DNA of 64,000 nt from an uncultured bacterium (GCA_964499705.1 CAZCME010000020.1:1-64000); one strand, 5' to 3'. Shown: positions 1 to 64,000, counted from the first letter of the stretch. The notes: generated by a model not told the origin, from the letters alone. Numbers and translations are program-made.

Positions 1-11
1 CTGGGGAGCGA

Positions 12-1043
12 TCACGGCGACGATTCACAGTCTGCGCGCCGCAACGGCGCGGGTTGGATCTGGAACCGCGCGAAGAGGAGAAGGCCGACCGCGATCATGA
101 GGATCTGAACCAAGCGCTGCGCCAGGGCGTACGACAGGCCGATGCCGGTTCCGAATCCGAGAGCGTGGAAGATGAACATGCGCCCGCCTTCATGGAGCCC
201 GAGGCGGCCGGGGATGATGACGGAGGGAAGATCCAGGAGGATCGACGCGGCCTGGATCATGATGCAGGCCGTGACGCCCGCGGAAATTCCGAGAGCGTGC
301 AGAATGAGAAGTGTCTGGAAAACGCTGACGATCCGCGCCGCGACATGGAAGCCGATGGAGAGGATGAAGTCGCCGGGCCTCCGGCCGTACAATTCGCTCA
401 TACAGATATCGAGTTTCTCCGCGCCCGTGATGAGAGAGGCCAGCTTGATGCTTCGAAGAAGCGGAATACCGGCCAGCGCGGTCAGGAGCGGAGCCAGTCC
501 CTTCTTCTGAAGTCGGACGAAATAGAAAAGCCCGCTCGTCAGGACCACGAACGAGATCGCCGCGAGCGGTGCCGCGAAATCGGGAAGATCGATCAGCCGC
601 AACATCATGAGGAGTCCTGCGCAAATCATGATCGCCTGCCCGATCATGAAGCTCCCCTGCGCGGCGATCACGGAGGCAAGGCCCGTGCTGAGCGGAACTT
701 CCGGTGCGAGGAGCATCGCCTTCACGGGTTCCCCGCCGAGCGTCAAGGACGGTGTCACCTGGTTGATCGATGTCCCGGCCATCCGGATCGCGAAGAGGCG
801 CATTCCTCGAGGGCGGCAGGCACGCGGCAGCGTGACGAGCCATCCAAAAGTGCAGAGAAGATCGAAGAGAAATTCCGCGAGGACGATGGGAAGGAAAAAT
901 AGTCCGATCCCCGCGAGACCGGCCGCGATGCGGGCGTGATCCGCGGTGCGGATCATTTCCGCGAAGACGAGCGCGCCGACCGCCAGGAGGACGATCTGGA
1001 TCGCGCGCGATCGGTTCCTGCCCGCGCCGGGATTGTCCGTCAC
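12..1043 (-). CDS. HpnL-like / lysylphosphatidylglycerol synthase TM (flippase-like) membrane protein
   Basis: C-terminal 343 aa of the 551-aa ORF is multi-TM with 'INQVTPSLTLGGEPVKA' and 'IPGRLGLHEGG' motifs. GTG start overlaps the hpnN stop (GTGA at 1043-1040). Confidence 0.75.
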   Translation of the reverse strand: MTDNPGAGRNRSRAIQIVLLAVGALVFAEMIRTADHARIAAGLAGIGLFFLPIVLAEFLFDLLCTFGWLVTLPRACRPRGMRLFAIRMAGTSINQVTPSLTLGGEPVKAMLLAPEVPLSTGLASVIAAQGSFMIGQAIMICAGLLMMLRLIDLPDFAAPLAAISFVVLTSGLFYFVRLQKKGLAPLLTALAGIPLLRSIKLASLITGAEKLDICMSELYGRRPGDFILSIGFHVAARIVSVFQTLLILHALGISAGVTACIMIQAASILLDLPSVIIPGRLGLHEGGRMFIFHALGFGTGIGLSYALAQRLVQILMIAVGLLLFARFQIQPAPLRRADCESSP

Positions 1044-3754
1044 GCGCCGCGCACGTTCCAGCGCGCCAGGAAGGTCGGAAGGATGAGGAGCGTGCAGACG
1101 ACATTGATGATGAGGCCCGCCGTCAGCATGCTCCCCATGCTCGCCATGCCCGCGTGCGACGAGAGCATCATGTTGCCCATGCTTCCGGCCGTTGTCAGGG
1201 CGCTGAAGATGATCGCCCGGCTCGTCGTGGACTTCAGCAGTTCCCCCGTCCCGGCGGTGCCGTGCCGCAGGTGGCGATCCATCACGTGAATGCCGTTGTC
1301 GCCCGCGGCGCCGACGAGAAGCGGGAGCACGATGATATTGGCGAAATTGAACGGCACCCGGAAGAGGACGGAGAAGGCGCAGGTGAAGAGTCCGCCCAGG
1401 ATGAGCGGCAGCATGACGAAGAGGACGATCCGAGCGCGGCGGAAGAGGAAGAAGAGCAGGATCATCATTCCGGCCAGGGCGGTCAGGAGCGCCTGTCGGA
1501 AGGCGCGGATCACGGCGCGGCTGGCTTCGACAAAGATGACGGGTGATCCCGTCGCTCCCGGCACGATGCTCCGCACTTCCGAGACGAACTTCAGGAGCGG
1601 ACCGTTCTGCGTCAGGTCTTCCTCCGGAAGAATCTCGACGCGGTATCGGCCGTCGCCCGCGATCCATTGAGCGCGGATCTCCTCGGGGATGCCCGCTTCC
1701 GTGACGATGTCGCCGGTCGAGAGAGCGAGCTGGAGCTTGGCGAGCATCGGTTCGAGAGACGAGAAGAGGGAGAGCGAGAGCGCGCCGAATTCTTCGCTTC
1801 GTTTATCCGGTGGCAGCGCGCGCAGCGCGTCCGTGTATCGCTTCAGGGTTGCGTTCAGGGCGCGGGCATGCGTGTCCGCTGATGCCCGGCGCGTCACTTT
1901 CTCCGCGAAGTCCTCCAGCGACGAATATTCCTCCTCTGGATCGACGCGCCGCGACGGAGTCACCGTCCAGAATTCCGGCTGCAGGAGTTCGCGCAGCTCC
2001 GTGATGATCGCGAGCTTTTCATCCTGTTTCTTCGGCACGAAGCTGTTGATGGATACGACGCCATGCACGGTCTCCAGAGGCTTCAGCCGAACGGCCTCGG
2101 CCTCCGCCGCGTCGGCGTTGCGGGCCAGGAGGACGATCGAGCTGGCGCTCCGGGAATGCGCCGCAAGATCGTGGTAGGTCGCGACGGATTCGGAGTGCGG
2201 ATCGCGGAGATTCATCGGATTGTAATCGAACGTGACTTGAGGAAGAAGAACAAGCGCGATCACGGCGAGGAGGACGGTCGCGGCCGGCAGGAGCCTCAGG
2301 GGTCCGGTGATTGCGCGTGCCGGCGCGGCCGGCTCGGGAGGACCGCCCGGAACAGGAAGAACGGAGGGCGGAGAAAGAGGCATCATCGAAAGAAGCGCAG
2401 GGAGAATTGTGAAGGTCGCCAGGAGGCTGATGAACATGCTCGTGCCGCCGATGAGCCCCAGCTCCGAGACGCCCTTGTAATCGGTCGGAATGAAGGAATA
2501 GAAGCCGACGGCTGTCGTGGTGGCGCAGAGCGCGAGCGGTCCCGCCATTTCGGACGCCGTGCTGCGCAATGACGCGATATGCGTCAAGCCGTCCCTCTTG
2601 ATCTGATCGCCGTACCGCAGACAGAAGTGGACGGTGTAATCGATCCCGAGCCCGATGTAAATCGCGGCGAAGGCGGCGGAGATGAGATTCAGATGCCCGA
2701 CGGCGGCGCCGACGAAACCGATCGTCCAGGCCAGTCCGACGGCCAGCGTCACGATCGAGGCGATCACCATGCTCCGGGAATTGAGCGCCCAGAAGAGAAT
2801 GATCGAGACGAGCAGGAAGGAGAGCCATCCGGATTGCAGGGCGCTTTCCGCCGCGCTCTTGAGTTCCTCGTGTTCGAGCGCGACCTCGCCGGTCAGGCGA
2901 AGGTTTAGCCCGTGGGGAGCATCGATCGCGAGCACGCGCGCCGCTTCGCGGATCTTTTCCATCGCCTCCTCCGCTCTTCCATACCCGTCGCCCTGCGCAT
3001 TAGTCTGGCAGGTTACAAGCGCGCGACCGCGATCCGCTCCTTCCTGGCTCGTCATGGTATCGCGCGATGTGTCATCCATGAGATTTCGCCAGGAGAGTTG
3101 GTACGGCCGATTCTCCAGACGCGCCGAGAAGACTCCGTCGAGGGCGCGAAACAGAGGTTCCAGTTCCGCGGAATGATTGTCCGCTCCCGTGAGGCGCACG
3201 GCATCGCCCGTCGCGCTGCCCTCGATCGCCTCCCCCACGGGCTGGAAGAATCCGGGAAGGTCGGGCCCCGCGATCATTTTCCGGAGCAGCGGCTCCATTT
3301 GAAGAAGCCGGTTCGAGAGATCCGAAAGATCCGCTTCATCCAGAAACAGGAATGCATGGGCTATGAAAAATGTATCCGCCCCGGGCCGCTCGACTTTCTC
3401 GAAGAGCGCCTCCGATCGCAGAACGACCGCCAGCCTGTCCGCGGCATCCTCCGCCATCTCCGGAGTCGGCGCGTCGATGACAGAGACCAGTTTTCCCCTG
3501 TTCCCGGGAAACGCCTGCTTGTAGTCCTCATACACGCGGCGATATTCGAGCTCGCGGGAGAGCATGTCGGAAGTATCCGTGGTGATTCCCAGGCGATGCA
3601 TGGCGAAGGAGACCGACAGGATCGCCAGCAGCAGACCGAGGACAAGGACGGTCCGCGGATGACGTCCGGACAGGACGGCCGTCGAAGTGAGAATCCGGAC
3701 GATGAATCCGTCCGGATCCGAGGAGGGAATCGGACGATCGGAATTTTCCCGCAT
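1040..3754 (-). CDS. hpnN: Hopanoid-associated RND/MMPL transporter
   Basis: 904 aa, two MMPL repeats ('GLGIDYTVH', 'GAAGDNGIH'), 'FDYNPMNLRDPHSESV' motif, hopanoid context. Confidence 0.88.
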   Translation of the reverse strand: MRENSDRPIPSSDPDGFIVRILTSTAVLSGRHPRTVLVLGLLLAILSVSFAMHRLGITTDTSDMLSRELEYRRVYEDYKQAFPGNRGKLVSVIDAPTPEMAEDAADRLAVVLRSEALFEKVERPGADTFFIAHAFLFLDEADLSDLSNRLLQMEPLLRKMIAGPDLPGFFQPVGEAIEGSATGDAVRLTGADNHSAELEPLFRALDGVFSARLENRPYQLSWRNLMDDTSRDTMTSQEGADRGRALVTCQTNAQGDGYGRAEEAMEKIREAARVLAIDAPHGLNLRLTGEVALEHEELKSAAESALQSGWLSFLLVSIILFWALNSRSMVIASIVTLAVGLAWTIGFVGAAVGHLNLISAAFAAIYIGLGIDYTVHFCLRYGDQIKRDGLTHIASLRSTASEMAGPLALCATTTAVGFYSFIPTDYKGVSELGLIGGTSMFISLLATFTILPALLSMMPLSPPSVLPVPGGPPEPAAPARAITGPLRLLPAATVLLAVIALVLLPQVTFDYNPMNLRDPHSESVATYHDLAAHSRSASSIVLLARNADAAEAEAVRLKPLETVHGVVSINSFVPKKQDEKLAIITELRELLQPEFWTVTPSRRVDPEEEYSSLEDFAEKVTRRASADTHARALNATLKRYTDALRALPPDKRSEEFGALSLSLFSSLEPMLAKLQLALSTGDIVTEAGIPEEIRAQWIAGDGRYRVEILPEEDLTQNGPLLKFVSEVRSIVPGATGSPVIFVEASRAVIRAFRQALLTALAGMMILLFFLFRRARIVLFVMLPLILGGLFTCAFSVLFRVPFNFANIIVLPLLVGAAGDNGIHVMDRHLRHGTAGTGELLKSTTSRAIIFSALTTAGSMGNMMLSSHAGMASMGSMLTAGLIINVVCTLLILPTFLARWNVRGA

Positions 3755-3859
3755 AGGAGATCAACTCTAGGAGGTTTCCCTTCCTCGTCAATGATTCGAT
3801 GACATACGTATGGCGCGTCGTTCCCGGGAAGACTAATCTCTTCGGAAGAGGATGACGCG

Positions 3860-4801
3860 ATGACGGGAAAATCGGCGACGAGCGGGCGGATATCGTGGCT
3901 GGACTGGATCCGGTTCGGTCCGTTTCTTTCCCAGCTCGTTGTCATTCGCAAGTGCAATCTCTCCTGTTCCTACTGTTTTGAATTCGACAGGACCTCGGAA
4001 CCCGTTCCCTACGCTCTCCTGGAGGAACGTCTTGCCAAGCTGCGTCAGCTCCGTTCCTGGGTCGTCTGCCTGACGGGCGGGGAGCCGACGCTTCATCCTG
4101 AAATCGATCGGCTGGTTGGCGCAATGCGCGAGATGGGATTCCGCCGACGCCAGATGATCACGAACGGGTACCGTCTCACGCGGGAATCGATCGAATCCTG
4201 GAACGAGTCCGGGTTGACGGATCTCCAGTTGAGCATCGATGGCGTGAAGCCCAACCGGACGACCGTCAAGGTGCTCGATCCTCTCAGGCCGCAGCTGGAG
4301 CTCCTGGCGCGGCATGCGCGGTTCAAGGTGGTCCTGTCCGCCGTCATCGGCAGCACGACTCCCGAGGAAGCGGGAGAGGTGATCCGGTACGCGCGCGAGC
4401 GGAATTTCTCGCCGCGTGTACTCCTGATTCACGACGTGGACGGCCGGATCCGGCTGACGCCGGAGGAATTATCCGCATATAGGAAAGTGAAGCGCGATCT
4501 GGGCGGAGCCGGAACCGAGTCGGGAGATTATCGGGAGCATCTTATCAACGAGGGCGCGGCGCCGTTCCATTGCCGCGCCGGTTCGCGCTATCTCTATGTC
4601 GATGAATTCGGCCTCGTGCACTGGTGCAGCCAGACCCGCGAGGCCTTCGCGAAGAATCTGATGTCGTACACGCCGGATGACTTGAGAGCTCAATTCGACA
4701 CCGGCAAGTCCTGCAACCCGGGATGCAGCATCGGCTGCGCGCGCACGGCGTCGGCTTACGATGAGTGGCGCGGTCAACCGGCGCGTTCACCCTCGTCATG
4801 A
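3860..4801 (+). CDS. Radical SAM enzyme with C-terminal Twitch/SPASM-like Cys cluster, function unknown
   Basis: CNLSCSYC (CxxxCxxC), 'LTGGEP', C-terminal 'CRAGSRYLYVDEFGLVHWCSQ...CNPGCSIGC'; SD GAGGA upstream. Confidence 0.85.
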   Translation: MTGKSATSGRISWLDWIRFGPFLSQLVVIRKCNLSCSYCFEFDRTSEPVPYALLEERLAKLRQLRSWVVCLTGGEPTLHPEIDRLVGAMREMGFRRRQMITNGYRLTRESIESWNESGLTDLQLSIDGVKPNRTTVKVLDPLRPQLELLARHARFKVVLSAVIGSTTPEEAGEVIRYARERNFSPRVLLIHDVDGRIRLTPEELSAYRKVKRDLGGAGTESGDYREHLINEGAAPFHCRAGSRYLYVDEFGLVHWCSQTREAFAKNLMSYTPDDLRAQFDTGKSCNPGCSIGCARTASAYDEWRGQPARSPSS

Positions 4802-5787
4802 ACGCCCGGCGGATTCTCGTCACCGGGGCGACGGGATTCATCGGCTCCGCGGTCGCAAGATGCCTGTTGGCACGAGGGCACGATGTAAGGGTCCTTTTGA
4901 GATCGACATCGCCGCGGGAGAATCTGGAAGATCTTCAGGTCGAAATCGCGGTCGGCGATCTGCGCGATCCGGAATCCCTGTCGAGCGCGTTGCGAGGATG
5001 CGACACGGTCTTTCACGTCGCGGCCGATTATCGATTCTGGGCGAAAGATCCGAATGAGATTTACGAGACCAATGTGGACGGTACACGGGCGATCATGCGC
5101 GCCGCCCTGGAGGAGGGAGTGGAACGCATCGTCTACACGTCGAGCGTGGCGACGCTTGGTGCGACCGTGGATGGAAGTCCGGCCGACGAAGACACCCCGT
5201 CCACGCTCGAATCCATGATCGGCGCGTATAAAAGGTCGAAATTCCTCGCGGAAAAGGAAGTGAGCAGGATGGCCGCGGATCGGGCACTTCCGGCGATCAT
5301 CGTGAATCCCGCCGCGCCCGTGGGTCCCCGCGACATCAAGCCCACACCCACCGGGAAAATGATCCGCGACGCCGCCGCCGGAAGAATGCCCGCGTACATC
5401 GAGACCGGTCTCAATATCGTCCACGTCGACGATGTCGCGGAGGGACACTGTCTCGCCTTCGAACGCGGCGTGATCGGTCGCCGCTACATCCTGGGCGGCG
5501 AGAACAGGGAATTGCGGTCGATCCTTACGGACGTCGCCGAACTTGCCGCCGTCACTCCTCCGCTCCTGCGCCTTCCCATGGCTCCTTTGATCCCGATCGC
5601 CGCGATTATTGAAGGAGCAGCCCGCGTGACCGGCAACGCCCCCTGGTTTACCCGTGATGAACTCTGCATGGCGAGGAAGCGGATGTATTTCTCGTCGGAC
5701 CGCGCCCGGCAGGAACTGGGCTACGACCCGCGCCCGGCCCGAGCCGCGTTGGCGGACGCCGTGGAGTGGTTCAAGAACCGAGTATGA
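4798..5787 (+). CDS. hpnA: Hopanoid-associated NAD-dependent sugar epimerase/dehydratase
   Basis: GATGFIG, 'FHVAADYR', YKRSK, 'PVGPRDIKPTPTG'; ATGA overlap with the radical SAM stop. Confidence 0.9.
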   Translation: MNARRILVTGATGFIGSAVARCLLARGHDVRVLLRSTSPRENLEDLQVEIAVGDLRDPESLSSALRGCDTVFHVAADYRFWAKDPNEIYETNVDGTRAIMRAALEEGVERIVYTSSVATLGATVDGSPADEDTPSTLESMIGAYKRSKFLAEKEVSRMAADRALPAIIVNPAAPVGPRDIKPTPTGKMIRDAAAGRMPAYIETGLNIVHVDDVAEGHCLAFERGVIGRRYILGGENRELRSILTDVAELAAVTPPLLRLPMAPLIPIAAIIEGAARVTGNAPWFTRDELCMARKRMYFSSDRARQELGYDPRPARAALADAVEWFKNRV

Positions 5788-5822
5788 TCGTCCATCACCT
5801 TTCAACAGCGGAGGCTGTCCTC

Positions 5823-6404
5823 ATGATTCGATCCGTATATTTTCGGAGACTGATGTGTATCGTTCTTGTTTTCCTGGCGGCTTCCGTCGCGGAGGCGGGC
5901 GGCAACAGCTATTCCTCGAATCGTGTCAGGTCGAACGGCCGCGTCCTTCTCGTCAACGACAAGGATAGCTCGGTCGTTCAGAACGCTTTCATTGCCTCGA
6001 AGAATATTCCCACATCGAGCGGCGAGTTCGCGCTTCGCATGATTTCCCACGGTGACGGCCGGCGGTTCGCCGCTTCCGACTCGCAGGGCGGCGCGGGAAT
6101 ATATCTTATGCCCCTGGGAAAGCTCACTGCATGGAAGCCGGGATTCTGGCCGAAAGAAGTGGAATTTAAAGTCATCAACGCCGACACGGCAACCCGGCTC
6201 GACGGAGAAGGGACATTGATTATCCTGTTGCATCCTCTGCCTCCATCGCGGCACGCGTCAGCGGCTCAGGAGGCGGCGCGCCTCTTCGGTTTTTTCCTCT
6301 CGAGCGGAAAAATCCGCGAGCCTTATCACGGTGAACTCGATGGCTCGGAAAAAATCCGCGAGGAACTGAGGCGAACACTGAAGAGCGAAGGCGGTTTACC
6401 CTAG
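5823..6404 (+). CDS. Hypothetical exported protein
   Basis: GGAGG SD before ATG 5823; signal-peptide-like N-terminus; no recognised domain. Confidence 0.55.
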   Translation: MIRSVYFRRLMCIVLVFLAASVAEAGGNSYSSNRVRSNGRVLLVNDKDSSVVQNAFIASKNIPTSSGEFALRMISHGDGRRFAASDSQGGAGIYLMPLGKLTAWKPGFWPKEVEFKVINADTATRLDGEGTLIILLHPLPPSRHASAAQEAARLFGFFLSSGKIREPYHGELDGSEKIREELRRTLKSEGGLP

Positions 6405-6497
6405 ATCGATCTCGACTTCCTGCGTCGAACCGATTTGTTCGCCAGTGCGATCTTGCCCGCTCGGGACATGGTTTCGATCTCCGCTTTATGAAGGAAA

Positions 6498-6554
6498 CAG
6501 AAGTTCCCCATATGCAAATTCTGACAGGATGAACAGGATGGGCAGGATCGATTT
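6498..6554. mobile_element. Left arm only of the MITE seen at 55649-55819
   Basis: CAGAAGTTCCCCAT followed by ACAGGATGA-ACAGGATGG-GCAGGATCGATT, closely matching 55648-55702. Confidence 0.7.
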
Positions 6555-6563
6555 ACGGCAGAA

Positions 6564-7238
6564 TTAAGGTAATGTAGTCCTATTATCGGCCCAACGAACC
6601 AGCAAGTTTTTCAGGGCGCGCGCCGCCAGAAAATAATCCCGGGTGAGTTGAAGCAAGGGGAAGAAGGTCCCCGGTTTCCGCAGCATCGCCACGGCCACAT
6701 CGCGCGCGGACGGTTCGCCGCGGCCGATCAAATCCTCCAGCGGCGAGAAATCTCTCATGGCGTCGTCCAGGACGCATCTCAGCGCCAGGAAGGGAATCCG
6801 GGATGCTGCCGCCACATGCGCCACGGATGCGGACTCCATGTCGAGCGCGTCCGCGCTGAATCTCCTCCGCAAATCCTTCTTCTCGCGAGGATCCGCGACC
6901 AGGTGTTCGACTGTCACGGCCCGCGCGGTTCTCGCTCCGAGCGCCCGCGCGCGCATCATCAAGGCTTCATCAGGAACGAAGGAGACCGAATCCTCCGCCT
7001 GGGCGACGACCGGTGAAAGCGCGACGACTGTTCCGGTCGCAAGGTCCGGACTGAGCCCGCCGCAGAATCCCACCAGGAGGCACCAGTCGGGTCGCGCTTC
7101 ACCGATGGCCCGACATGCGCCGTCTGCCGCCGCCACGCCCATCCCTATCCGCCGCACGCGAATGCCGTCCTGTTTCCGAAAGGCCCGCCGCGCGATCGCG
7201 TGCTCCGCCCTGAGCGGAGCCAGCACGAGTCCGCTCAT
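6564..7238 (-). CDS. hpnG: Hopanoid-associated nucleosidase/phosphorylase (PNP/MTA-SAH family)
   Basis: 'GMG', 'GFCGGL', 'ALDMESA', 'LRCVLD' motifs; immediately downstream of hpnH. Confidence 0.8.
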   Translation of the reverse strand: MSGLVLAPLRAEHAIARRAFRKQDGIRVRRIGMGVAAADGACRAIGEARPDWCLLVGFCGGLSPDLATGTVVALSPVVAQAEDSVSFVPDEALMMRARALGARTARAVTVEHLVADPREKKDLRRRFSADALDMESASVAHVAAASRIPFLALRCVLDDAMRDFSPLEDLIGRGEPSARDVAVAMLRKPGTFFPLLQLTRDYFLAARALKNLLVRWADNRTTLP

Positions 7239-7248
7239 CGTGTTCGTC

Positions 7249-8265
7249 TCAGCCGGCCGTGCGAAGGAGCGATCCCAGGACGCGCATGCCCGAACGGAGG
7301 CTTCCCAGGGCGTCTTCCACGGCCGTGCCCTCGTAGCCGCAATGCGCCATGCACTGGGCGCAGCGAGGATCCCGCCCGGTTCCGTAGCGGTCCCATTCCG
7401 TCTCTTCCATCAGCTCCCGGAATGTCGCCGCGTACCCGTCCGACATGAGATAGCAGGGCTTCTGCCATCCGAAGACGTTCCGGGTCGGGTTCGACCACGG
7501 CGTGCATTGGTAGTCCCGCTCGCCGACCAGGAAATCGAGATACAGCGGCGAATGGTTGAAGTTCCAGTCGTGGCGCCAGGACTCGTGGAGAATTTCCCGG
7601 AAGAGCGCGCGGGTCTCTTCGCGCCGCAGGAAATTTTCCTGGTCCGGCGCTTTTTCGTACGCGTAACCCGGAGAAATGGTCATGCCGTCGACGCCGAGAT
7701 CCGCCAGCATGTCGAACATCGCCCGCAGTTCTTCCGGATCTTCCTCACGGAAAACCGTGGTGTTTGTCGAGACGCGGAATCCGCGGCGCTTGGCTTCCTT
7801 GATCGCCTCGATCGCGATCGCGAAGACTCCTTCGCGGCAGACTTTCCGGTCGTGAGTCGCCTCCAGGCCGTCGAGGTGAATGCTGAACGTGAAATACTCC
7901 GAGGGTGTGAAGAGATCGAGGCGCGATTTCAGCGGCACGGCGTTGGTGCAGAGATAGACGTATCTCCGCTGCGCCACGAGGCCCGCGGCGATCTTGTCGA
8001 TCTCCGGGTGCATGAGCGGTTCTCCGCCCGCGATGGAGACGACCGGCGCGCCGCACTCTTCCGCGGCCGCGAGGCAGTCCGCCACCGGAATTCTCTTCCG
8101 GAGAATATCCTCCGGGAACTGGATCTTGCCGCATCCCGCGCATTCCAGGTTGCACGCGAAGAGCGGTTCCAGCATCATGACCAGCGGAAAACGCTCGATG
8201 CGCCGCAGCTTCTTTCCCAGCACATAGGACGCGACGGCCGCCGCCTGCTTCAGGGGAACGCCCAT
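7249..8265 (-). CDS. hpnH: Adenosyl-hopene transferase (radical SAM)
   Basis: 'FPLVMMLEPLFACNLECAGCGKI', 'SPGYAYEKAPDQENFL', 'CTPWSNPTRNVFGWQKPCYL', 'CAQCMAHCGYE'. Confidence 0.95.
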   Translation of the reverse strand: MGVPLKQAAAVASYVLGKKLRRIERFPLVMMLEPLFACNLECAGCGKIQFPEDILRKRIPVADCLAAAEECGAPVVSIAGGEPLMHPEIDKIAAGLVAQRRYVYLCTNAVPLKSRLDLFTPSEYFTFSIHLDGLEATHDRKVCREGVFAIAIEAIKEAKRRGFRVSTNTTVFREEDPEELRAMFDMLADLGVDGMTISPGYAYEKAPDQENFLRREETRALFREILHESWRHDWNFNHSPLYLDFLVGERDYQCTPWSNPTRNVFGWQKPCYLMSDGYAATFRELMEETEWDRYGTGRDPRCAQCMAHCGYEGTAVEDALGSLRSGMRVLGSLLRTAG

Positions 8266-9654
8266 TCAGGAATTCGACTTCGGAGCGGGATCTACGCCCG
8301 GACGGGCTTCTTCGTAGTAATCGAGCCCCGAATGATCGATGACTTCCTCGCCCATGATGATCCGCAGCGTGTTCTGCATCTTCTGATCCTGCTGGAAGAG
8401 ATCGTTGATGGGAGGAAGATCGGGGCGGTGCATCGGCGACTTGAAGTAGAACGACAGCCATTCCTGGATGCCGGACATGCCCGCCCTCCGCGCGAGATCG
8501 AGGAAGAGGACGAGGTCCAGGACGACCGGTGCGGCCAGGATCGAGTCGCGGCAGAGGAAATTGAGCTTCAACTGCATGGGCGCGCCGAGCCAGCCGACGA
8601 TGTCGATATTGTCCCAGCCCTCCTTCGCGTCGCCGCGCGGAGGATAATACTCGATCCGCACCTTGTGGTAGTAATGGCCGTACAGCTCCGGATACAGGTC
8701 CGCCTGGAGGATGCTGTCGAGGACGGAGCTCTTGGAGACTTCCTTCGACCGGAACGATCCGGGATCGTCGAGGACTTCGCCGTCGCGGTTGCCGAGGATG
8801 TTGGAGGAGAACCAGCCGGCGAGACCGAGCATGCGGGCCTTCAGGCCAGGAGCGACGATCGTTTTCATGAGCGTCTGTCCGGTCTTGAAGTCCTTGCCCG
8901 CAATGGGAGCTCCGGTCTGGCGTGCCAGTTCCACGAGCGCCGGGATCTCGCACGAGAGGTTCGGCGCTCCGTTGGCGAAGGGGATGCCGAGCTTGATGGC
9001 GGCGTAGGCATAGATCGTCGAAGGCGGAATTTCCGGCAGGTTCTCCCGCAGCGCCTTCTCAAAACCTTCGATCGTCTCGTAAGACTTGGGACTGGTGCCT
9101 TCCTGGTACACTTCCGTCGATCCGCACCAGCACATGACCAGCCGCTCCGCGCCGCTGGCCGCCCGGAAGTTCTCGATGTCCCGCATCAGTTGTTCGGCCG
9201 CGTCCATCTTGTTCGAGGTCTTCTTGACGTTGGGGCCGGAGATCTTCCGGACGAATGCCGGGTCGAATACGGCGGGCCACGGGCGGATTGCCGCCAGCTC
9301 GTCCCGGATCGGATCGAGCTGCTCGCGCGTCAGGACTCCGCACTCCAGAGCCTCGCGATAGCAATCCGAGTCGAAAATATCCCATCCGCCGAAGACGAGG
9401 TCGTCGAGCCCGGCCAGGGGAACGAATTCGCGGATGAAGGGATACCGGGCTTCGTTTCTCTTGCCAAGCCGGATCCGTGCCATCTGCGTCACGGATCCGA
9501 AGGGCCGGCCCAGCCCGCGTCGCGCGAGGAAAACTCCGGCGATGAACGTGGAGCTGACGGCGCCGAGGCCGGGAAGGAGGATGCCGAGCTTGCCGCGTGC
9601 GGGAGCGATCGATTTCTTGAGACCGCGATATTCGAACGTTCCTGTGTGCGCCAT
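8266..9654 (-). CDS. ino1: Myo-inositol-1-phosphate synthase
   Basis: 'GLGAV', 'GKDFKTGQTLMKT', 'NILGNRDG', 'GDAKEGWD', 'CRDSILAAP', 'SFYFKSP'. Confidence 0.95.
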   Translation of the reverse strand: MAHTGTFEYRGLKKSIAPARGKLGILLPGLGAVSSTFIAGVFLARRGLGRPFGSVTQMARIRLGKRNEARYPFIREFVPLAGLDDLVFGGWDIFDSDCYREALECGVLTREQLDPIRDELAAIRPWPAVFDPAFVRKISGPNVKKTSNKMDAAEQLMRDIENFRAASGAERLVMCWCGSTEVYQEGTSPKSYETIEGFEKALRENLPEIPPSTIYAYAAIKLGIPFANGAPNLSCEIPALVELARQTGAPIAGKDFKTGQTLMKTIVAPGLKARMLGLAGWFSSNILGNRDGEVLDDPGSFRSKEVSKSSVLDSILQADLYPELYGHYYHKVRIEYYPPRGDAKEGWDNIDIVGWLGAPMQLKLNFLCRDSILAAPVVLDLVLFLDLARRAGMSGIQEWLSFYFKSPMHRPDLPPINDLFQQDQKMQNTLRIIMGEEVIDHSGLDYYEEARPGVDPAPKSNS

Positions 9655-9672
9655 GGATTTTCGTCTTCTAGT

Positions 9673-10722
9673 TCAAGCGCATTTGAAGCGGGGCTCCGTG
9701 AGCGCGCGCCGGGAGATGAAGCGAAGGTAATCGTTGTTGCGGATGCATTCCGGCACGTGCGTGAGAATCGCGAGGACTTCGACCCGTGAGATCTTGACGG
9801 GGCTCGGCGTCATCAGCCGGTCGCGGTTCCTGTTCAGGGCATTCACGGTCCGGACGGCCAGCAGGTAGGGAACGATGCAGAAATCCCGGGCGGCGGTGGC
9901 TTCCACCGGCAACGATTCGATATATTGCCGGGCCGATTCCAGTTTCGCGACGGCATGCTCGATCAATTCGTCCATGGCCTTCGTCGCGGCCTGCCTGTCT
10001 TCGAACATGCGCGCATGGGACGTCCCGTGCTTTTCCAGCACGGAGGAGGGAATGTAGATGTTGTCCTCGTTCTCGAAGTCGATGAAGACGTCTTTCAGGA
10101 TATTGACCGCCTGGAGCGATTCTCCGAAGTCCACGGCGCGCGATTCGAGGAGCAGCCGCGTGTCGTCGTCGAAGCGGTGCCATAGCGAGAAAATTCCGGT
10201 CAGCATCATGCCCACGGTGCCGGCGACGTAATAACAGTAGCGGCTGAATTCGGGAAGCGTGGCGATCCGGATCCGGTTCTCGTACCGAAGGATGAACTCC
10301 CGCATGCCGGCGACCATCTCCCGGAGATGCCTCTCCACGCTTTCGTGGATTTCCGGCGGAAACGTTTCGAAGACGCGAAAGACGCGCGGCGTGTTCATGA
10401 CGAGTTCCCAGCACGCGTCATGACCGCGCCATGCCGAGGCCCGTTCCACGAATTCCTCGCAGGCGTTCGCCCCGCGAGTCGAACGCGAGAGAAGGCGGTG
10501 GTAGGATTCCAGCAATTCCTGCTTCTGCTGGAAGGGTATGTTCCGGTCGTCCTCGATCGTGTCCGGGATGCGGCAGAGGAGATAGGGCACGCCGACATGG
10601 TCATTCCATGGTTCCGGCATCCGCTCGATGCCGATGGCGAAGGTGCGGGAGACATCCCCGACGATTCCGCGGCACCAGGCGCCGTCCGAAGAAGCCTTCC
10701 TGGTCATGGAGATGGTGATCAC
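9673..10722 (-). CDS. Squalene synthase (farnesyl-diphosphate farnesyltransferase, single-enzyme type)
   Basis: 'VSRTFA', 'YLLCRIPDTIEDD', 'YCYYVAGTVG', 'LQAVNILKD'; GTG 10722 follows GGGGAG (alternative ATG at 10707). Confidence 0.85.
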   Translation of the reverse strand: MITISMTRKASSDGAWCRGIVGDVSRTFAIGIERMPEPWNDHVGVPYLLCRIPDTIEDDRNIPFQQKQELLESYHRLLSRSTRGANACEEFVERASAWRGHDACWELVMNTPRVFRVFETFPPEIHESVERHLREMVAGMREFILRYENRIRIATLPEFSRYCYYVAGTVGMMLTGIFSLWHRFDDDTRLLLESRAVDFGESLQAVNILKDVFIDFENEDNIYIPSSVLEKHGTSHARMFEDRQAATKAMDELIEHAVAKLESARQYIESLPVEATAARDFCIVPYLLAVRTVNALNRNRDRLMTPSPVKISRVEVLAILTHVPECIRNNDYLRFISRRALTEPRFKCA

Positions 10723-10931
10723 GCTCCGAACTCCCCGTTTCTCCGCCCGCCTCGAAACGGTTCGCTCATCGCGCTGTTTTCTTTTCGCGACATATTTTTG
10801 GCCCCCGGCAGAATATCGAAGCGCCGGAGGCATTACAATGGGATTGCGGATCACGATTTCCCGGTCCGCGCCTTGACCGGCGCCGTCCGCGCGCTTATCG
10901 TAGAGAGCCTCTATTGGGCAAGGAGCATGCC

Positions 10932-11579
10932 GTGTCTTCTCGAATTCCGTTTCGGGCGATCGTCCTCGCGCTGGTCGTCGCAATACCTGCCTGGGCCGGT
11001 GAACCGCGCGACCTGATCGCGTCGAACGCCCGCCGCGCGGTCCAGCGCGCCCGGGAATCCGGCGGATCGGGCGCCGCCAGCGTGGACAAGATGCGCACGG
11101 TCTTCGTCGAGCAGATGGAGCCGCTCTTCGATTACCGCGAATTGACCATGCGGACACTCGGCGTGCATGCCCGGAAATATTCGGAGGCGGAAGTGAAGGC
11201 CCTGACCGGGGTGTTCCGGGATTTTCTTCGCCAGCTCTTCCGGTCGACGCTCCTGCCGAAGAACACGTTCCAGAATCTCGAGCGCGTCGATGTCACCGAC
11301 GAGCTGATCCGCGGCCGGTATGCGCGCGTCGCGACGGTGGCGATGGTCCGCCGCGAGAATAAGCCGGAGACGCTCCCTGTCGTCTATCTCCTCGTCAATA
11401 CGCGCGATAAGAAATGGAGCATCTACGACATGGAGATCGACGGCTATAGCATCGTCAGCAACTACCGCGCGCAGTTCGACGCGGTTCTGAAGAACAAGCC
11501 GCTGGCGGAGCTGATGAAGATCCTGGGAGAAAAAACGCGGAATCTCGTGAAGGAGAATACCGCCGGCAGTTCGCATTGA
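10932..11579 (+). CDS. MlaC/HpnM family periplasmic lipid-binding protein
   Basis: 'WSIYDMEIDGYSIVSNYRAQF' motif; AAGGAG SD before GTG 10932. Confidence 0.85.
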   Translation: MSSRIPFRAIVLALVVAIPAWAGEPRDLIASNARRAVQRARESGGSGAASVDKMRTVFVEQMEPLFDYRELTMRTLGVHARKYSEAEVKALTGVFRDFLRQLFRSTLLPKNTFQNLERVDVTDELIRGRYARVATVAMVRRENKPETLPVVYLLVNTRDKKWSIYDMEIDGYSIVSNYRAQFDAVLKNKPLAELMKILGEKTRNLVKENTAGSSH

Positions 11580-11587
11580 CTTGCCGC

Positions 11588-12418
11588 ATGCGTTGCCTTG
11601 TCCTGCCGATTCTCGCGGCGGTCATCGCTTTCGCCCCTGCCGCCCGCGCCCAGGCATACGAAGCGTCGCTCGATACAACCGCCGGGGAATATCCGTCCAC
11701 CGCGCCGGATCCGGATACCGGGATCGACGGATTTATCCCGTCCGACTCCGAAGTGGATTATTCCGAAGATCCCTTCGCCGATGTGCGCCCGGCCCGCCAT
11801 GCTCCGCTTCCTGATCCGCTCTCCGGGGTCAATCGCGTCATCTTCAAGGTCAACGGCGTCGCGCTCTTCGTTCTCCTGAAGCCTGTCGCGACGGCGTATC
11901 GCTTTGTCATCCCGAAGCCCGTTCGATCCGGCGTCAAGAATGTATTCCGGAATCTCTCCGAGCCGCTTCGCTTCGCCAGCGCTCTTCTCCAGGGACGCCC
12001 GCGCGACGCTGGAAAAAGCGTCGCGCGGCTTCTCGTGAACTCGACTGTCGGCGTTGGAGGACTCTTCAACGTGGCGCCGAAGGACCTCGCCGATGCGGAT
12101 CGCGATTTCGACCAGACGCTCGCCTCGTGGGGAATTCCGCCGGGCATCTACCTGATGCTTCCGCTCGGAGGTCCTTCCAGCGTCCGCGACGCGATCGCAT
12201 CCTTCGGCGAATCGTTCCTCGATCCGGTCAACTATATCCGGGGCGAGGACGCGGATGCGATCATCGCGGGGGCGCATGGAGTCAAGACCGTGAACGATTT
12301 CAGCTTTCGAATCGAGGAGGTCGATTCTCTCATGAAGTCCACGGTTGATCCCTATGCCGCGGTGAAGGCATACTATGAGGAGAGGTTGCCGAATGACGCG
12401 GTGGATCGAACAAGATAG
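11588..12418 (+). CDS. mlaA: MlaA/VacJ family protein
   Basis: 'DPLSGVNRVIFKVN', 'NSTVGVGGLF', 'DFDQTLASWG', 'GPSSVRD', 'DPYAAVKAYY'. Confidence 0.9.
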   Translation: MRCLVLPILAAVIAFAPAARAQAYEASLDTTAGEYPSTAPDPDTGIDGFIPSDSEVDYSEDPFADVRPARHAPLPDPLSGVNRVIFKVNGVALFVLLKPVATAYRFVIPKPVRSGVKNVFRNLSEPLRFASALLQGRPRDAGKSVARLLVNSTVGVGGLFNVAPKDLADADRDFDQTLASWGIPPGIYLMLPLGGPSSVRDAIASFGESFLDPVNYIRGEDADAIIAGAHGVKTVNDFSFRIEEVDSLMKSTVDPYAAVKAYYEERLPNDAVDRTR

Positions 12419-13253
12419 GGCGGTCGTCTTCTTCGACCTGGAGACGACGGGGACGAACGCGAAGACGGACAGGATCGTGGAGATCGCCCTGATACGGATC
12501 GAGCCCAACGGCATCGAATCCACTTTCCACAGTCTCGTCAATCCCGGCATTCCGATTCCGATCGAGACGACACGGGTGCACGGCATATCCGATCAGGATG
12601 TCGCCACCGCGCCGTCCTTCCAGGAAATCGCCGAGCGCGTCGCGGCGTTCATGGGCGATTCCGATATCGCGGGCTTCAATGTCGTCCGGTTCGATCTCGA
12701 TCTCCTCGTCGCCGAATTTCAACGCGTGGGCGTCCCGTTCGACCGCGAAGGACGCCGCGCCTTCGATGCCATGACGATTTATCATCAGCGCGAGCGGCGA
12801 GATCTTTCCGCGGCGCATCTCTTCTACTGTGAAAAGCCCCTGGAGAATGCCCACTCCGCGCTCGCGGATACGCAGGCTTCGCTCCGGATCATGCGCGCCC
12901 AGTTCGACCGCTATCCCGATCTCCCGACCGACCCCGACGAGCTGAACAAGGTCTGCAACAAGCCCCGTCATCCTGATGCCATCGACCGCGACGCCAAGCT
13001 CATCCGCAAGAACGGCGAGCCGGTCCTGAACTTCGGCCAGAAGCATGCGGGCGAGCCGCTGCGGGTCATCGCGGAGACGGATCGGGGCTACCTGGAGTGG
13101 ATCGCCGGCCGCGGTGATTTCTCCCCGGAGGTCAAGGCGGTCGTCGCGGAAGTACTGGCGGAATGCAAGGCAAGGGCGGCGGCCGGAAAACTGGAGAGGC
13201 GAAGTACCTCGATGCGGGGATCCCGGAGCGAGATGTCGGAGGAAGAAGCGTAG
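12393..13253 (+). CDS. DEDDh 3'-5' exonuclease (DNA Pol III epsilon-like)
   Basis: 'FFDLETTG', 'GFNVVRFD', 'AHSALAD', C-terminal 'FGQKHAG...YLEW'. Confidence 0.9.
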   Translation: MTRWIEQDRAVVFFDLETTGTNAKTDRIVEIALIRIEPNGIESTFHSLVNPGIPIPIETTRVHGISDQDVATAPSFQEIAERVAAFMGDSDIAGFNVVRFDLDLLVAEFQRVGVPFDREGRRAFDAMTIYHQRERRDLSAAHLFYCEKPLENAHSALADTQASLRIMRAQFDRYPDLPTDPDELNKVCNKPRHPDAIDRDAKLIRKNGEPVLNFGQKHAGEPLRVIAETDRGYLEWIAGRGDFSPEVKAVVAEVLAECKARAAAGKLERRSTSMRGSRSEMSEEEA

Positions 13254-13353
13254 CGCTTCCGCCCCGCGCGCTTGATCGGCAGCATCTCGAAAAACAAGTT
13301 GGACCTGATCTTTGCCGGAGTGAATATCATCCTGGGTAGATGATGCAACTGTT

Positions 13354-15840
13354 TTACGGATTCATGGTGGCCAGCGCGGACATGATTCGATCCTCGATTT
13401 CACGTTTCCGTCTCGATGCTTCCGGAATGGAAAGTCCCGATGCCACGGACGGAGGATGGACGAGGTTCGTCAGGAAGGGCGGGAAGTATTTCTGATGGTG
13501 CCGTGCGCCGACGATGATCCGGGCGACGAGCGCACACGCGACTTCCATGGGCTGATTCTCCATGACGCGCGCGCCGAACGTCACATCGACGCTTTCGGAC
13601 TCGCCCAGGCGGAAGGAGAGCTCCGTGGACATGTCCACGCCTTCGGCCGCGGCCGTCGTCGGCTCGATGAGACTATCCTCTCCCGGTCTTCGTGCCGGCA
13701 GGATCTTCCAGCACACCACCGGTCGCCCGCGCGAAAGTCCGGACAGGTAATGGGTGCTCGCGGCGAGGCAGAACGGCGCCTCTTTCGCGGTCGTGGCCCA
13801 TGCGTCGCAACCGCCCTTCTCGTCCACGAGGAGAAATCCGATTTCGTGCGCGAAGGGGATTGTGAAGATCGAGATGGCTCCCGTCCGGATGAGAGCGAGA
13901 ATTTCCGAGATGAGCCGCCCTCCGGCGTCGTCCGGCAGCCGCGCGAATCGAAAAAGTCCGCCTCGCCGGCCCGCTTCGATCAGCAATTCCTCCGTGGACG
14001 ATGTCTCGAACGCGGAACGGTCCCGGATGACGGTGTAACGCAGGTAATCTTTCAGGATGAGAAAGTGTTCGTCGCGTCCCGCGAACGCTTCGGCCAGGAT
14101 GCCCTGGGCTTCCGCCTTGTCCGGAGCCGTCGCGACGTCGAAGAAGAACTCGCTGCCCGACTTCGGTTCCGGCATGCCGAGTATGCAGGCGATCGCGGAT
14201 GAGAATGCCATCTCGCCCGTGAAGACTCGATACTCCACGACTCCCCATGTCGTTCGCGTCATCACGGTCACGAGGCGGGTCGAGTAATCTTTTCCCTGCG
14301 CCTGCTCCATGATGATGAGGTGCCGATCCGGCGCCGAATCGCCGTCGAGCGCGTCGGACGATGCGTGGTGATCGAGAAGCCGACCGAGCGCCTCCCGGAT
14401 TTCCGGAATCTTTCTGGGAAAAAGATCGATCGGCCAGCCGCGGATCTCCGTTTTGCCCGCGACGAGGAGGCTGTTCTTGAGCGCGAACGCCAGCAGAGGC
14501 GGCACGGAAGGAGCTCGCTTGATCGCCGCAATGGAGGAGAAGTCAGGCTTTCCGGAAAATCGGTCCAGGGAGAGCATCCACTCCTGTGAGGTGGGGTCCC
14601 GGATGATCGACAACGTCGGTTCGCCGCGCGACGGCACGTCCGAGAATGTCAGGGACTCGATGACGGCGCCTGTTCCCGCCCGGAGCAAAATCTTCCGCGT
14701 CAGCGCCCGGATCTTCGCGGGATTCAGGTTCAGTCCGCCGTAGCCGCTGATCTCCTTCAGGGATGTCTGCAGGTATTTCGCGATCCGGTTCGAAAACTGG
14801 ATGCGCGTGTCGATCGGCCACTCGAAGTAAGCATCAAGCCTGTCGATGTCGACCGGCTTGCCGATCTCCTGGAATTTCGCCGAGAGCAGCCTCTCCCTGT
14901 TTTTCCGGAGCCGGTCCGGCGATGTCTCCTCCGCCACCATCTTCAGATACAGCACCGACTTCAGAAACGTATGATCGTCCTCCGCCTGGATCGACTTGAA
15001 GTAGTCCCATAGATATTCCAGCAGCAGCATGTAAGAGTCCGGAGAAGCAACCCGCTCGATGCGCGCCGCGTAGACTTCGGCGGGCAGCTTGTCGTTCGGG
15101 CGAGCCGCCAGCCGCCGGAGCAGCGCGACCTTCAGCGCGGACTTGAAGGGCTTCTCCAGGGCCTTGTCGAGCTGGGCGAGACAGGCCGCAAGGTACTGCT
15201 CCGTCGTCAACCGCGGGATCGCGCCGAAATCAATGGAGAGCGCGGGGGAGCCTCCCCACGAGAGAGGTTCGAGCCCGGCGACGTGGACGAATGTCCGGAG
15301 AAACTCATCCTTCAACAACGCGCCGAATTCCCCCGCGCTCTCCTCGTCGTACGCGAAGGTCGCCTTCTGGATCTCGCCGAGGTCATGGATGTAGAAATGA
15401 ATCTCCAGCTCCGCCGCCTTCATCGCCCACTCTTCGATCGCATGCATTCTCGTGAAGAGCTTCTTCCGATTTTCGGCCGAGACCGCGTCCGCCGGATGCA
15501 CCAGCCAGAAATCGATGTCGGAGGCCGATGTGAAGCAGGAGCTTCCCACCGATCCCATCGCAAAGAGCCCGAGGAAGGCGCCGCGGCGGGGTTGCGGAGG
15601 ATTCTTCCTGAGTTCCGGGAAGAAGGCCGCCGCCGCCGGCATGACTTCCGGAAGGAAATTCGGCCGCATGAATCCATGCAGCGGCGTTTCGTCCGTCGTG
15701 CGCCCGGTCAGCGAGGGGATATCGTAATGAAGCAGGGCCGGCAGCGCGCAGAAGGCATTCCATTTCGCCGTGGGAAGGCACTCCTGGAGGAGCGTGATCT
15801 TTTTCCGGTTGTGCGTGGCGAAGAGCTCGCGGATGGACAT
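13354..15840 (-). CDS. cyaA: Class I adenylate cyclase-like protein
   Basis: 828 aa; 'GLFAMGSVGSSCFTSASDIDFWLV' matches the class I AC nucleotidyltransferase motif; also 'LLKDEFLRT', 'KPFKSALK'. Confidence 0.8.
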   Translation of the reverse strand: MSIRELFATHNRKKITLLQECLPTAKWNAFCALPALLHYDIPSLTGRTTDETPLHGFMRPNFLPEVMPAAAAFFPELRKNPPQPRRGAFLGLFAMGSVGSSCFTSASDIDFWLVHPADAVSAENRKKLFTRMHAIEEWAMKAAELEIHFYIHDLGEIQKATFAYDEESAGEFGALLKDEFLRTFVHVAGLEPLSWGGSPALSIDFGAIPRLTTEQYLAACLAQLDKALEKPFKSALKVALLRRLAARPNDKLPAEVYAARIERVASPDSYMLLLEYLWDYFKSIQAEDDHTFLKSVLYLKMVAEETSPDRLRKNRERLLSAKFQEIGKPVDIDRLDAYFEWPIDTRIQFSNRIAKYLQTSLKEISGYGGLNLNPAKIRALTRKILLRAGTGAVIESLTFSDVPSRGEPTLSIIRDPTSQEWMLSLDRFSGKPDFSSIAAIKRAPSVPPLLAFALKNSLLVAGKTEIRGWPIDLFPRKIPEIREALGRLLDHHASSDALDGDSAPDRHLIIMEQAQGKDYSTRLVTVMTRTTWGVVEYRVFTGEMAFSSAIACILGMPEPKSGSEFFFDVATAPDKAEAQGILAEAFAGRDEHFLILKDYLRYTVIRDRSAFETSSTEELLIEAGRRGGLFRFARLPDDAGGRLISEILALIRTGAISIFTIPFAHEIGFLLVDEKGGCDAWATTAKEAPFCLAASTHYLSGLSRGRPVVCWKILPARRPGEDSLIEPTTAAAEGVDMSTELSFRLGESESVDVTFGARVMENQPMEVACALVARIIVGARHHQKYFPPFLTNLVHPPSVASGLSIPEASRRKREIEDRIMSALATMNP

Positions 15841-15932
15841 TGGTCACATATTATCCGGCGGCCGGAATTCGAAGCCAACGCCTTTTTTGACCCCTTCTCA
15901 TCGACTCGTGATGAAGCTATGCTCCTGCATCG

Positions 15933-17630
15933 ATGAACGGCGGCGAAAACTATCACTTCTGCTACGTGGGTTCCGATGCCCGCCTCGGGCTCCTGCTTAA
16001 ATACCGGCTCGAAAAAGCCGGAATCGTCGCGGTCACGCCGGACACTCCCTTGAACAGCTTCAAGCTTGTTCACCAGCTCATGCCGCGGGTCGTGCTCGTG
16101 GACGAACGGATCGGCATGAATCGCAACTCGCTCGATCTCATCATCGCTCTCCGTCGCACTTTTCCGCGCGATCGGATGGCGGTCCTCTGGCATCCCCAGG
16201 TCGCCACGCGCGACAACGTCGTCTCCGCGATCCGCACCGGCGTGGACTCCGTCATCGTCAGGCCTCTCACGATGGCGATGCTCATCGACCGCATCAACAG
16301 CTATCTTCTCCCCCGGCAACGATCCTCCCTTGGCGAGGACATCGACATCCCCGAGAGTCCGTCCGGCGAGGATGTGCTCGCCCGTCTCGGCCGCGTCCAG
16401 TCGCTCTCCGCCGTTCCGTTTGTCGTGGAGCGGATCATGAAGCTGACGGGGAACGACGAGAGCGGCGCGCGCGATCTCGAGCAGGTGATCGAGAGCGATC
16501 CGCAGGTGACCGCCATCGTCCTGATGCGCGCGAATTCGGCCTTCTACGCGTCGTCCCGGAAGATCGGGCGCGTCATCGACGCCGTCGCCCGGATCGGTTT
16601 TCGCGAGGTGCGCGCCATCGTTCTGGGGCTCTCCGTCATCAACATGTTTTCGCAGGAGCAGAAGAACGTCGGTTTCGACCGCGCCGATTTCTGGAAGAAG
16701 TCGCTCGTCACCGCCGTCATCGCCCGCATGCTCGCGGAAGAAGCGCCGGACGTCGATTCCGACGATGCCTTCATCGCGGGTCTCCTGATCGATCTCGGCA
16801 GGATCGTCCTGGACGAGCATTTCACGGCGGAATTCGCCCGCGCCGTCGCGGTCGCCGACAAGTACCGCGTCTCGCTCGTGGAAGCGGAACGGAAAATTCT
16901 GGGCATCGATCATCAGGGCATCGGCCGTAACATTCTCGAACGCTGGCGATTCCCGGAACAACTGGTCGAGGTCGTCGGCTGCCACGAGGAGCCGGAAAAG
17001 ATGCGCTTCATCCGCAACGAGAAGACGCGCGCGCTGGCCGAGGTCGTCTGGGCCGCGCAGTGGGTGAGCAGCATGCTGCCGGTCGGCTCGTCCGGCGAAG
17101 CCGTCGTTCATTATCCGGATCCGCAATTCACGCAGAACCTGAAATTCTGGAAGGCGTTGAAACCCGGATTCGCCGACCAGGCCTATTCGGAAGTGAGCGA
17201 TCTCCTCAGCTTCATCGGTTCGTCCTGCTCGATTCCGCTCCCGGAAGCGCGCCAGGGCGAGGACAAGGGCGAAGTGATTCTCTACGAGGAAACCGAGCTG
17301 CCCGTCAGTCCGCTCCAGCACATCTTCGAAGGCGGTCTCTTCTCCGTCACGAAGACGTCCGATCTCGTTCAGCTCGGCAACGCCGATTCCCATACGATCG
17401 TCGCCGTCGAATTCAAGTCCGTCGACGCTTTTATGGCGGCGAAGCCTTACCTCCCCGACGAAGGCCACCCCCTCCTCGTCGTCCTTCCCCGGGGCGACGT
17501 CCCGAAAGATGAAACGATCCGCAAGCGCGTCGGCCTGCCCGTCAGGAACACGGTCTACCTGGAAAAGCCGATCCACCGCAGCGAATTCTGGGACGAGATC
17601 AGGAAGATCATTCCGACGCTCAACGAGTAG
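15933..17630 (+). CDS. HDOD-domain signalling protein with N-terminal receiver-like domain
   Basis: 'IESDPQVTAIVLMRANSAFY', 'AFIAGLLIDLGRIVL', 'GIDHQGIG...WRFPE'. Confidence 0.85.
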   Translation: MNGGENYHFCYVGSDARLGLLLKYRLEKAGIVAVTPDTPLNSFKLVHQLMPRVVLVDERIGMNRNSLDLIIALRRTFPRDRMAVLWHPQVATRDNVVSAIRTGVDSVIVRPLTMAMLIDRINSYLLPRQRSSLGEDIDIPESPSGEDVLARLGRVQSLSAVPFVVERIMKLTGNDESGARDLEQVIESDPQVTAIVLMRANSAFYASSRKIGRVIDAVARIGFREVRAIVLGLSVINMFSQEQKNVGFDRADFWKKSLVTAVIARMLAEEAPDVDSDDAFIAGLLIDLGRIVLDEHFTAEFARAVAVADKYRVSLVEAERKILGIDHQGIGRNILERWRFPEQLVEVVGCHEEPEKMRFIRNEKTRALAEVVWAAQWVSSMLPVGSSGEAVVHYPDPQFTQNLKFWKALKPGFADQAYSEVSDLLSFIGSSCSIPLPEARQGEDKGEVILYEETELPVSPLQHIFEGGLFSVTKTSDLVQLGNADSHTIVAVEFKSVDAFMAAKPYLPDEGHPLLVVLPRGDVPKDETIRKRVGLPVRNTVYLEKPIHRSEFWDEIRKIIPTLNE

Positions 17631-17639
17631 TACGGGCGA

Positions 17640-19523
17640 TCAGCACTCCCCCAGCATTTCCCCCAGGTCCGCCAGTTCCGCGAGCAGCAGGTCGGTTACG
17701 TGGGGGAGCAGATGGCCGTACTTCAGGAGCCGCGCCAGCGCCGTCGCAAGAGCCAGGGCATACAGGATCATGAACTCCGGTTCGGAGATGTCGAAGAGCT
17801 CGCGGCCGGTTTTCCGGATCGCGTAGGCCGTTCCCGCCCGCTTTTCCATGGACCGGCGGACGTCGAGCGCGGAGATTTCCTTCAAGGTCGTCGCGCGCGC
17901 CAGGCGCGTGTCCATCCATCGGACTTCATCGAGATACGTCTCCGGGATCTCCAGCGCTTCATACCGGAAATCCACTTCCAGTCGGGCGAGATCGTGGAGG
18001 ATGAGGCCGGGCCCGGATTTGTAGAAATCGATGAGGCAGATGTTGGCTTGTTCATCCAGGAGGATATTTCGGGAATTGAGATCGCCGTGGTGGAGCCCGT
18101 AGGGAACCTCCGCTTTCATCGCGCCTTTCTCCGCGACAAGTCGATGAAATGTAGCCGCCGGATCCGGGACCTCGATCGCCAGCGTCGGCAGCGAAATGAC
18201 TCCGGATTCGGAATCTTCCCCGTTGGATCTTCCCTTCAGGTAATCCGCCATCGTCGCGGCGGCGGCATGCAGCGGATGAAAGACCCGCGCGACACGCTTG
18301 CGGGCATTGCGGACATACCACCCGGCAAGGACGACCTTGATGAGCTGCTCCAGCGCGCTCGCCATCGAAGGCATGTCATAGCGGGGATCGAGATAGAGCT
18401 TGCGGAGCGAATGCGGGACGTCGTCGCTGATGGAAGCCCACGAAAGGCGGAGCGCGGCGACGCGGCGGCCGTGCGAGAATCCCAGGATCTGCGGATGGAA
18501 GTTCGGGTGGAGCTTGCCGAAGACGAACGACTCCATCTTCTCCTTCTCGATCGCGATCCGGAACTTGGGACCGAGCTTCAACAGGCACGAATTCTCCCTC
18601 CATCCCTTCATCTCCGTATACGCGCGCCAGACCCGGTCACCCGAATATCCGGCGTTCTGCTCGTCGATCGCGGAAAATTTCACCGCGGCGTACCGCCGGA
18701 AGACATCCCGGACGACCGTCAATTCCTCCGCGTCGAAATCCGCGCCTGAAAGCTTCGGGCCGTGCAGGCGGTCGCCGAGGACGCGGTGGAATTCGCGCCG
18801 CAGCTTGTTCTCCGCGCCGAGAAACAGGTCCGGCGTGATCATCCGGAAGAGGTTGAAGTACAGGGGATTCGAGCGCGCGGCATGCCGGAGCGTCGCCAGG
18901 CGCGACGCGAAGAGATCCGGATCGCCGCTCGCCAGGAAATCGTTCAGCGCTTCGAAGAACGCGAGGCGCGATTCCTGCGCGCCGTTCGTCCGCAACCGGT
19001 CGAGGATCGCCGCCACGCCGGCGCCGTCGCCGAGGAGGGCGAAACGGAGCGCGGCGAGGTAGTCCGCGCGGACGATCGGAGTCTTCTGCGACAGCTTGTA
19101 GAGCTTCGCGATCTCGTCACCGGCCTCGAGAAAGCGATTCGAGAAGAGGAGAAGCTTCGCGAGCATGAAGCGCGTCGTGAACTGCTTGTCGTCCCGGTCG
19201 AGCCGGGCCCGCAGTAGTGTCTCGGCTTCCGTGAAGAGCCCGTCTTCCATCAGCATGTCCGCGATCGCCGCCGCGTCGGTCGCCGCATGCTTCAAGGCGA
19301 GCGCCTTCAATTTCGCGTCCAGCGACGCCGGCCTGTCGCCCAGCTCATAGAGGATCCGCGACTTTTCAAACAGGGCCTGCGCGTCATCAGGATGGTTCGC
19401 CAGGTGCGCGTCGATGACGCGCAGCGCGCCTCGCGTGTCCCCTCCCGCCCGCTTCGCCCGGGCGCGCCTCACCTCGGGCGCCTGCGGCTCCTGCTCGCGG
19501 GGTGCATGACGGTGTTCCGACAT
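17640..19523 (-). CDS. TPR repeats fused to an APH/kinase-like (TCAD9-like) phosphotransferase domain
   Basis: N-terminal TPR-like helices; 'GYSGDRVWRA', 'LLKLG', 'HHGDLNSRNILLD', 'CLIDF'. Confidence 0.7.
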   Translation of the reverse strand: MSEHRHAPREQEPQAPEVRRARAKRAGGDTRGALRVIDAHLANHPDDAQALFEKSRILYELGDRPASLDAKLKALALKHAATDAAAIADMLMEDGLFTEAETLLRARLDRDDKQFTTRFMLAKLLLFSNRFLEAGDEIAKLYKLSQKTPIVRADYLAALRFALLGDGAGVAAILDRLRTNGAQESRLAFFEALNDFLASGDPDLFASRLATLRHAARSNPLYFNLFRMITPDLFLGAENKLRREFHRVLGDRLHGPKLSGADFDAEELTVVRDVFRRYAAVKFSAIDEQNAGYSGDRVWRAYTEMKGWRENSCLLKLGPKFRIAIEKEKMESFVFGKLHPNFHPQILGFSHGRRVAALRLSWASISDDVPHSLRKLYLDPRYDMPSMASALEQLIKVVLAGWYVRNARKRVARVFHPLHAAAATMADYLKGRSNGEDSESGVISLPTLAIEVPDPAATFHRLVAEKGAMKAEVPYGLHHGDLNSRNILLDEQANICLIDFYKSGPGLILHDLARLEVDFRYEALEIPETYLDEVRWMDTRLARATTLKEISALDVRRSMEKRAGTAYAIRKTGRELFDISEPEFMILYALALATALARLLKYGHLLPHVTDLLLAELADLGEMLGEC

Positions 19524-19597
19524 GGCCGGATTATCGAGGATAGCGCTTCATCGCACCAACGGTTTCTCTTGGACGCGATTCCGGGTACCATCCTCGC

Positions 19598-20242
19598 ATG
19601 CGCCTCAATGCGTCATGGGTCTCCCTGCTCGGCGGAGGATTCCTCAAATTCCTCTCCGCGACCTGGCGCTGGTCCTATCACCACCGCGAGATCTTCGAGT
19701 CGCATATCCGGGAAGGAGGTCTGCTCCTGCCCTTCTGGCATAATCGCCTGATCGGCGGTTGCACGTCGCCGATCTTCCGCGATTACGATACCGTCGTCGT
19801 CGTTTCGCGCCACTACGACGGGGAGATCATCGCGCGGATCCAGGGGATGTTCGGTCATCGCGCGATCCGGGGTTCGGCCAGGGCGGGGGCGAACGAGGCT
19901 CTGAAGGAGATGGAAGCCGATATCCGGAAGGGATGCGTCGTGGGCATTACGCCTGACGGAGCACGCGGGCCGAAGTATGTCGTGAAACCCGGAGCGGCGA
20001 TACTCGTCGAGCGGACGGGCCGCCCCGCGATTCCGTTTCTGACGGCCGCCGAGCGGCGATGGAAGTTCCGATCCTGGGACAATTTCGAATTGCCCAAGCC
20101 CTTCTCGCGCTGCACGCTTCTCTTCGGCAATCCCGTCCTGCCGACGGGCGATGTGGAAGCCACGCGGAGGAAGATCGAGGAGGAGATGAAGCGGATGGTC
20201 GTGGAAGGCGAGGAGATCTACGGAAGAGGTCCCGACTTCTGA
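19598..20242 (+). CDS. DUF374 / lysophospholipid acyltransferase family protein
   Basis: 'FWHNR', 'SRHYDGE', 'ITPDGARGP', 'SWDNFELPKPF'; typical neighbour of waaA. Confidence 0.88.
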   Translation: MRLNASWVSLLGGGFLKFLSATWRWSYHHREIFESHIREGGLLLPFWHNRLIGGCTSPIFRDYDTVVVVSRHYDGEIIARIQGMFGHRAIRGSARAGANEALKEMEADIRKGCVVGITPDGARGPKYVVKPGAAILVERTGRPAIPFLTAAERRWKFRSWDNFELPKPFSRCTLLFGNPVLPTGDVEATRRKIEEEMKRMVVEGEEIYGRGPDF

Positions 20243-21486
20243 TGCTCTATTCCATCGGGCTTTTTCTGTACATGCTGGCGGCATCGCCGTTCTACCTCGC
20301 GCGTGTCATGAAAGGAAGATACCGGTCGAGCATACGAGAGCGCCTGGGAGGTCAACTTGCTCCGGTGAAGGGCCCGAGCGTCTGGGTGCATGCCTGCTCC
20401 GTCGGCGAAGTGGAAGCCGCGCAACCCCTGATGGATCTCATTCGCCGCGGTCGCCCCGCTTCGACCGTCATCCTCTCCACCGTGACGGAGACCGGCCATG
20501 CCCGCGCTGAAAAGCTCTATCCGCAGACGCTGGTGAGATACCTCCCGTACGATTTCCTCTCCTGCGTGAAGAAGCATCTCGATGCCGCGGGCGACCTTAC
20601 GGAATTCTTCATCATGGAAACGGAAATATGGCCGAATCTCATTGCTGAACTCCATCGCCGCGATATTCCGATCTTCATCTCGAACGGGCGCATTTCGGAC
20701 AGGGCGTGGCCGCGCTACGAGCGGTTCGCCGCGTTCTTCCGGCCCGTGCTCGCCATGGTCACCGCGGTCGCCGCGCGCTCGGAAGTGGACGCGGACCGAT
20801 ATCGCTTTCTCGGCGCGCCGTGCGTGGCCCCGGTCGGCAATATCAAGTACGACAGGACTCCCGCGCCGCCGCCCGCGGATCCTCCGTCGGGCCGGTTCGT
20901 CGTCTTCGGAAGCACGCATCCGGGCGAGGAGGAGATCTGCATCGGAGTCTATCGCAAACTGCAGCGGGAATTTCCGGGATTGAGGGCGATTCTCGCGCCT
21001 CGTCATATCGAGCGCGCGCTGGCGATCGCCACGCGTTGTGAAGGATCTTTACGGAGCGAGGGATGGGGCAGGGAAGATATTCTCGTTCTCGATACGCACG
21101 GCGAACTGGCCGGAATGTATGCCCTGGCGGATGCGGCGTTCATCGGAGGATCTCTCGCGCCGATCGGCGGACACAATCCGATCGAGGCCGCGATTCACGG
21201 AGTGCCCGTTCTCTGGGGTCCGCACATCGAAAATTTCCGCGAACCCTGCGCGATGCTTCTGGGGAACGGCGGCGAACAGGTTCAGGATGGCCGCGCGCTC
21301 GAAGATAAAATGCGGCGATTGTTGTCCGATCCGGGGTATCGCGCGGAGGAAGGCGACAAGGCCCGCGCGGTCATTCTCGCCAATCGCGGAGCGGCGGAGC
21401 GGAACTGGGCTTTCTTCGGACTCGACGATCGACGCCTCGAAGAACGCCGCCGTTTGCGGCAATCCCGGGAGACGGAACGACGATGA
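20242..21486 (+). CDS. waaA: Kdo transferase
   Basis: 'WVHACSVGE', 'ETEIWPN', 'GSTHPGEE', 'GGHNPIEAA'; TGATG coupling at 20240-20244. Confidence 0.93.
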   Translation: MLYSIGLFLYMLAASPFYLARVMKGRYRSSIRERLGGQLAPVKGPSVWVHACSVGEVEAAQPLMDLIRRGRPASTVILSTVTETGHARAEKLYPQTLVRYLPYDFLSCVKKHLDAAGDLTEFFIMETEIWPNLIAELHRRDIPIFISNGRISDRAWPRYERFAAFFRPVLAMVTAVAARSEVDADRYRFLGAPCVAPVGNIKYDRTPAPPPADPPSGRFVVFGSTHPGEEEICIGVYRKLQREFPGLRAILAPRHIERALAIATRCEGSLRSEGWGREDILVLDTHGELAGMYALADAAFIGGSLAPIGGHNPIEAAIHGVPVLWGPHIENFREPCAMLLGNGGEQVQDGRALEDKMRRLLSDPGYRAEEGDKARAVILANRGAAERNWAFFGLDDRRLEERRRLRQSRETERR

Positions 21487-22370
21487 GGACGATCATTCGC
21501 GTGCCCAACTGGCTGGGTGACGCCGTGATGGCGCTTCCGGCCATCGAGTCGGTCTCCGCGCGGGATTCCGTCGTCATCGCGGCGCGCCCTTCGGTCGCGG
21601 ATCTCTTCCCCGCCGGCTCCGTAAAAGTCCTGCCGCGCGGCGGCGATGTCGCCGTCCTCAAGTCCATCGATGCCGATCGGATCATTCTGTTGACGCATTC
21701 TTTTTCCTCCGCGTTCCACGCGTGGCGGTCCGGGATACCCGAGCGCATCGGTGAGGCGCGGCATTTCCGGAGCCGGTTCCTGACGCGCGTGGCGCCCTCG
21801 CCCCGGAAACCGGTGCACCAGATCGACGAATATCTCCAGCTCGTCTTCTCCGCGGGCTATAAACCCGTCCCCCGTGAGCCTGTGCTGCCTCCCCGAGCCC
21901 CTTCTCCGTTCGCGTATCCCTACATCGCGCTCTGTCCGGGCGCCATGTACGGTTCCGCCAAGTGCTGGCCGGGATTCGCGGAGCTGGCTTCCGCTCTCGC
22001 GGAAGCCGGGAAGCGCGTCGTCGTTCTCGGCACAAAGGGAGAGTCCGGTTTTCGCGGCGCGCCCCGCGCGGGCGTGGAGAACCTGATCGGCAGGACGAGC
22101 CTGAAGGAAGCGCTCGACATCATCGCGCATGCCTCCGTTGTCGTCTCGAATGATTCGGGAATGGCGCATGCCGCGCGCGCCCTGGGTCGGAGAACGGTCG
22201 TCATCTTCGGGCCCACGGAGCCGGAACGCACGGCGCCCGACGGCGCGGATGTGATCGTCGGCGAAGCGGAATGCGCGCCCTGCCTGCTCCGCACCTGCCC
22301 GATCGATCATCGGTGCATGAGGAATGTGACGATCGGGGATGTCCTGGAACGGATCGCGACGCATGTCTGA
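21483..22370 (+). CDS. waaF: LPS heptosyltransferase II (GT9)
   Basis: 'PNWLGDAVM', 'CPGAMYGSAKCW', 'SNDSGMAH'. Confidence 0.88.
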   Translation: MRTIIRVPNWLGDAVMALPAIESVSARDSVVIAARPSVADLFPAGSVKVLPRGGDVAVLKSIDADRIILLTHSFSSAFHAWRSGIPERIGEARHFRSRFLTRVAPSPRKPVHQIDEYLQLVFSAGYKPVPREPVLPPRAPSPFAYPYIALCPGAMYGSAKCWPGFAELASALAEAGKRVVVLGTKGESGFRGAPRAGVENLIGRTSLKEALDIIAHASVVVSNDSGMAHAARALGRRTVVIFGPTEPERTAPDGADVIVGEAECAPCLLRTCPIDHRCMRNVTIGDVLERIATHV

Positions 22371-23349
22371 TCGGATTCTCATCGTCCGCATCGGCGCCCT
22401 GGGCGACGCGCTCCATACTCTGCCCCTGCTGAATGAACTGCGGCGGCGCGCGCCGGACGCCGAGATCGACTGGGCGGCGGGGAAGAGCATCATCCGGTTC
22501 CTGGAGGGTCATAAGGCCGTCAGGAAATTCGTCCCCGTGGAACGAGGCGCGCGCGGTCTTCTGAAAGCGGCTCTTGCCGTGAGAGATCAATACGATCTCG
22601 CCATCGATACACAGGGCCTCATCAAGTCCGCGCTTCTCGCCCGTGCCGCGGCTCCGAAAGTCATCGGCCGAGCCTTCGGGCACGCCCGTGAATTTCCCGC
22701 GACCTGGTTCTACACGGAGAAGATCGCTCCTCCGTCGGCGCACATCATCGATCAGAACCTGGACCTGCTGGCGGCGTCTTATCCTTCCGAAACGCGCGAG
22801 GTCCGCTACGATATTCCCGTCCCTCTTCTTCCCGACTGGCCGCTCCTTATCCAGAATCCCATCATCTTCAACATCGGCGGCGGCTGGTGGACGAAGTTGT
22901 GGCCGCTCGAAAACTTCGCCGCGCTCGCGCGCGAGATCGACGCTGTCCTGGGAATTTCCGTCGGTATCGTCTGGGGTCCGGGAGAGGAGAAAGCCGCGCA
23001 AACCATCGCAAATCTCTCGCCCGCCAGGGTCGCTCCCGCCACGACATTTGCGGAGCTCGCGGCCATATTTCAGCGCTGCCGCCTGCTGGTTTCCGGCGAA
23101 ACCGGCCCGCTTCATCTCGCCGCCGCCGTGGGCTGCCCCACCGTGGCGCTTCTCGGGCCGACGCACGCCGCGAGAAACGGCCCCTACGGAGCCGGCCATG
23201 TCGTCCTGGAACCGGAACTGCTTTGCCGCCCCTGCTTCAGCCGGACCTGTTCGGATTTCCGCTGCATGCCGGCGATCTCCGTCGCGCGGGTCTTCGATGC
23301 GATAGCAACAGGGGACATTCTCCAACATTCCAACATTCAGAATAAATGA
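22363..23349 (+). CDS. waaC: LPS heptosyltransferase I (GT9)
   Basis: 'ILIVRIGALGD', 'DTQGLIKSA', 'ETGPLHLAAA', 'RNGPYG'; last ~13 codons come from the REP-like arm. Confidence 0.82.
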   Translation: MSDRILIVRIGALGDALHTLPLLNELRRRAPDAEIDWAAGKSIIRFLEGHKAVRKFVPVERGARGLLKAALAVRDQYDLAIDTQGLIKSALLARAAAPKVIGRAFGHAREFPATWFYTEKIAPPSAHIIDQNLDLLAASYPSETREVRYDIPVPLLPDWPLLIQNPIIFNIGGGWWTKLWPLENFAALAREIDAVLGISVGIVWGPGEEKAAQTIANLSPARVAPATTFAELAAIFQRCRLLVSGETGPLHLAAAVGCPTVALLGPTHAARNGPYGAGHVVLEPELLCRPCFSRTCSDFRCMPAISVARVFDAIATGDILQHSNIQNK

Positions 23350-23432
23350 CTTGCGGCGTCTGGCCCTCGATGATCAGCCGAAATTCTGGCAACAGCAATA
23401 TTTTGAATGTTGGAATGTTGGAGAATGTCCCC
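23311..23432. repeat. REP/REPIN-like element, 29-bp perfect inverted repeat
   Basis: GGGGACATTCTCCAACATTCCAACATTCA (23311-23339) and its exact reverse complement (23404-23432). Confidence 0.9.
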
Positions 23433-23477
23433 ATTAAATCCGATAGGTGTTAGAAGCCTGAAGTTTGCGGAGGAATT

Positions 23478-24143
23478 ATGATGAAGAAGATTATCCTGCT
23501 TATTATCCTGTTGATGGCGCCGGCCGCTCATGCCGTCCCGATCGGCAGACCGATCGCGGCCGAGCATCAATGGCGGGTGGGCGGACTTGTCTCTTTCGAG
23601 GAACTGGAGATGAACGGCAAGAATAATTCTTCCGTGGCGGGAGATCTCCGTTCGCGCCTGGTGCTCGCCGAGGCCGTGTACGGCTTCACCCAGGGAGGAG
23701 AACTGGTTCTGCGGCTGGGGACTTCCGATGAGAGCTTCCGGTCGGGCACGGCGCAGGATCTGGGCGCGAAACTGGACTGGGGTATCGGTGTTCGAGGCAT
23801 CATGTGGGACAGCTTCCGCGACTGGCGGATTCTGGGCGACGCTCAATATTTTTCAAGGCCGACCCGGAATTACGGCATCGCAGAAATCACGATCTCGCAG
23901 TGGCAGATCGCATCCTCCGTGGAATGGCACCTGCACGAATTTTATCCGTACATCGGATTGCACTACGAAGACATCAAGCTGAGCTCCAATAACGAGGCCG
24001 TCTTTCCGTCCCTGGAGACCAAGGGGGCGATCGGGATCCAGCTCGGTCTCGGTTACGAACCGAGCGTGGACTGGTCGCTCCATGTCGAAGCCAGGACTGG
24101 TTCGAGCGACGCTTTTACGGTCGGAGCGCATTACCGATTCTGA
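23478..24143 (+). CDS. Outer-membrane beta-barrel protein
   Basis: GGAGG SD, signal peptide, amphipathic beta strands, C-terminal 'GAHYRF'. Confidence 0.75.
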   Translation: MMKKIILLIILLMAPAAHAVPIGRPIAAEHQWRVGGLVSFEELEMNGKNNSSVAGDLRSRLVLAEAVYGFTQGGELVLRLGTSDESFRSGTAQDLGAKLDWGIGVRGIMWDSFRDWRILGDAQYFSRPTRNYGIAEITISQWQIASSVEWHLHEFYPYIGLHYEDIKLSSNNEAVFPSLETKGAIGIQLGLGYEPSVDWSLHVEARTGSSDAFTVGAHYRF

Positions 24144-24159
24144 AACAAGAGATCTCGGA

Positions 24160-24951
24160 ATGACCCGCCGTATCGCGCTTCTTCTCGAGTACGACGGCAC
24201 GGACTTCGTCGGCTGGCAGGCGCAGACGAACGGCCGATCCGTCCAGGTTGTCATCGAATCGTCCATCAAGGAAGTCTTCCATGAAACCACGCGCATCGTG
24301 GGAGCCGGCCGGACCGATTCAGGAGTGCATGCCTTCGGCCAGGTCGCTCATTTCGACATCAGGCACGGTGTCCCGGCCGACAAGGTGCGCGAGGCGCTGA
24401 ACACGAAACTCCCAAAGGATGTCAGCGTTCGTTCATCGGCGGAGGTGGCGCCCGGTTTTCACGCCCGCCGCGACGCGAGGAAGAAGCGCTATCGCTATCT
24501 CCTCTGCGACGGATCGCATCAGCCGGTCCTCGATCGCCGGACCATGGCCCATACTCCCTGGCACCTCGATGTCGCCGCGATGAACGAAGCCGCTCAGCAT
24601 TGGATCGGCAAGCATGATTTCGACGCGTTCCGAGCCGCGCGCTGCCAGGCGGAAAATTCCGTCCGATCCATCGACAGAATCAAGGTCGAACGCGTGCCCG
24701 CATCGCGCGTGGCATCCGTGTCGCCGCATATCGATCCCATCCTCTTCACGTTCGAAGGTCGCTCCTTCCTGCATCACCAGGTCAGGAACATGGTCGGCAC
24801 GCTCGTGGAGATCGGCCGCGGCGCGGAAAAGGTGGAGTGGGCGAAGGAAATCCTGAAGGGGCTCAATCGCGAGGATGCCGGCCGGACGATGCCGGCGCAC
24901 GGGCTCGTCCTCGACGCCATCGAATACAAGGCGGATCCGTTCGCGGGATAG
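24160..24951 (+). CDS. truA: tRNA pseudouridine(38-40) synthase
   Basis: 'YDGTDFVGWQ', 'GAGRTDSGVHA', 'FLHHQVRNMVG'. Confidence 0.95.
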   Translation: MTRRIALLLEYDGTDFVGWQAQTNGRSVQVVIESSIKEVFHETTRIVGAGRTDSGVHAFGQVAHFDIRHGVPADKVREALNTKLPKDVSVRSSAEVAPGFHARRDARKKRYRYLLCDGSHQPVLDRRTMAHTPWHLDVAAMNEAAQHWIGKHDFDAFRAARCQAENSVRSIDRIKVERVPASRVASVSPHIDPILFTFEGRSFLHHQVRNMVGTLVEIGRGAEKVEWAKEILKGLNREDAGRTMPAHGLVLDAIEYKADPFAG

Positions 24952-24966
24952 GCGGGAGCAGGAAGT

Positions 24967-24998
24967 ACTTCATCCTTCATACTTCATCCTTCATACTT
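24967..24998. repeat. Heptamer tandem repeat (A/C)CTTCAT x4.5
   Basis: ACTTCAT CCTTCAT ACTTCAT CCTTCAT ACTT directly upstream of the dnaE start. Confidence 0.85.
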
Positions 24999-25003
24999 GC
25001 CGC

Positions 25004-28000
25004 ATGAGGACCGACTTCGTTCATCTTCATGTTCATTCGCATTACAGTCTCCTCGACGCCATGAACCGTTTCGACAGGCTCGCGGCGGCGGCGAAGGAGA
25101 TGGGCATGCGCGCCATCGGCCTGACCGACCACGGCAATCTCTTCGGCGCCATCGAGTTTTACCGCGCGGCCTACGCGGCGGATGTGAAGCCCATCATCGG
25201 GTGCGAGGTCTACGTCGCGCCGGAATCGCTCGCGGACAAGTCGCCGCGTCCCGACAAGTACGAGCGCGGATTTCACCTGACGCTCCTGGCGATGAACGCC
25301 GACGGCTACAGGAATCTCGTCAAGCTCTCTTCGATCGGATTCAAGGACGGTTTCTACTACAATCCGCGCGTCGATGACGAGGCGCTGGACGCGCACTCGG
25401 AGGGCATCTGCGCCCTCTCGGGCTGCCTCTCCAGCGAGGTCTCGAAGCGATTCCTCTCCGGCGACGAAAAACGCGCGGAACTGGTGCTCCGGAAATACCG
25501 CGAGATCTTCGGCCGCGACAACTTCTTCGTGGAGCTCCAGGATCACGGGATCCTCGCTCAGCGCGAGCTGATGGCATTCCTGCTGCGACGGGCGCAGGCC
25601 GACGGCATCCCGACGGTCGCGACGAACGATGTCCACTATCTCGTCCAGCGCGACGCCGAGGCGCATGACGCGCTCCTCTGCATTGGAACTCGCAGCCTCA
25701 TCCGCGATGAGAACCGGAAGAAATACGGCTCGGATCAGTTCTATCTCAAGTCCCCGCAGGAAATGCTCCAGAGGTTCTCGTTCGACCCCGGTACGCTGGC
25801 GAGGACTGTGGAGATCGCCGATCGCGCGGAGCTGCATCTCGTCTTCGGCAAGCATCATCTTCCCGCGTTCCCGGTTCCGATCGGCGAGGGCTCCGAGGAG
25901 GATTATCTCACGAAGAGGGCGCATGAGGGCCTGAAGAAGCGCGGCATCGACGAGGCGCGCTATCAGGAACGCCTCGAGCGGGAGCTGAAGGTCATCACGC
26001 AGAAGGGATTCTCCGGGTATTTTCTCATCGTCGCCGATTTCATCGCGGAGGCCCGGCGGCGCGGCATCCCCGTGGGACCAGGTCGGGGTTCCGCCGCCGG
26101 TTCGCTCGTCGCCTGGTCCCTCGAAATCACTCAGATCGATCCGATCAGGTACGGACTTATCTTCGAGAGATTTCTCAATCCGGAGCGCGCTTCGCTTCCC
26201 GATATCGATGTGGACATCTGCCAGAGCCGGCGCGAGGAGGTCATCCAGTATGTTCGACAGCAGTACGGAGACGACCGCGTCGCCCAGATCATCACATTCG
26301 GCACATTCGGAGCCAAGGCTGTATTGAGGGACGTGGCCCGCGTGCATGATCTTACGATCTCCGAGACGGAGCGGCTCGCGCGCCTCGTTCCGGATCAGCT
26401 GAAGATCTCCCTCAAGGAATCGATCGAGAAGGTCGCGGATCTGAAGGAGGCCGCGGCCGGACCCCATGCGAAGCTCTTCGAGATCGCGCTCCGCCTGGAG
26501 GGTCTTGCGCGCCACGCGTCCCGCCATGCGGCCGGCGTCGTCATTTCCAACGTGCCCATGACGGAAGTCGTTCCGCTCTATCGCGATCCCGACGAGCACA
26601 TCATCACGCAGTACGACATGAACGCGATCGAGTCCCTCGGGCTTCTGAAGATGGATCTCCTGGGCCTCAAGACGCTGACGCTCATCGCGGAGGCGCGCGC
26701 GCTCGCGGGCCTGGCGGAGGACGATCCGGCCGCTCGATCCTTCGATGATCCCGACGTCTACGCCATGCTGGCGATGGGCCACGGGCTCGGCGTCTTCCAG
26801 CTCGACTCCGGCGGCATTCGCGAGCTGATGATGAAGATCCGGCCGGCGTCCTTCGAGGATCTCGCCGCGCTCATCGCGCTCTATCGACCCGGCCCGATGA
26901 GCCTGGCCGACGAATTCGCGATGCGGAAGAATTCCACGAGGAAAGCGGGGGCGCCTTCCGACGACGATGACGAGCACCCGCTCCTGAAGGAGATTCTCCG
27001 CGATACCTACGGGATCATTCTCTACCAGGAACAGGTGATGGAAATCGCGCACCGCCTTGGCGGATATTCGCTCGCGGACGCCGATAATCTCCGCAAGGCG
27101 ATGGGCAAGAAGCTCCCGGAGAAGATGGCGCGCGAGCGCGTGAAATTCCTGTCCGGCGCGAAGAAGAACGGATTGGACGACGAACTTGCCGGTTCATTGT
27201 GGGACAAGATGGAGCGGTTTGCCGGGTATGGATTCAACAAGAGCCATGCGGTCGCCTATGCGGCCCTCGCGTATGAGACGGCATGGTTGAAGCGCCATCA
27301 CCCGGAGGAATTCATGTCCTCGCTCCTCTCGCACGAACTGGATCATCGCGAGAAGCTCGGCGTCTACATCGAGGAATGCCGGCGGATGGGCATCGAGATC
27401 GGCGCTCCTCATGTGAACAGGTCGGGTGTCATGTTTCGACCTCCACGGATGGGGGAAGTGCCGCGAGAGTCCATGGATGGACGGAGCGGCCGACCCCCAC
27501 GGATGGGGGAAGTGCCGCGAGAGTCCATGGATGGACGGAGCGGCCGACCTGCCGAAGTCAAAAAGGTCAGCTTCGGGCTCGCCGCCGTTAAAAATGTCGG
27601 CGTCATGGCATGCGAGGCGATCGTGGAAGCGCGCCGCGCCGGCGATTTCAAGTCGCTCTGGGAATTCCTGCAACGCGTCGATACGAAGCGTGTCAATCGC
27701 CGCGCCGTTGAGGCGCTCATCTGCGTCGGAGCGATGGACGGGTTGGGCCCAAACCGAAGGTCGATGATGAATGGTCTCACCATGATGATGGATCTCGGAG
27801 TATCGCGCCGCCGCCAGGCGGATTCCGCCCAGATCAGCCTCTTCAGCGACGGCGATCTCGCTCCCACGGAACCGGAACTCGATGCGGTGGACGAATTCGA
27901 CGACCTCGCGGAACGGGAAATGGAACATGTCGGCTTCTATCTCGGCGAGCATCCGATCCTGAAGTCATTTCCCCTCGCCTGTCTTCTTCATCCTCCGCCG

Positions 28001-28471
28001 CCCGCCGAGGGAAAACCGGGATGGCTCGTCGGCAGGTTGAGGACCGTGGAACGCGTCATCGACAAGCGCGGCCGTCCGATGGCCCGCGTTGTCCTGGAAA
28101 CGCTCGAAGGCAGGAGCGATCTCGTGGTCTTCTCGTCGATCTTCGAAAAGGTATCCCCCCTTCTGCTGCCCAATGCTCTCCTCTTCGTCCGCGGCAAGTA
28201 TGATGCGGGCGGCAGGATTCTTGTCGATGACGCGCAGGCCGCGGACCGCGTGAAGTGGACGGCGCGATATGAATTGCCGGAGGGCGCCTCGGAGAAGGAC
28301 CTTATGGAGTTGAAGTCGAGGATCGAGCAGGCGCCGCAAGGTCCGCTTCCCGTCGAGATCGTCCTCCCGCGGGGAGGGAAGAAATTGAGGATCAAGGTCG
28401 GCCGGGGCGTATCCCCTGCCTTTGCGATTTCGGAAAAGGGAGGATCCGGCTTCATAAGCCTTGCTCCCTGA
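25004..28471 (+). CDS. dnaE: DNA polymerase III alpha subunit
   Basis: 'FVHLHVHSHYSLLD', 'GPGRGSAAGSLV', 'PDIDVD', 'FNKSHA'; contains a 36-aa repeat insertion. Confidence 0.97.
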   Translation: MRTDFVHLHVHSHYSLLDAMNRFDRLAAAAKEMGMRAIGLTDHGNLFGAIEFYRAAYAADVKPIIGCEVYVAPESLADKSPRPDKYERGFHLTLLAMNADGYRNLVKLSSIGFKDGFYYNPRVDDEALDAHSEGICALSGCLSSEVSKRFLSGDEKRAELVLRKYREIFGRDNFFVELQDHGILAQRELMAFLLRRAQADGIPTVATNDVHYLVQRDAEAHDALLCIGTRSLIRDENRKKYGSDQFYLKSPQEMLQRFSFDPGTLARTVEIADRAELHLVFGKHHLPAFPVPIGEGSEEDYLTKRAHEGLKKRGIDEARYQERLERELKVITQKGFSGYFLIVADFIAEARRRGIPVGPGRGSAAGSLVAWSLEITQIDPIRYGLIFERFLNPERASLPDIDVDICQSRREEVIQYVRQQYGDDRVAQIITFGTFGAKAVLRDVARVHDLTISETERLARLVPDQLKISLKESIEKVADLKEAAAGPHAKLFEIALRLEGLARHASRHAAGVVISNVPMTEVVPLYRDPDEHIITQYDMNAIESLGLLKMDLLGLKTLTLIAEARALAGLAEDDPAARSFDDPDVYAMLAMGHGLGVFQLDSGGIRELMMKIRPASFEDLAALIALYRPGPMSLADEFAMRKNSTRKAGAPSDDDDEHPLLKEILRDTYGIILYQEQVMEIAHRLGGYSLADADNLRKAMGKKLPEKMARERVKFLSGAKKNGLDDELAGSLWDKMERFAGYGFNKSHAVAYAALAYETAWLKRHHPEEFMSSLLSHELDHREKLGVYIEECRRMGIEIGAPHVNRSGVMFRPPRMGEVPRESMDGRSGRPPRMGEVPRESMDGRSGRPAEVKKVSFGLAAVKNVGVMACEAIVEARRAGDFKSLWEFLQRVDTKRVNRRAVEALICVGAMDGLGPNRRSMMNGLTMMMDLGVSRRRQADSAQISLFSDGDLAPTEPELDAVDEFDDLAEREMEHVGFYLGEHPILKSFPLACLLHPPPPAEGKPGWLVGRLRTVERVIDKRGRPMARVVLETLEGRSDLVVFSSIFEKVSPLLLPNALLFVRGKYDAGGRILVDDAQAADRVKWTARYELPEGASEKDLMELKSRIEQAPQGPLPVEIVLPRGGKKLRIKVGRGVSPAFAISEKGGSGFISLAP
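27437..27550 (+). repeat. In-frame 54-bp palindromic unit x2 inside dnaE
   Basis: 27437-27490 and 27491-27544 differ at one base; the array starts with CGACCT and is followed by CGACCT; encodes RPPRMGEVPRESMDGRSG twice. Confidence 0.95.
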
Positions 28472-28488
28472 ATGGGAGATTTGCTGAT

Positions 28489-28517
28489 TTGCATTCAACG
28501 CACAATGGCCCTACTCT
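28489..28517 (+). promoter_or_regulatory. Sigma70-type promoter, leaderless methyltransferase mRNA
   Basis: TTGCAT-N17-TACTCT-N6-ATG. Confidence 0.6.
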
Positions 28518-28523
28518 TAACAC

Positions 28524-29804
28524 ATGCAGCCCACCTTGTTCGAGACGGAACCGCAGGCGAAATACCTGGGATCACCTTCCGATCTTTTGAACGACCTCGC
28601 GGGATTTCGATTTCACGGGAGAACGACGGCCGTGAAGGACCTGGCGATCGAGGATGCGCCGGTCACCCCTTCTTTCACGAACGAGTTCTGGACCGCGAAG
28701 CAGCGGGCCGCTCATTCGCTGCACGAGATTTCCTACCGCGCCTGTTTCAAGCCGCAGCTTCCGCGCTTCTTCATCGAGCGGCTCACGCAGCCCGGGGAAC
28801 TTGTCTACGACCCCTTCATGGGAAGAGGAACGACCATCCTCGAAGCGGCGCTCCTGGGCCGCCACGTCGCCGGGAATGACATCAATCCGCTTTCGAAAAT
28901 CCTGTCCCGGCCGCGACTTCATCCTCCCGACGTCGCGCGGCTCGAAAAAAGAATGGCGGAGATCGATCTCGCGGATCACGACGAATTCCCGGAGGAACTG
29001 CTCGTCTTCTATCATCCGGAAACGCTCCGGGAGATCTGCGCGCTCAAGAAATATTTCGCGCGCCGGGTTCGAACGGAGACGATCGATCATGTCGATCGCT
29101 GGATCCGGATGGTCGCGGTGAACCGCCTGAGCGGTCACTCTCCCGGATTCTTTTCCGTCTATACTCTGCCTCCGAACCAGGCCGTCACGGCGAAGAAACA
29201 GGCCGAGATAAACGCGCAGCGGAATCAGTCGCCTCCTCGCCGGGACGTCAGGACGATCATCCTCAAGAAATCACGTACACTCATGTCGGACTGCGATGTC
29301 GGGACGATGAAGGCGCTCTCCACGGCGCGGAAAAAGGCGAAGTTTCTCACGTCGCTCGCGGAACAGACTCCCGGCCTGAGATCCAATTCCGTCGCCCTCG
29401 TCGTGACGTCGCCGCCTTTTCTCTCCATAGTCGACTACGCCCGGGATAACTGGCTCCGCTGCTGGTTCTGCGGCATCGAGGCCGATGCCGTCCCGATCAC
29501 GTCCAGTTCCGCCGTGTCCGCATGGTCGGGAGTGATGCTCGCGAGCCTGAAGGAGCTGAAGCGGGTCCTGAAGCCCGGTGGGTACATTGCATTCGAGGTG
29601 GGCGAAGTGCGGAAGGCGAGCCTGAACCTGGATGAGGTCATGATTCCCGTGGGTGTTTTGGCGGGTCTGGAACCGGTTCTCGTTCTTGTCAATAAGCAGA
29701 AATTCACGAAAACCGCCAATTGCTGGGGAGTCGGCAACAACGAGGGCGGCACGAATTCCAACCGCGTCGTCCTTTTCCGTAAACCGGCGCCGGAATGCCA
29801 CTGA
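28524..29804 (+). CDS. Orphan amino-DNA methyltransferase (N4-C/N6-A)
   Basis: Motif I 'YDPFMGRGTT' precedes motif IV 'VTSPPF'; 'LKPGG'; no adjacent endonuclease. Confidence 0.85.
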   Translation: MQPTLFETEPQAKYLGSPSDLLNDLAGFRFHGRTTAVKDLAIEDAPVTPSFTNEFWTAKQRAAHSLHEISYRACFKPQLPRFFIERLTQPGELVYDPFMGRGTTILEAALLGRHVAGNDINPLSKILSRPRLHPPDVARLEKRMAEIDLADHDEFPEELLVFYHPETLREICALKKYFARRVRTETIDHVDRWIRMVAVNRLSGHSPGFFSVYTLPPNQAVTAKKQAEINAQRNQSPPRRDVRTIILKKSRTLMSDCDVGTMKALSTARKKAKFLTSLAEQTPGLRSNSVALVVTSPPFLSIVDYARDNWLRCWFCGIEADAVPITSSSAVSAWSGVMLASLKELKRVLKPGGYIAFEVGEVRKASLNLDEVMIPVGVLAGLEPVLVLVNKQKFTKTANCWGVGNNEGGTNSNRVVLFRKPAPECH

Positions 29805-29921
29805 ATGTTTGAACAGTTTTGCACACAATAAAATATTTTTGAAAGACCCTAAAGTTATTCCACGCTTCGTCGATAACACTTTTAGCCAGGGAATGGCTGA
29901 AAGACACAAGGAGGTAGAGAC

Positions 29922-30104
29922 ATGAAAGTATACGAGTTGGATCACTGGGTTCTTTTCGACACCTTGAAGCCGGAGCAGATCAACCGCTTGAAGACTGTCA
30001 TCGACAACAAGATTACGCCGGCATCCCCCGCCGCCGATCAGCCCGCCAAGAATTCTTTTCTTTCGATGCTGAACACGGAAACGGACAAGCTGGACGGGAA
30101 ATAA
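29922..30104 (+). CDS. Small hypothetical protein (60 aa)
   Basis: Strong SD AAGGAGG upstream of ATG; followed by a hairpin. Confidence 0.6.
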   Translation: MKVYELDHWVLFDTLKPEQINRLKTVIDNKITPASPAADQPAKNSFLSMLNTETDKLDGK

Positions 30105-30111
30105 AAGAAGC

Positions 30112-30178
30112 GATTTCACATTTCACATTCCTGGCTTAAAATCAGGAATGTGAAATGTGAAATGTGAAATGTGAAATC
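30112..30178. repeat. Hairpin of ATGTGAA heptamer repeats between convergent genes (possible terminator)
   Basis: ATTTCACATTTCACATTCCTG-N9-CAGGAATGTGAAATGTGAAATGTGAAATGTGAAATC. Confidence 0.8.
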
Positions 30179-30182
30179 GGGT

Positions 30183-31763
30183 TTACTCCCCCAACCGCAG
30201 GATCTTCTCCTTCAAAGCAACCTCATTCTCCGATTGCCCCGTCGCCAGCGACGACCTGTAATACCCCAGAGCTTCCTGCCGCCGCCCGAGCTCCATGCAG
30301 ACATCCCCCAGATGCTCCAGGATCGTGGGCTCCGTATCCATAAGGCTCGAAGCTCTTTCGAGCTGCAGCCGCGCCTCCTCGAACTGGCGGCGCTTGAAGT
30401 AGATCCACCCGAGTGAATCGAGATACTGAGGATTGTCCGGCTCCTTCCGCAGGGCGCGGCGGACGAAATCTTCGGCTCGATCCAGCTCGATGCCCATCTC
30501 CGCCCACGAATATCCGACGTAGTTGAGCGCCGACGCGTTGGTCGGTTCGATTTCTATCAGCTTCAGCAGGAGCTCTATCGCGTGCGTCTCCCGCTTCGTG
30601 GCGTGGTGAAGGATGGCGATGTTCCAGATCGTCGATGTGTCGCCGGGGGAGCGATCGATCATCACCTGGGAAATTTCCGCGGCCTCCGAATCCTCGCCGA
30701 GAATCAGGTAGGTCTTCACGAGCGTCAGGCCGATCGCGGATCGCTCGCCGATGTGATAGGCGTTTTCCAGGGACGCGACGAGGATCTCCGTTTCCGTTTT
30801 CGCCTGGGCCGCCACGAGCGCCAGTTCGAGATATCCCGTCTCCGTTCCCGCTTTTTCGGCGAGCGGCACCATGGCTCGAGCGGCCGTCGCGAGGTCGTTG
30901 TTCCGGACCGCGATCTGCGCCAGGAGTTTCCGGATCGCGCCTGATTTGTCGGATGTGATGTCGAGCAGGCGTTCGAGATCATCCTGCGCCTCGTAGAGGC
31001 GGTCATATTCCACGAGGAGCGCGATCTTCTTCCGGAGAGCGTCGTCGCGCTCGGGGTTCATCTTCATGACCAGTTCCCAGGCTTCGATCGCGGCCGAATC
31101 CTCGTCGAGATCTTCCGAGAGGATCGCGACGTTCTCCGCCGCTTCGATGTAGCCGGGATTTTCCCTGAGCGCGGCCCGGAAGGCGTCGCGCGCCTCGGAA
31201 ATGCGCTTGAGGCGCACCAGGGCGACTCCACGGTGAAAATTCGCGGCGGCGGCTCCCGGTCTCCGACCCGGATACCCTGTGAAAGCCCGGACGACTCCTT
31301 CCATGTCGTTGAGGTTCTCGCGGATGAGCCCGAGCCGCAGCCGGGACTCGAGGTCGTCGGGTTTGCCCTCCAGCCTTTTCAGGAGGTATCCGTCCGCGGC
31401 CGCCAGGTCTCCCCGCCCCATCGCCAGTTCCGCGAGAATGATGTACGCGTCGTACGCCGAGGAATCCTCATCCAGCGCTCGGTTGGCGAATTTTTCAGCT
31501 TCCTGAGGGCGACCCGTGCGGTAGTAGGCTTCCGCGAGGCGCACGAGAATTTCCGGTGATGTCTGGTTCAGCCGGTAGGCGCGCTCGTAGTCGATCGCGG
31601 CTCCGAACCAGTTCCCGTGCCGCGCCTTGAACGCGCCGGAACTGTAGAGGCTGAAGATGGCTTGCTCGATGTGCTCGCCGCGGCCGGCGTGCGCGGGCGT
31701 TGATAAAAGTGCCGTTGAGATGACCGAGAAGGCGAGGAAAGGTATGAGGACGGACCGAAACAT
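30183..31763 (-). CDS. Exported TPR-repeat protein
   Basis: Signal peptide, many TPRs, 'ALNYVGYSWAE', 'YLDSLGWIYF', 'ILEHLGD'. Confidence 0.88.
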   Translation of the reverse strand: MFRSVLIPFLAFSVISTALLSTPAHAGRGEHIEQAIFSLYSSGAFKARHGNWFGAAIDYERAYRLNQTSPEILVRLAEAYYRTGRPQEAEKFANRALDEDSSAYDAYIILAELAMGRGDLAAADGYLLKRLEGKPDDLESRLRLGLIRENLNDMEGVVRAFTGYPGRRPGAAAANFHRGVALVRLKRISEARDAFRAALRENPGYIEAAENVAILSEDLDEDSAAIEAWELVMKMNPERDDALRKKIALLVEYDRLYEAQDDLERLLDITSDKSGAIRKLLAQIAVRNNDLATAARAMVPLAEKAGTETGYLELALVAAQAKTETEILVASLENAYHIGERSAIGLTLVKTYLILGEDSEAAEISQVMIDRSPGDTSTIWNIAILHHATKRETHAIELLLKLIEIEPTNASALNYVGYSWAEMGIELDRAEDFVRRALRKEPDNPQYLDSLGWIYFKRRQFEEARLQLERASSLMDTEPTILEHLGDVCMELGRRQEALGYYRSSLATGQSENEVALKEKILRLGE

Positions 31764-31777
31764 GATCCGCTATTCTA

Positions 31778-32233
31778 TCACGCCATCCCTTTGCCGGACG
31801 CCTTAATTCTTGCCCGCGCTCGATCCAGGGAACGTCGCGCTCTCATCCTGTCCACCGGCTCGCGTTCCGTCGCCACGCCGTGTCCCGTTTCCAATCGCTT
31901 CCTCGCGCGTTCCATGGCTTCCCGCGCCCGGGGCACGTCTATATCCCCGGATTTCTCCGCAGTCTCCGCGAGAATGATGACCTTGTTGTCGAGCACCTCG
32001 ATGAAACCGTTCGACACGAATGTCGTCTCGGCCTGTTCTCCTTGTTTCACGCGGAGAACTCCCGTCGCAAGAGCGGCGAGATAAGGAGTGTGGTTGCGCA
32101 GGATGCCGACCTCGCCGTGGATCGCCGGAGCCACGACCATGGTGCATTCGCCGGTCCCGATGCGCCCGGTCGGCGTCACGATCTCGTAATGGATCGAGCC
32201 GCTAGGCGTCTCCGCGTGAGTCGCTTCGCTCAT
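31778..32233 (-). CDS. atpC: ATP synthase F1 epsilon
   Basis: 'EIVTP', 'GEVGILRNHTP', 'GFIEV', 'ILAETAE'. Confidence 0.93.
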   Translation of the reverse strand: MSEATHAETPSGSIHYEIVTPTGRIGTGECTMVVAPAIHGEVGILRNHTPYLAALATGVLRVKQGEQAETTFVSNGFIEVLDNKVIILAETAEKSGDIDVPRAREAMERARKRLETGHGVATEREPVDRMRARRSLDRARARIKASGKGMA

Positions 32234-32237
32234 GCGC

Positions 32238-33683
<1,446 letters not shown>

Positions 33684-34541
33684 TCACTTTAAAGCTTCCG
33701 CTCCGCCCACGATCTCCGCGATCTCCCTCGTGATTCCCGCCTGCCGCAGGCGGTTCGACACGAGCGTCAATCGACCGATCATGTCCGTCGCGTTCTTCGT
33801 CGCCGACTCCATCGATGTCATGCGCGCGCCCATCTCCGCGGAGAACGACTCGAGAAATGCCGTCCAGAGCTCGATGGCGAAATACGTCGGCAGAAGCGCG
33901 GAGAAGACCTCCTGCACATTCGGTTCATACTCGAAATCGACCTGCGCCTTCTTTTTCGCCACCGACGATTCCTGCACCGGAAGGAGCTGTTTCGTTACGA
34001 TCTGCTGCGCCATGGCGGATTTGAATTCGTTGTAGATGAGCCAGACTTCCCCGGCCTCCCCCGCGAGAAACGCATCCACCACGAGATCGCGCAGGTCGGT
34101 GGCGTGAGCCATCTTTAATTCGCGGAAGATGTCGACGTAGGACTGGCGGAGCGGCAGCGAACGGCGCGCGCAGAAATCGCGCGCCTTCCGGCCGACGGTG
34201 ATGATCTCGATGTTTTTTCCGGGTCGTTCCCTCAGAAACCGTGTCAGCTGACGCAGGATGTTCGTGTTGAACGATCCGCAGAGCCCCTTGTCCGCCGTGA
34301 TGACGACCAGCAGGATCTTCTCTCCGCCGGAAGGCCGCAGGAGAGGAGTGTCCGAGACGTCGTGGCGCGACGCGATGTCCGCAAGGACTTCTTCGAGCCG
34401 CCGGGCATACGGCCGGGCCGCGAGGATCGCCTCCTGCGCTTTCCGCAGGCGCGCCGCCGCGACCATCTTCATGGCCTTGGTGATCTTGCTGATGGACCGG
34501 ACGGATCCGATCCGTTTCCGCATTTCCCTCAGTGATGCCAT
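33684..34541 (-). CDS. atpG: ATP synthase F1 gamma
   Basis: 'KITKAMKMVAAA', 'DKGLCG', 'RQAGITREIAEIVGG'. Confidence 0.97.
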   Translation of the reverse strand: MASLREMRKRIGSVRSISKITKAMKMVAAARLRKAQEAILAARPYARRLEEVLADIASRHDVSDTPLLRPSGGEKILLVVITADKGLCGSFNTNILRQLTRFLRERPGKNIEIITVGRKARDFCARRSLPLRQSYVDIFRELKMAHATDLRDLVVDAFLAGEAGEVWLIYNEFKSAMAQQIVTKQLLPVQESSVAKKKAQVDFEYEPNVQEVFSALLPTYFAIELWTAFLESFSAEMGARMTSMESATKNATDMIGRLTLVSNRLRQAGITREIAEIVGGAEALK

Positions 34542-34554
34542 GCGTTACTCTTTC

Positions 34555-34631
34555 TAACCACGAAGACACTAAGGCACGAAGACTTGTTAAAAAAATTGAT
34601 TTTCCTTCGCGTCTTCGTGTCTTCGTGGTTA
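34555..34631. repeat. Inverted array of 9-mer (CACGAAGAC-like) repeats between atpA and atpG
   Basis: TAACCACGAAGACACTAAGGCACGAAG (34555-34581) vs CTTCGCGTCTTCGTGTCTTCGTGGTTA (34605-34631), 24/27 complementary. Confidence 0.85.
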
Positions 34632-34643
34632 ATGCACTTCATG

Positions 34644-36149
34644 TCAGCTACGAGATTTCTTGAATTCGTCGATCGCGGATTTCAATTGCTCCGCGAGCGC
34701 GTCGTCGAGCTTTTTTTCCTTCCCGAGCGTTTCGAGGATCTTCGGATATCGGTCCTCGAGAAACTGGATGAGATCCGTCTCGAACTTCGCGCACTTCGGG
34801 AGCGGCACGTCGTCGAGATAACCGTTCGTGCCCGCGAAGATGATGACGACCTGCCGCTCGGCCGGCATCGGGACGAATTGCCCCTGCTTCAATATTTCCA
34901 CGAGATGCGCACCGCGGTTCAGCTGCGCGAGCGTCGATTTGTCGAGGTCGCCGGCGAACTGCGAGAACGCGGCGAGCTCGCGGTACTGGGCGAGGTCCAG
35001 CCGGAGCCGCCCCGCGACTTTCTTCATGGCCGCGTTCTGAGCGGATCCTCCGACGCGCGAGACCGAAAGTCCGACGTTCACGGCCGGCCGGACGCCGGAA
35101 TAGAAGAGCCCGGACTCGAGGTAGATCTGTCCGTCGGTGATGGAGATGACGTTCGTCGGGATGTAGGCGGAGACGTCGCCGGCCTGCGTTTCGATGACCG
35201 GAAGCGCCGTAAGCGAACCGCCGCCGAGCGCCTTGGAGAACTTGCAGGCTCGCTCCAGGAGGCGCGAGTGGAGATAGAAGACGTCGCCCGGAAAGGCCTC
35301 GCGTCCCGGCGGACGGCGCAGCAGGAGCGAAAGCTGGCGGTAGGCCTGCGCGTGCTTGGACAGGTCGTCGTAGGCGCAGAGCACGTGGCCGCCCTTGTCG
35401 CGGAAATATTCGCCGATGGCCACGCCGGAGTAGGGAGCCAGGAATTGCAGCGGAGCCGGATCGGAGGCGGACGACGAGACGACGATCGAATATTCCATCG
35501 CGCCGGCGTCTTCGAGGATCTTCACGACCTGCGCGACCGTCGACATCTTCTGGCCGATGGCGACGTAGATGCAGATCATGTCGCCGCCCTTCTGGTTGAT
35601 GATCGTGTCGATGATGACGGCGGTCTTTCCTGTCTGCCGGTCTCCGATGATCAGCTCGCGCTGCCCTCGTCCGATCGGGATCATGGAGTCGATCGCCTTG
35701 ATCCCGGTCTGCAACGGCTCCTTCACCGGCTGCCGCGCGATGACGCCCGGCGCCTTGATCTCCACGGGCTGGCGCACCGTCGTCTTGATCGGGCCCTTGC
35801 CGTCGAGCGGCTGGCCGAGCGGATTGACGACGCGCCCCAGCATCGCCTCGCCCGCCGGAATGTCGACGACGCGCCCCGTGGATCGGACGGTGTCTCCTTC
35901 CTTCAGGAGCTTGTAGTCGCCCAGGACGACCGCGCCGACGGTCTCCTCTTCGAGGTTCATCGCCATGCCGAAGACGCCGTGCGGGAATTCGAGGAGCTCG
36001 TTGGAGAGCGCGTCGGAGAGGCCCCAGATCCGGGCGATGCCGTCGCCGACCTGAATGATCGTTCCCACGTTCCGAACGGATGCCTGAGTCGACAATCCCG
36101 CGATCTCGTCTTTGATGGCCCGTGAAATCTCTTCCGGCTTGATCTGCAT
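34644..36149 (-). CDS. atpA: ATP synthase F1 alpha
   Basis: 'GDRQTGKT', '[24 protein letters not shown]'; SD GAGGAG before ATG 36149. Confidence 0.98.
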
Positions 36150-36286
36150 TATGAACTCTCCTCGGCAAGCGCTTACGCGCTTTGTGCTCCTGGTTTCCCC
36201 CATGCGGGGTCGCTTCGTCCATGCCAGGCGCGCCTGTCCGTGGACTCATGCGACACGTCCCTCGTGCGCGAGGGGCGCGGCGAGAG

Positions 36287-36295
36287 AGGATAACA
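36287..36295 (-). promoter_or_regulatory. Extended -10 promoter for atpAGDC
   Basis: TGTTATCCT on the minus strand ~135 nt upstream of atpA. Confidence 0.45.
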
Positions 36296-36379
36296 GACGG
36301 CTCCGGGAATTGAAAATCGGAATTTTCGGCTTCCGGCATTCCTATGGCCCCCAGCCCGGCCCGCCGGTAGACTTTCGCC

Positions 36380-36904
36380 GTGAAACGGGGACAGAGCCGA
36401 AGGATCCGAATCCCTCGAATTGGCACGGATCGTCCGCGTCAGGGCGTGACCCTTATCGAGTTTCTCCTTGCGCTTCTTATCTGGAGCATCGCTCTGGCGA
36501 ACCTCCTGCCTCCGGTGTGGCGCGCGGTCCGAAATTCCGCCACGCTTGCGGAACGCGTCCAGACCAGGATGCTCGCGGAGGAAATTCGGGAAGAGATCGC
36601 CGCGATGCTGCGCCGATCGCCGGGCGATACTGTTTCGCCGCCGCCTGTGCCGGGTACGCCGCGATCTTCGTACTCCGCTCCCACGGACTATGACGGCCTG
36701 GAGGAAAAGCCGCCGAAAGATCCGATCGGCCATGACCTTCCGGGAACGGCGCATCTCAAGCGGAAGGTCGAGGTGGAATATGTGGACGTGGAAAGTCTCG
36801 CGGTCGTGTCGGACGATCAATCGGAACTCGTGCGTGTCCGCGTCCGGGTTTTTCGCGGAGACAATGAAGTGGAGTTGCTCGAATTTCTCAGGTCGCTGAG
36901 ATGA
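36380..36904 (+). CDS. Prepilin-type (pseudo)pilin, GspI/PilV-like
   Basis: Class III signal 'RQG|VTLIEFLLAL'; TAGACT-N6-GTG start. Confidence 0.75.
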   Translation: MKRGQSRRIRIPRIGTDRPRQGVTLIEFLLALLIWSIALANLLPPVWRAVRNSATLAERVQTRMLAEEIREEIAAMLRRSPGDTVSPPPVPGTPRSSYSAPTDYDGLEEKPPKDPIGHDLPGTAHLKRKVEVEYVDVESLAVVSDDQSELVRVRVRVFRGDNEVELLEFLRSLR

Positions 36905-37374
36905 CGCGTCGCGGCATTCCGCTCGGAAAAGCGGAACCGGGTTTCACGGTCGTCGAACTCCTCGTGACCGCGGCGCTTGTGGGCATCCTGCTCTCCTTCA
37001 CGATCCGATCGCTTTACGAAATTCTCATCGACAGTTTCTACGTGAAGGACACGACGGTCGCCGCCGCGCAGAACCTCTTCTTCCTGGAAACGCTCGCCCG
37101 CGATGCGCGGATGCGGAATCGCGTCTCGGAAATCGGCCCGACGAAGGTCGCGTTCGTGAACGCGGACGGCGGCGACACCATCGCGTGGACCATCCAGGGC
37201 CGGTCGGCGCTGCGGGAGGTCGGCGGCGGGACGACGTCTCTGCCCATTGTGACGGGCGGCGCGGTCCTGGCCTGGAAGGATGATCCTCCGGGTTGTCGCT
37301 ACCTGTGCGTCACCGGGCAGTTCCGCGGGCTCGGCATGATCGAGCAGGGAATGTCGCTGCGGCTCGATCCTTGA
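36901..37374 (+). CDS. Prepilin-type (pseudo)pilin, GspJ/PilW-like
   Basis: 'PG|FTVVELLVT'; start directly after the upstream stop region. Confidence 0.75.
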   Translation: MTRRGIPLGKAEPGFTVVELLVTAALVGILLSFTIRSLYEILIDSFYVKDTTVAAAQNLFFLETLARDARMRNRVSEIGPTKVAFVNADGGDTIAWTIQGRSALREVGGGTTSLPIVTGGAVLAWKDDPPGCRYLCVTGQFRGLGMIEQGMSLRLDP

Positions 37375-38282
37375 GGAAATTCTTGAACCCGCCGGATCTG
37401 CGCTGCCTCGAGCGCGGTTTCGCTCTCCCTTTCGTCATGGGATTTCTCCTCGTCCTGGCGATGATCATGGGAGCCGTCGTTCTCGCTTTCCAGAATGCGT
37501 CGCGCCAGGTGGGAGAAGCGGAGCGGATCCGGGGCGAACTGGTTCGCGCCGACTCGCTCCTCGAACAGGCGCGTGCGCGCCTTCTCGCAAACCCGTGGCA
37601 TGAACTGGAGGCCGAAGGCCTGGAATCGGCCTGGAACGATGAAGAACCCTGCCTGCTGGGATTCGATGCCGATGCGGACAACTTCGCGCTCAGGGAGACA
37701 TGGATCGTGACGGCCGTGAATCGATTCGCGGTATTCGCCGATGAGGCGGCGGAGATCGGCGACGGGGCCGTCATCGACGGTAAGGTCTTCGCGGGTCATG
37801 AGAAGAGGTATGGAGACACGAGTCTCGTGCGCGCCGCGTTTTACGAGGAAAATGCGGACGACGAAATCACCGCCGATACGTACGGTCCCGAAATCGTCCA
37901 GTCCACGATTGTCTTGAGGCCCGAATCGGGCAAGTCCGTCCGCCTGCAGGGGATCACGATTCTGCAGGGCACATTGATCGTCGATGGCGACGTCGTCCTG
38001 ACCGGAGATTTTTCAGGAACGGCGGAAGAAGGAGAACCGCTTCTCGTGGTGAGCGGGACGATCACCTGCGAACCTCACGATGATGCGACATGGGAGTGGA
38101 CCGGCGTGATCGCCTCCGAAAGCAGCGTCGTTCTGCAGGGGCCCGGTTCGTTCACTGGCACGGTCGCAGGTCACAGCGTGAAGCTCACGGAAATTTCCGG
38201 CACGAGCCAGGAATCGAAATCCATTCGAGGAATGGAACCGCGAATCCGCAGGTTGTCGCGCGAGGAAGTGTGGAGAAAATAG
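37371..38282 (+). CDS. PilX/GspK-like minor pilin
   Basis: 'RG|FALPFVMGFLLV' lacking E5, third in the pilin run; TTGA overlap start (approximate). Confidence 0.65.
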   Translation: MRKFLNPPDLRCLERGFALPFVMGFLLVLAMIMGAVVLAFQNASRQVGEAERIRGELVRADSLLEQARARLLANPWHELEAEGLESAWNDEEPCLLGFDADADNFALRETWIVTAVNRFAVFADEAAEIGDGAVIDGKVFAGHEKRYGDTSLVRAAFYEENADDEITADTYGPEIVQSTIVLRPESGKSVRLQGITILQGTLIVDGDVVLTGDFSGTAEEGEPLLVVSGTITCEPHDDATWEWTGVIASESSVVLQGPGSFTGTVAGHSVKLTEISGTSQESKSIRGMEPRIRRLSREEVWRK

Positions 38283-38287
38283 CCGGC

Positions 38288-38776
38288 TCACGGCGTGGTC
38301 TTGGAATTCCGGCGATCCTGTTCCTCCAGCCAACTCTCGATTCGCTCCATCGAGAAGAATGACGGATGGAGAGGCAGCGAGTCGAACACCAGTGCCGCGT
38401 GAAGACTGCCCCGCTCTCCTCCTTTTGAAATGCGCGCGCTTCGGAGATTCCCGCCGAGGACGGAGGCGATCTCCCCGGGAGTCCCCTCGACTTCCATGCT
38501 CCAGCGCGTCGCGGCTGCCTGGACTTTCACGATCCTGGGGTGAGCGCGATCCGGGCCGGCATCCTTCCCGGGGGGCTCCCCCGTGCGCTTCAATTCCTCC
38601 ACGCGTTGCCGGATGCGAGCAAGCAGGGCTTCGCGGTTTTGCGCGGTGTGGAGCTGTTCGGAGGCGAGCACTTCCTCCGCAGCGGCATGCGAATTGTCCA
38701 GGCGTGCGCTGACGCTCGAAAGGACGATGCAGAGGAAGGACAGAAGGAGCGCGAGATAGGGTTCGCGATTTTCCAT
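38288..38776 (-). CDS. Hypothetical bitopic membrane protein (possible PilO/GspM-like)
   Basis: N-terminal TM plus coiled coil; TGATG coupling to the upstream gene; context only. Confidence 0.45.
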   Translation of the reverse strand: MENREPYLALLLSFLCIVLSSVSARLDNSHAAAEEVLASEQLHTAQNREALLARIRQRVEELKRTGEPPGKDAGPDRAHPRIVKVQAAATRWSMEVEGTPGEIASVLGGNLRSARISKGGERGSLHAALVFDSLPLHPSFFSMERIESWLEEQDRRNSKTTP

Positions 38777-40020
38777 CAGGGATTTCCGCCGGTCCGGATT
38801 TCCATCGCGAATGCCACGTCCTTCTCGTTGCCGAGGATCGAGCTGATCTCCCGGATGCGCGCGTTCAATCCCAGCCGCAGGAGATTCCTCTGCGCCATCA
38901 TCACCTGTTCGCGCTCCGTTCCGTAGCCCGAGACCCGGATCACTCCGGTCTCCCTGTCGTCATGCCGCGCGAGATGGAGCGTCTTGAACGGCAGTCGGAT
39001 GATCTCCGCCTCGATCTGGTCGACCTGGATCGTCTCCACCATGGTGTCCGCCGTAAGAAGAACCATCGCGACCTGCTCCGCGAGATCTCGGCCCGATGGA
39101 GCAAGCCGCTCACCAAGCGCGCCGGCTTCCAGGATCGACGCTTCGGCGGCGAGAGTTCTCTTCTGAGCTTCGTCGCGGAGGGAATCCACCCGTGTCTGGT
39201 TCCAGCGCGCCGGGAATGGCAGGGCGAGTGAAGCCAGGAAGAGCGCGGCCGCGGAGATCCAGGCGAGTCTCCGCTGACGTTGCCCGCGGCGCTTTTTCGT
39301 CCGGATCTGCCGGCGCTCGTACGGTTCCAGGTTGGGCGCCCACGGAAAGGCGCGGCTGCCCCACCGCGTTGCGCCCCAGGCCACGAAATAATCCGGATCG
39401 AGCCCGCCCGCGAGTCCCGCATCCGCATCCTTCGCCCACGAGATCCGTGCTCGCGCGAGAGGCCCGACGAGGATGCGGACGTTCGCGGGAACCTGGCTTC
39501 TTGCGGGCCGGAGATTAATCGCCCTGCCCTGCGGATCGGATCGTTCGATCAGCCACGTCGCGGATTCGTCCGCCCAGATGACGGGGGACGCGCCCGGCAG
39601 ATCCGCGGCTGCCGCGACGAGCGCCGCTGTTTCGAGCCCGACAGCCGTGATGGTGAAGGGGAAGTCGGCAGGGATGCCAAGTCGTGTCCATTCGTCGTTG
39701 ATCGCCGAAAGCGGTGCCAGGAAAAGAAGCCTCCGCGTGGGCCCCAGTGGAATCTGATCCCAGATCAGCTCGCGCGCGGGGCGCTGGAGATCGAGCCCGT
39801 CGAGTGGCGAGGATGAATTCGTCGCGGAAGTATTGTCGATGATGTCGCTGCGGGCTTCCTTCATCCCGGACAAGGCAAGCCTGATGTCGTCTCCCGGCGC
39901 GGCCTTCAACTGTTCGAGAAGCGCCGGCAGCGACCGGGCCGAGCCCACGACGGTCTCCTTTCCCGCGACGCGCACGCCGCGGTAGATCGAGCGCGCGCAT
40001 TCGATTCCCATGATGGCCAC
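38776..40020 (-). CDS. Possible GspL/PilM-PilN-like assembly protein
   Basis: Cytoplasmic domain, basic stretch, one TM, PilN-like C-terminus; TATCAT-N6-GTG supports start 40020. Confidence 0.5.
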   Translation of the reverse strand: MAIMGIECARSIYRGVRVAGKETVVGSARSLPALLEQLKAAPGDDIRLALSGMKEARSDIIDNTSATNSSSPLDGLDLQRPARELIWDQIPLGPTRRLLFLAPLSAINDEWTRLGIPADFPFTITAVGLETAALVAAAADLPGASPVIWADESATWLIERSDPQGRAINLRPARSQVPANVRILVGPLARARISWAKDADAGLAGGLDPDYFVAWGATRWGSRAFPWAPNLEPYERRQIRTKKRRGQRQRRLAWISAAALFLASLALPFPARWNQTRVDSLRDEAQKRTLAAEASILEAGALGERLAPSGRDLAEQVAMVLLTADTMVETIQVDQIEAEIIRLPFKTLHLARHDDRETGVIRVSGYGTEREQVMMAQRNLLRLGLNARIREISSILGNEKDVAFAMEIRTGGNP

Positions 40021-40106
40021 GAAGCCATGATAACGCCCCCATCCCGGAATTCCACGAGGCCATTTCCACGTGGCTATCGGTTGCTCACGTGGTATCTTCA
40101 GGGCGG

Positions 40107-41807
40107 GTGAATACCGACCAGGAAATCGTGGAGCGTCTCGTCGCGACGGGAAAACTCGATCACGAGGACCTCGAGCAGGCGATGAATCTTGCGGCGGAGA
40201 CATCGCAGCGTCTCCGGCGGGTGATCGTTCAGATGGGTCTCGTTTTGGAAGAGGACGTCGCGGAAGCGCTCGCCGCCGTTCATGAGATCGATGTCGTCGA
40301 TATCGCCGCCTACTCCCCCGAACCGGATATCGTCCTCCTGCTTCCGGAGGATGTGGCGATCCGAAGGATCGCGATCGCGATCGGCAGGGAAAATCATCAG
40401 CTCACCGTGGCGATGGAGAATCCCTTCGACATCGAGGCGATCGAGGAATTCGAGCATGTGACCGGGCTCCAGATCAACACGATCCTCGGCAAGGGCGGCG
40501 CGATCCTCCGGAAGCTCGGAGAGTATCACGATCATTATCGCCGCAATCTCGTCTCCAGGCTCCTGTCGGAAGTATCGGAGCCGGGCGCGGACCTGGCGAG
40601 GAGGCTGGGGCTCGAGATCGAGTCGCTGGATCAGATCGCCAAGGAAGAGTCGGACGCGGTGCGCGCCGTCCACCTCCTCATCCTCCAGGCGCTCATGGAT
40701 CGGGCGTCCGACATCCACATCGAGCCCATGGCGCAATCGCTCCGTGTCCGTTACCGGATCGACGGCGTGCTGCACGAGGCGAATCGCATCGCTTGGAATA
40801 TCGCTCCGGCCGTCCTCTCGCGCATCAAGGTCATGTCGTCGCTGAACATCGCGGAGCGGAGGCTTCCGCAGGACGGGCACTTCCACCTGACGATCGAGCA
40901 TCGCGCCATCGATTTCCGCGTCTCGATCATGCCGACGATCGTCGCGGAGAAGGCGGTCATACGGATCCTCGATCGATCCGCGGCGACGATGAGCCTGGAG
41001 ATCCTCGGTTTCGGCCCGGATCTCCTGCGTTCCATCCGGAAACTGCTGAGAGCGCCGCACGGAATTTTCCTCGTCTCCGGTCCGACCGGCAGCGGCAAGA
41101 CGACGACGCTCTACGGCGCGCTCGAATCCCTCGGCTCCCGGCTCGTCAACATCACGACCGTCGAGGATCCCGTCGAATACCAGGTGGACGGAATCACGCA
41201 GATCCAGGTCCATCCGCGTATCGGGCTCACGTTCGCCAGCGCCTTGAGATCGGTCCTCCGGCAGGATCCCGATGTCATCTTCGTCGGCGAGATCCGCGAT
41301 CCGGAGACGGCGCAGATCGCGGTTCGCGCCGCCCTGACCGGGCACCTTGTCATCGCCACGGTACACACGAACGACGCCTCCACCGCCGTGGCGCGCCTCC
41401 TGGACATGGAAATCGAGCCCTATCTCATCGCCTCGTCTCTGCGCGGCGTCCTGGGCCAGAGGCTCGTCAGGAATCTCTGCCGGAACTGCCTCACACCCGC
41501 GCGCGTCAAGCCGGAGCGATTGCGCGAGGTCGGCTTCACGGATGAAGAAGGCGCGATGCTCATGCGCGGCATCGGTTGCGCGCACTGTTTCGGTACAGGA
41601 TACAGGGGTCGGTCGGCGATCGCGGAGCTCATGATTCCCGACGCGGAGCTCCAGGATCTCATCACCGAACGCAGGCCCGCCGCAGAAATTCGCCGCGCGG
41701 CGATCGCCCGGGGATTCCAGACGATCCGATCCGACGGGCTCCGCGCCGTGCGCGCTCACGAGACGACGCTGGATGAAGTGTTGGCCGTGACCGAGGAGAT
41801 CGAGTAA
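40107..41807 (+). CDS. GspE/PilB secretion-pilus assembly ATPase
   Basis: 'ASDIHIEP', 'GPTGSGKTTT', 'LRQDPDVIFVGEIRD', CxxC...CxxC. Confidence 0.93.
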   Translation: MNTDQEIVERLVATGKLDHEDLEQAMNLAAETSQRLRRVIVQMGLVLEEDVAEALAAVHEIDVVDIAAYSPEPDIVLLLPEDVAIRRIAIAIGRENHQLTVAMENPFDIEAIEEFEHVTGLQINTILGKGGAILRKLGEYHDHYRRNLVSRLLSEVSEPGADLARRLGLEIESLDQIAKEESDAVRAVHLLILQALMDRASDIHIEPMAQSLRVRYRIDGVLHEANRIAWNIAPAVLSRIKVMSSLNIAERRLPQDGHFHLTIEHRAIDFRVSIMPTIVAEKAVIRILDRSAATMSLEILGFGPDLLRSIRKLLRAPHGIFLVSGPTGSGKTTTLYGALESLGSRLVNITTVEDPVEYQVDGITQIQVHPRIGLTFASALRSVLRQDPDVIFVGEIRDPETAQIAVRAALTGHLVIATVHTNDASTAVARLLDMEIEPYLIASSLRGVLGQRLVRNLCRNCLTPARVKPERLREVGFTDEEGAMLMRGIGCAHCFGTGYRGRSAIAELMIPDAELQDLITERRPAAEIRRAAIARGFQTIRSDGLRAVRAHETTLDEVLAVTEEIE

Positions 41808-41816
41808 AATAGGAAC

Positions 41817-42560
41817 ATGATCAGATCCGGCAATCCCGCGTTGAACGCGGATGTTTTCAGGGCGCTCTCGCCTTCCCGCGTCGACGAGACGATGACGCTG
41901 CAGGGAACGGTGAACAAGTCGTTCATCCTGCTCTTCTGCATCCTCGCGACGGCGACTCCGACGTGGTGGCTCTTCTATCACGGCGGCGGCGGAGCATCGA
42001 CGCTTCTCCTCATGGCCGGCGCCATCGGCGGCTTGATTCTCGCCCTGGTGACGATCTTTAAAAAGACATGGGCTCCCGTGACTGCGCCGCTGTACGCCCT
42101 CGCGGAAGGATGCGTTCTCGGAGGAATATCCGCCGTCTTCGAGGCTGCTTACGCCGGGATCGTCATCCAGGCCGTCATGCTGACGTTCGGCGTACTCTTC
42201 GCGCTTCTGGCCGCCTACACTTCAGGGTGGATCCGCGCCACGGAGAATTTCAAGCTCGGGCTCGTCGCCGCCACGGGAGGGATTTTCCTCGTCTACATGA
42301 CCTCCATGATTCTTTCGTTCTTCGGAATGTCGATTCCCTATATTCATCAGAGCGGGGCGATCGGTATCGGATTTTCACTCGTCGTCGTCGTCATCGCCGC
42401 GCTGAATCTTGTGATGGACTTCGACTTCATCGAGCAAGGCGCGGAGAATAACGCTCCGAAGTACATGGAGTGGTACGGCGCCTTCGGCCTGATGGTCACC
42501 CTGATCTGGCTCTACATGGAAATCCTGCATCTTCTCTCCAAGCTTCGCGGCAGGGACTGA
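41817..42560 (+). CDS. Bax inhibitor-1/YccA family membrane protein
   Basis: 'SGNPAL', 'MTLQGTVNK', 'APKYMEWYGAFGLMVTLIWLYMEIL'. Confidence 0.9.
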   Translation: MIRSGNPALNADVFRALSPSRVDETMTLQGTVNKSFILLFCILATATPTWWLFYHGGGGASTLLLMAGAIGGLILALVTIFKKTWAPVTAPLYALAEGCVLGGISAVFEAAYAGIVIQAVMLTFGVLFALLAAYTSGWIRATENFKLGLVAATGGIFLVYMTSMILSFFGMSIPYIHQSGAIGIGFSLVVVVIAALNLVMDFDFIEQGAENNAPKYMEWYGAFGLMVTLIWLYMEILHLLSKLRGRD

Positions 42561-42579
42561 TTCGAGAGGCCGCAGCCTC

Positions 42580-44280
42580 TCAGTTTTGCCGGACCGCCTT
42601 TTCGATCTTCGCCCAGGAATCCTTCAGGGTCACGATGCGGTTGAATACAGGCTTTCCGGCGGTGGAATCGGGATCGGAACAGAAATAGCCCGTCCGCAGG
42701 AATTGAAACCGGGCGCCGGCTTCCCTGCTTGAAAGCGAAGGTTCGACGAAACCGTTCATGACGACAAGCGAGGCCGGGTCAATGACGGCGCGGTAGTCCT
42801 CGGATTTGTCGGGGTCCGGTACCGCAAAGAGCGGTCCGTAGATCCTGAATTCCGCCGGGACGGCGTGAGGCGCGGAAATCCAGTGCAGCGTGCCCTGGAT
42901 CTTCTTTCCTGCCGGAGCTTCGCCGCCGCGTGTCGCCGGATCGTACGAACAGCGCAGTTCGATGACGCGGCCCGAAGAATCCTTCACGACGTCTTCGCAC
43001 CGGATGATGTACGCATGCTTCAGGCGCACCTCGGAGCCCGGAAACAGCCGGAAGAATTTCTTCGGCGGGTTCTCCCTGAAATCGTCCCGCTCGATCCAGA
43101 GTTCCCGCGAAAAGGGGATCGGTCTTGTTCCCGCGGAGGGATCCTCCGGATGATTTTCCGATGTGAACTCCTCCGTCTGCCCCTCGGGATAGTCGGTGAT
43201 GACGAGCTTCAAGGGATCGAGGACGGCCATGGCGCGCGGCGCGCGCTTGTTGAGATTTTCGCGGACGCAGTGTTCGAGGAACTGGATATCCACGACGCTG
43301 TCGCGCTTGGCGACCCCGATGCGGTCGCAGAAATCCCGGATCGCTTCCGGCGTATAGCCGCGCCGTCGCAGCCCGCGGATTGTCGGCATCCTGGGATCGT
43401 CCCAGCCCTTCACGAGCTTGTCCCGCACGAGCTCAAGCAGCTTCCTCTTGCTCATCACGGTGTGCGTGATGTTCAGGCGCGCGAACTCGATCTGCTGGGG
43501 ATGGTGAATGCCGAGCTCCCTGAGAAACCAGTCGTACAGCGGGCGATGGATCTCGAATTCCAGAGTGCAGATCGAATGCGTCACGCCCTCGATCGAATCC
43601 TCCAGTCCGTGCGCCCAGTCGTACATCGGGTAGATGCACCATTTATCCCCGGCGTGGGGATGCGGCGCGTGCAGGATCCTGTACATGACGGGATCGCGCA
43701 TGACGAGGTTCGGGTGAGCCATGTCGATCTTCGCCCGGAGCGTTCTCGCGCCGTCGGGAAATTCTCCGGCGCGCATCCGGCGGAAGAGATCCAGGTTCTC
43801 CGACGGTGAGCGCCCCCGCCATGGGCTCTCCTGCCCCGCCTCCGTCAGCGTCCCCCGGTATCGGGCGATTTGCTCCGCCGAGAGATCGCAGACATACGCC
43901 TTGCCGGTGCCGATGAGCCGTTCCGCGTATTCGATCATCGTCTCGAAGTAGTCCGAGGCGTAATAGAGGTGCGCGCCCCAGTCCCATCCAAGCCATTTAA
44001 CGTCATCGAGGATCGCGTCGATATACTCGCGTTCCTCTTTCACCGGATTCGTATCGTCGAACCGCATGTGGCATTCGCCGCTGAATTCCCGGGCGATTCC
44101 GAAGTCGATGGTGATGGCTTTGGCGTGGCCGATATGGAGATATCCGTTCGGTTCCGGGGGAAAACGCGTGATCACCCTGCCGCCCCACTTGTTCGATCGC
44201 AGATCCTCCGCGACGATCTCGCGGACGAAATCGGCGGCGCGTTCCTGCGGTTGTTTCGGCTCGGATCCGGGCTCGGACAT
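42580..44280 (-). CDS. glnS: Glutaminyl-tRNA synthetase
   Basis: '[17 protein letters not shown]', 'VMSKRKL', 'GWDDPRMPT'. Confidence 0.97.
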
Positions 44281-44303
44281 GGGCGACAAGGATATGCCGG
44301 ATT

Positions 44304-44756
44304 TCAGCCGCTCACAACCTCGTCCATCCGGATGTCGTGCGGTTCCGCGGGCACTCTTTCAACAATCTGGCACGCGAAGCAGACTCCGATCTTGCGGCAT
44401 GTGAGCGTCGCCAGTATCCGGTCGAATGTTCCTCCGCCACGCCCGATCCTGTTTCCCGACCGGTCGAAAGCGCGTCCCGGCACCAGCGCCAGGACGACCG
44501 GAAGGTTGTCCGGTTCGAGCCGCGGCTGGTTACGATCGCCCGCGACAAGGACCAGTCGCCCCGCGATGCGCAATTCCTCGATGATCGGTGAAATATCCGG
44601 CTCGTCCTTCAGGGGTTCGTACGCCAGCACTCCCCCCTCCGCCGGAATCGTCGCCCGGATCGTTGCGCGGATGGCGCGGGATTCCGCTTCGCGATCAACG
44701 CCGGCAAGAGCCTGTCTGATCGTATGCCGGATTTCCTGCTTCATGATGCGGGACAC
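44304..44756 (-). CDS. 5-formyltetrahydrofolate cyclo-ligase
   Basis: '[22 protein letters not shown]', 'PAEPHD'; start may be ATG 44744. Confidence 0.85.
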
Positions 44757-44783
44757 TCACTCATTATCCGTGAATGTTCCGGT

Positions 44784-47391
<2,608 letters not shown>

Positions 47392-47399
<8 letters not shown>

Positions 47400-48786
47400 G
47401 CGGCAGCTCGATCCGGGCGACGAGGTCGACCAGTTCCGCGCCCGCGAAGAGCTCGATATTGCCCGCGCGCCGCGCGTCGATCATGGCTTCCGCGCTGAAT
47501 TGTGATACCACGATGTAGACTCCTCCGTCATACCGCTGTTCCACGACGTCGATTCTCAGATCCTCCAAGGGGAATTTCCCGACTTGATTCTCCCACCGCT
47601 TGATGCGCACCAGCTTGCGGAGCATCTTCGATTCCTCCGGCCGCTTCACGGCCAGGTCCATCGAATCGCGGTCGAATGCGATGACGCGCTCGATAGTATA
47701 TCCCCAATCGACGAGAATCTTCTCGAACAATTTGCTGAAATTTTCCTCGGAGAGTCCCCTGACATACTGGATCAGCTCCGCCGTGTTTGTCGGTTTCGGG
47801 CGGATGCCGAGCCTCCTGCAGGCGGGCGCGTAATTGGGCAGATGCACGAGCGCACGCCGCCACTCGCGACGCGCTTCCTCCGGCTTCTCCGATTTCTCCA
47901 GCATGTCGCCGATCATGCAGATGAGTTCCGCCTGCAGTTCCGGGCCGGCTTCCGGATACCGGATCACTTGCTCGATCACGTCGATCGCGCCCGCGATGTT
48001 GCCGACCTGGTCCAGCGTCGTGACGTATTCCTTCACGAGGATGATCCTGTCGAAATTCGGTCGCTCCGCGAAGAGCGGCTTGTAGATCGCCCATGCTTCG
48101 TGATGATCGCCCGCGTTGGTATGAGCCTGAGCCAGGAGCCGCGCGACGGCCGGATCGTTATGCGTCGCCTCGCGCGCGATCTTCAGGTGCGCGATGCTCT
48201 CCTCCCATTGCTGCATGCGCGTCAGGAGCTTGCCGAAGAGAAGGTGCTCGGTCGCGTCGAGCGGCATGATCGATTCCAGCTCCCGGTACAGCTCGATCGC
48301 GGTGCTGGAGTCGCCGCAGGATTCCGCGGCCTGCGAGTGAACACGCAGAAATGCCGCGCGGCTCACACGGTCCAGCTTCGTCGCGGCGGCGCGGCAGCGT
48401 TCCAGCGCCAGGAAGGCTTCCTGCATCTTGTTCAGGTGGGAGGCGATTCGCGCGCACTGCAGCCCCGCGTTGACGATGTCGTGCGGATCGAACTCCCTCG
48501 CGCCTTCATCGAGCTCCGACGGCGTCAGCGAGAAAAGGATCTCGGTCGCGTGCTCCAGCGCTTCCTCGTGCCGTCCGTCCCGTTCCAGCAGATCGGCCAG
48601 CAACCGCCGCGCGGCGACGTTCTCCGGATGATCATGGATTTCCCGCGCGAGGAGCGCGATGCTTCCTGCCCGATCACCCTTGGCATCGAGCTGTTTCGCG
48701 GCCGTGACCGCGCTCTGCCCTGAAAAGTAGAGCGCCAGTCCCATGAGGACGATCGCGGCCATGACAAGCAGAGCGATGAACGTCAT
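47392..48786 (-). CDS. Membrane-anchored TPR protein with C-terminal Mrr-like (PD-D/ExK) domain
   Basis: N-terminal TM, TPR array, then 'FSKLFEKILVDWGY...MDL...VRIKRW...GGVYIVVSQFS...IELFAGAEL'. Confidence 0.7.
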
Positions 48787-50108
48787 GGGACGATGGATCG
48801 GATCCGCACCCAGGCGATTCCGTCGTCGCGCGTGTTGATCCGGCCCTCGAGTTGAGCTTCGTACGCTTCCTCGATGATCTCCCGGAATGAGGGACCGGCC
48901 TCCAGGCCGAGCTCGATCAGCAGCTCGCCGTTCACGATCTTCGCCGGCATCGCCGCGAGCCGCCTGATTTCGTCGAGAGCGGCGCACGCTGTTTCATACG
49001 CGGACATGTCCGCGTGCGACCCGGCGCAGTCGGCGCGATGCACCTCCAGCAGCTCCTCGAAATGCGGCATCGCCGCCCAGCGCTTCAATCGCCCCGGCCG
49101 CATCTTGTCGATGTCGCCGAACTTCTGGTGCTCCAGGATGACGTCGTGCATCCGGTCGATCACCGCGTTCGATAATCGGAATCGGCGGCCGATTTTCCGG
49201 CACATCCGCGCTCCCAGTTCCGCATGACCGTGGAATCGGATCCGATCGGTCACCATGAACGTGTCCGGTTTGCCGACGTCATGCAGAAGTGCCGCCCAGG
49301 CCACGGCCGGAGAAGGATCCGGTTTCAGCTGGTCCATCACGAGGCATGTGTGGATGAAGACATCTCCCTCCGGATGGAATTGCTCCGGCTGCGCGACGTT
49401 CTTCATGCGCGTCACCTCCGGCAGGATTACCTCCAGCAATCCGCTTTCATCCAGCAGTCGAATGCCCGCTCCGGAAGGCACGCAGCAGAGGATCTTCGTC
49501 AGTTCGTCCGCGACGCGTTCCATGGCGACGCTGCTGATTTTCTTCGCGAGCGCGCGCAGCGCATTCCAGGTCCCGGGTTCGATGGTGAATCCCAGGACGT
49601 GCGCGAAACGCACGGCGCGGATGAGCCGCAGCCGGTCCTCCTCGAATCGCGCCTCGGGTTTGCCCACGGCGCGGATGATCTTCTTCGCGAGATCGTCAAG
49701 GCCGCCCGAGTGATCGATCACCTCGCCCGTCTCCACGTCCGCCGCGAGCGCGTTCACGGTGAAGTCCCGGCGGAGTATGTCTTCCTTCAGGGAGGTGAAC
49801 TCCACGAAGTCCGGCCGCCTCCCGTCGGAATACGGTCCGTCCCTGCGGAACGTGGCGACCTCGATCTCGGATCCGTGCGACCGAACCCGCATCACGCCGA
49901 ACGATTTTCCCGTCTCGTTGGCGCCCGGGAAGATCGTGAGGATGGCTTCCGGCGGCAGCGACGTGGCCACATCATAATCCTTCGGCGCGCGACCGAGGCA
50001 GAGATCCCGGACGCATCCCCCGATGAGGTAGGCCTCTCCCCCGGCTTCGTTGATTTTCCGAGCCACCGACCGCGAGGCGCGTGCATCCGGAGGAAACGAG
50101 ATTTTCAT
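48783..50108 (-). CDS. CCA/poly(A) tRNA nucleotidyltransferase with HD domain
   Basis: 'GGCVRD', 'KDYDVAT', 'RRDFTVNA', 'EDRLRLIRAVRF', 'LLHDVGKP'. Confidence 0.92.
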   Translation of the reverse strand: MKISFPPDARASRSVARKINEAGGEAYLIGGCVRDLCLGRAPKDYDVATSLPPEAILTIFPGANETGKSFGVMRVRSHGSEIEVATFRRDGPYSDGRRPDFVEFTSLKEDILRRDFTVNALAADVETGEVIDHSGGLDDLAKKIIRAVGKPEARFEEDRLRLIRAVRFAHVLGFTIEPGTWNALRALAKKISSVAMERVADELTKILCCVPSGAGIRLLDESGLLEVILPEVTRMKNVAQPEQFHPEGDVFIHTCLVMDQLKPDPSPAVAWAALLHDVGKPDTFMVTDRIRFHGHAELGARMCRKIGRRFRLSNAVIDRMHDVILEHQKFGDIDKMRPGRLKRWAAMPHFEELLEVHRADCAGSHADMSAYETACAALDEIRRLAAMPAKIVNGELLIELGLEAGPSFREIIEEAYEAQLEGRINTRDDGIAWVRIRSIVP

Positions 50109-50116
50109 GGAAGGAT

Positions 50117-50270
50117 GATAGGGGACATTCTCCCACATTGCCACATTGGGGCTGCAGGAGTTACAGATAGGGGACATTCTCCAACATTCCAACATTGGGG
50201 AAGCAGGAGTTAGAAAACAAGATTTACAACTCTTTTATTGTCAATGTTGGAATGTTGGAGAATGTCCCCT
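50117..50270. repeat. REP/REPIN-like cluster: two tandem arms (49-bp period) plus one inverted arm
   Basis: AGGGGACATTCTCCAACATTCCAACATTG 50169-50197, reverse complement 50242-50270, degenerate copy 50120-50148; same family as 23311-23432. Confidence 0.9.
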
Positions 50271-52797
50271 TGTCAAAATCGATCGTAACCTTGGCTCCCG
50301 GCTTCACGTCGCCTTTCACCATCGCCCGCGCCAGGAGCATCTCCATCTCCCGTTCCACGAAGCGCCGCAATGGACGCGCGCCGAATGCCGGATCGAACCC
50401 CGCCTCCGCGACGTGTTCCACCGCGCGGTCCGTGATCTCCACCGCGATGTCGCGCTCCATGGCGCGCTTCACCAGGTCGTTGGCGAGCAGGCGGACAATC
50501 TTCTTCACCTCCTCGGTCACGAGAGGCTTGAAGATCACGATGTCGTCGAGGCGGTTCAGGAATTCGGGACGGAATTTTTTCTTCAGCTCTGCGAGGATGT
50601 CCCGTTGAAGTTCCCCTGTGATCCTGCGCTCTTCGCGCAGATGCTCCGTGATGATTTCCGTGCCGAAGTTCGATGTCATGATGATGATCGTGTTTTTGAA
50701 GTCGACGGTGCGTCCCTGGTTGTCCGTCAACCGGCCGTCGTCCATGACTTGGAGAAAGATGTTGAAGACGTCTGGGTGAGCCTTCTCAATTTCATCGAAG
50801 AGAAGAACGGAATACGGTTTTCGTCGCACGGCTTCCGTCAACTGACCGCCTTCGTCGTATCCGACATATCCGGGAGGCGCGCCGATGAGGCGGGAGACGG
50901 AATGCTTCTCCATGTATTCCGTCATGTCGATCCGGATCACGCGGTCTTCGCTCTCGAAGAGCGTCGCCGCCAGGGTCTTCGCCAGCTCGGTCTTTCCGAC
51001 TCCGGTCGGCCCGAGGAAGAGAAAGACGCCGGCGGGCCGCCGCAGATCCTTCAATCCCGACCGCGACCGGATGATCGCGTCCGAAACGCGCGTCACGGCC
51101 TCGTCCTGGCCGACGATCCGTTGATGCAGCGTCTCCTCCAGACGCAACAGTTTCTCGCGATCGGACTCCAGGAGTTTCTCCACCGGAATCCCCGTCCACC
51201 GCGCGACGACTTCGGCGATCTCTTCCGCCGTCACGGCTTCCGTGACGAGCGTCGTCTTCCTCTCGCTCGCCGCGGAGACATGCTCGATCTCCTTCTCCAG
51301 CTTCGGGATCGTGCCGTGCTTCAGTTCCGCGGCCTTCTGCAGATCGTACGCGCGCTCGGCGGCCTCCATCTCGTGCCGCGCCTTTTCGAGCTGCTCCTTC
51401 AACGTCCGGAGCCGAGTGATGCCCTTCTTCTCCGATTCCCATTGGGCGCGCAGGCCGCATGCCTCCTCCTTCAGCTTCGCCAGCTCGCTTCGCAACGCCG
51501 TGAGTCGCTCCGCCGCGGCCTTGTCCTTCTCCGCCGCGATCGCCGTCTCCTCGATTTCGAGCTGCATGATCCTCCGGTCGAGATCGTCGAGCTCCGCGGG
51601 CAGGCTGTCGATCTCCGTCCGCACGGCGGCCCCCGCTTCATCGACGAGGTCGATGGCCTTGTCCGGTAGAAATCGATCGGCGATATAGCGATCGGAATAT
51701 TTCGCGGCGGCGATGAGCGCGGCATCGAGGATCTTCACGCCGTGATGAACCTCGAAGCGTTCCTTCAGGCCCCGGAGAATGCTCACTGTTTCCTCGATGC
51801 CCGGAGCGTCGACCGGCACGGGCTGGAAACGGCGCTCCAGGGCGGGATCCTTCTCGATATTCTTCCGGTATTCGTCGTAGGTCGTGGCGCCGATGCAGTG
51901 CAGTTCCCCGCGCGCCAGCATGGGCTTGAGGAGGTTGCCCGCGTCCATCGCTCCCTCGGTCTTGCCGGCTCCGACGATGAGATGGAGCTCGTCGATGAAC
52001 AGGAGAATCCTGCCCTCCGATCGCTTGATCTCGTCGAGAACCGCTTTAAGGCGCTCCTCGAACTCGCCGCGGTATTTCGCGCCGGCGATCAGCGCTCCCA
52101 TGTCGAGCGCGAAGATCGTCTTCTCCTTCAATCCTTCGGGCACATCGCCCCGAAAGATTCTCTGCGCGATTCCTTCGACAACCGCCGTCTTGCCGACGCC
52201 CGCCGCGCCGACGAGGACGGGATTGTTCTTCGTCCGCCGCGAAAGAATCCGGATGACGCGCCTCTGCTCGGCTTCGCGCCCGATGACGGGATCGAGCTTG
52301 CCGTCTCTAGCCAGGAGGACGAGATCGCGGCCGTATTTTTCGAGCGCTTCGTATCGCGTTTCGGGATTCTTCGTGTCGACCTTCCGCGCTCCGCGGATTT
52401 TCCGCACGGCGCCCCGGAGCGCGTCGAGCGGAATTCCGGATTCCGCATGAAGCGCCAGTAAAAGGTGCTCGACGCTCAGGTAATCGTCGCCGAAACTTTT
52501 TCTTTCGGAGTCCGCGGCCTGCATGACCACCGCGCTCCGGCGGGAGAGCGAGGGATTGCGAAGGCCCGAGCCCTCGACCCGTGGAATATTCGCGAGCGCG
52601 CCGGCGAGAGAAGCCTGGATCTTCCCGGTGTCGGCGCCCGCGGATTCCAGGATACGCGGAGCGACGGAGCCTTCGGTCTCCATGAGCGAGCTCATCAGGT
52701 GCGCCGGCTCGATCTCCTGGTGACCCGCCCGCAGCGCGCGATCGAAGGCGCCCTGCACGACGGTTTCCACCTTCTCTGTCCAGTTCTGAGGATTCAT
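50224..52797 (-). CDS. clpB: ATP-dependent chaperone ClpB
   Basis: Two AAA+ modules (GVGKT), coiled-coil middle domain, '[20 protein letters not shown]'. Confidence 0.97.
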
Positions 52798-52890
52798 GAC
52801 AATCAGTGCTTCAAGAATTATGCCATGCGAAATCGCGTTCCCATGGAATTTACCGTGTCAATATGGCGTGCCGCATCCGGTCGGATGCAA

Positions 52891-53448
52891 TTATGACTTC
52901 CGGGACTTTCTCTTCGGCGCCGGCCGCTTTTCCGCGCCATGCTTGGCGCGCGACGCAACCGCCTTCGGCTCGATGCTCTTCTTGAAGCCCGCCACCAGGT
53001 CCTGGGCCCTGTCATCCGCCGCGACAAACTCCAGGAAGCGGATGAGCCGGTCGGTCGTGATGTGGCTGACGAGATGCTCCAGCTTGCAGGAATCCTCAAG
53101 CGCGGCTTGTTCCTCCACTGCGAGAATATCGTGGAAGAATTTCAGGAACGCGGACCGCGATCCCGCGATGTTGTCCACGGCGCTCATGCCTCGCGGCGTG
53201 AAGAAGAGCATCCGGTTCTCGTCCTCGGTGATGAAGCCCTTCTCGCGGATCGCCTTCAGCGCAATGGATGCGGAGCCCTTCGTGACGCCGAGCTTCTTCG
53301 CGACGTCGGTCGCGCGCGCGTAGCCGTGCTCCTCGCGAAGCTCCGATATCGCCAGCAGGTAGTGAGCCATGCTGTGCGTCAGGGGCTGTTCCTCGAATCG
53401 TCTCCAGACTTCCGAATAACTGTGATGATGACCGTGGTTTTCGCTCAT
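52891..53448 (-). CDS. DtxR/MntR-family metal-dependent transcriptional regulator
   Basis: 'HYLLAI', '[16 protein letters not shown]', '[10 protein letters not shown]'; His-rich N-terminus; ATGA overlap with cysE. Confidence 0.88.
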
Positions 53449-54224
53449 ATTCCCTCTCCGTCCTCGAATCCTTCCTCATCGAAGAGGGAGAGATTCAGAT
53501 CGACGCTCTTCCGTTCCTCCGGGCCGCCCACCTTGCACTGCGGCGTCGCGGCTTCCAGGAGCGCGATGCGGCGCTCGGACTGGTTCAGCTTGTCCGCCAC
53601 CGCCGTCAGCGCGCGTGCGATCGGGTCCGGCAGATCCGCATGCGCGAGCACGCCGTCGTGCCCTTTGCGCTTGACCGCTCGTCCCGGAACGCCGACGACG
53701 GTCGCGCCCTCCGGCACATCGCGAATGACGATCGAACCCGATCCGATCTTCGCTTCGGCGCCGACGATGATCGGCCCGAGAATGCACGCGTTGGATCCGA
53801 TCACGACGCGCGGCTGGATCCACGGGTGCCGCACCGTCCGTTCGACGGTCGTGCCTCCCAGGAGGACGCCCTTGTATATAATAACGTCATCTTCAATGAC
53901 AGCGGTTTCTCCGATGACGACGCCCATTCCGTGATCGATGAAGACCCGCCGCCCGATTCGCGCGCCCGGGTGGATTTCCACGCCCGTCAGGAACCGCGCG
54001 AAGTGCGAGACGATGCGCCCGAGGAGAATGAACTGCCGCCACCAGAGCGCGAACGCCAGCCGGTGGAACCAGAGCGCGTGCAGGCCGGGGTAGCAGAAGA
54101 AGACCTCGAGCCACGACCGCGCCGCCGGATCGTGCGACAGGACGGCCTGGATATCCTCGCGGATCCGCTCGATCGCGCCGACCTTGTCGAGCTTGAATTC
54201 CACTTCATCCGTCGTCCTGGGCAT
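53445..54224 (-). CDS. cysE: Serine O-acetyltransferase
   Basis: '[10 protein letters not shown]...YPGLHA', '[11 protein letters not shown]', '[13 protein letters not shown]'. Confidence 0.95.
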
Positions 54225-54239
54225 GGGAAAAGGATAGGG

Positions 54240-54267
54240 GATGAAGGAGGAAGTATGAAGGATGAAG
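54240..54267. repeat. Heptamer repeat GATGAAG family
   Basis: GATGAAG GAGGAAG TATGAAG GATGAAG; reverse complement of the 24967 array. Confidence 0.75.
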
Positions 54268-54333
54268 TGCGCCGCGTGGGGAATCGACTGTATCTATTGA
54301 CACTTCCGACCTTTATCGGCCATCATTTTCAGG

Positions 54334-54783
54334 ATGGCAGACACAGACGAGAATGGAGCGCGACGGGATCCGCGATACGTGGAGACCAGCTCCGATCTGT
54401 CGGACTGGATCCAGGTGCGGATCGTGAAGCAGTTCGGAGACGCCATCGAGCGGAGCGGGCTGCTGGTCGACCTGACCCCCCGCGCCGTGAAGGTCGCCTT
54501 TCCGATCGTCGACATGGACGAGGCGCTGAAAATCTTCGGCGTCGGATCGCGTCTTCTCATCACGTTTCGCTTCCGCGATCTCGCGTCGACAAACGCGACC
54601 GCGACCATCGCGCGGCTCGACGCGTTTCAGAACGGAGTCGGGATCGTCATGTTCTTCGACTTCATCCGGGAGGTCGATCGCGAATCGATCGCTCGCATCT
54701 GCACGGCCTACAACCGCGCCACGGGACAGACGTTGCGGGAGGCCGCCGGAATGTCCGCGCTTCCGGAAGAAGAACCGAAATAA
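54334..54783 (+). CDS. Hypothetical protein, possibly PilZ-like
   Basis: N-terminal 'RRDPR', 'LVDLT', 'GVGIVMFF'; TTGACA-N18-CATCAT upstream. Confidence 0.55.
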   Translation: MADTDENGARRDPRYVETSSDLSDWIQVRIVKQFGDAIERSGLLVDLTPRAVKVAFPIVDMDEALKIFGVGSRLLITFRFRDLASTNATATIARLDAFQNGVGIVMFFDFIREVDRESIARICTAYNRATGQTLREAAGMSALPEEEPK

Positions 54784-54812
54784 ACTCCTTCGGCGAAGCG
54801 TCGCGCTCCGAA

Positions 54813-55616
54813 ATGGCCGGCTTTCGGCCCGGTTCCCACCGGCTCGCGGTCGACATCGGCAACACGGAGACCGCGATCGGTGTGTACGCGGGATCCTCCA
54901 CCGCGACCGACCAGGTTCACCTGAAAACGATCCGTCTTCCCTCCGACGATCACGTCACGCCGGATTTCCTGTACAGTATTCTACTTCCCCACATCGAGGA
55001 TCTCTCCTTCGACGCCGTCGTCGTCTCCTCGGTCGTTCCCCAGTTGACCGCGGTGTGGACGGAACTGGCGGAGTGCAGGATGGAGTCGAGGACGATCGTC
55101 CTGGAACCCGCGCGGATTCCCGGTATCGAGATCCGGATCGCGCGTCCGGAGGAAGCCGGCGTCGACCGCATCGTCAATTCCTGGATGGGCTTCCGCCGTT
55201 ATGGAGGCCCGCTCGTCATCGTCGACATGGGAACCGCGACGACCTTCGACGTCGTCGATCACGACGGCGCCTACCTCGGCGGCGTGATCGCCCCCGGCGT
55301 CAGGCTCCTCGCCGAGTCGCTCGCCCGGAGGACCGCCAAATTGCCGCGCATCGAGATCGAGCCGCCCGCGACCGTCGTGGGCAGAACCACGAAAGAAGCG
55401 CTGCAGTCCGGCATCGTCCTCGGGCACACCGCGATGGTGGAAGGACTTCTGAACCGCATCGACAAGGAACTGGGAACGCGCCGCGTGGTCGCGACCGGCG
55501 GCCTCATGAACTCCGTCCGCCCCGATCTCGAATCCCGCTTCCATGCCTTCGACGCCTCGCTGACCCTCGACGGCATCATCGCCATCAGCGCGGAGATGGG
55601 AAAAGGACAGGGATGA
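54813..55616 (+). CDS. coaX: Type III pantothenate kinase
   Basis: 'LAVDIGNT', 'GVDRIVN', 'VDMGTATTFD', 'VATGG'. Confidence 0.93.
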   Translation: MAGFRPGSHRLAVDIGNTETAIGVYAGSSTATDQVHLKTIRLPSDDHVTPDFLYSILLPHIEDLSFDAVVVSSVVPQLTAVWTELAECRMESRTIVLEPARIPGIEIRIARPEEAGVDRIVNSWMGFRRYGGPLVIVDMGTATTFDVVDHDGAYLGGVIAPGVRLLAESLARRTAKLPRIEIEPPATVVGRTTKEALQSGIVLGHTAMVEGLLNRIDKELGTRRVVATGGLMNSVRPDLESRFHAFDASLTLDGIIAISAEMGKGQG

Positions 55617-55648
55617 AGGAGCAGCCATGAGGAATGAAGGAAAGGCTC

Positions 55649-55819
55649 AGAACTTCCCCATCAAAAATATTAACAGGATGAACAGGATAGGCAGGATCGA
55701 TTCAGGTTGGGAATAGAAGGCAATTTTGTCCAGTTATCGGGAAGCGGTCTTCATTCCTCTCAAATCCTGCCCATCCTGCCCATCCTGTTAAATTTCCCGC
55801 CATCGGATGGGGAACTTCT
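55649..55819. mobile_element. 171-bp MITE with 14-bp TIRs, 11-bp flanking direct repeat and internal 9-mer inverted arrays
   Basis: AGAACTTCCCCATC...GATGGGGAACTTCT (13/14); AGGAAAGGCTC at 55638-55648 and 55820-55830. Confidence 0.85.
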
Positions 55820-55875
55820 AGGAAAGGCTCTTTCTTCTTCATACTTCCTGCTGCATGATTCATACTTGCACCTTT

Positions 55876-55947
55876 GGCGGCGTACCCAAGCGGTAAGGGA
55901 GAGGTCTGCAAAACCTTTATGCGCCGGTTCGAATCCGGCCGCCGCCT
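55876..55947 (+). tRNA. tRNA-Cys(GCA), CCA not encoded
   Basis: Acceptor stem GGCGGCG...CGCCGCC plus U73, anticodon arm GAGGT-CTGCAAA-ACCTT, T-loop GGTTCGAATCC. Confidence 0.97.
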
Positions 55948-56024
55948 CATGATAGGGATGAAGGATTAAATATGAAGGATGAAGAGAACAATCGGATGTG
56001 GTTTTCTTCATCCTTTTCCTGACC

Positions 56025-56633
56025 TTGTCCCATCTCTTCCCCCTCTTCCCACTCCCCAACGTCGTTCTCTTTCCCTCCTGCTATCTTCCGCTCCACATCT
56101 TCGAGCCGCGCTACAGGGAGATGATCGCGGAGATCGATGAGTTCGACAGGCATATCGTGCTGGCTCTTCTGAAGCCCGGCTGGGAGCCGCACTATCATCA
56201 GGCGCCCGATGTTTTCAGCATCGCCTGCCTCGCGCGCGTGGAAGCGCAGGAGAAGATGAATGACGGACGCTTCAATATCCTCGTGCAGGGAGTCGACCGG
56301 GTTGAACTCGTCGACGAGATCCGCACGAAGCCGTACCGGCAGGTCGTCGTGAAGGTCGTCCGGCCCGCGGAGTCGAACGCGGTCTTCGATCGCAACCGGG
56401 TCATGGAGCTCCTCGACGACATCATGGATCGCGTCCCCAGCCAGGCGCCGGAGGGGTTGAAGGAGCGGCTCGCGGAAATCCATGGCAACGGGCTCTTCGC
56501 CGACACGATCGCCCATATTCTCCAGATTCCTCCGCAGGAGAAGCAGGAAATGCTGGAGACGTTCGGTGTCGCGGAGCGTCTGCATGCCGTGTTCGCGAGA
56601 ATGATGGAGCTTCGCCGCCGGCTCGATGAGTGA
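56025..56633 (+). CDS. LON peptidase N-terminal (substrate-binding) domain protein
   Basis: 'PLFPLPNVVLFP...LPLHIFEPRYREM', 'DGRFNILVQG'; start approximate (ORF opens at 55998). Confidence 0.85.
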   Translation: MSHLFPLFPLPNVVLFPSCYLPLHIFEPRYREMIAEIDEFDRHIVLALLKPGWEPHYHQAPDVFSIACLARVEAQEKMNDGRFNILVQGVDRVELVDEIRTKPYRQVVVKVVRPAESNAVFDRNRVMELLDDIMDRVPSQAPEGLKERLAEIHGNGLFADTIAHILQIPPQEKQEMLETFGVAERLHAVFARMMELRRRLDE

Positions 56634-56695
56634 TGCTCGTCGCCCCCCGTCGACGGACGTCTTGACGCGGATACGTCGCCGAGTTCAAATAGCGC

Positions 56696-57679
56696 ATGCT
56701 CATCCCGATCCAGGATCTCGCCGGAGAGTCGATCGACCCGTTCTCGCTGCTGGATCCCGATGAGCGCGCCCGCCTGCTGCGCGCGGCCGAAACGGATGTC
56801 TCCATTCTCATCCTCGGCGAGACCGGCACCGGCAAGGGCCAGCTCGCCCGCGCCATCGCGGATCGGTCGCGACGCCGCGCGCTTGTGGAGGTCAACTGCG
56901 CGGCGCTTCCGGAGGAATTGCTCGGGTCGGAGCTTTTCGGGCATAAGCGCGGCTCGTTCACGGGCGCGACTTCGGACCGGAAGGGCATCCTCATGGCCGC
57001 CGCCGGCAAGACCGTTTTCCTCGATGAGATCGGCGAAATTTCGCCGAACATGCAGCGGATGCTTTTGCGGGTTGCTCAACGGTCGAACCGGACGATCAAG
57101 CCGCTCGGCGCCGATACCGAATTCCCCCTGCCGCCGCTGCGATTTCTCTTCGCGACGAATCGGAACCTGGAGGTGGAATCCCGCGCCGGTCGATTCCGCG
57201 AGGATCTCCTCCGGCGCATCGACGTCGTCTCCGTGACCCTGCCGCCGCTCCGGGAAATGCCGAAGCTGATCCAGGGTTACGCGGGAAAATTCCTGGCGGA
57301 ACTCTCGAAGCTCCACAATATCCGCGTGAGCGGGCTCGATCGACGCGCGCTGGAACTGCTGAAGGAGCATCCTTGGCCGGGAAATGTGCGGGAGCTGAAA
57401 AATGTCCTGGAGCGGGCCCTGGTCACGGCTCCTCGCGAGAAGGTCGTTTCTCTCCGTGTCGCCGATATCCGCTGGGCGACCGCTCCGGGAAGAAACGGCA
57501 CCGTGCCGGCTCTGACCATGTCGCACGCGGAAAGCGAGGCCGAGAACATCCGCAGGGTGGTTCGTGAGGCGAAGGGCAATATAGCGCGCGCGGCGCGGGT
57601 GCTGGGATTTTCGTCCCGCAGTTCGCTCTATATCCGCATGAAAAAATACGGGATCACCATGGAAGGAAATGAGGGATGA
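56696..57679 (+). CDS. Sigma54-dependent activator (AAA+ and Fis HTH) lacking an N-terminal regulatory domain
   Basis: 'GETGTGK', 'SELFGHKRGSFTGA', 'FLDEI', 'WPGNVREL', C-terminal HTH; only ~30 aa precede the AAA domain. Confidence 0.9.
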   Translation: MLIPIQDLAGESIDPFSLLDPDERARLLRAAETDVSILILGETGTGKGQLARAIADRSRRRALVEVNCAALPEELLGSELFGHKRGSFTGATSDRKGILMAAAGKTVFLDEIGEISPNMQRMLLRVAQRSNRTIKPLGADTEFPLPPLRFLFATNRNLEVESRAGRFREDLLRRIDVVSVTLPPLREMPKLIQGYAGKFLAELSKLHNIRVSGLDRRALELLKEHPWPGNVRELKNVLERALVTAPREKVVSLRVADIRWATAPGRNGTVPALTMSHAESEAENIRRVVREAKGNIARAARVLGFSSRSSLYIRMKKYGITMEGNEG

Positions 57680-57680
57680 C

Positions 57681-58424
57681 ATGAAACTAAACGACACGGG
57701 CGGCGTCAGGAAAGGCGTAATTCTCGCCGGAGGCATGGGCACGCGCCTGCATCCGCTCACGAGGGTCACCAACAAGCATCTCCTTCCCGTCGGCGACCAG
57801 CCCATGATCTTCCACCCCATCAGGACGCTCGTGGACGCCGGCATCACGGAACTGCTCATTGTCCTCGGAGGAGAATCGGTCGGCGACTTCGTCCGGCTCC
57901 TGGGCGACGGCAGCGAGTTCGGCCTGAAGATCCTCTACTACGCGCACCAGGCCAAGGCGGACGGCATCGCGGGCGCCCTGAGGCTGGCGGAACATTTCAT
58001 TTACGGAGACCCCTTCGTCGTGATGCTGGGAGACAACATCGTCGACCGGTCGATCAAGCCCTACGTCGACAAGTTCTCGGCGAATCCGGAGCGTGCGCGA
58101 ATCCTCCTTAAAAGCGTCGATCATCCGGAACGATTCGGTGTGGCGGTCGTGGAGAAGGGAAAAATCACGAGAATCGTCGAGAAGCCGAAGGAGAAGATGG
58201 GAAACCTGGCTGTGACGGGAATCTACATGTATCCGTCCGATGTCTTCGAGATCGTGCGGGAGTTGAAGCCGTCCCGGCGGGGCGAGTTGGAGATCACGGA
58301 CGTGAACAACGGTTACCTGACGCGGGACCGGCTGGAGCACGATCTCTTCGAAGGCACGTGGACGGACGCCGGGACATTCCCGTCGCTCCGGTTCGCGACG
58401 CAGGCGATCTGGAACCGAAAGTGA
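57681..58424 (+). CDS. rmlA: Glucose-1-phosphate thymidylyltransferase (short form)
   Basis: 'GVILAGGMGTRLHPLT', 'RGELEITDVN', 'WTDAGT'. Confidence 0.88.
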   Translation: MKLNDTGGVRKGVILAGGMGTRLHPLTRVTNKHLLPVGDQPMIFHPIRTLVDAGITELLIVLGGESVGDFVRLLGDGSEFGLKILYYAHQAKADGIAGALRLAEHFIYGDPFVVMLGDNIVDRSIKPYVDKFSANPERARILLKSVDHPERFGVAVVEKGKITRIVEKPKEKMGNLAVTGIYMYPSDVFEIVRELKPSRRGELEITDVNNGYLTRDRLEHDLFEGTWTDAGTFPSLRFATQAIWNRK

Positions 58425-59419
58425 AACTTCTCATCACCGGCGGCTGCGGCTTCATCGGTTCGCACGTTGTCCGGCAGGCTCTGGCGATCGGACATGACGT
58501 TACGAATCTCGACAAGCTGACCTACGCGGGAAATCCCGCCAATCTAAGCGGCGTCAACACTTCGAAATACAGATTCGTCCAGGGCGATATCGCGGACGCG
58601 GGAGTTGTCGATCCGCTCGTGGCGGAAGCGGACGCCGTCATCAATCTCGCGGCGGAGACGCACGTCGACCGGTCGATCGATTCGGCCGACGCATTTCTGC
58701 GGACCAATGTCATCGGCGTTCACGTTCTCTGCGAAGTGATCAAGGCGTCCGGCCGCGCCGTGAGACTTCTCCAGGTCTCCACCGACGAGGTTTACGGCTC
58801 CATCGACTCCGGCGCGTTCAGCGAAGGAGATCGCTTCTCCCCTTCCAGCCCCTACTCGGCGGCGAAGGCCGGCGGCGAACTGATGGCGTTCTCCTATCAC
58901 ACGACGCATGGACTGGATGTGGTCTCCACGCGCGGCGCCAATACGTACGGTCCGAACCAGTTTCCTGAAAAACTCATTCCCTTTGCCGTGACGGAGCTCC
59001 TGGAAGGCCGGAAGATCCCGATGTACGGAGACGGCACCCAGGTTCGCGACTGGCTCCATGTTAATGACCACGCCCGCGCGATCCTATGCGTCCTGGAAAA
59101 CGGGAAACCAGGCGAGGCCTACAATGTTCCGGGAGAGAACGAGCGGCAGAACATCGAAGTCATCCGGGAGATTCTCAAGATGATGGGACTCGACGAATCG
59201 CGGATCGAAAAAGTGAAGGACCGTCCGGGACACGATCGGCGCTACGCCGTTGATGGAGCGAAGCTTCATGACTTGGGCTATGGCCCGGTCGAGACGCTGG
59301 CGAAAGGTCTCGTCGAGACCGTCGCCTGGTATCAGAAATACGAATCCTGGTGGAGGCCGTTGAAAGAAGCGTCGAAGGATTTCTTCGCGCGGCACTACGG
59401 GAAGCTGGGGCGAACGTAG
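58421..59419 (+). CDS. rmlB: dTDP-glucose 4,6-dehydratase
   Basis: 'GGCGFIG', 'DKLTYAGN', 'AAETHVDRSI', 'STDEVYG', 'DRPGHDRRY'; GTGA overlap. Confidence 0.95.
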   Translation: MKLLITGGCGFIGSHVVRQALAIGHDVTNLDKLTYAGNPANLSGVNTSKYRFVQGDIADAGVVDPLVAEADAVINLAAETHVDRSIDSADAFLRTNVIGVHVLCEVIKASGRAVRLLQVSTDEVYGSIDSGAFSEGDRFSPSSPYSAAKAGGELMAFSYHTTHGLDVVSTRGANTYGPNQFPEKLIPFAVTELLEGRKIPMYGDGTQVRDWLHVNDHARAILCVLENGKPGEAYNVPGENERQNIEVIREILKMMGLDESRIEKVKDRPGHDRRYAVDGAKLHDLGYGPVETLAKGLVETVAWYQKYESWWRPLKEASKDFFARHYGKLGRT

Positions 59420-59448
59420 GGGCAGGCAGGCCTCGCTCCCGCCCGTTT

Positions 59449-60024
59449 TCAGTTCTCGGGAGGATTTTTGGATTGTTCGATGAGATTGCGCAGGAAATCC
59501 AGGTCGTGTTTGTCGGCAGTTCTCGAAGGCCGCGCCGTGAACGCGGTGACTTTCATCTTTTCGAGATCTTCGGGTGAGGCGATGAAGACACGGTTGCCAT
59601 GGATGTTTTTCGCTATGGCGCGACCCATAACATCGCTGATGGATACGGGAAGATCGAAGACGAGATCAACGCGAACATTCTTCGTCATGTGCCAGAACCA
59701 GATGGATTCCGGCCTGTCGATGACTGCCCATGATCCGGAATTGACCTTGTCAGAATCGAGTTTCGTGGGCATGTAGTTCACGCTGTCCCATCCGAAAATG
59801 ACGGCAAATCCTTCATCGATCATGATATGAACGCAGCGGCGAAGCGTATCGTCAGTTTTAGGAGCTGCAAAATCGCAGTCGCGCGTCATTCGAGTGGAAC
59901 CATAGATGACGAGCGCCATACCGCCGATCAGCACAGGCGTGATGTCGTTTTTTTCGAGAACCGTAGCGACGCGCGCGATGATTTCGGGTGTTGGCGCTCG
60001 AGCGACGACGCCGGTTGGAATTAT
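59449..60024 (-). CDS. Pol-beta-type nucleotidyltransferase (DUF6036/AbiEii-like), putative toxin, probable non-canonical ATA start
   Basis: 'LIGGMAL..YGSTRMTRDCDF', 'ASPEDLEKMK', 'DKHDL'. The frame stays open upstream of GTG 59934 through 'PEIIARVATVLEKNDITPV' to ATA 60024, which overlaps the upstream TAA. Confidence 0.7.
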   Translation of the reverse strand: MIPTGVVARAPTPEIIARVATVLEKNDITPVLIGGMALVIYGSTRMTRDCDFAAPKTDDTLRRCVHIMIDEGFAVIFGWDSVNYMPTKLDSDKVNSGSWAVIDRPESIWFWHMTKNVRVDLVFDLPVSISDVMGRAIAKNIHGNRVFIASPEDLEKMKVTAFTARPSRTADKHDLDFLRNLIEQSKNPPEN

Positions 60025-60290
60025 GGAATCCGATACGGGGCGAGCGACAGGATCACATCAAGACGGCGGGCATTTTCCATGATCCGCTCATCCGCCGCCT
60101 CGATATCCCACCGAGGCCCAGCCGCATCTTCCGCCATCATGCGCCGGTAATCCGCTGACATTCGCTTGATCGCCGCGGCCTTCCCCCCCATGGCCGCAAT
60201 CTCGTGCCGCCGTTCAGGTGAAAGCCGAGCCGCCCGCTCTCGACCGCCTCGGCTTCCCAATGCGCGAGCTATTTCTTTGATCGAATCCAT
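60021..60290 (-). CDS. Small basic KGG-motif-like protein, putative antitoxin/autorepressor
   Basis: 'ARALGSRGGRERAARLSPERRHEIAAMGGKA'; own promoter with operator palindrome. Confidence 0.7.
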   Translation of the reverse strand: MDSIKEIARALGSRGGRERAARLSPERRHEIAAMGGKAAAIKRMSADYRRMMAEDAAGPRWDIEAADERIMENARRLDVILSLAPYRIP

Positions 60291-60296
60291 AAATGA

Positions 60297-60325
60297 ATTT
60301 TATATGCACGCTTACCGCTAAGCAA
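60297..60325 (-). promoter_or_regulatory. Sigma70 promoter with overlapping operator palindrome (leaderless)
   Basis: TTGCTT-N17-TAAAAT-N6-ATG on the minus strand; GCTTA-CCGC-TAAGC at 60310-60323. Confidence 0.7.
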
Positions 60326-60382
60326 GTAAATCCACGTCGCGGTGAATTGACGCAGGGTGATTCAGGGGGGTAGGATGATGAT

Positions 60383-60979
60383 GTGAGCTTGCCCGCCAAC
60401 AGATATGATGCGACTTATGAGGATCTGAAGCGCGTGCCGGACACCAAGATCGCGGAGATCATCGGAGGAGAGCTGATCGTTTCTCCGCGTCCGGCCGGAC
60501 CGCATGCGATCAGCGCATCAGGAATGGGGATGGAATTGGGCCCTCCGTTTCGAATGGGCCGCGGCGGTCCGGGCGGATGGTGGATCATCGACGAACCGGA
60601 GCTGCATCTGGGGGAGCATGTTCTTGTTCCGGACCTGGCGGGATGGCGGCGAGAACGTCTTCCGGTCTATCCGGCCGAGCCTTTCGTGACGCTCTCCCCC
60701 GACTGGATTTGTGAAGTCCTGTCCGAATCGACGTGCCGCGTCGATCGTATCCGCAAATTGCCCATCTATGCCGAGCACGAAGTCCGCCATGCCTGGCTTG
60801 TCGATCCGATTGAAGAGACGCTCGAAGTTTACCGGCTCGAAGGCCGACACTGGCTCCTCGTCGGCACCCACGAAGGCGATGCCGAGGTCCGCGCGGAACC
60901 CTTCGACGCCATAGCGCTTCAACTGAGTGTCCTGTGGGACCGCGGCGAGCCGCGTCCCGCTCAAGCCGAGGGCTTATAG
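60383..60979 (+). CDS. Uma2/DUF820 family endonuclease-fold protein
   Basis: 'AEIIGGELIVSPRP', 'GPGGWWI', 'VPDLAGWRRER', 'PDWICEVLS', 'WLVDP'; TTGACG-N18-TAGGAT-N6-GTG. Confidence 0.92.
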   Translation: MSLPANRYDATYEDLKRVPDTKIAEIIGGELIVSPRPAGPHAISASGMGMELGPPFRMGRGGPGGWWIIDEPELHLGEHVLVPDLAGWRRERLPVYPAEPFVTLSPDWICEVLSESTCRVDRIRKLPIYAEHEVRHAWLVDPIEETLEVYRLEGRHWLLVGTHEGDAEVRAEPFDAIALQLSVLWDRGEPRPAQAEGL

Positions 60980-61170
60980 ATGCCCTGATTCTGCGGAAAA
61001 GCGTTCGAAATTTCGAGAAGGTCCGGCTCCGAGTCGGAACGACCTGAGTGTCTTTTTACACCGAACAACCTTTGTTCATGTTTGAAAAGTGAAGTTTGCG
61101 CAGGTTGAAAATGGAGCTAAATCCAGTGAATTGAGGGTGGAAAAATCGAAAAAAAGTTGTGAAAAAGCCA

Positions 61171-61199
61171 TTGACTCGGAGCATTATTGACGATATAAA
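61171..61199 (+). promoter_or_regulatory. Near-consensus sigma70 promoter with A-rich UP element
   Basis: TTGACT-N17-TATAAA, preceded by A tracts. Confidence 0.75.
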
Positions 61200-61205
61200 A
61201 CCACG

Positions 61206-61516
61206 CTACATCCCGGCCTTTCACGGTCGAGGTGTCGATGTGCCGTCTGTCTCTCTCGCGATGTTCGCGAAAAAGACAGATCTAAAGAACCGCGGGTCGC
61301 GCCCAAATTTGAGGCTCTAGGAGGTGAACGGGGAGAGACGCAAGTTTCTCACACGGGGCGAATGCGACGGAGCGGGGACTGAAAAGGAGTGCGGGTCTCT
61401 GGTGAACCCGGTTCTGGCGAAAGCCGGAGCGAATCATTGGTCCCGGCAGCAACACCGGCGGGAGAATACAAAATTGAAACTTCGGTCTCTAAAGAGACCA
61501 TGGAGGAATTATACAA
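61206..61516 (+). ncRNA. Candidate structured 5' leader / cis-regulatory RNA of porin 1
   Basis: Continuous helices, GNRA-capped stems (GCAA, GAAA), two multibranch domains; matches no riboswitch I recognise. Confidence 0.5.
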
Positions 61517-62698
61517 ATGAAGAAATTTGCGATTACAGCGCTGGCGTGCGCAATCGCCCTTCCGGCTTCGGCTGCGGGCGTCACGATCAGCGGTTACATC
61601 GATGTCGGTTATTGGGCGGCGGAAAATCCCAAGAACAGCATCACCGCTTCGCCCCGTCTTCAGGCAGCTACGGCTACCAATGGCTCGTGGAACGGCAACG
61701 ATCAGTTCGCGCTCAATGAAGTCAACCTCGATATCTCCAGCCAGCTCACAAACGACATCTCGGCTTTTGCCTCGGTCGACTTCGTCACCGGTGGAGCAGG
61801 TGCGATTGATTACGCGTACCTCGATATCGCCAACCCCGGTCCGTTTGATCTGAATGTCCGCGCCGGACGCATTCCGTCCGTCATCGGCATCGAGCAGCGG
61901 GTTTCCGAGGCGAATCAGAGCAAGTTCGTGAACCTCTCGCTCCTCTCCCCGATCACGGTCGGGTCGCAGGACGGAGTCGCGATCTACGGCTCGTTCAGCC
62001 CGGTCAACTACGCGGTTGCCGTCACGAACAATGATAATTTTGGCGGAGCCCAAGTCATGGGCGCGCTTCCGAACGTTGCCGGCTACACACCTGCCGCTCT
62101 GCGTCCGGGCAACAACAACGGCGCCGTTGGTACCGTTGCTGACAATAACAATGACAAGGCGATTTCGGGCCGCATCGGTGTTGTGCCGATTGAAGGTCTC
62201 GAGCTCGGCGTTTCCGCTTCACGCTCCGTTTATGCCGGTGTTGCGGCCGCGGGCGCGGTTGTGGACAAGAAGAATCCGACGCGCAACATTGTCGCGGCGG
62301 ACGCTTCCTACGCTTGGGGAGCTTTCTCCATCAAGGGCGAGTATGCCGCAGTCAAGGAACAGCCGCAGAATCTCATCGGAGTCGCTGCTTTCGCGGATCT
62401 GAATGTTCGCGGATATTCGATCGAGGGCTGGTACGACTGGACCTCGAAGTTCGGTCTTGGCGTTCGTTACGGCCGCATGGAAGTCGAACAGAACGGGCCG
62501 GTTGTTACGGCCACGACGACGGGCTCTGCGTACGATTACAGCACGTTGTCGGTTGCCGCGGCGTACAAGCTCGCGGACAACGTTTCCGCTCGGGCTGAGT
62601 ACGACGTGAACGAAGAGAGCGTTTTGAACTACCAGGGAACGGCGGGTCGTGAGGCTGATAACGACGCGATTTCCTTCTCGCTGGTCGGCTCCTTCTAA
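61517..62698 (+). CDS. Outer-membrane porin / beta-barrel (paralogue 1)
   Basis: GGAGG SD, signal peptide, 'VTISGYIDVGY', 'DNNNDKAISGR', C-terminal F. Confidence 0.85.
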   Translation: MKKFAITALACAIALPASAAGVTISGYIDVGYWAAENPKNSITASPRLQAATATNGSWNGNDQFALNEVNLDISSQLTNDISAFASVDFVTGGAGAIDYAYLDIANPGPFDLNVRAGRIPSVIGIEQRVSEANQSKFVNLSLLSPITVGSQDGVAIYGSFSPVNYAVAVTNNDNFGGAQVMGALPNVAGYTPAALRPGNNNGAVGTVADNNNDKAISGRIGVVPIEGLELGVSASRSVYAGVAAAGAVVDKKNPTRNIVAADASYAWGAFSIKGEYAAVKEQPQNLIGVAAFADLNVRGYSIEGWYDWTSKFGLGVRYGRMEVEQNGPVVTATTTGSAYDYSTLSVAAAYKLADNVSARAEYDVNEESVLNYQGTAGREADNDAISFSLVGSF

Positions 62699-62718
62699 TC
62701 TTAACTTAGTACGGGACT

Positions 62719-62748
62719 GGGCCGCCGCTGAAAAGCGGCGGCCCTTTT
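62719..62748 (+). terminator. Rho-independent terminator
   Basis: GGGCCGCCGCT-GAAA-AGCGGCGGCCC-TTTT. Confidence 0.9.
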
Positions 62749-62848
62749 AATTTCCATGCGAAATTGGATGGCAGACATTATTCACCATGTCTCGATCAGA
62801 TGTGATCGAAGCAAGTATCCTGCATGCTTCAAGTGCCATGTTTTCAAT

Positions 62849-62864
62849 TGGCATTTATATTGCT
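62849..62864 (+). promoter_or_regulatory. Sigma54 (-24/-12) promoter of porin 2
   Basis: TGGCAT-TTATA-TTGCT with exact GG-N10-GC spacing. Confidence 0.8.
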
Positions 62865-62906
62865 CTTGCGTAGGCAGCATAAATATCTCAGAAGGAGAAT
62901 GACAAG

Positions 62907-64000
62907 ATGAAGAAACTGGCACTGGCGGCCATTGCTGTCTCCATGATGGCAACGTCGTCTTCAGCAGCTGGAGTGACCATCTCCGGCTATATTGATGTCG
63001 GCTATTGGGCGGCGGAGAATCCGCATCTCAATTCCTTTTACGGAGTCGCAGCCGGCGCGTTTCCTCCAAGGGCGCAGGCGTCCGCGGCGACAAATGGCGC
63101 CTGGAACGGCAACGATCAATTCGCCCTCAACGATGTGAATATCGATATCAACGCGAAATTCACGGATGATATCACGGGCTATGCATCGTGGAACTATGCC
63201 AATGGAGCGGCGGCCACAATTGACTTCGCGCAAATCGATTTCACCAATCTGCTTCCCTGGGGCCATAAGCTGACGGTGGGCCGGTTTGGTTCTCCGGTCG
63301 GCATCGAGCAGCGCGTTTCCGAATCGAATCTGAACAAGTTCATCAACATGTCGCTGATCTCGTCCATTACTGTCGGTTCGCAGGACGGTATCGCGGTCTC
63401 CGGTTCCATGAGCCCTGTTTCCTACATCGTGGCCGTGACGAACAACGACAACCTAGGCGGAGCGAGCATCGGCACGAATCCGAGAATTCCCGCGATCGCG
63501 GGCGCCGTGGGCGTCGTTGCCGACAATAACAACGATAAGGCGATTTCCGGACGTATCGGCGTGACACCCATCGAAGGACTTGAACTCGGAGCTTCCGGTT
63601 CGCGAACGATATGGGCGGGCCCCCTGGCCGCCGGTGCTACAGCGGATAAGATCAATCCGACGCGTAATGTCGTCGCCGCCGACGCTTCCTATGTCTGGGG
63701 CGCGTTCACCATCAAGGGCGAATATGCATACGTCAAGGAACAACAGCAGAATGCGATAGGAGTTCTTCCTCTCTCCGACATCAGCGCGCGCGGATATTAC
63801 GTCGAAGGATGGTACGACTGGACATCCAAGTTCGGCGTCGGAGTGCGTTACAACCGCATGGAAATCGATCAGACGCGCGGCGCAGGCAACAGCGACAACG
63901 CTTCGGATTACAGCACCCTCGCGGTCGCCGGTTCGTACAAGTTGGCAGACAATGTCCTTTTCAAGGCGGAATACGACGTGAACGAAGAAAGCGTCATCAA
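62907..64000 (+). CDS. Outer-membrane porin (paralogue 2), runs off the window end
   Basis: Absent from the ORF track because it has no stop in the window. AAGGAG SD; MKKLALAAIAVSMMATSSSAAGVTISGYIDVGYWAAENP... is colinear with paralogue 1. Confidence 0.88.
   Translation, partial: MKKLALAAIAVSMMATSSSAAGVTISGYIDVGYWAAENPHLNSFYGVAAGAFPPRAQASAATNGAWNGNDQFALNDVNIDINAKFTDDITGYASWNYANGAAATIDFAQIDFTNLLPWGHKLTVGRFGSPVGIEQRVSESNLNKFINMSLISSITVGSQDGIAVSGSMSPVSYIVAVTNNDNLGGASIGTNPRIPAIAGAVGVVADNNNDKAISGRIGVTPIEGLELGASGSRTIWAGPLAAGATADKINPTRNVVAADASYVWGAFTIKGEYAYVKEQQQNAIGVLPLSDISARGYYVEGWYDWTSKFGVGVRYNRMEIDQTRGAGNSDNASDYSTLAVAGSYKLADNVLFKAEYDVNEESVI

Follow-up and report, generated by a model that had tools for sequence, protein, structure and literature searches.

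A Kennedy-like gene cluster of Bacteroidetes (Prevotella and Bacteroides vulgatus) has been proposed to make inositol lipids anchored on diacylglycerol or ceramide; as described, it comprises a myo-inositol-1-phosphate synthase (MIPS), an NTP transferase, a CDP-alcohol phosphatidyltransferase, a HAD hydrolase and a lysyl-PG-synthase-like neighbour, and it combines CDP-inositol with a lipid alcohol, the pathway itself being unconfirmed (Heaver et al. 2022, PMC9246714). A similar chemistry is that of the Archaeoglobus fulgidus IPCT/DIPPS and AF2299 proteins (PDB 4mnd, 2xme, 4o6m), by which CTP and inositol phosphate give a CDP-alcohol from which the phospho-alcohol is transferred, the product of DIPPS being a soluble solute. 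Hopanoid clusters themselves can encode a head-group pathway, HpnI/HpnK/HpnJ, which leads to bacteriohopanetetrol cyclitol ether, a hopanoid whose C35 side chain bears an amino-cyclitol (PMC13459092). The source of this cyclitol is N-acetylglucosamine, which undergoes glycosyl transfer, deacetylation and a radical ring contraction, and its link is an ether. HpnL, HpnM, HpnN and MlaA-like proteins have been associated with hopanoids by microsynteny in a preprint that calls the function of HpnL unclear (PMC12324291).

Here we describe a MIPS gene, ino1, in a hopanoid operon of an uncultured bacterium, within a 64,000-nucleotide stretch of DNA (GCA_964499705.1 CAZCME010000020.1:1-64000) that we call the window. 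This gene is part of an uncharacterised but widespread set of genes whose likely role is to equip a membrane lipid, possibly the hopanoid itself, with a modified inositol-phosphate head group. We refer to this set as the hopanoid-linked modified-inositol cassette, a grouping defined in the present analysis and not a curated family. The cassette and its surroundings share all the components listed above for the Bacteroidetes cluster, and the same predicted logic, but also contain a GFO/IDH/MocA dehydrogenase, a class-III aminotransferase and an ATP-grasp protein that are not part of that cluster as described. The predicted chemistry is that of IPCT/DIPPS and AF2299, with a membrane CDP-OH enzyme that carries a cytoplasmic N-terminal domain; unlike IPCT/DIPPS, the fusion found here has its transferase ahead of its cytidylyltransferase, and lies among amination, ligase and lipid-transport genes. 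The encoding of a head-group pathway within hopanoid clusters is shared with HpnI/HpnK/HpnJ, whereas the link predicted here would be a phosphodiester formed from a CDP-activated, MIPS-derived cyclitol. The HpnL/HpnM/HpnN/MlaA-type neighbours of the preprint surround the cassette both here and in Alphaproteobacteria; its main text contains neither "inositol" nor "CDP" (0 occurrences each), and its supplementary tables list further conserved neighbour families that could include cassette genes.

A MIPS gene within a hopanoid operon

Four minus-strand ORFs, sqs, ino1, hpnH and hpnG, form a tight array (Table 1) with gaps of 18, 0 and 10 nt: 18 nt lie between the sqs stop and the ino1 ATG, the ino1 stop codon TGA (8268-8266) is followed without a gap by the hpnH ATG at 8265, and hpnG follows hpnH after a further 10 nt. 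This bears out the preliminary description, which had placed ino1 between sqs and hpnH on the same strand, abutting the hpnH ATG and 18 bp from sqs. A Logan contig assembled from the sequencing run of a different study (X6 record 31) also spans the sqs/ino1 junction; it covers window 8775-9971 and differs at 76 of 1197 letters, so the junction is no artefact of one assembly.

Table 1. Features of the window discussed in the text, with family scores in bits
Feature	Coordinates	Strand	Matches and remarks
CDPOH2, second CDP-alcohol phosphotransferase paralogue (3' end)	1..100	+	Start on contig C3 at 384808, if the end of C3 joins the window start
HpnL-like membrane protein (LPG_synthase_TM / flippase-like)	12..1040	-	PF03706, 77; TIGR03476 HpnL, 96.7 (below cut-off 195.65)
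HpnN, hopanoid RND transporter	1040..3754	-	TIGR03480, 837 (above cut-off 751.85)
Radical SAM protein, 313 aa, no assigned role	3860..4801	+	PF04055, 67; best NCBIfam match Tes, 71 (far under its cut-off); overlaps hpnA start by 37 nt
HpnA, hopanoid-associated sugar epimerase family	4765..5787	+	TIGR03466, 483.7 (above cut-off 367.65)
HpnG-like nucleoside phosphorylase	6564..7238	-	PF01048 (PNP_UDP_1), 64.9
HpnH, adenosyl-hopene transferase	7249..8265	-	TIGR03470, 530 (above cut-off 225)
ino1, MIPS, 462 aa	8266..9654	-	PF07994 and PF01658
sqs, squalene synthase-like, first gene of the operon	9673..10722	-	PF00494 (SQS_PSY), 160.7
HpnM / MlaC-like lipid-binding protein	10914..11579	+	Divergent from sqs; TIGR03481 HpnM, 44.4 (under cut-off); MlaC NF011697, 34
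MlaA (VacJ)-like lipoprotein	11576..12418	+	PF04333, 197

The ino1 product matched both MIPS domains well above their cut-offs (PF07994, 312.9 bits against 25; PF01658, 107.1 against 27) and stayed far below the cut-off of the actinobacterial mycothiol-type INO1 model TIGR03450 (32.7 bits; cut-off 638). Its best solved relative was 7nwr, the MIPS BT_1526 (PMC9246714), with an E-value of 4e-151 over residues 12-441 and long blocks of identity in the alignment; eukaryotic and archaeal MIPS structures matched too. HpnH has the radical SAM plus DUF3463 architecture (PF04055 and PF11946). The best NCBIfam match of the sqs product was to the squalene synthase model TIGR01559 (117 bits, below the cut-off of 286.75), with lower scores for HpnD (64 bits) and HpnC (53 bits), so that it reached none of these three equivalog cut-offs while matching Pfam SQS_PSY. 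The phosphorylase matched HpnG TIGR03468 best (88.2 bits, below the cut-off of 187.1); we call it HpnG-like at most, a designation supported by its PNP_UDP_1 domain and its place beside hpnH, which it shares with the sister-family genome G004. The window had been described earlier as lacking hpnI, hpnK and hpnJ; across the 96%-complete genome none of the three reached its family cut-off, the best scores for TIGR03472, TIGR03473 and TIGR03471 being 40.4, 195.1 and 253.1 bits (cut-offs 310, 232.6 and 577.6, respectively).

The remaining cassette genes and the MIPS phylogeny

The cassette runs in the order HAD, NTP-transferase, ATP-grasp, class-III aminotransferase, GFO/IDH/MocA, CDP-alcohol phosphotransferase and, as its last gene, MIPS. 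In the source genome the other six genes are co-directional on contig C3 (G000:C3:378157-384802; HAD, NTP_transf_3, ATP-grasp, Aminotran_3, GFO_IDH_MocA, CDP-OH). The last 31 nt of C3 equal window positions 1-31 with 2 mismatches, its last 22 nt occur at only two places in the genome, the C3 end and the window start, and on joining the two the open CDPOH2 ORF closes at 406 aa. We infer that the end of C3 joins the start of the window, so that cassette and window would share one locus; if the contigs do join, the rest of the cassette lies ~10 kb from ino1 in the same supercluster.

Only four CDP-OH transferases were found in the genome: PgsA, PssA and the two of the cassette cluster. One of the latter two is a 657-residue fusion with a CDP-OH domain at residues 223-333 (PF01066, 41.2 bits against a cut-off of 22) and an NTP-transferase domain at residues 419-648. 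The two halves of this protein find their best counterparts in those of A. fulgidus IPCT/DIPPS (4mnd, E-value 4e-37). Against the bifunctional IPCT/DIPPS model NF041135 it scored 207.8 bits for a cut-off of 580, with reversed domain order, and every family score of the cassette transferases is likewise below the curated cut-off. CDP-alcohol phosphotransferases carry the signature D-G-x2-A-R...G-x3-D-x3-D; by eye this motif is intact in the alignment of the fusion protein with 4mnd, and by domain and motif the protein falls in that family. CDPOH2 (PF01066, 27.6 bits) aligns with a His at the first of the motif's last two Asp positions. The one cassette protein that had no Pfam match was modelled with an ATP-grasp ligase fold (pLDDT 91), the top matches being RimK, Ddl, LysX and PsnB (E-values ~1e-14).

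In a tree of 182 MIPS the window ino1, its G004 orthologue and all 32 cassette-linked MIPS fall in a 36-tip clade with support of 1.0; the remaining two tips are one with a CDP-OH neighbour alone and one that has no upstream flank. Judged by this placement, ino1 is no stray but a member of the cassette-linked MIPS clade.

Linkage of the cassette to hopanoid genes

Direct ino1-hpnH adjacency was absent from the surroundings of the nearest MIPS genes (80 loci from genomes and 80 from metagenomes) and of the nearest HpnH genes (80 loci; 0/240 overall); the arrangement on which the preliminary description rested is thus unique to the source genome, the outcome that this description had itself named as counting against its proposal. 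In G004 the slot that ino1 fills here is occupied by shc, and ino1 is found on another contig, flanked by a glyoxalase-II-like gene on one side and a gene for an Mrp/NUBPL-type ATPase on the other.

The cassette itself adjoins hopanoid genes in three lineages. These are the taxonomic order of the source genome, where in G004 the cassette continues directly from hpnN-hpnL; Thermoanaerobaculia/Acidobacteriota, where shc-hpnH-hpnA-sqs lie 4-12 kb from the cassette in all 8 of the 8 fetched genomes, the entire stretch being co-directional in six of them and the interval filled by dxs, ispH and hpnL in one locus (L325); and Alphaproteobacteria, where, among 54 loci with full flanks, HpnN is beside the transferase gene in 49 and MlaA in 47 (all three HpnN genes tested from these loci scored above the HpnN equivalog cut-off). 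The functional idea of the preliminary description is thus partly supported: it holds at the scale of the cassette, though the ino1-hpnH adjacency is not conserved, and the evidence would fit either of the two readings offered earlier, a pathway joining inositol to hopanoids or an inositol lipid co-regulated with them.

The cassette is nearly restricted to genomes with shc and hpnH: SHC is present in 66/72 genomes with a homologue of the cassette transferase, as against 12/28 that have a MIPS with no cassette adjacent, and HpnH in 62/72, tallies that overstate the support since related genomes are not independent. Squalene-hopene cyclase was not found in three of the genomes that carry the cassette or a variant of it, one each from Elusimicrobiota, Chlorobiaceae and Chitinophagales (the last of 1.6 Mb); as all three are MAGs, incompleteness could explain this. 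A different, 392-residue type of MIPS lies at the opposite end of the cassette in 49/80 alphaproteobacterial loci, and 49 of 50 such genomes contain a MIPS, so inositol phosphate looks like a constant requirement. Our literature searches found no paper describing a hopanoid-linked inositol cassette, and in the main text of PMC9246714 the word "hopanoid" never occurs, whereas the present cassette is embedded in hopanoid clusters.

Proposed acceptor and product of the pathway

The product is most likely an inositol-derived, probably aminated, phospho-head group with either a hopanoid or diacylglycerol as acceptor. Our preferred reading, to which we give a probability of about 40%, is that ino1 supplies the precursor of a conserved head-group pathway within the hopanoid supercluster and that the acceptor is the C35 hopanoid side chain. 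The head group could instead be carried by diacylglycerol or another non-hopanoid anchor, as a modified (aminated) inositol phospholipid made by a Kennedy-like route of the kind proposed for Prevotella and B. vulgatus; its genes would then owe their place among hopanoid genes to a single outer-membrane programme in which both lipids take part, with shared regulation and HpnL/HpnN/Mla-type trafficking. We regard this as a serious possibility, short of even odds. Diacylglycerol is the usual lipid acceptor of the CDP-alcohol phosphotransferase family, and this, together with the cassette variants in the three MAGs where SHC was not found, speaks for such an anchor. So do the match of the core genes to the putative alternative inositol-lipid cluster of Bacteroidetes, LPG-synthase-like neighbour included, and the closeness of the window MIPS to BT_1526, which comes from an inositol-lipid producer (PMC9246714). 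However, diacylglycerol is universal, yet SHC and HpnH accompany the transferase homologue at the frequencies given above across many phyla; moreover, the cassette is interleaved with hopanoid biosynthesis genes, which is more than mere nearness, and in the source genome ino1 is translationally abutted to hpnH.

A soluble, stress-protective solute related to di-myo-inositol-phosphate, or an aminated version of one, seems to us an unlikely product of the cassette; its tie to hopanoids would be shared stress regulation only. Among solved structures and NCBIfam models the transferase and cytidylyltransferase do match the solute-making pair IPCT/DIPPS best, and the HAD phosphatase that a solute pathway needs is present; but the NF041135 score is far under its cut-off, the neighbours are flippase-like, RND and Mla-type lipid-transport genes, and the association with hopanoid genes would be left unexplained. 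Still less probable is a neutral rearrangement, in which a housekeeping MIPS with no hopanoid role landed between sqs and hpnH as shc moved away. Such an event would fit an adjacency seen in none of the 240 loci and a sister family with shc in that slot and ino1 elsewhere, but not the place of ino1 in the cassette clade, the other cassette genes ~10 kb away (if the contigs join), or a cassette-hopanoid linkage that repeats in three lineages; the ino1 stop codon abutting the hpnH start also implies co-expression.

With a hopanoid as acceptor, the pathway would begin with MIPS converting glucose-6-phosphate to inositol phosphate, an activity shown for the solved homologue. The GFO/IDH/MocA dehydrogenase and class-III aminotransferase would then replace one ring hydroxyl with an amine, which the ATP-grasp ligase, judging by its fold, may acylate or join to a carboxylate; these extra genes suggest, as the head group, a cyclitol phosphate modified by amination and perhaps N-acylation and not plain inositol. 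A nucleotidyltransferase would activate the cyclitol phosphate to a CDP-alcohol, candidates in the source genome being the cassette's own nucleotidyltransferase and the IPCT-like domain fused to the transferase. The DIPPS/AF2299-like membrane CDP-alcohol phosphotransferase would pass the phospho-cyclitol to a lipid alcohol, here the C35 hopanoid from the adjacent HpnH/HpnG, by way of its polyol side chain. The HAD phosphatase would remove the leftover phosphate, and the HpnL-like (flippase-like), HpnN and MlaA/MlaC-like proteins may carry the product outward. In the source genome ino1 would have been relocated from the cassette end into the sqs-hpnH-hpnG operon, to the slot of shc in the sister family, and we propose that precursor supply and side-chain synthesis are thereby co-transcribed.

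More tentatively, we suggest that many uncultured soil and groundwater lineages make a composite C35 bacteriohopanepolyol bearing a phosphodiester-linked, MIPS-derived amino-cyclitol, perhaps N-acylated, through Kennedy-type CDP activation and HpnL/HpnN/Mla-like export. By record titles the lineages concerned include Acidobacteriota/Thermoanaerobaculia, Alphaproteobacteria, Methylomirabilota, Rokubacteria, Elusimicrobiota, Binatia, Nitrospinae and Deltaproteobacteria. Such a lipid would be an undescribed hopanoid class and a potential new biomarker class, and would parallel in bacteria the way in which eukaryotes pair sterols with inositol-phosphoryl lipids.

The cassette's aminotransferase could alternatively be of the HpnO type, acting on the hopanoid side chain instead of on the cyclitol.

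Gene Organization and the ino1-hpnH Adjacency

The genes sqs, ino1, hpnH and hpnG are packed as the preliminary description had them, with ino1, which encodes myo-inositol-1-phosphate synthase (MIPS), placed between sqs and hpnH; open reading frames and a direct reading of the sequence gave an ino1 stop codon (TGA) followed by the hpnH ATG with 0 nt between them, and spacings of 18 nt from sqs to ino1 and of 10 nt from hpnH to hpnG. Packing this tight implies that the four genes are probably carried on a single transcript. No piece bridging the ino1/hpnH junction occurred among the contigs listed from other runs (X2 record 15 ends at 8267; short-sided joints were disregarded as probably spurious). 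Near the operon we identified hpnA, a radical SAM gene, hpnN and an HpnL-like gene, while an HpnM/MlaC-like gene and an MlaA-like gene are divergent from sqs; the remaining genes of the window are housekeeping genes (LPS core genes, dnaE, ATP synthase, secA, clpB and others).

Table. Features of the window, of contig C3 of the same genome and of loci fetched from other genomes
Feature	Location	Strand	Basis or remark
HpnG-like phosphorylase	window 6564-7238	minus	Pfam domain and context; NCBIfam score below cut-off
hpnH	window 7249-8265	minus	curated threshold exceeded by a wide margin
ino1, 462-aa MIPS	window 8266-9654	minus	curated thresholds exceeded by a wide margin
sqs, SQS_PSY family	window 9673-10722	minus	Pfam domain and context; NCBIfam score below cut-off
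Radical SAM, 313 aa	window 3860-4801	plus	best family match tetraether synthase Tes, far below cut-off
Class-I (enterobacterial-type) adenylate cyclase	window 13354-15840	minus	
HDOD-domain protein	window 15933-17630	plus	
N6/N4 DNA methylase, 426 aa	window 28524-29804		after dnaE
HAD hydrolase	C3 end	same for all six cassette genes	
MobA-like NTP transferase	C3 end	same	
Protein without Pfam match	C3 end	same	
Class-III aminotransferase	C3 end	same	
GFO/IDH/MocA oxidoreductase	C3 end	same	
657-aa fusion, CDP-alcohol phosphotransferase and C-terminal nucleotidyltransferase	C3 end	same	
shc	G000:C3:28867-30840 (= L170:6868-8841)		window's own genome
392-aa MIPS (example)	L334:16076-17251	minus	Alphaproteobacteria
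Split MIPS	G007:C16:121-2936 (L168)		unrelated genome
Additional HAD and CDP-alcohol phosphotransferase pair	L331:7896-10578		Acidobacteriota
Additional HAD and CDP-alcohol phosphotransferase pair	L332:8669-11325		Acidobacteriota
Flagellin, 531 aa	L166:7715-9310 (G004:C123)		Peptidase_M10 (matrixin) domain between Flagellin_N and Flagellin_C

The ino1-hpnH synteny, which the preliminary description had suggested surveying across genomes, was seen in the window's genome only: neither hpnH, sqs nor hpnG lay beside MIPS at any of the 80 nearest MIPS loci of species-representative genomes (6-kb flanks) or of the 80 nearest metagenome-contig loci (10-kb flanks), and no MIPS turned up in the 8-kb flanks of the 80 nearest HpnH loci. 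The closest match in the metagenome scan with the MIPS query had 71% identity. Kin of this lineage are sparse, comprising three same-family genomes (G001-G003), one same-order genome (G004) and beyond these only genomes of the same domain. In the three same-family genomes (completeness 86–96%), neither HpnH nor MIPS was matched at E ≤ 1e-30. G004 holds both, its MIPS (74% identical to that of the window) being on a separate contig among unrelated neighbors, and its hopanoid cluster has the order sqs-shc-hpnH-hpnG, with hpnA on the opposite strand and then hpnN. As squalene-hopene cyclase (SHC) is encoded within that cluster in G004 and elsewhere, on C3, in the window's genome, ino1 takes in the window the slot held by shc in the sister family. 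The shc gene on C3 stands alone outside the hopanoid cluster, flanked by small YtxH and DUF948 genes and by gyrA and gyrB, ~355 kb from the supercluster described below.

A Cassette at the End of C3

Four CDP-alcohol phosphotransferase genes were identified in the window's genome, encoding PgsA, PssA and two proteins at the end of C3. One of the latter is the 657-aa fusion, whose CDP-alcohol motif is intact and whose two halves both find their best matches in the halves of the A. fulgidus IPCT/DIPPS protein, but in reversed order. The other, CDPOH2, is divergent from the HAD gene, and its reading frame is still open where C3 ends. The final 31 nt of C3 agree with the opening 31 nt of the window's contig at all but 2 positions, the last 22 nt of C3 occur nowhere else in the genome beyond the C3 end and the window start, and joining the contigs closes the CDPOH2 reading frame at 406 aa. 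From these three observations we infer a supercluster of ~20 kb spanning the C3 end and the window start, with the probable order (< minus, > plus) fusion<, GFO<, aminotransferase<, ATP-grasp<, NTP transferase<, HAD<, CDPOH2>, hpnL<, hpnN<, radical SAM>, hpnA>, hpnG<, hpnH<, ino1<, sqs<, mlaC-like>, mlaA-like>. In G004, the HAD, ATP-grasp, aminotransferase, GFO and CDP-alcohol phosphotransferase genes directly follow hpnN-hpnL on one contig. CDPOH2 itself had no tblastn match at 1e-8 in our sets of 66, 80 and 160 loci; the additional HAD and CDP-alcohol phosphotransferase pair that lies between hopanoid genes and cassette in two Acidobacteriota loci (L331 and L332) parallels it.

Homologs to the cassette transferase were found at 66 loci which, by record title, belong to many phyla. 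By tblastn, counterparts to the other genes accompanied them at 57 (GFO), 52 (aminotransferase), 48 (the unnamed ATP-grasp-fold protein), 38 (NTP transferase) and 37 (HAD) of these loci, and MIPS lay directly downstream of the transferase at 23, all of these counts being lower bounds with many loci cut by contig ends. The loci fetched place the cassette in at least 140 species-level genomes; no cultured organism is among the carriers, the 146 loci obtained with transferase queries all coming from MAGs. In a tree of 182 MIPS proteins a single clade (support 1.0) holds all 32 cassette-linked MIPS together with those of the window and of G004, its two remaining tips being from a short contig with only a CDP-alcohol phosphotransferase neighbor and a contig lacking the upstream flank. 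By this placement, the ino1 of the window is a member of a widespread cassette. A MIPS gene in an unrelated genome (G007), with 59–77% identity to that of the window, is split in two frames with a TAG reported within the match, and is divergent from an adjoining CDP-alcohol phosphotransferase homolog.

Alphaproteobacterial cassettes (L333-L412) have a different, 392-aa MIPS, which adjoins the HAD gene rather than following the transferase and is 28% identical to the window MIPS over about 200 residues. We found it at 49 of 80 loci and, among the 54 whose flanks are complete, at 36; a MIPS domain was found in 49 of 50 genomes with this cassette type. MIPS thus seems to have entered the cassette independently in this group and, because the two types were recruited at opposite cassette ends, we argue that inositol phosphate is the precursor the cassette requires.

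Linkage to Hopanoid Genes

In Thermoanaerobaculia/Acidobacteriota, shc-hpnH-hpnA-sqs lies 4–12 kb from the HAD-to-MIPS cassette in all eight genomes fetched, the whole stretch being co-directional in six; in one such locus (L325) dxs, ispH and a gene resembling hpnL lie in between. Among the 54 alphaproteobacterial loci with full flanks, HpnN (49) and MlaA (47) are encoded just upstream of the transferase, and HpnH (16) and SHC (14) within 10 kb of it; all three cassette-linked HpnN proteins tested exceeded the equivalog cut-off. We then considered 72 genomes carrying a transferase homolog (64 from the transferase search and eight with the cassette beside MIPS). SHC was identified in 66 (47/50 and 19/22) and HpnH above cut-off in 62, or 65 and 61 of 71 without G061, which is flagged as unpublished; in a comparison set with MIPS but without the cassette beside it, 12 of 28 genomes had SHC. 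These tallies are descriptive rather than a statistical test, since kin are non-independent; the genomes without cyclase are all MAGs. Against the linkage stand the six of the 72 that gave no SHC match, which include two with HpnN next to the cassette, a 1.3-Mb MAG with HpnH, and one with an IPCT-CDP-OH pair rather than a cassette. No cyclase domain was found in one MAG of Elusimicrobiota and one of Chlorobiaceae with a variant cassette, or in a 1.6-Mb MAG of Chitinophagales that is not among the 72.

The preliminary description had proposed an inositol-hopanoid link from the operon; what holds is that ino1 belongs to a widespread cassette tied to hopanoid production, but the ino1-hpnH adjacency is not conserved. 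We conclude that ino1 truly points to a widespread and so far undescribed modified-inositol head-group pathway tied to hopanoid production.

Proposed Chemistry and Acceptor

The window MIPS is closely related to the solved BT_1526 enzyme, structure 7nwr being identified as BT_1526 MIPS in the text of PMC9246714. The protein without Pfam match has an ATP-grasp fold predicted with high confidence (pLDDT 91), its nearest folds being the carboxylate-amine ligases RimK, Ddl, LysX/ArgX and PsnB; an ITPK-type inositol kinase was considered and set aside, as the best of the listed matches by fold comprise ligases and no kinase. The oxidoreductase weakly resembles inositol 2-dehydrogenase and sugar 3-dehydrogenases, with scores below threshold. 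The family assignments are observations; the order, substrates and acceptor that follow are our proposal, as the simplest chemistry using every cassette gene. Inositol phosphate would be formed first, a ring hydroxyl would be oxidized and then transaminated, and the resulting amine would be joined to a carboxylate. CTP activation of the cyclitol phosphate would follow, then passage of the phospho-cyclitol to an alcohol, and the leftover phosphate would be taken off last.

We put the probability that the hopanoid itself is the acceptor at roughly 0.4. A co-produced glycerolipid is nearly as likely to receive the head group instead. A Kennedy-like inositol-lipid cluster, proposed and unconfirmed, has been outlined for Prevotella and B. 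vulgatus (Heaver et al. 2022, PMC9246714), comprising MIPS, NTP transferase, CDP-alcohol transferase and HAD genes with an LPG-synthase-like neighbor; the main text of that paper contains neither "hopanoid" nor "aminotransferase". The cassette aminotransferase, which would act on the oxidized ring in our proposal, could alternatively be of the HpnO type, with the side chain of the hopanoid as its substrate.

Were the acceptor a diacylglycerol, the product would be an aminated inositol phospholipid with a genetic tie to hopanoid production, and would still be of interest. Hopanoid head groups serve as biomarkers and shape outer-membrane properties, and to our knowledge hpnI/K/J is their only genetically defined cyclitol route. 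That route makes a cyclitol ether from N-acetylglucosamine, according to a review of lipid radical-SAM enzymes (PMC13459092). A 2025 preprint on hopanoid microsynteny (PMC12324291) names hpnL and hpnM along with two new candidates for transport, and "inositol" and "CDP" are absent from its main text. We found no description of a hopanoid-linked inositol cassette in open-licence PMC and bioRxiv full text, and one may exist elsewhere. If our reading of the hopanoid as acceptor is true, an inositol-based, phosphodiester-forming second route would add a new lipid class, roles would be suggested for the orphan hopanoid-associated hpnL and the unnamed ATP-grasp family, and the long-standing comparison of hopanoids to sterols and their inositol-lipid partners would become testable.

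Other Features

The radical SAM gene of the window, which encodes no B12 domain, follows hpnN and runs 37 nt into the start of hpnA. G004 lacks it at this position; a homolog with 37% identity lies 7 kb from hpnH in another locus (L092), and weaker matches occur in four alphaproteobacterial cassette loci. The product could be a new hopanoid-modifying enzyme. Immediately after the hopanoid cluster and the gene of a DnaQ-like exonuclease, the genes for the adenylate cyclase and the HDOD-domain protein stand back to back. The DNA methylase gene stands in a stretch of reduced GC (window 28000-30000), 0.58 compared with about 0.62 elsewhere. The G004 flagellin with its inserted peptidase domain is an enzyme-bearing one, of the flagellinolysin kind.
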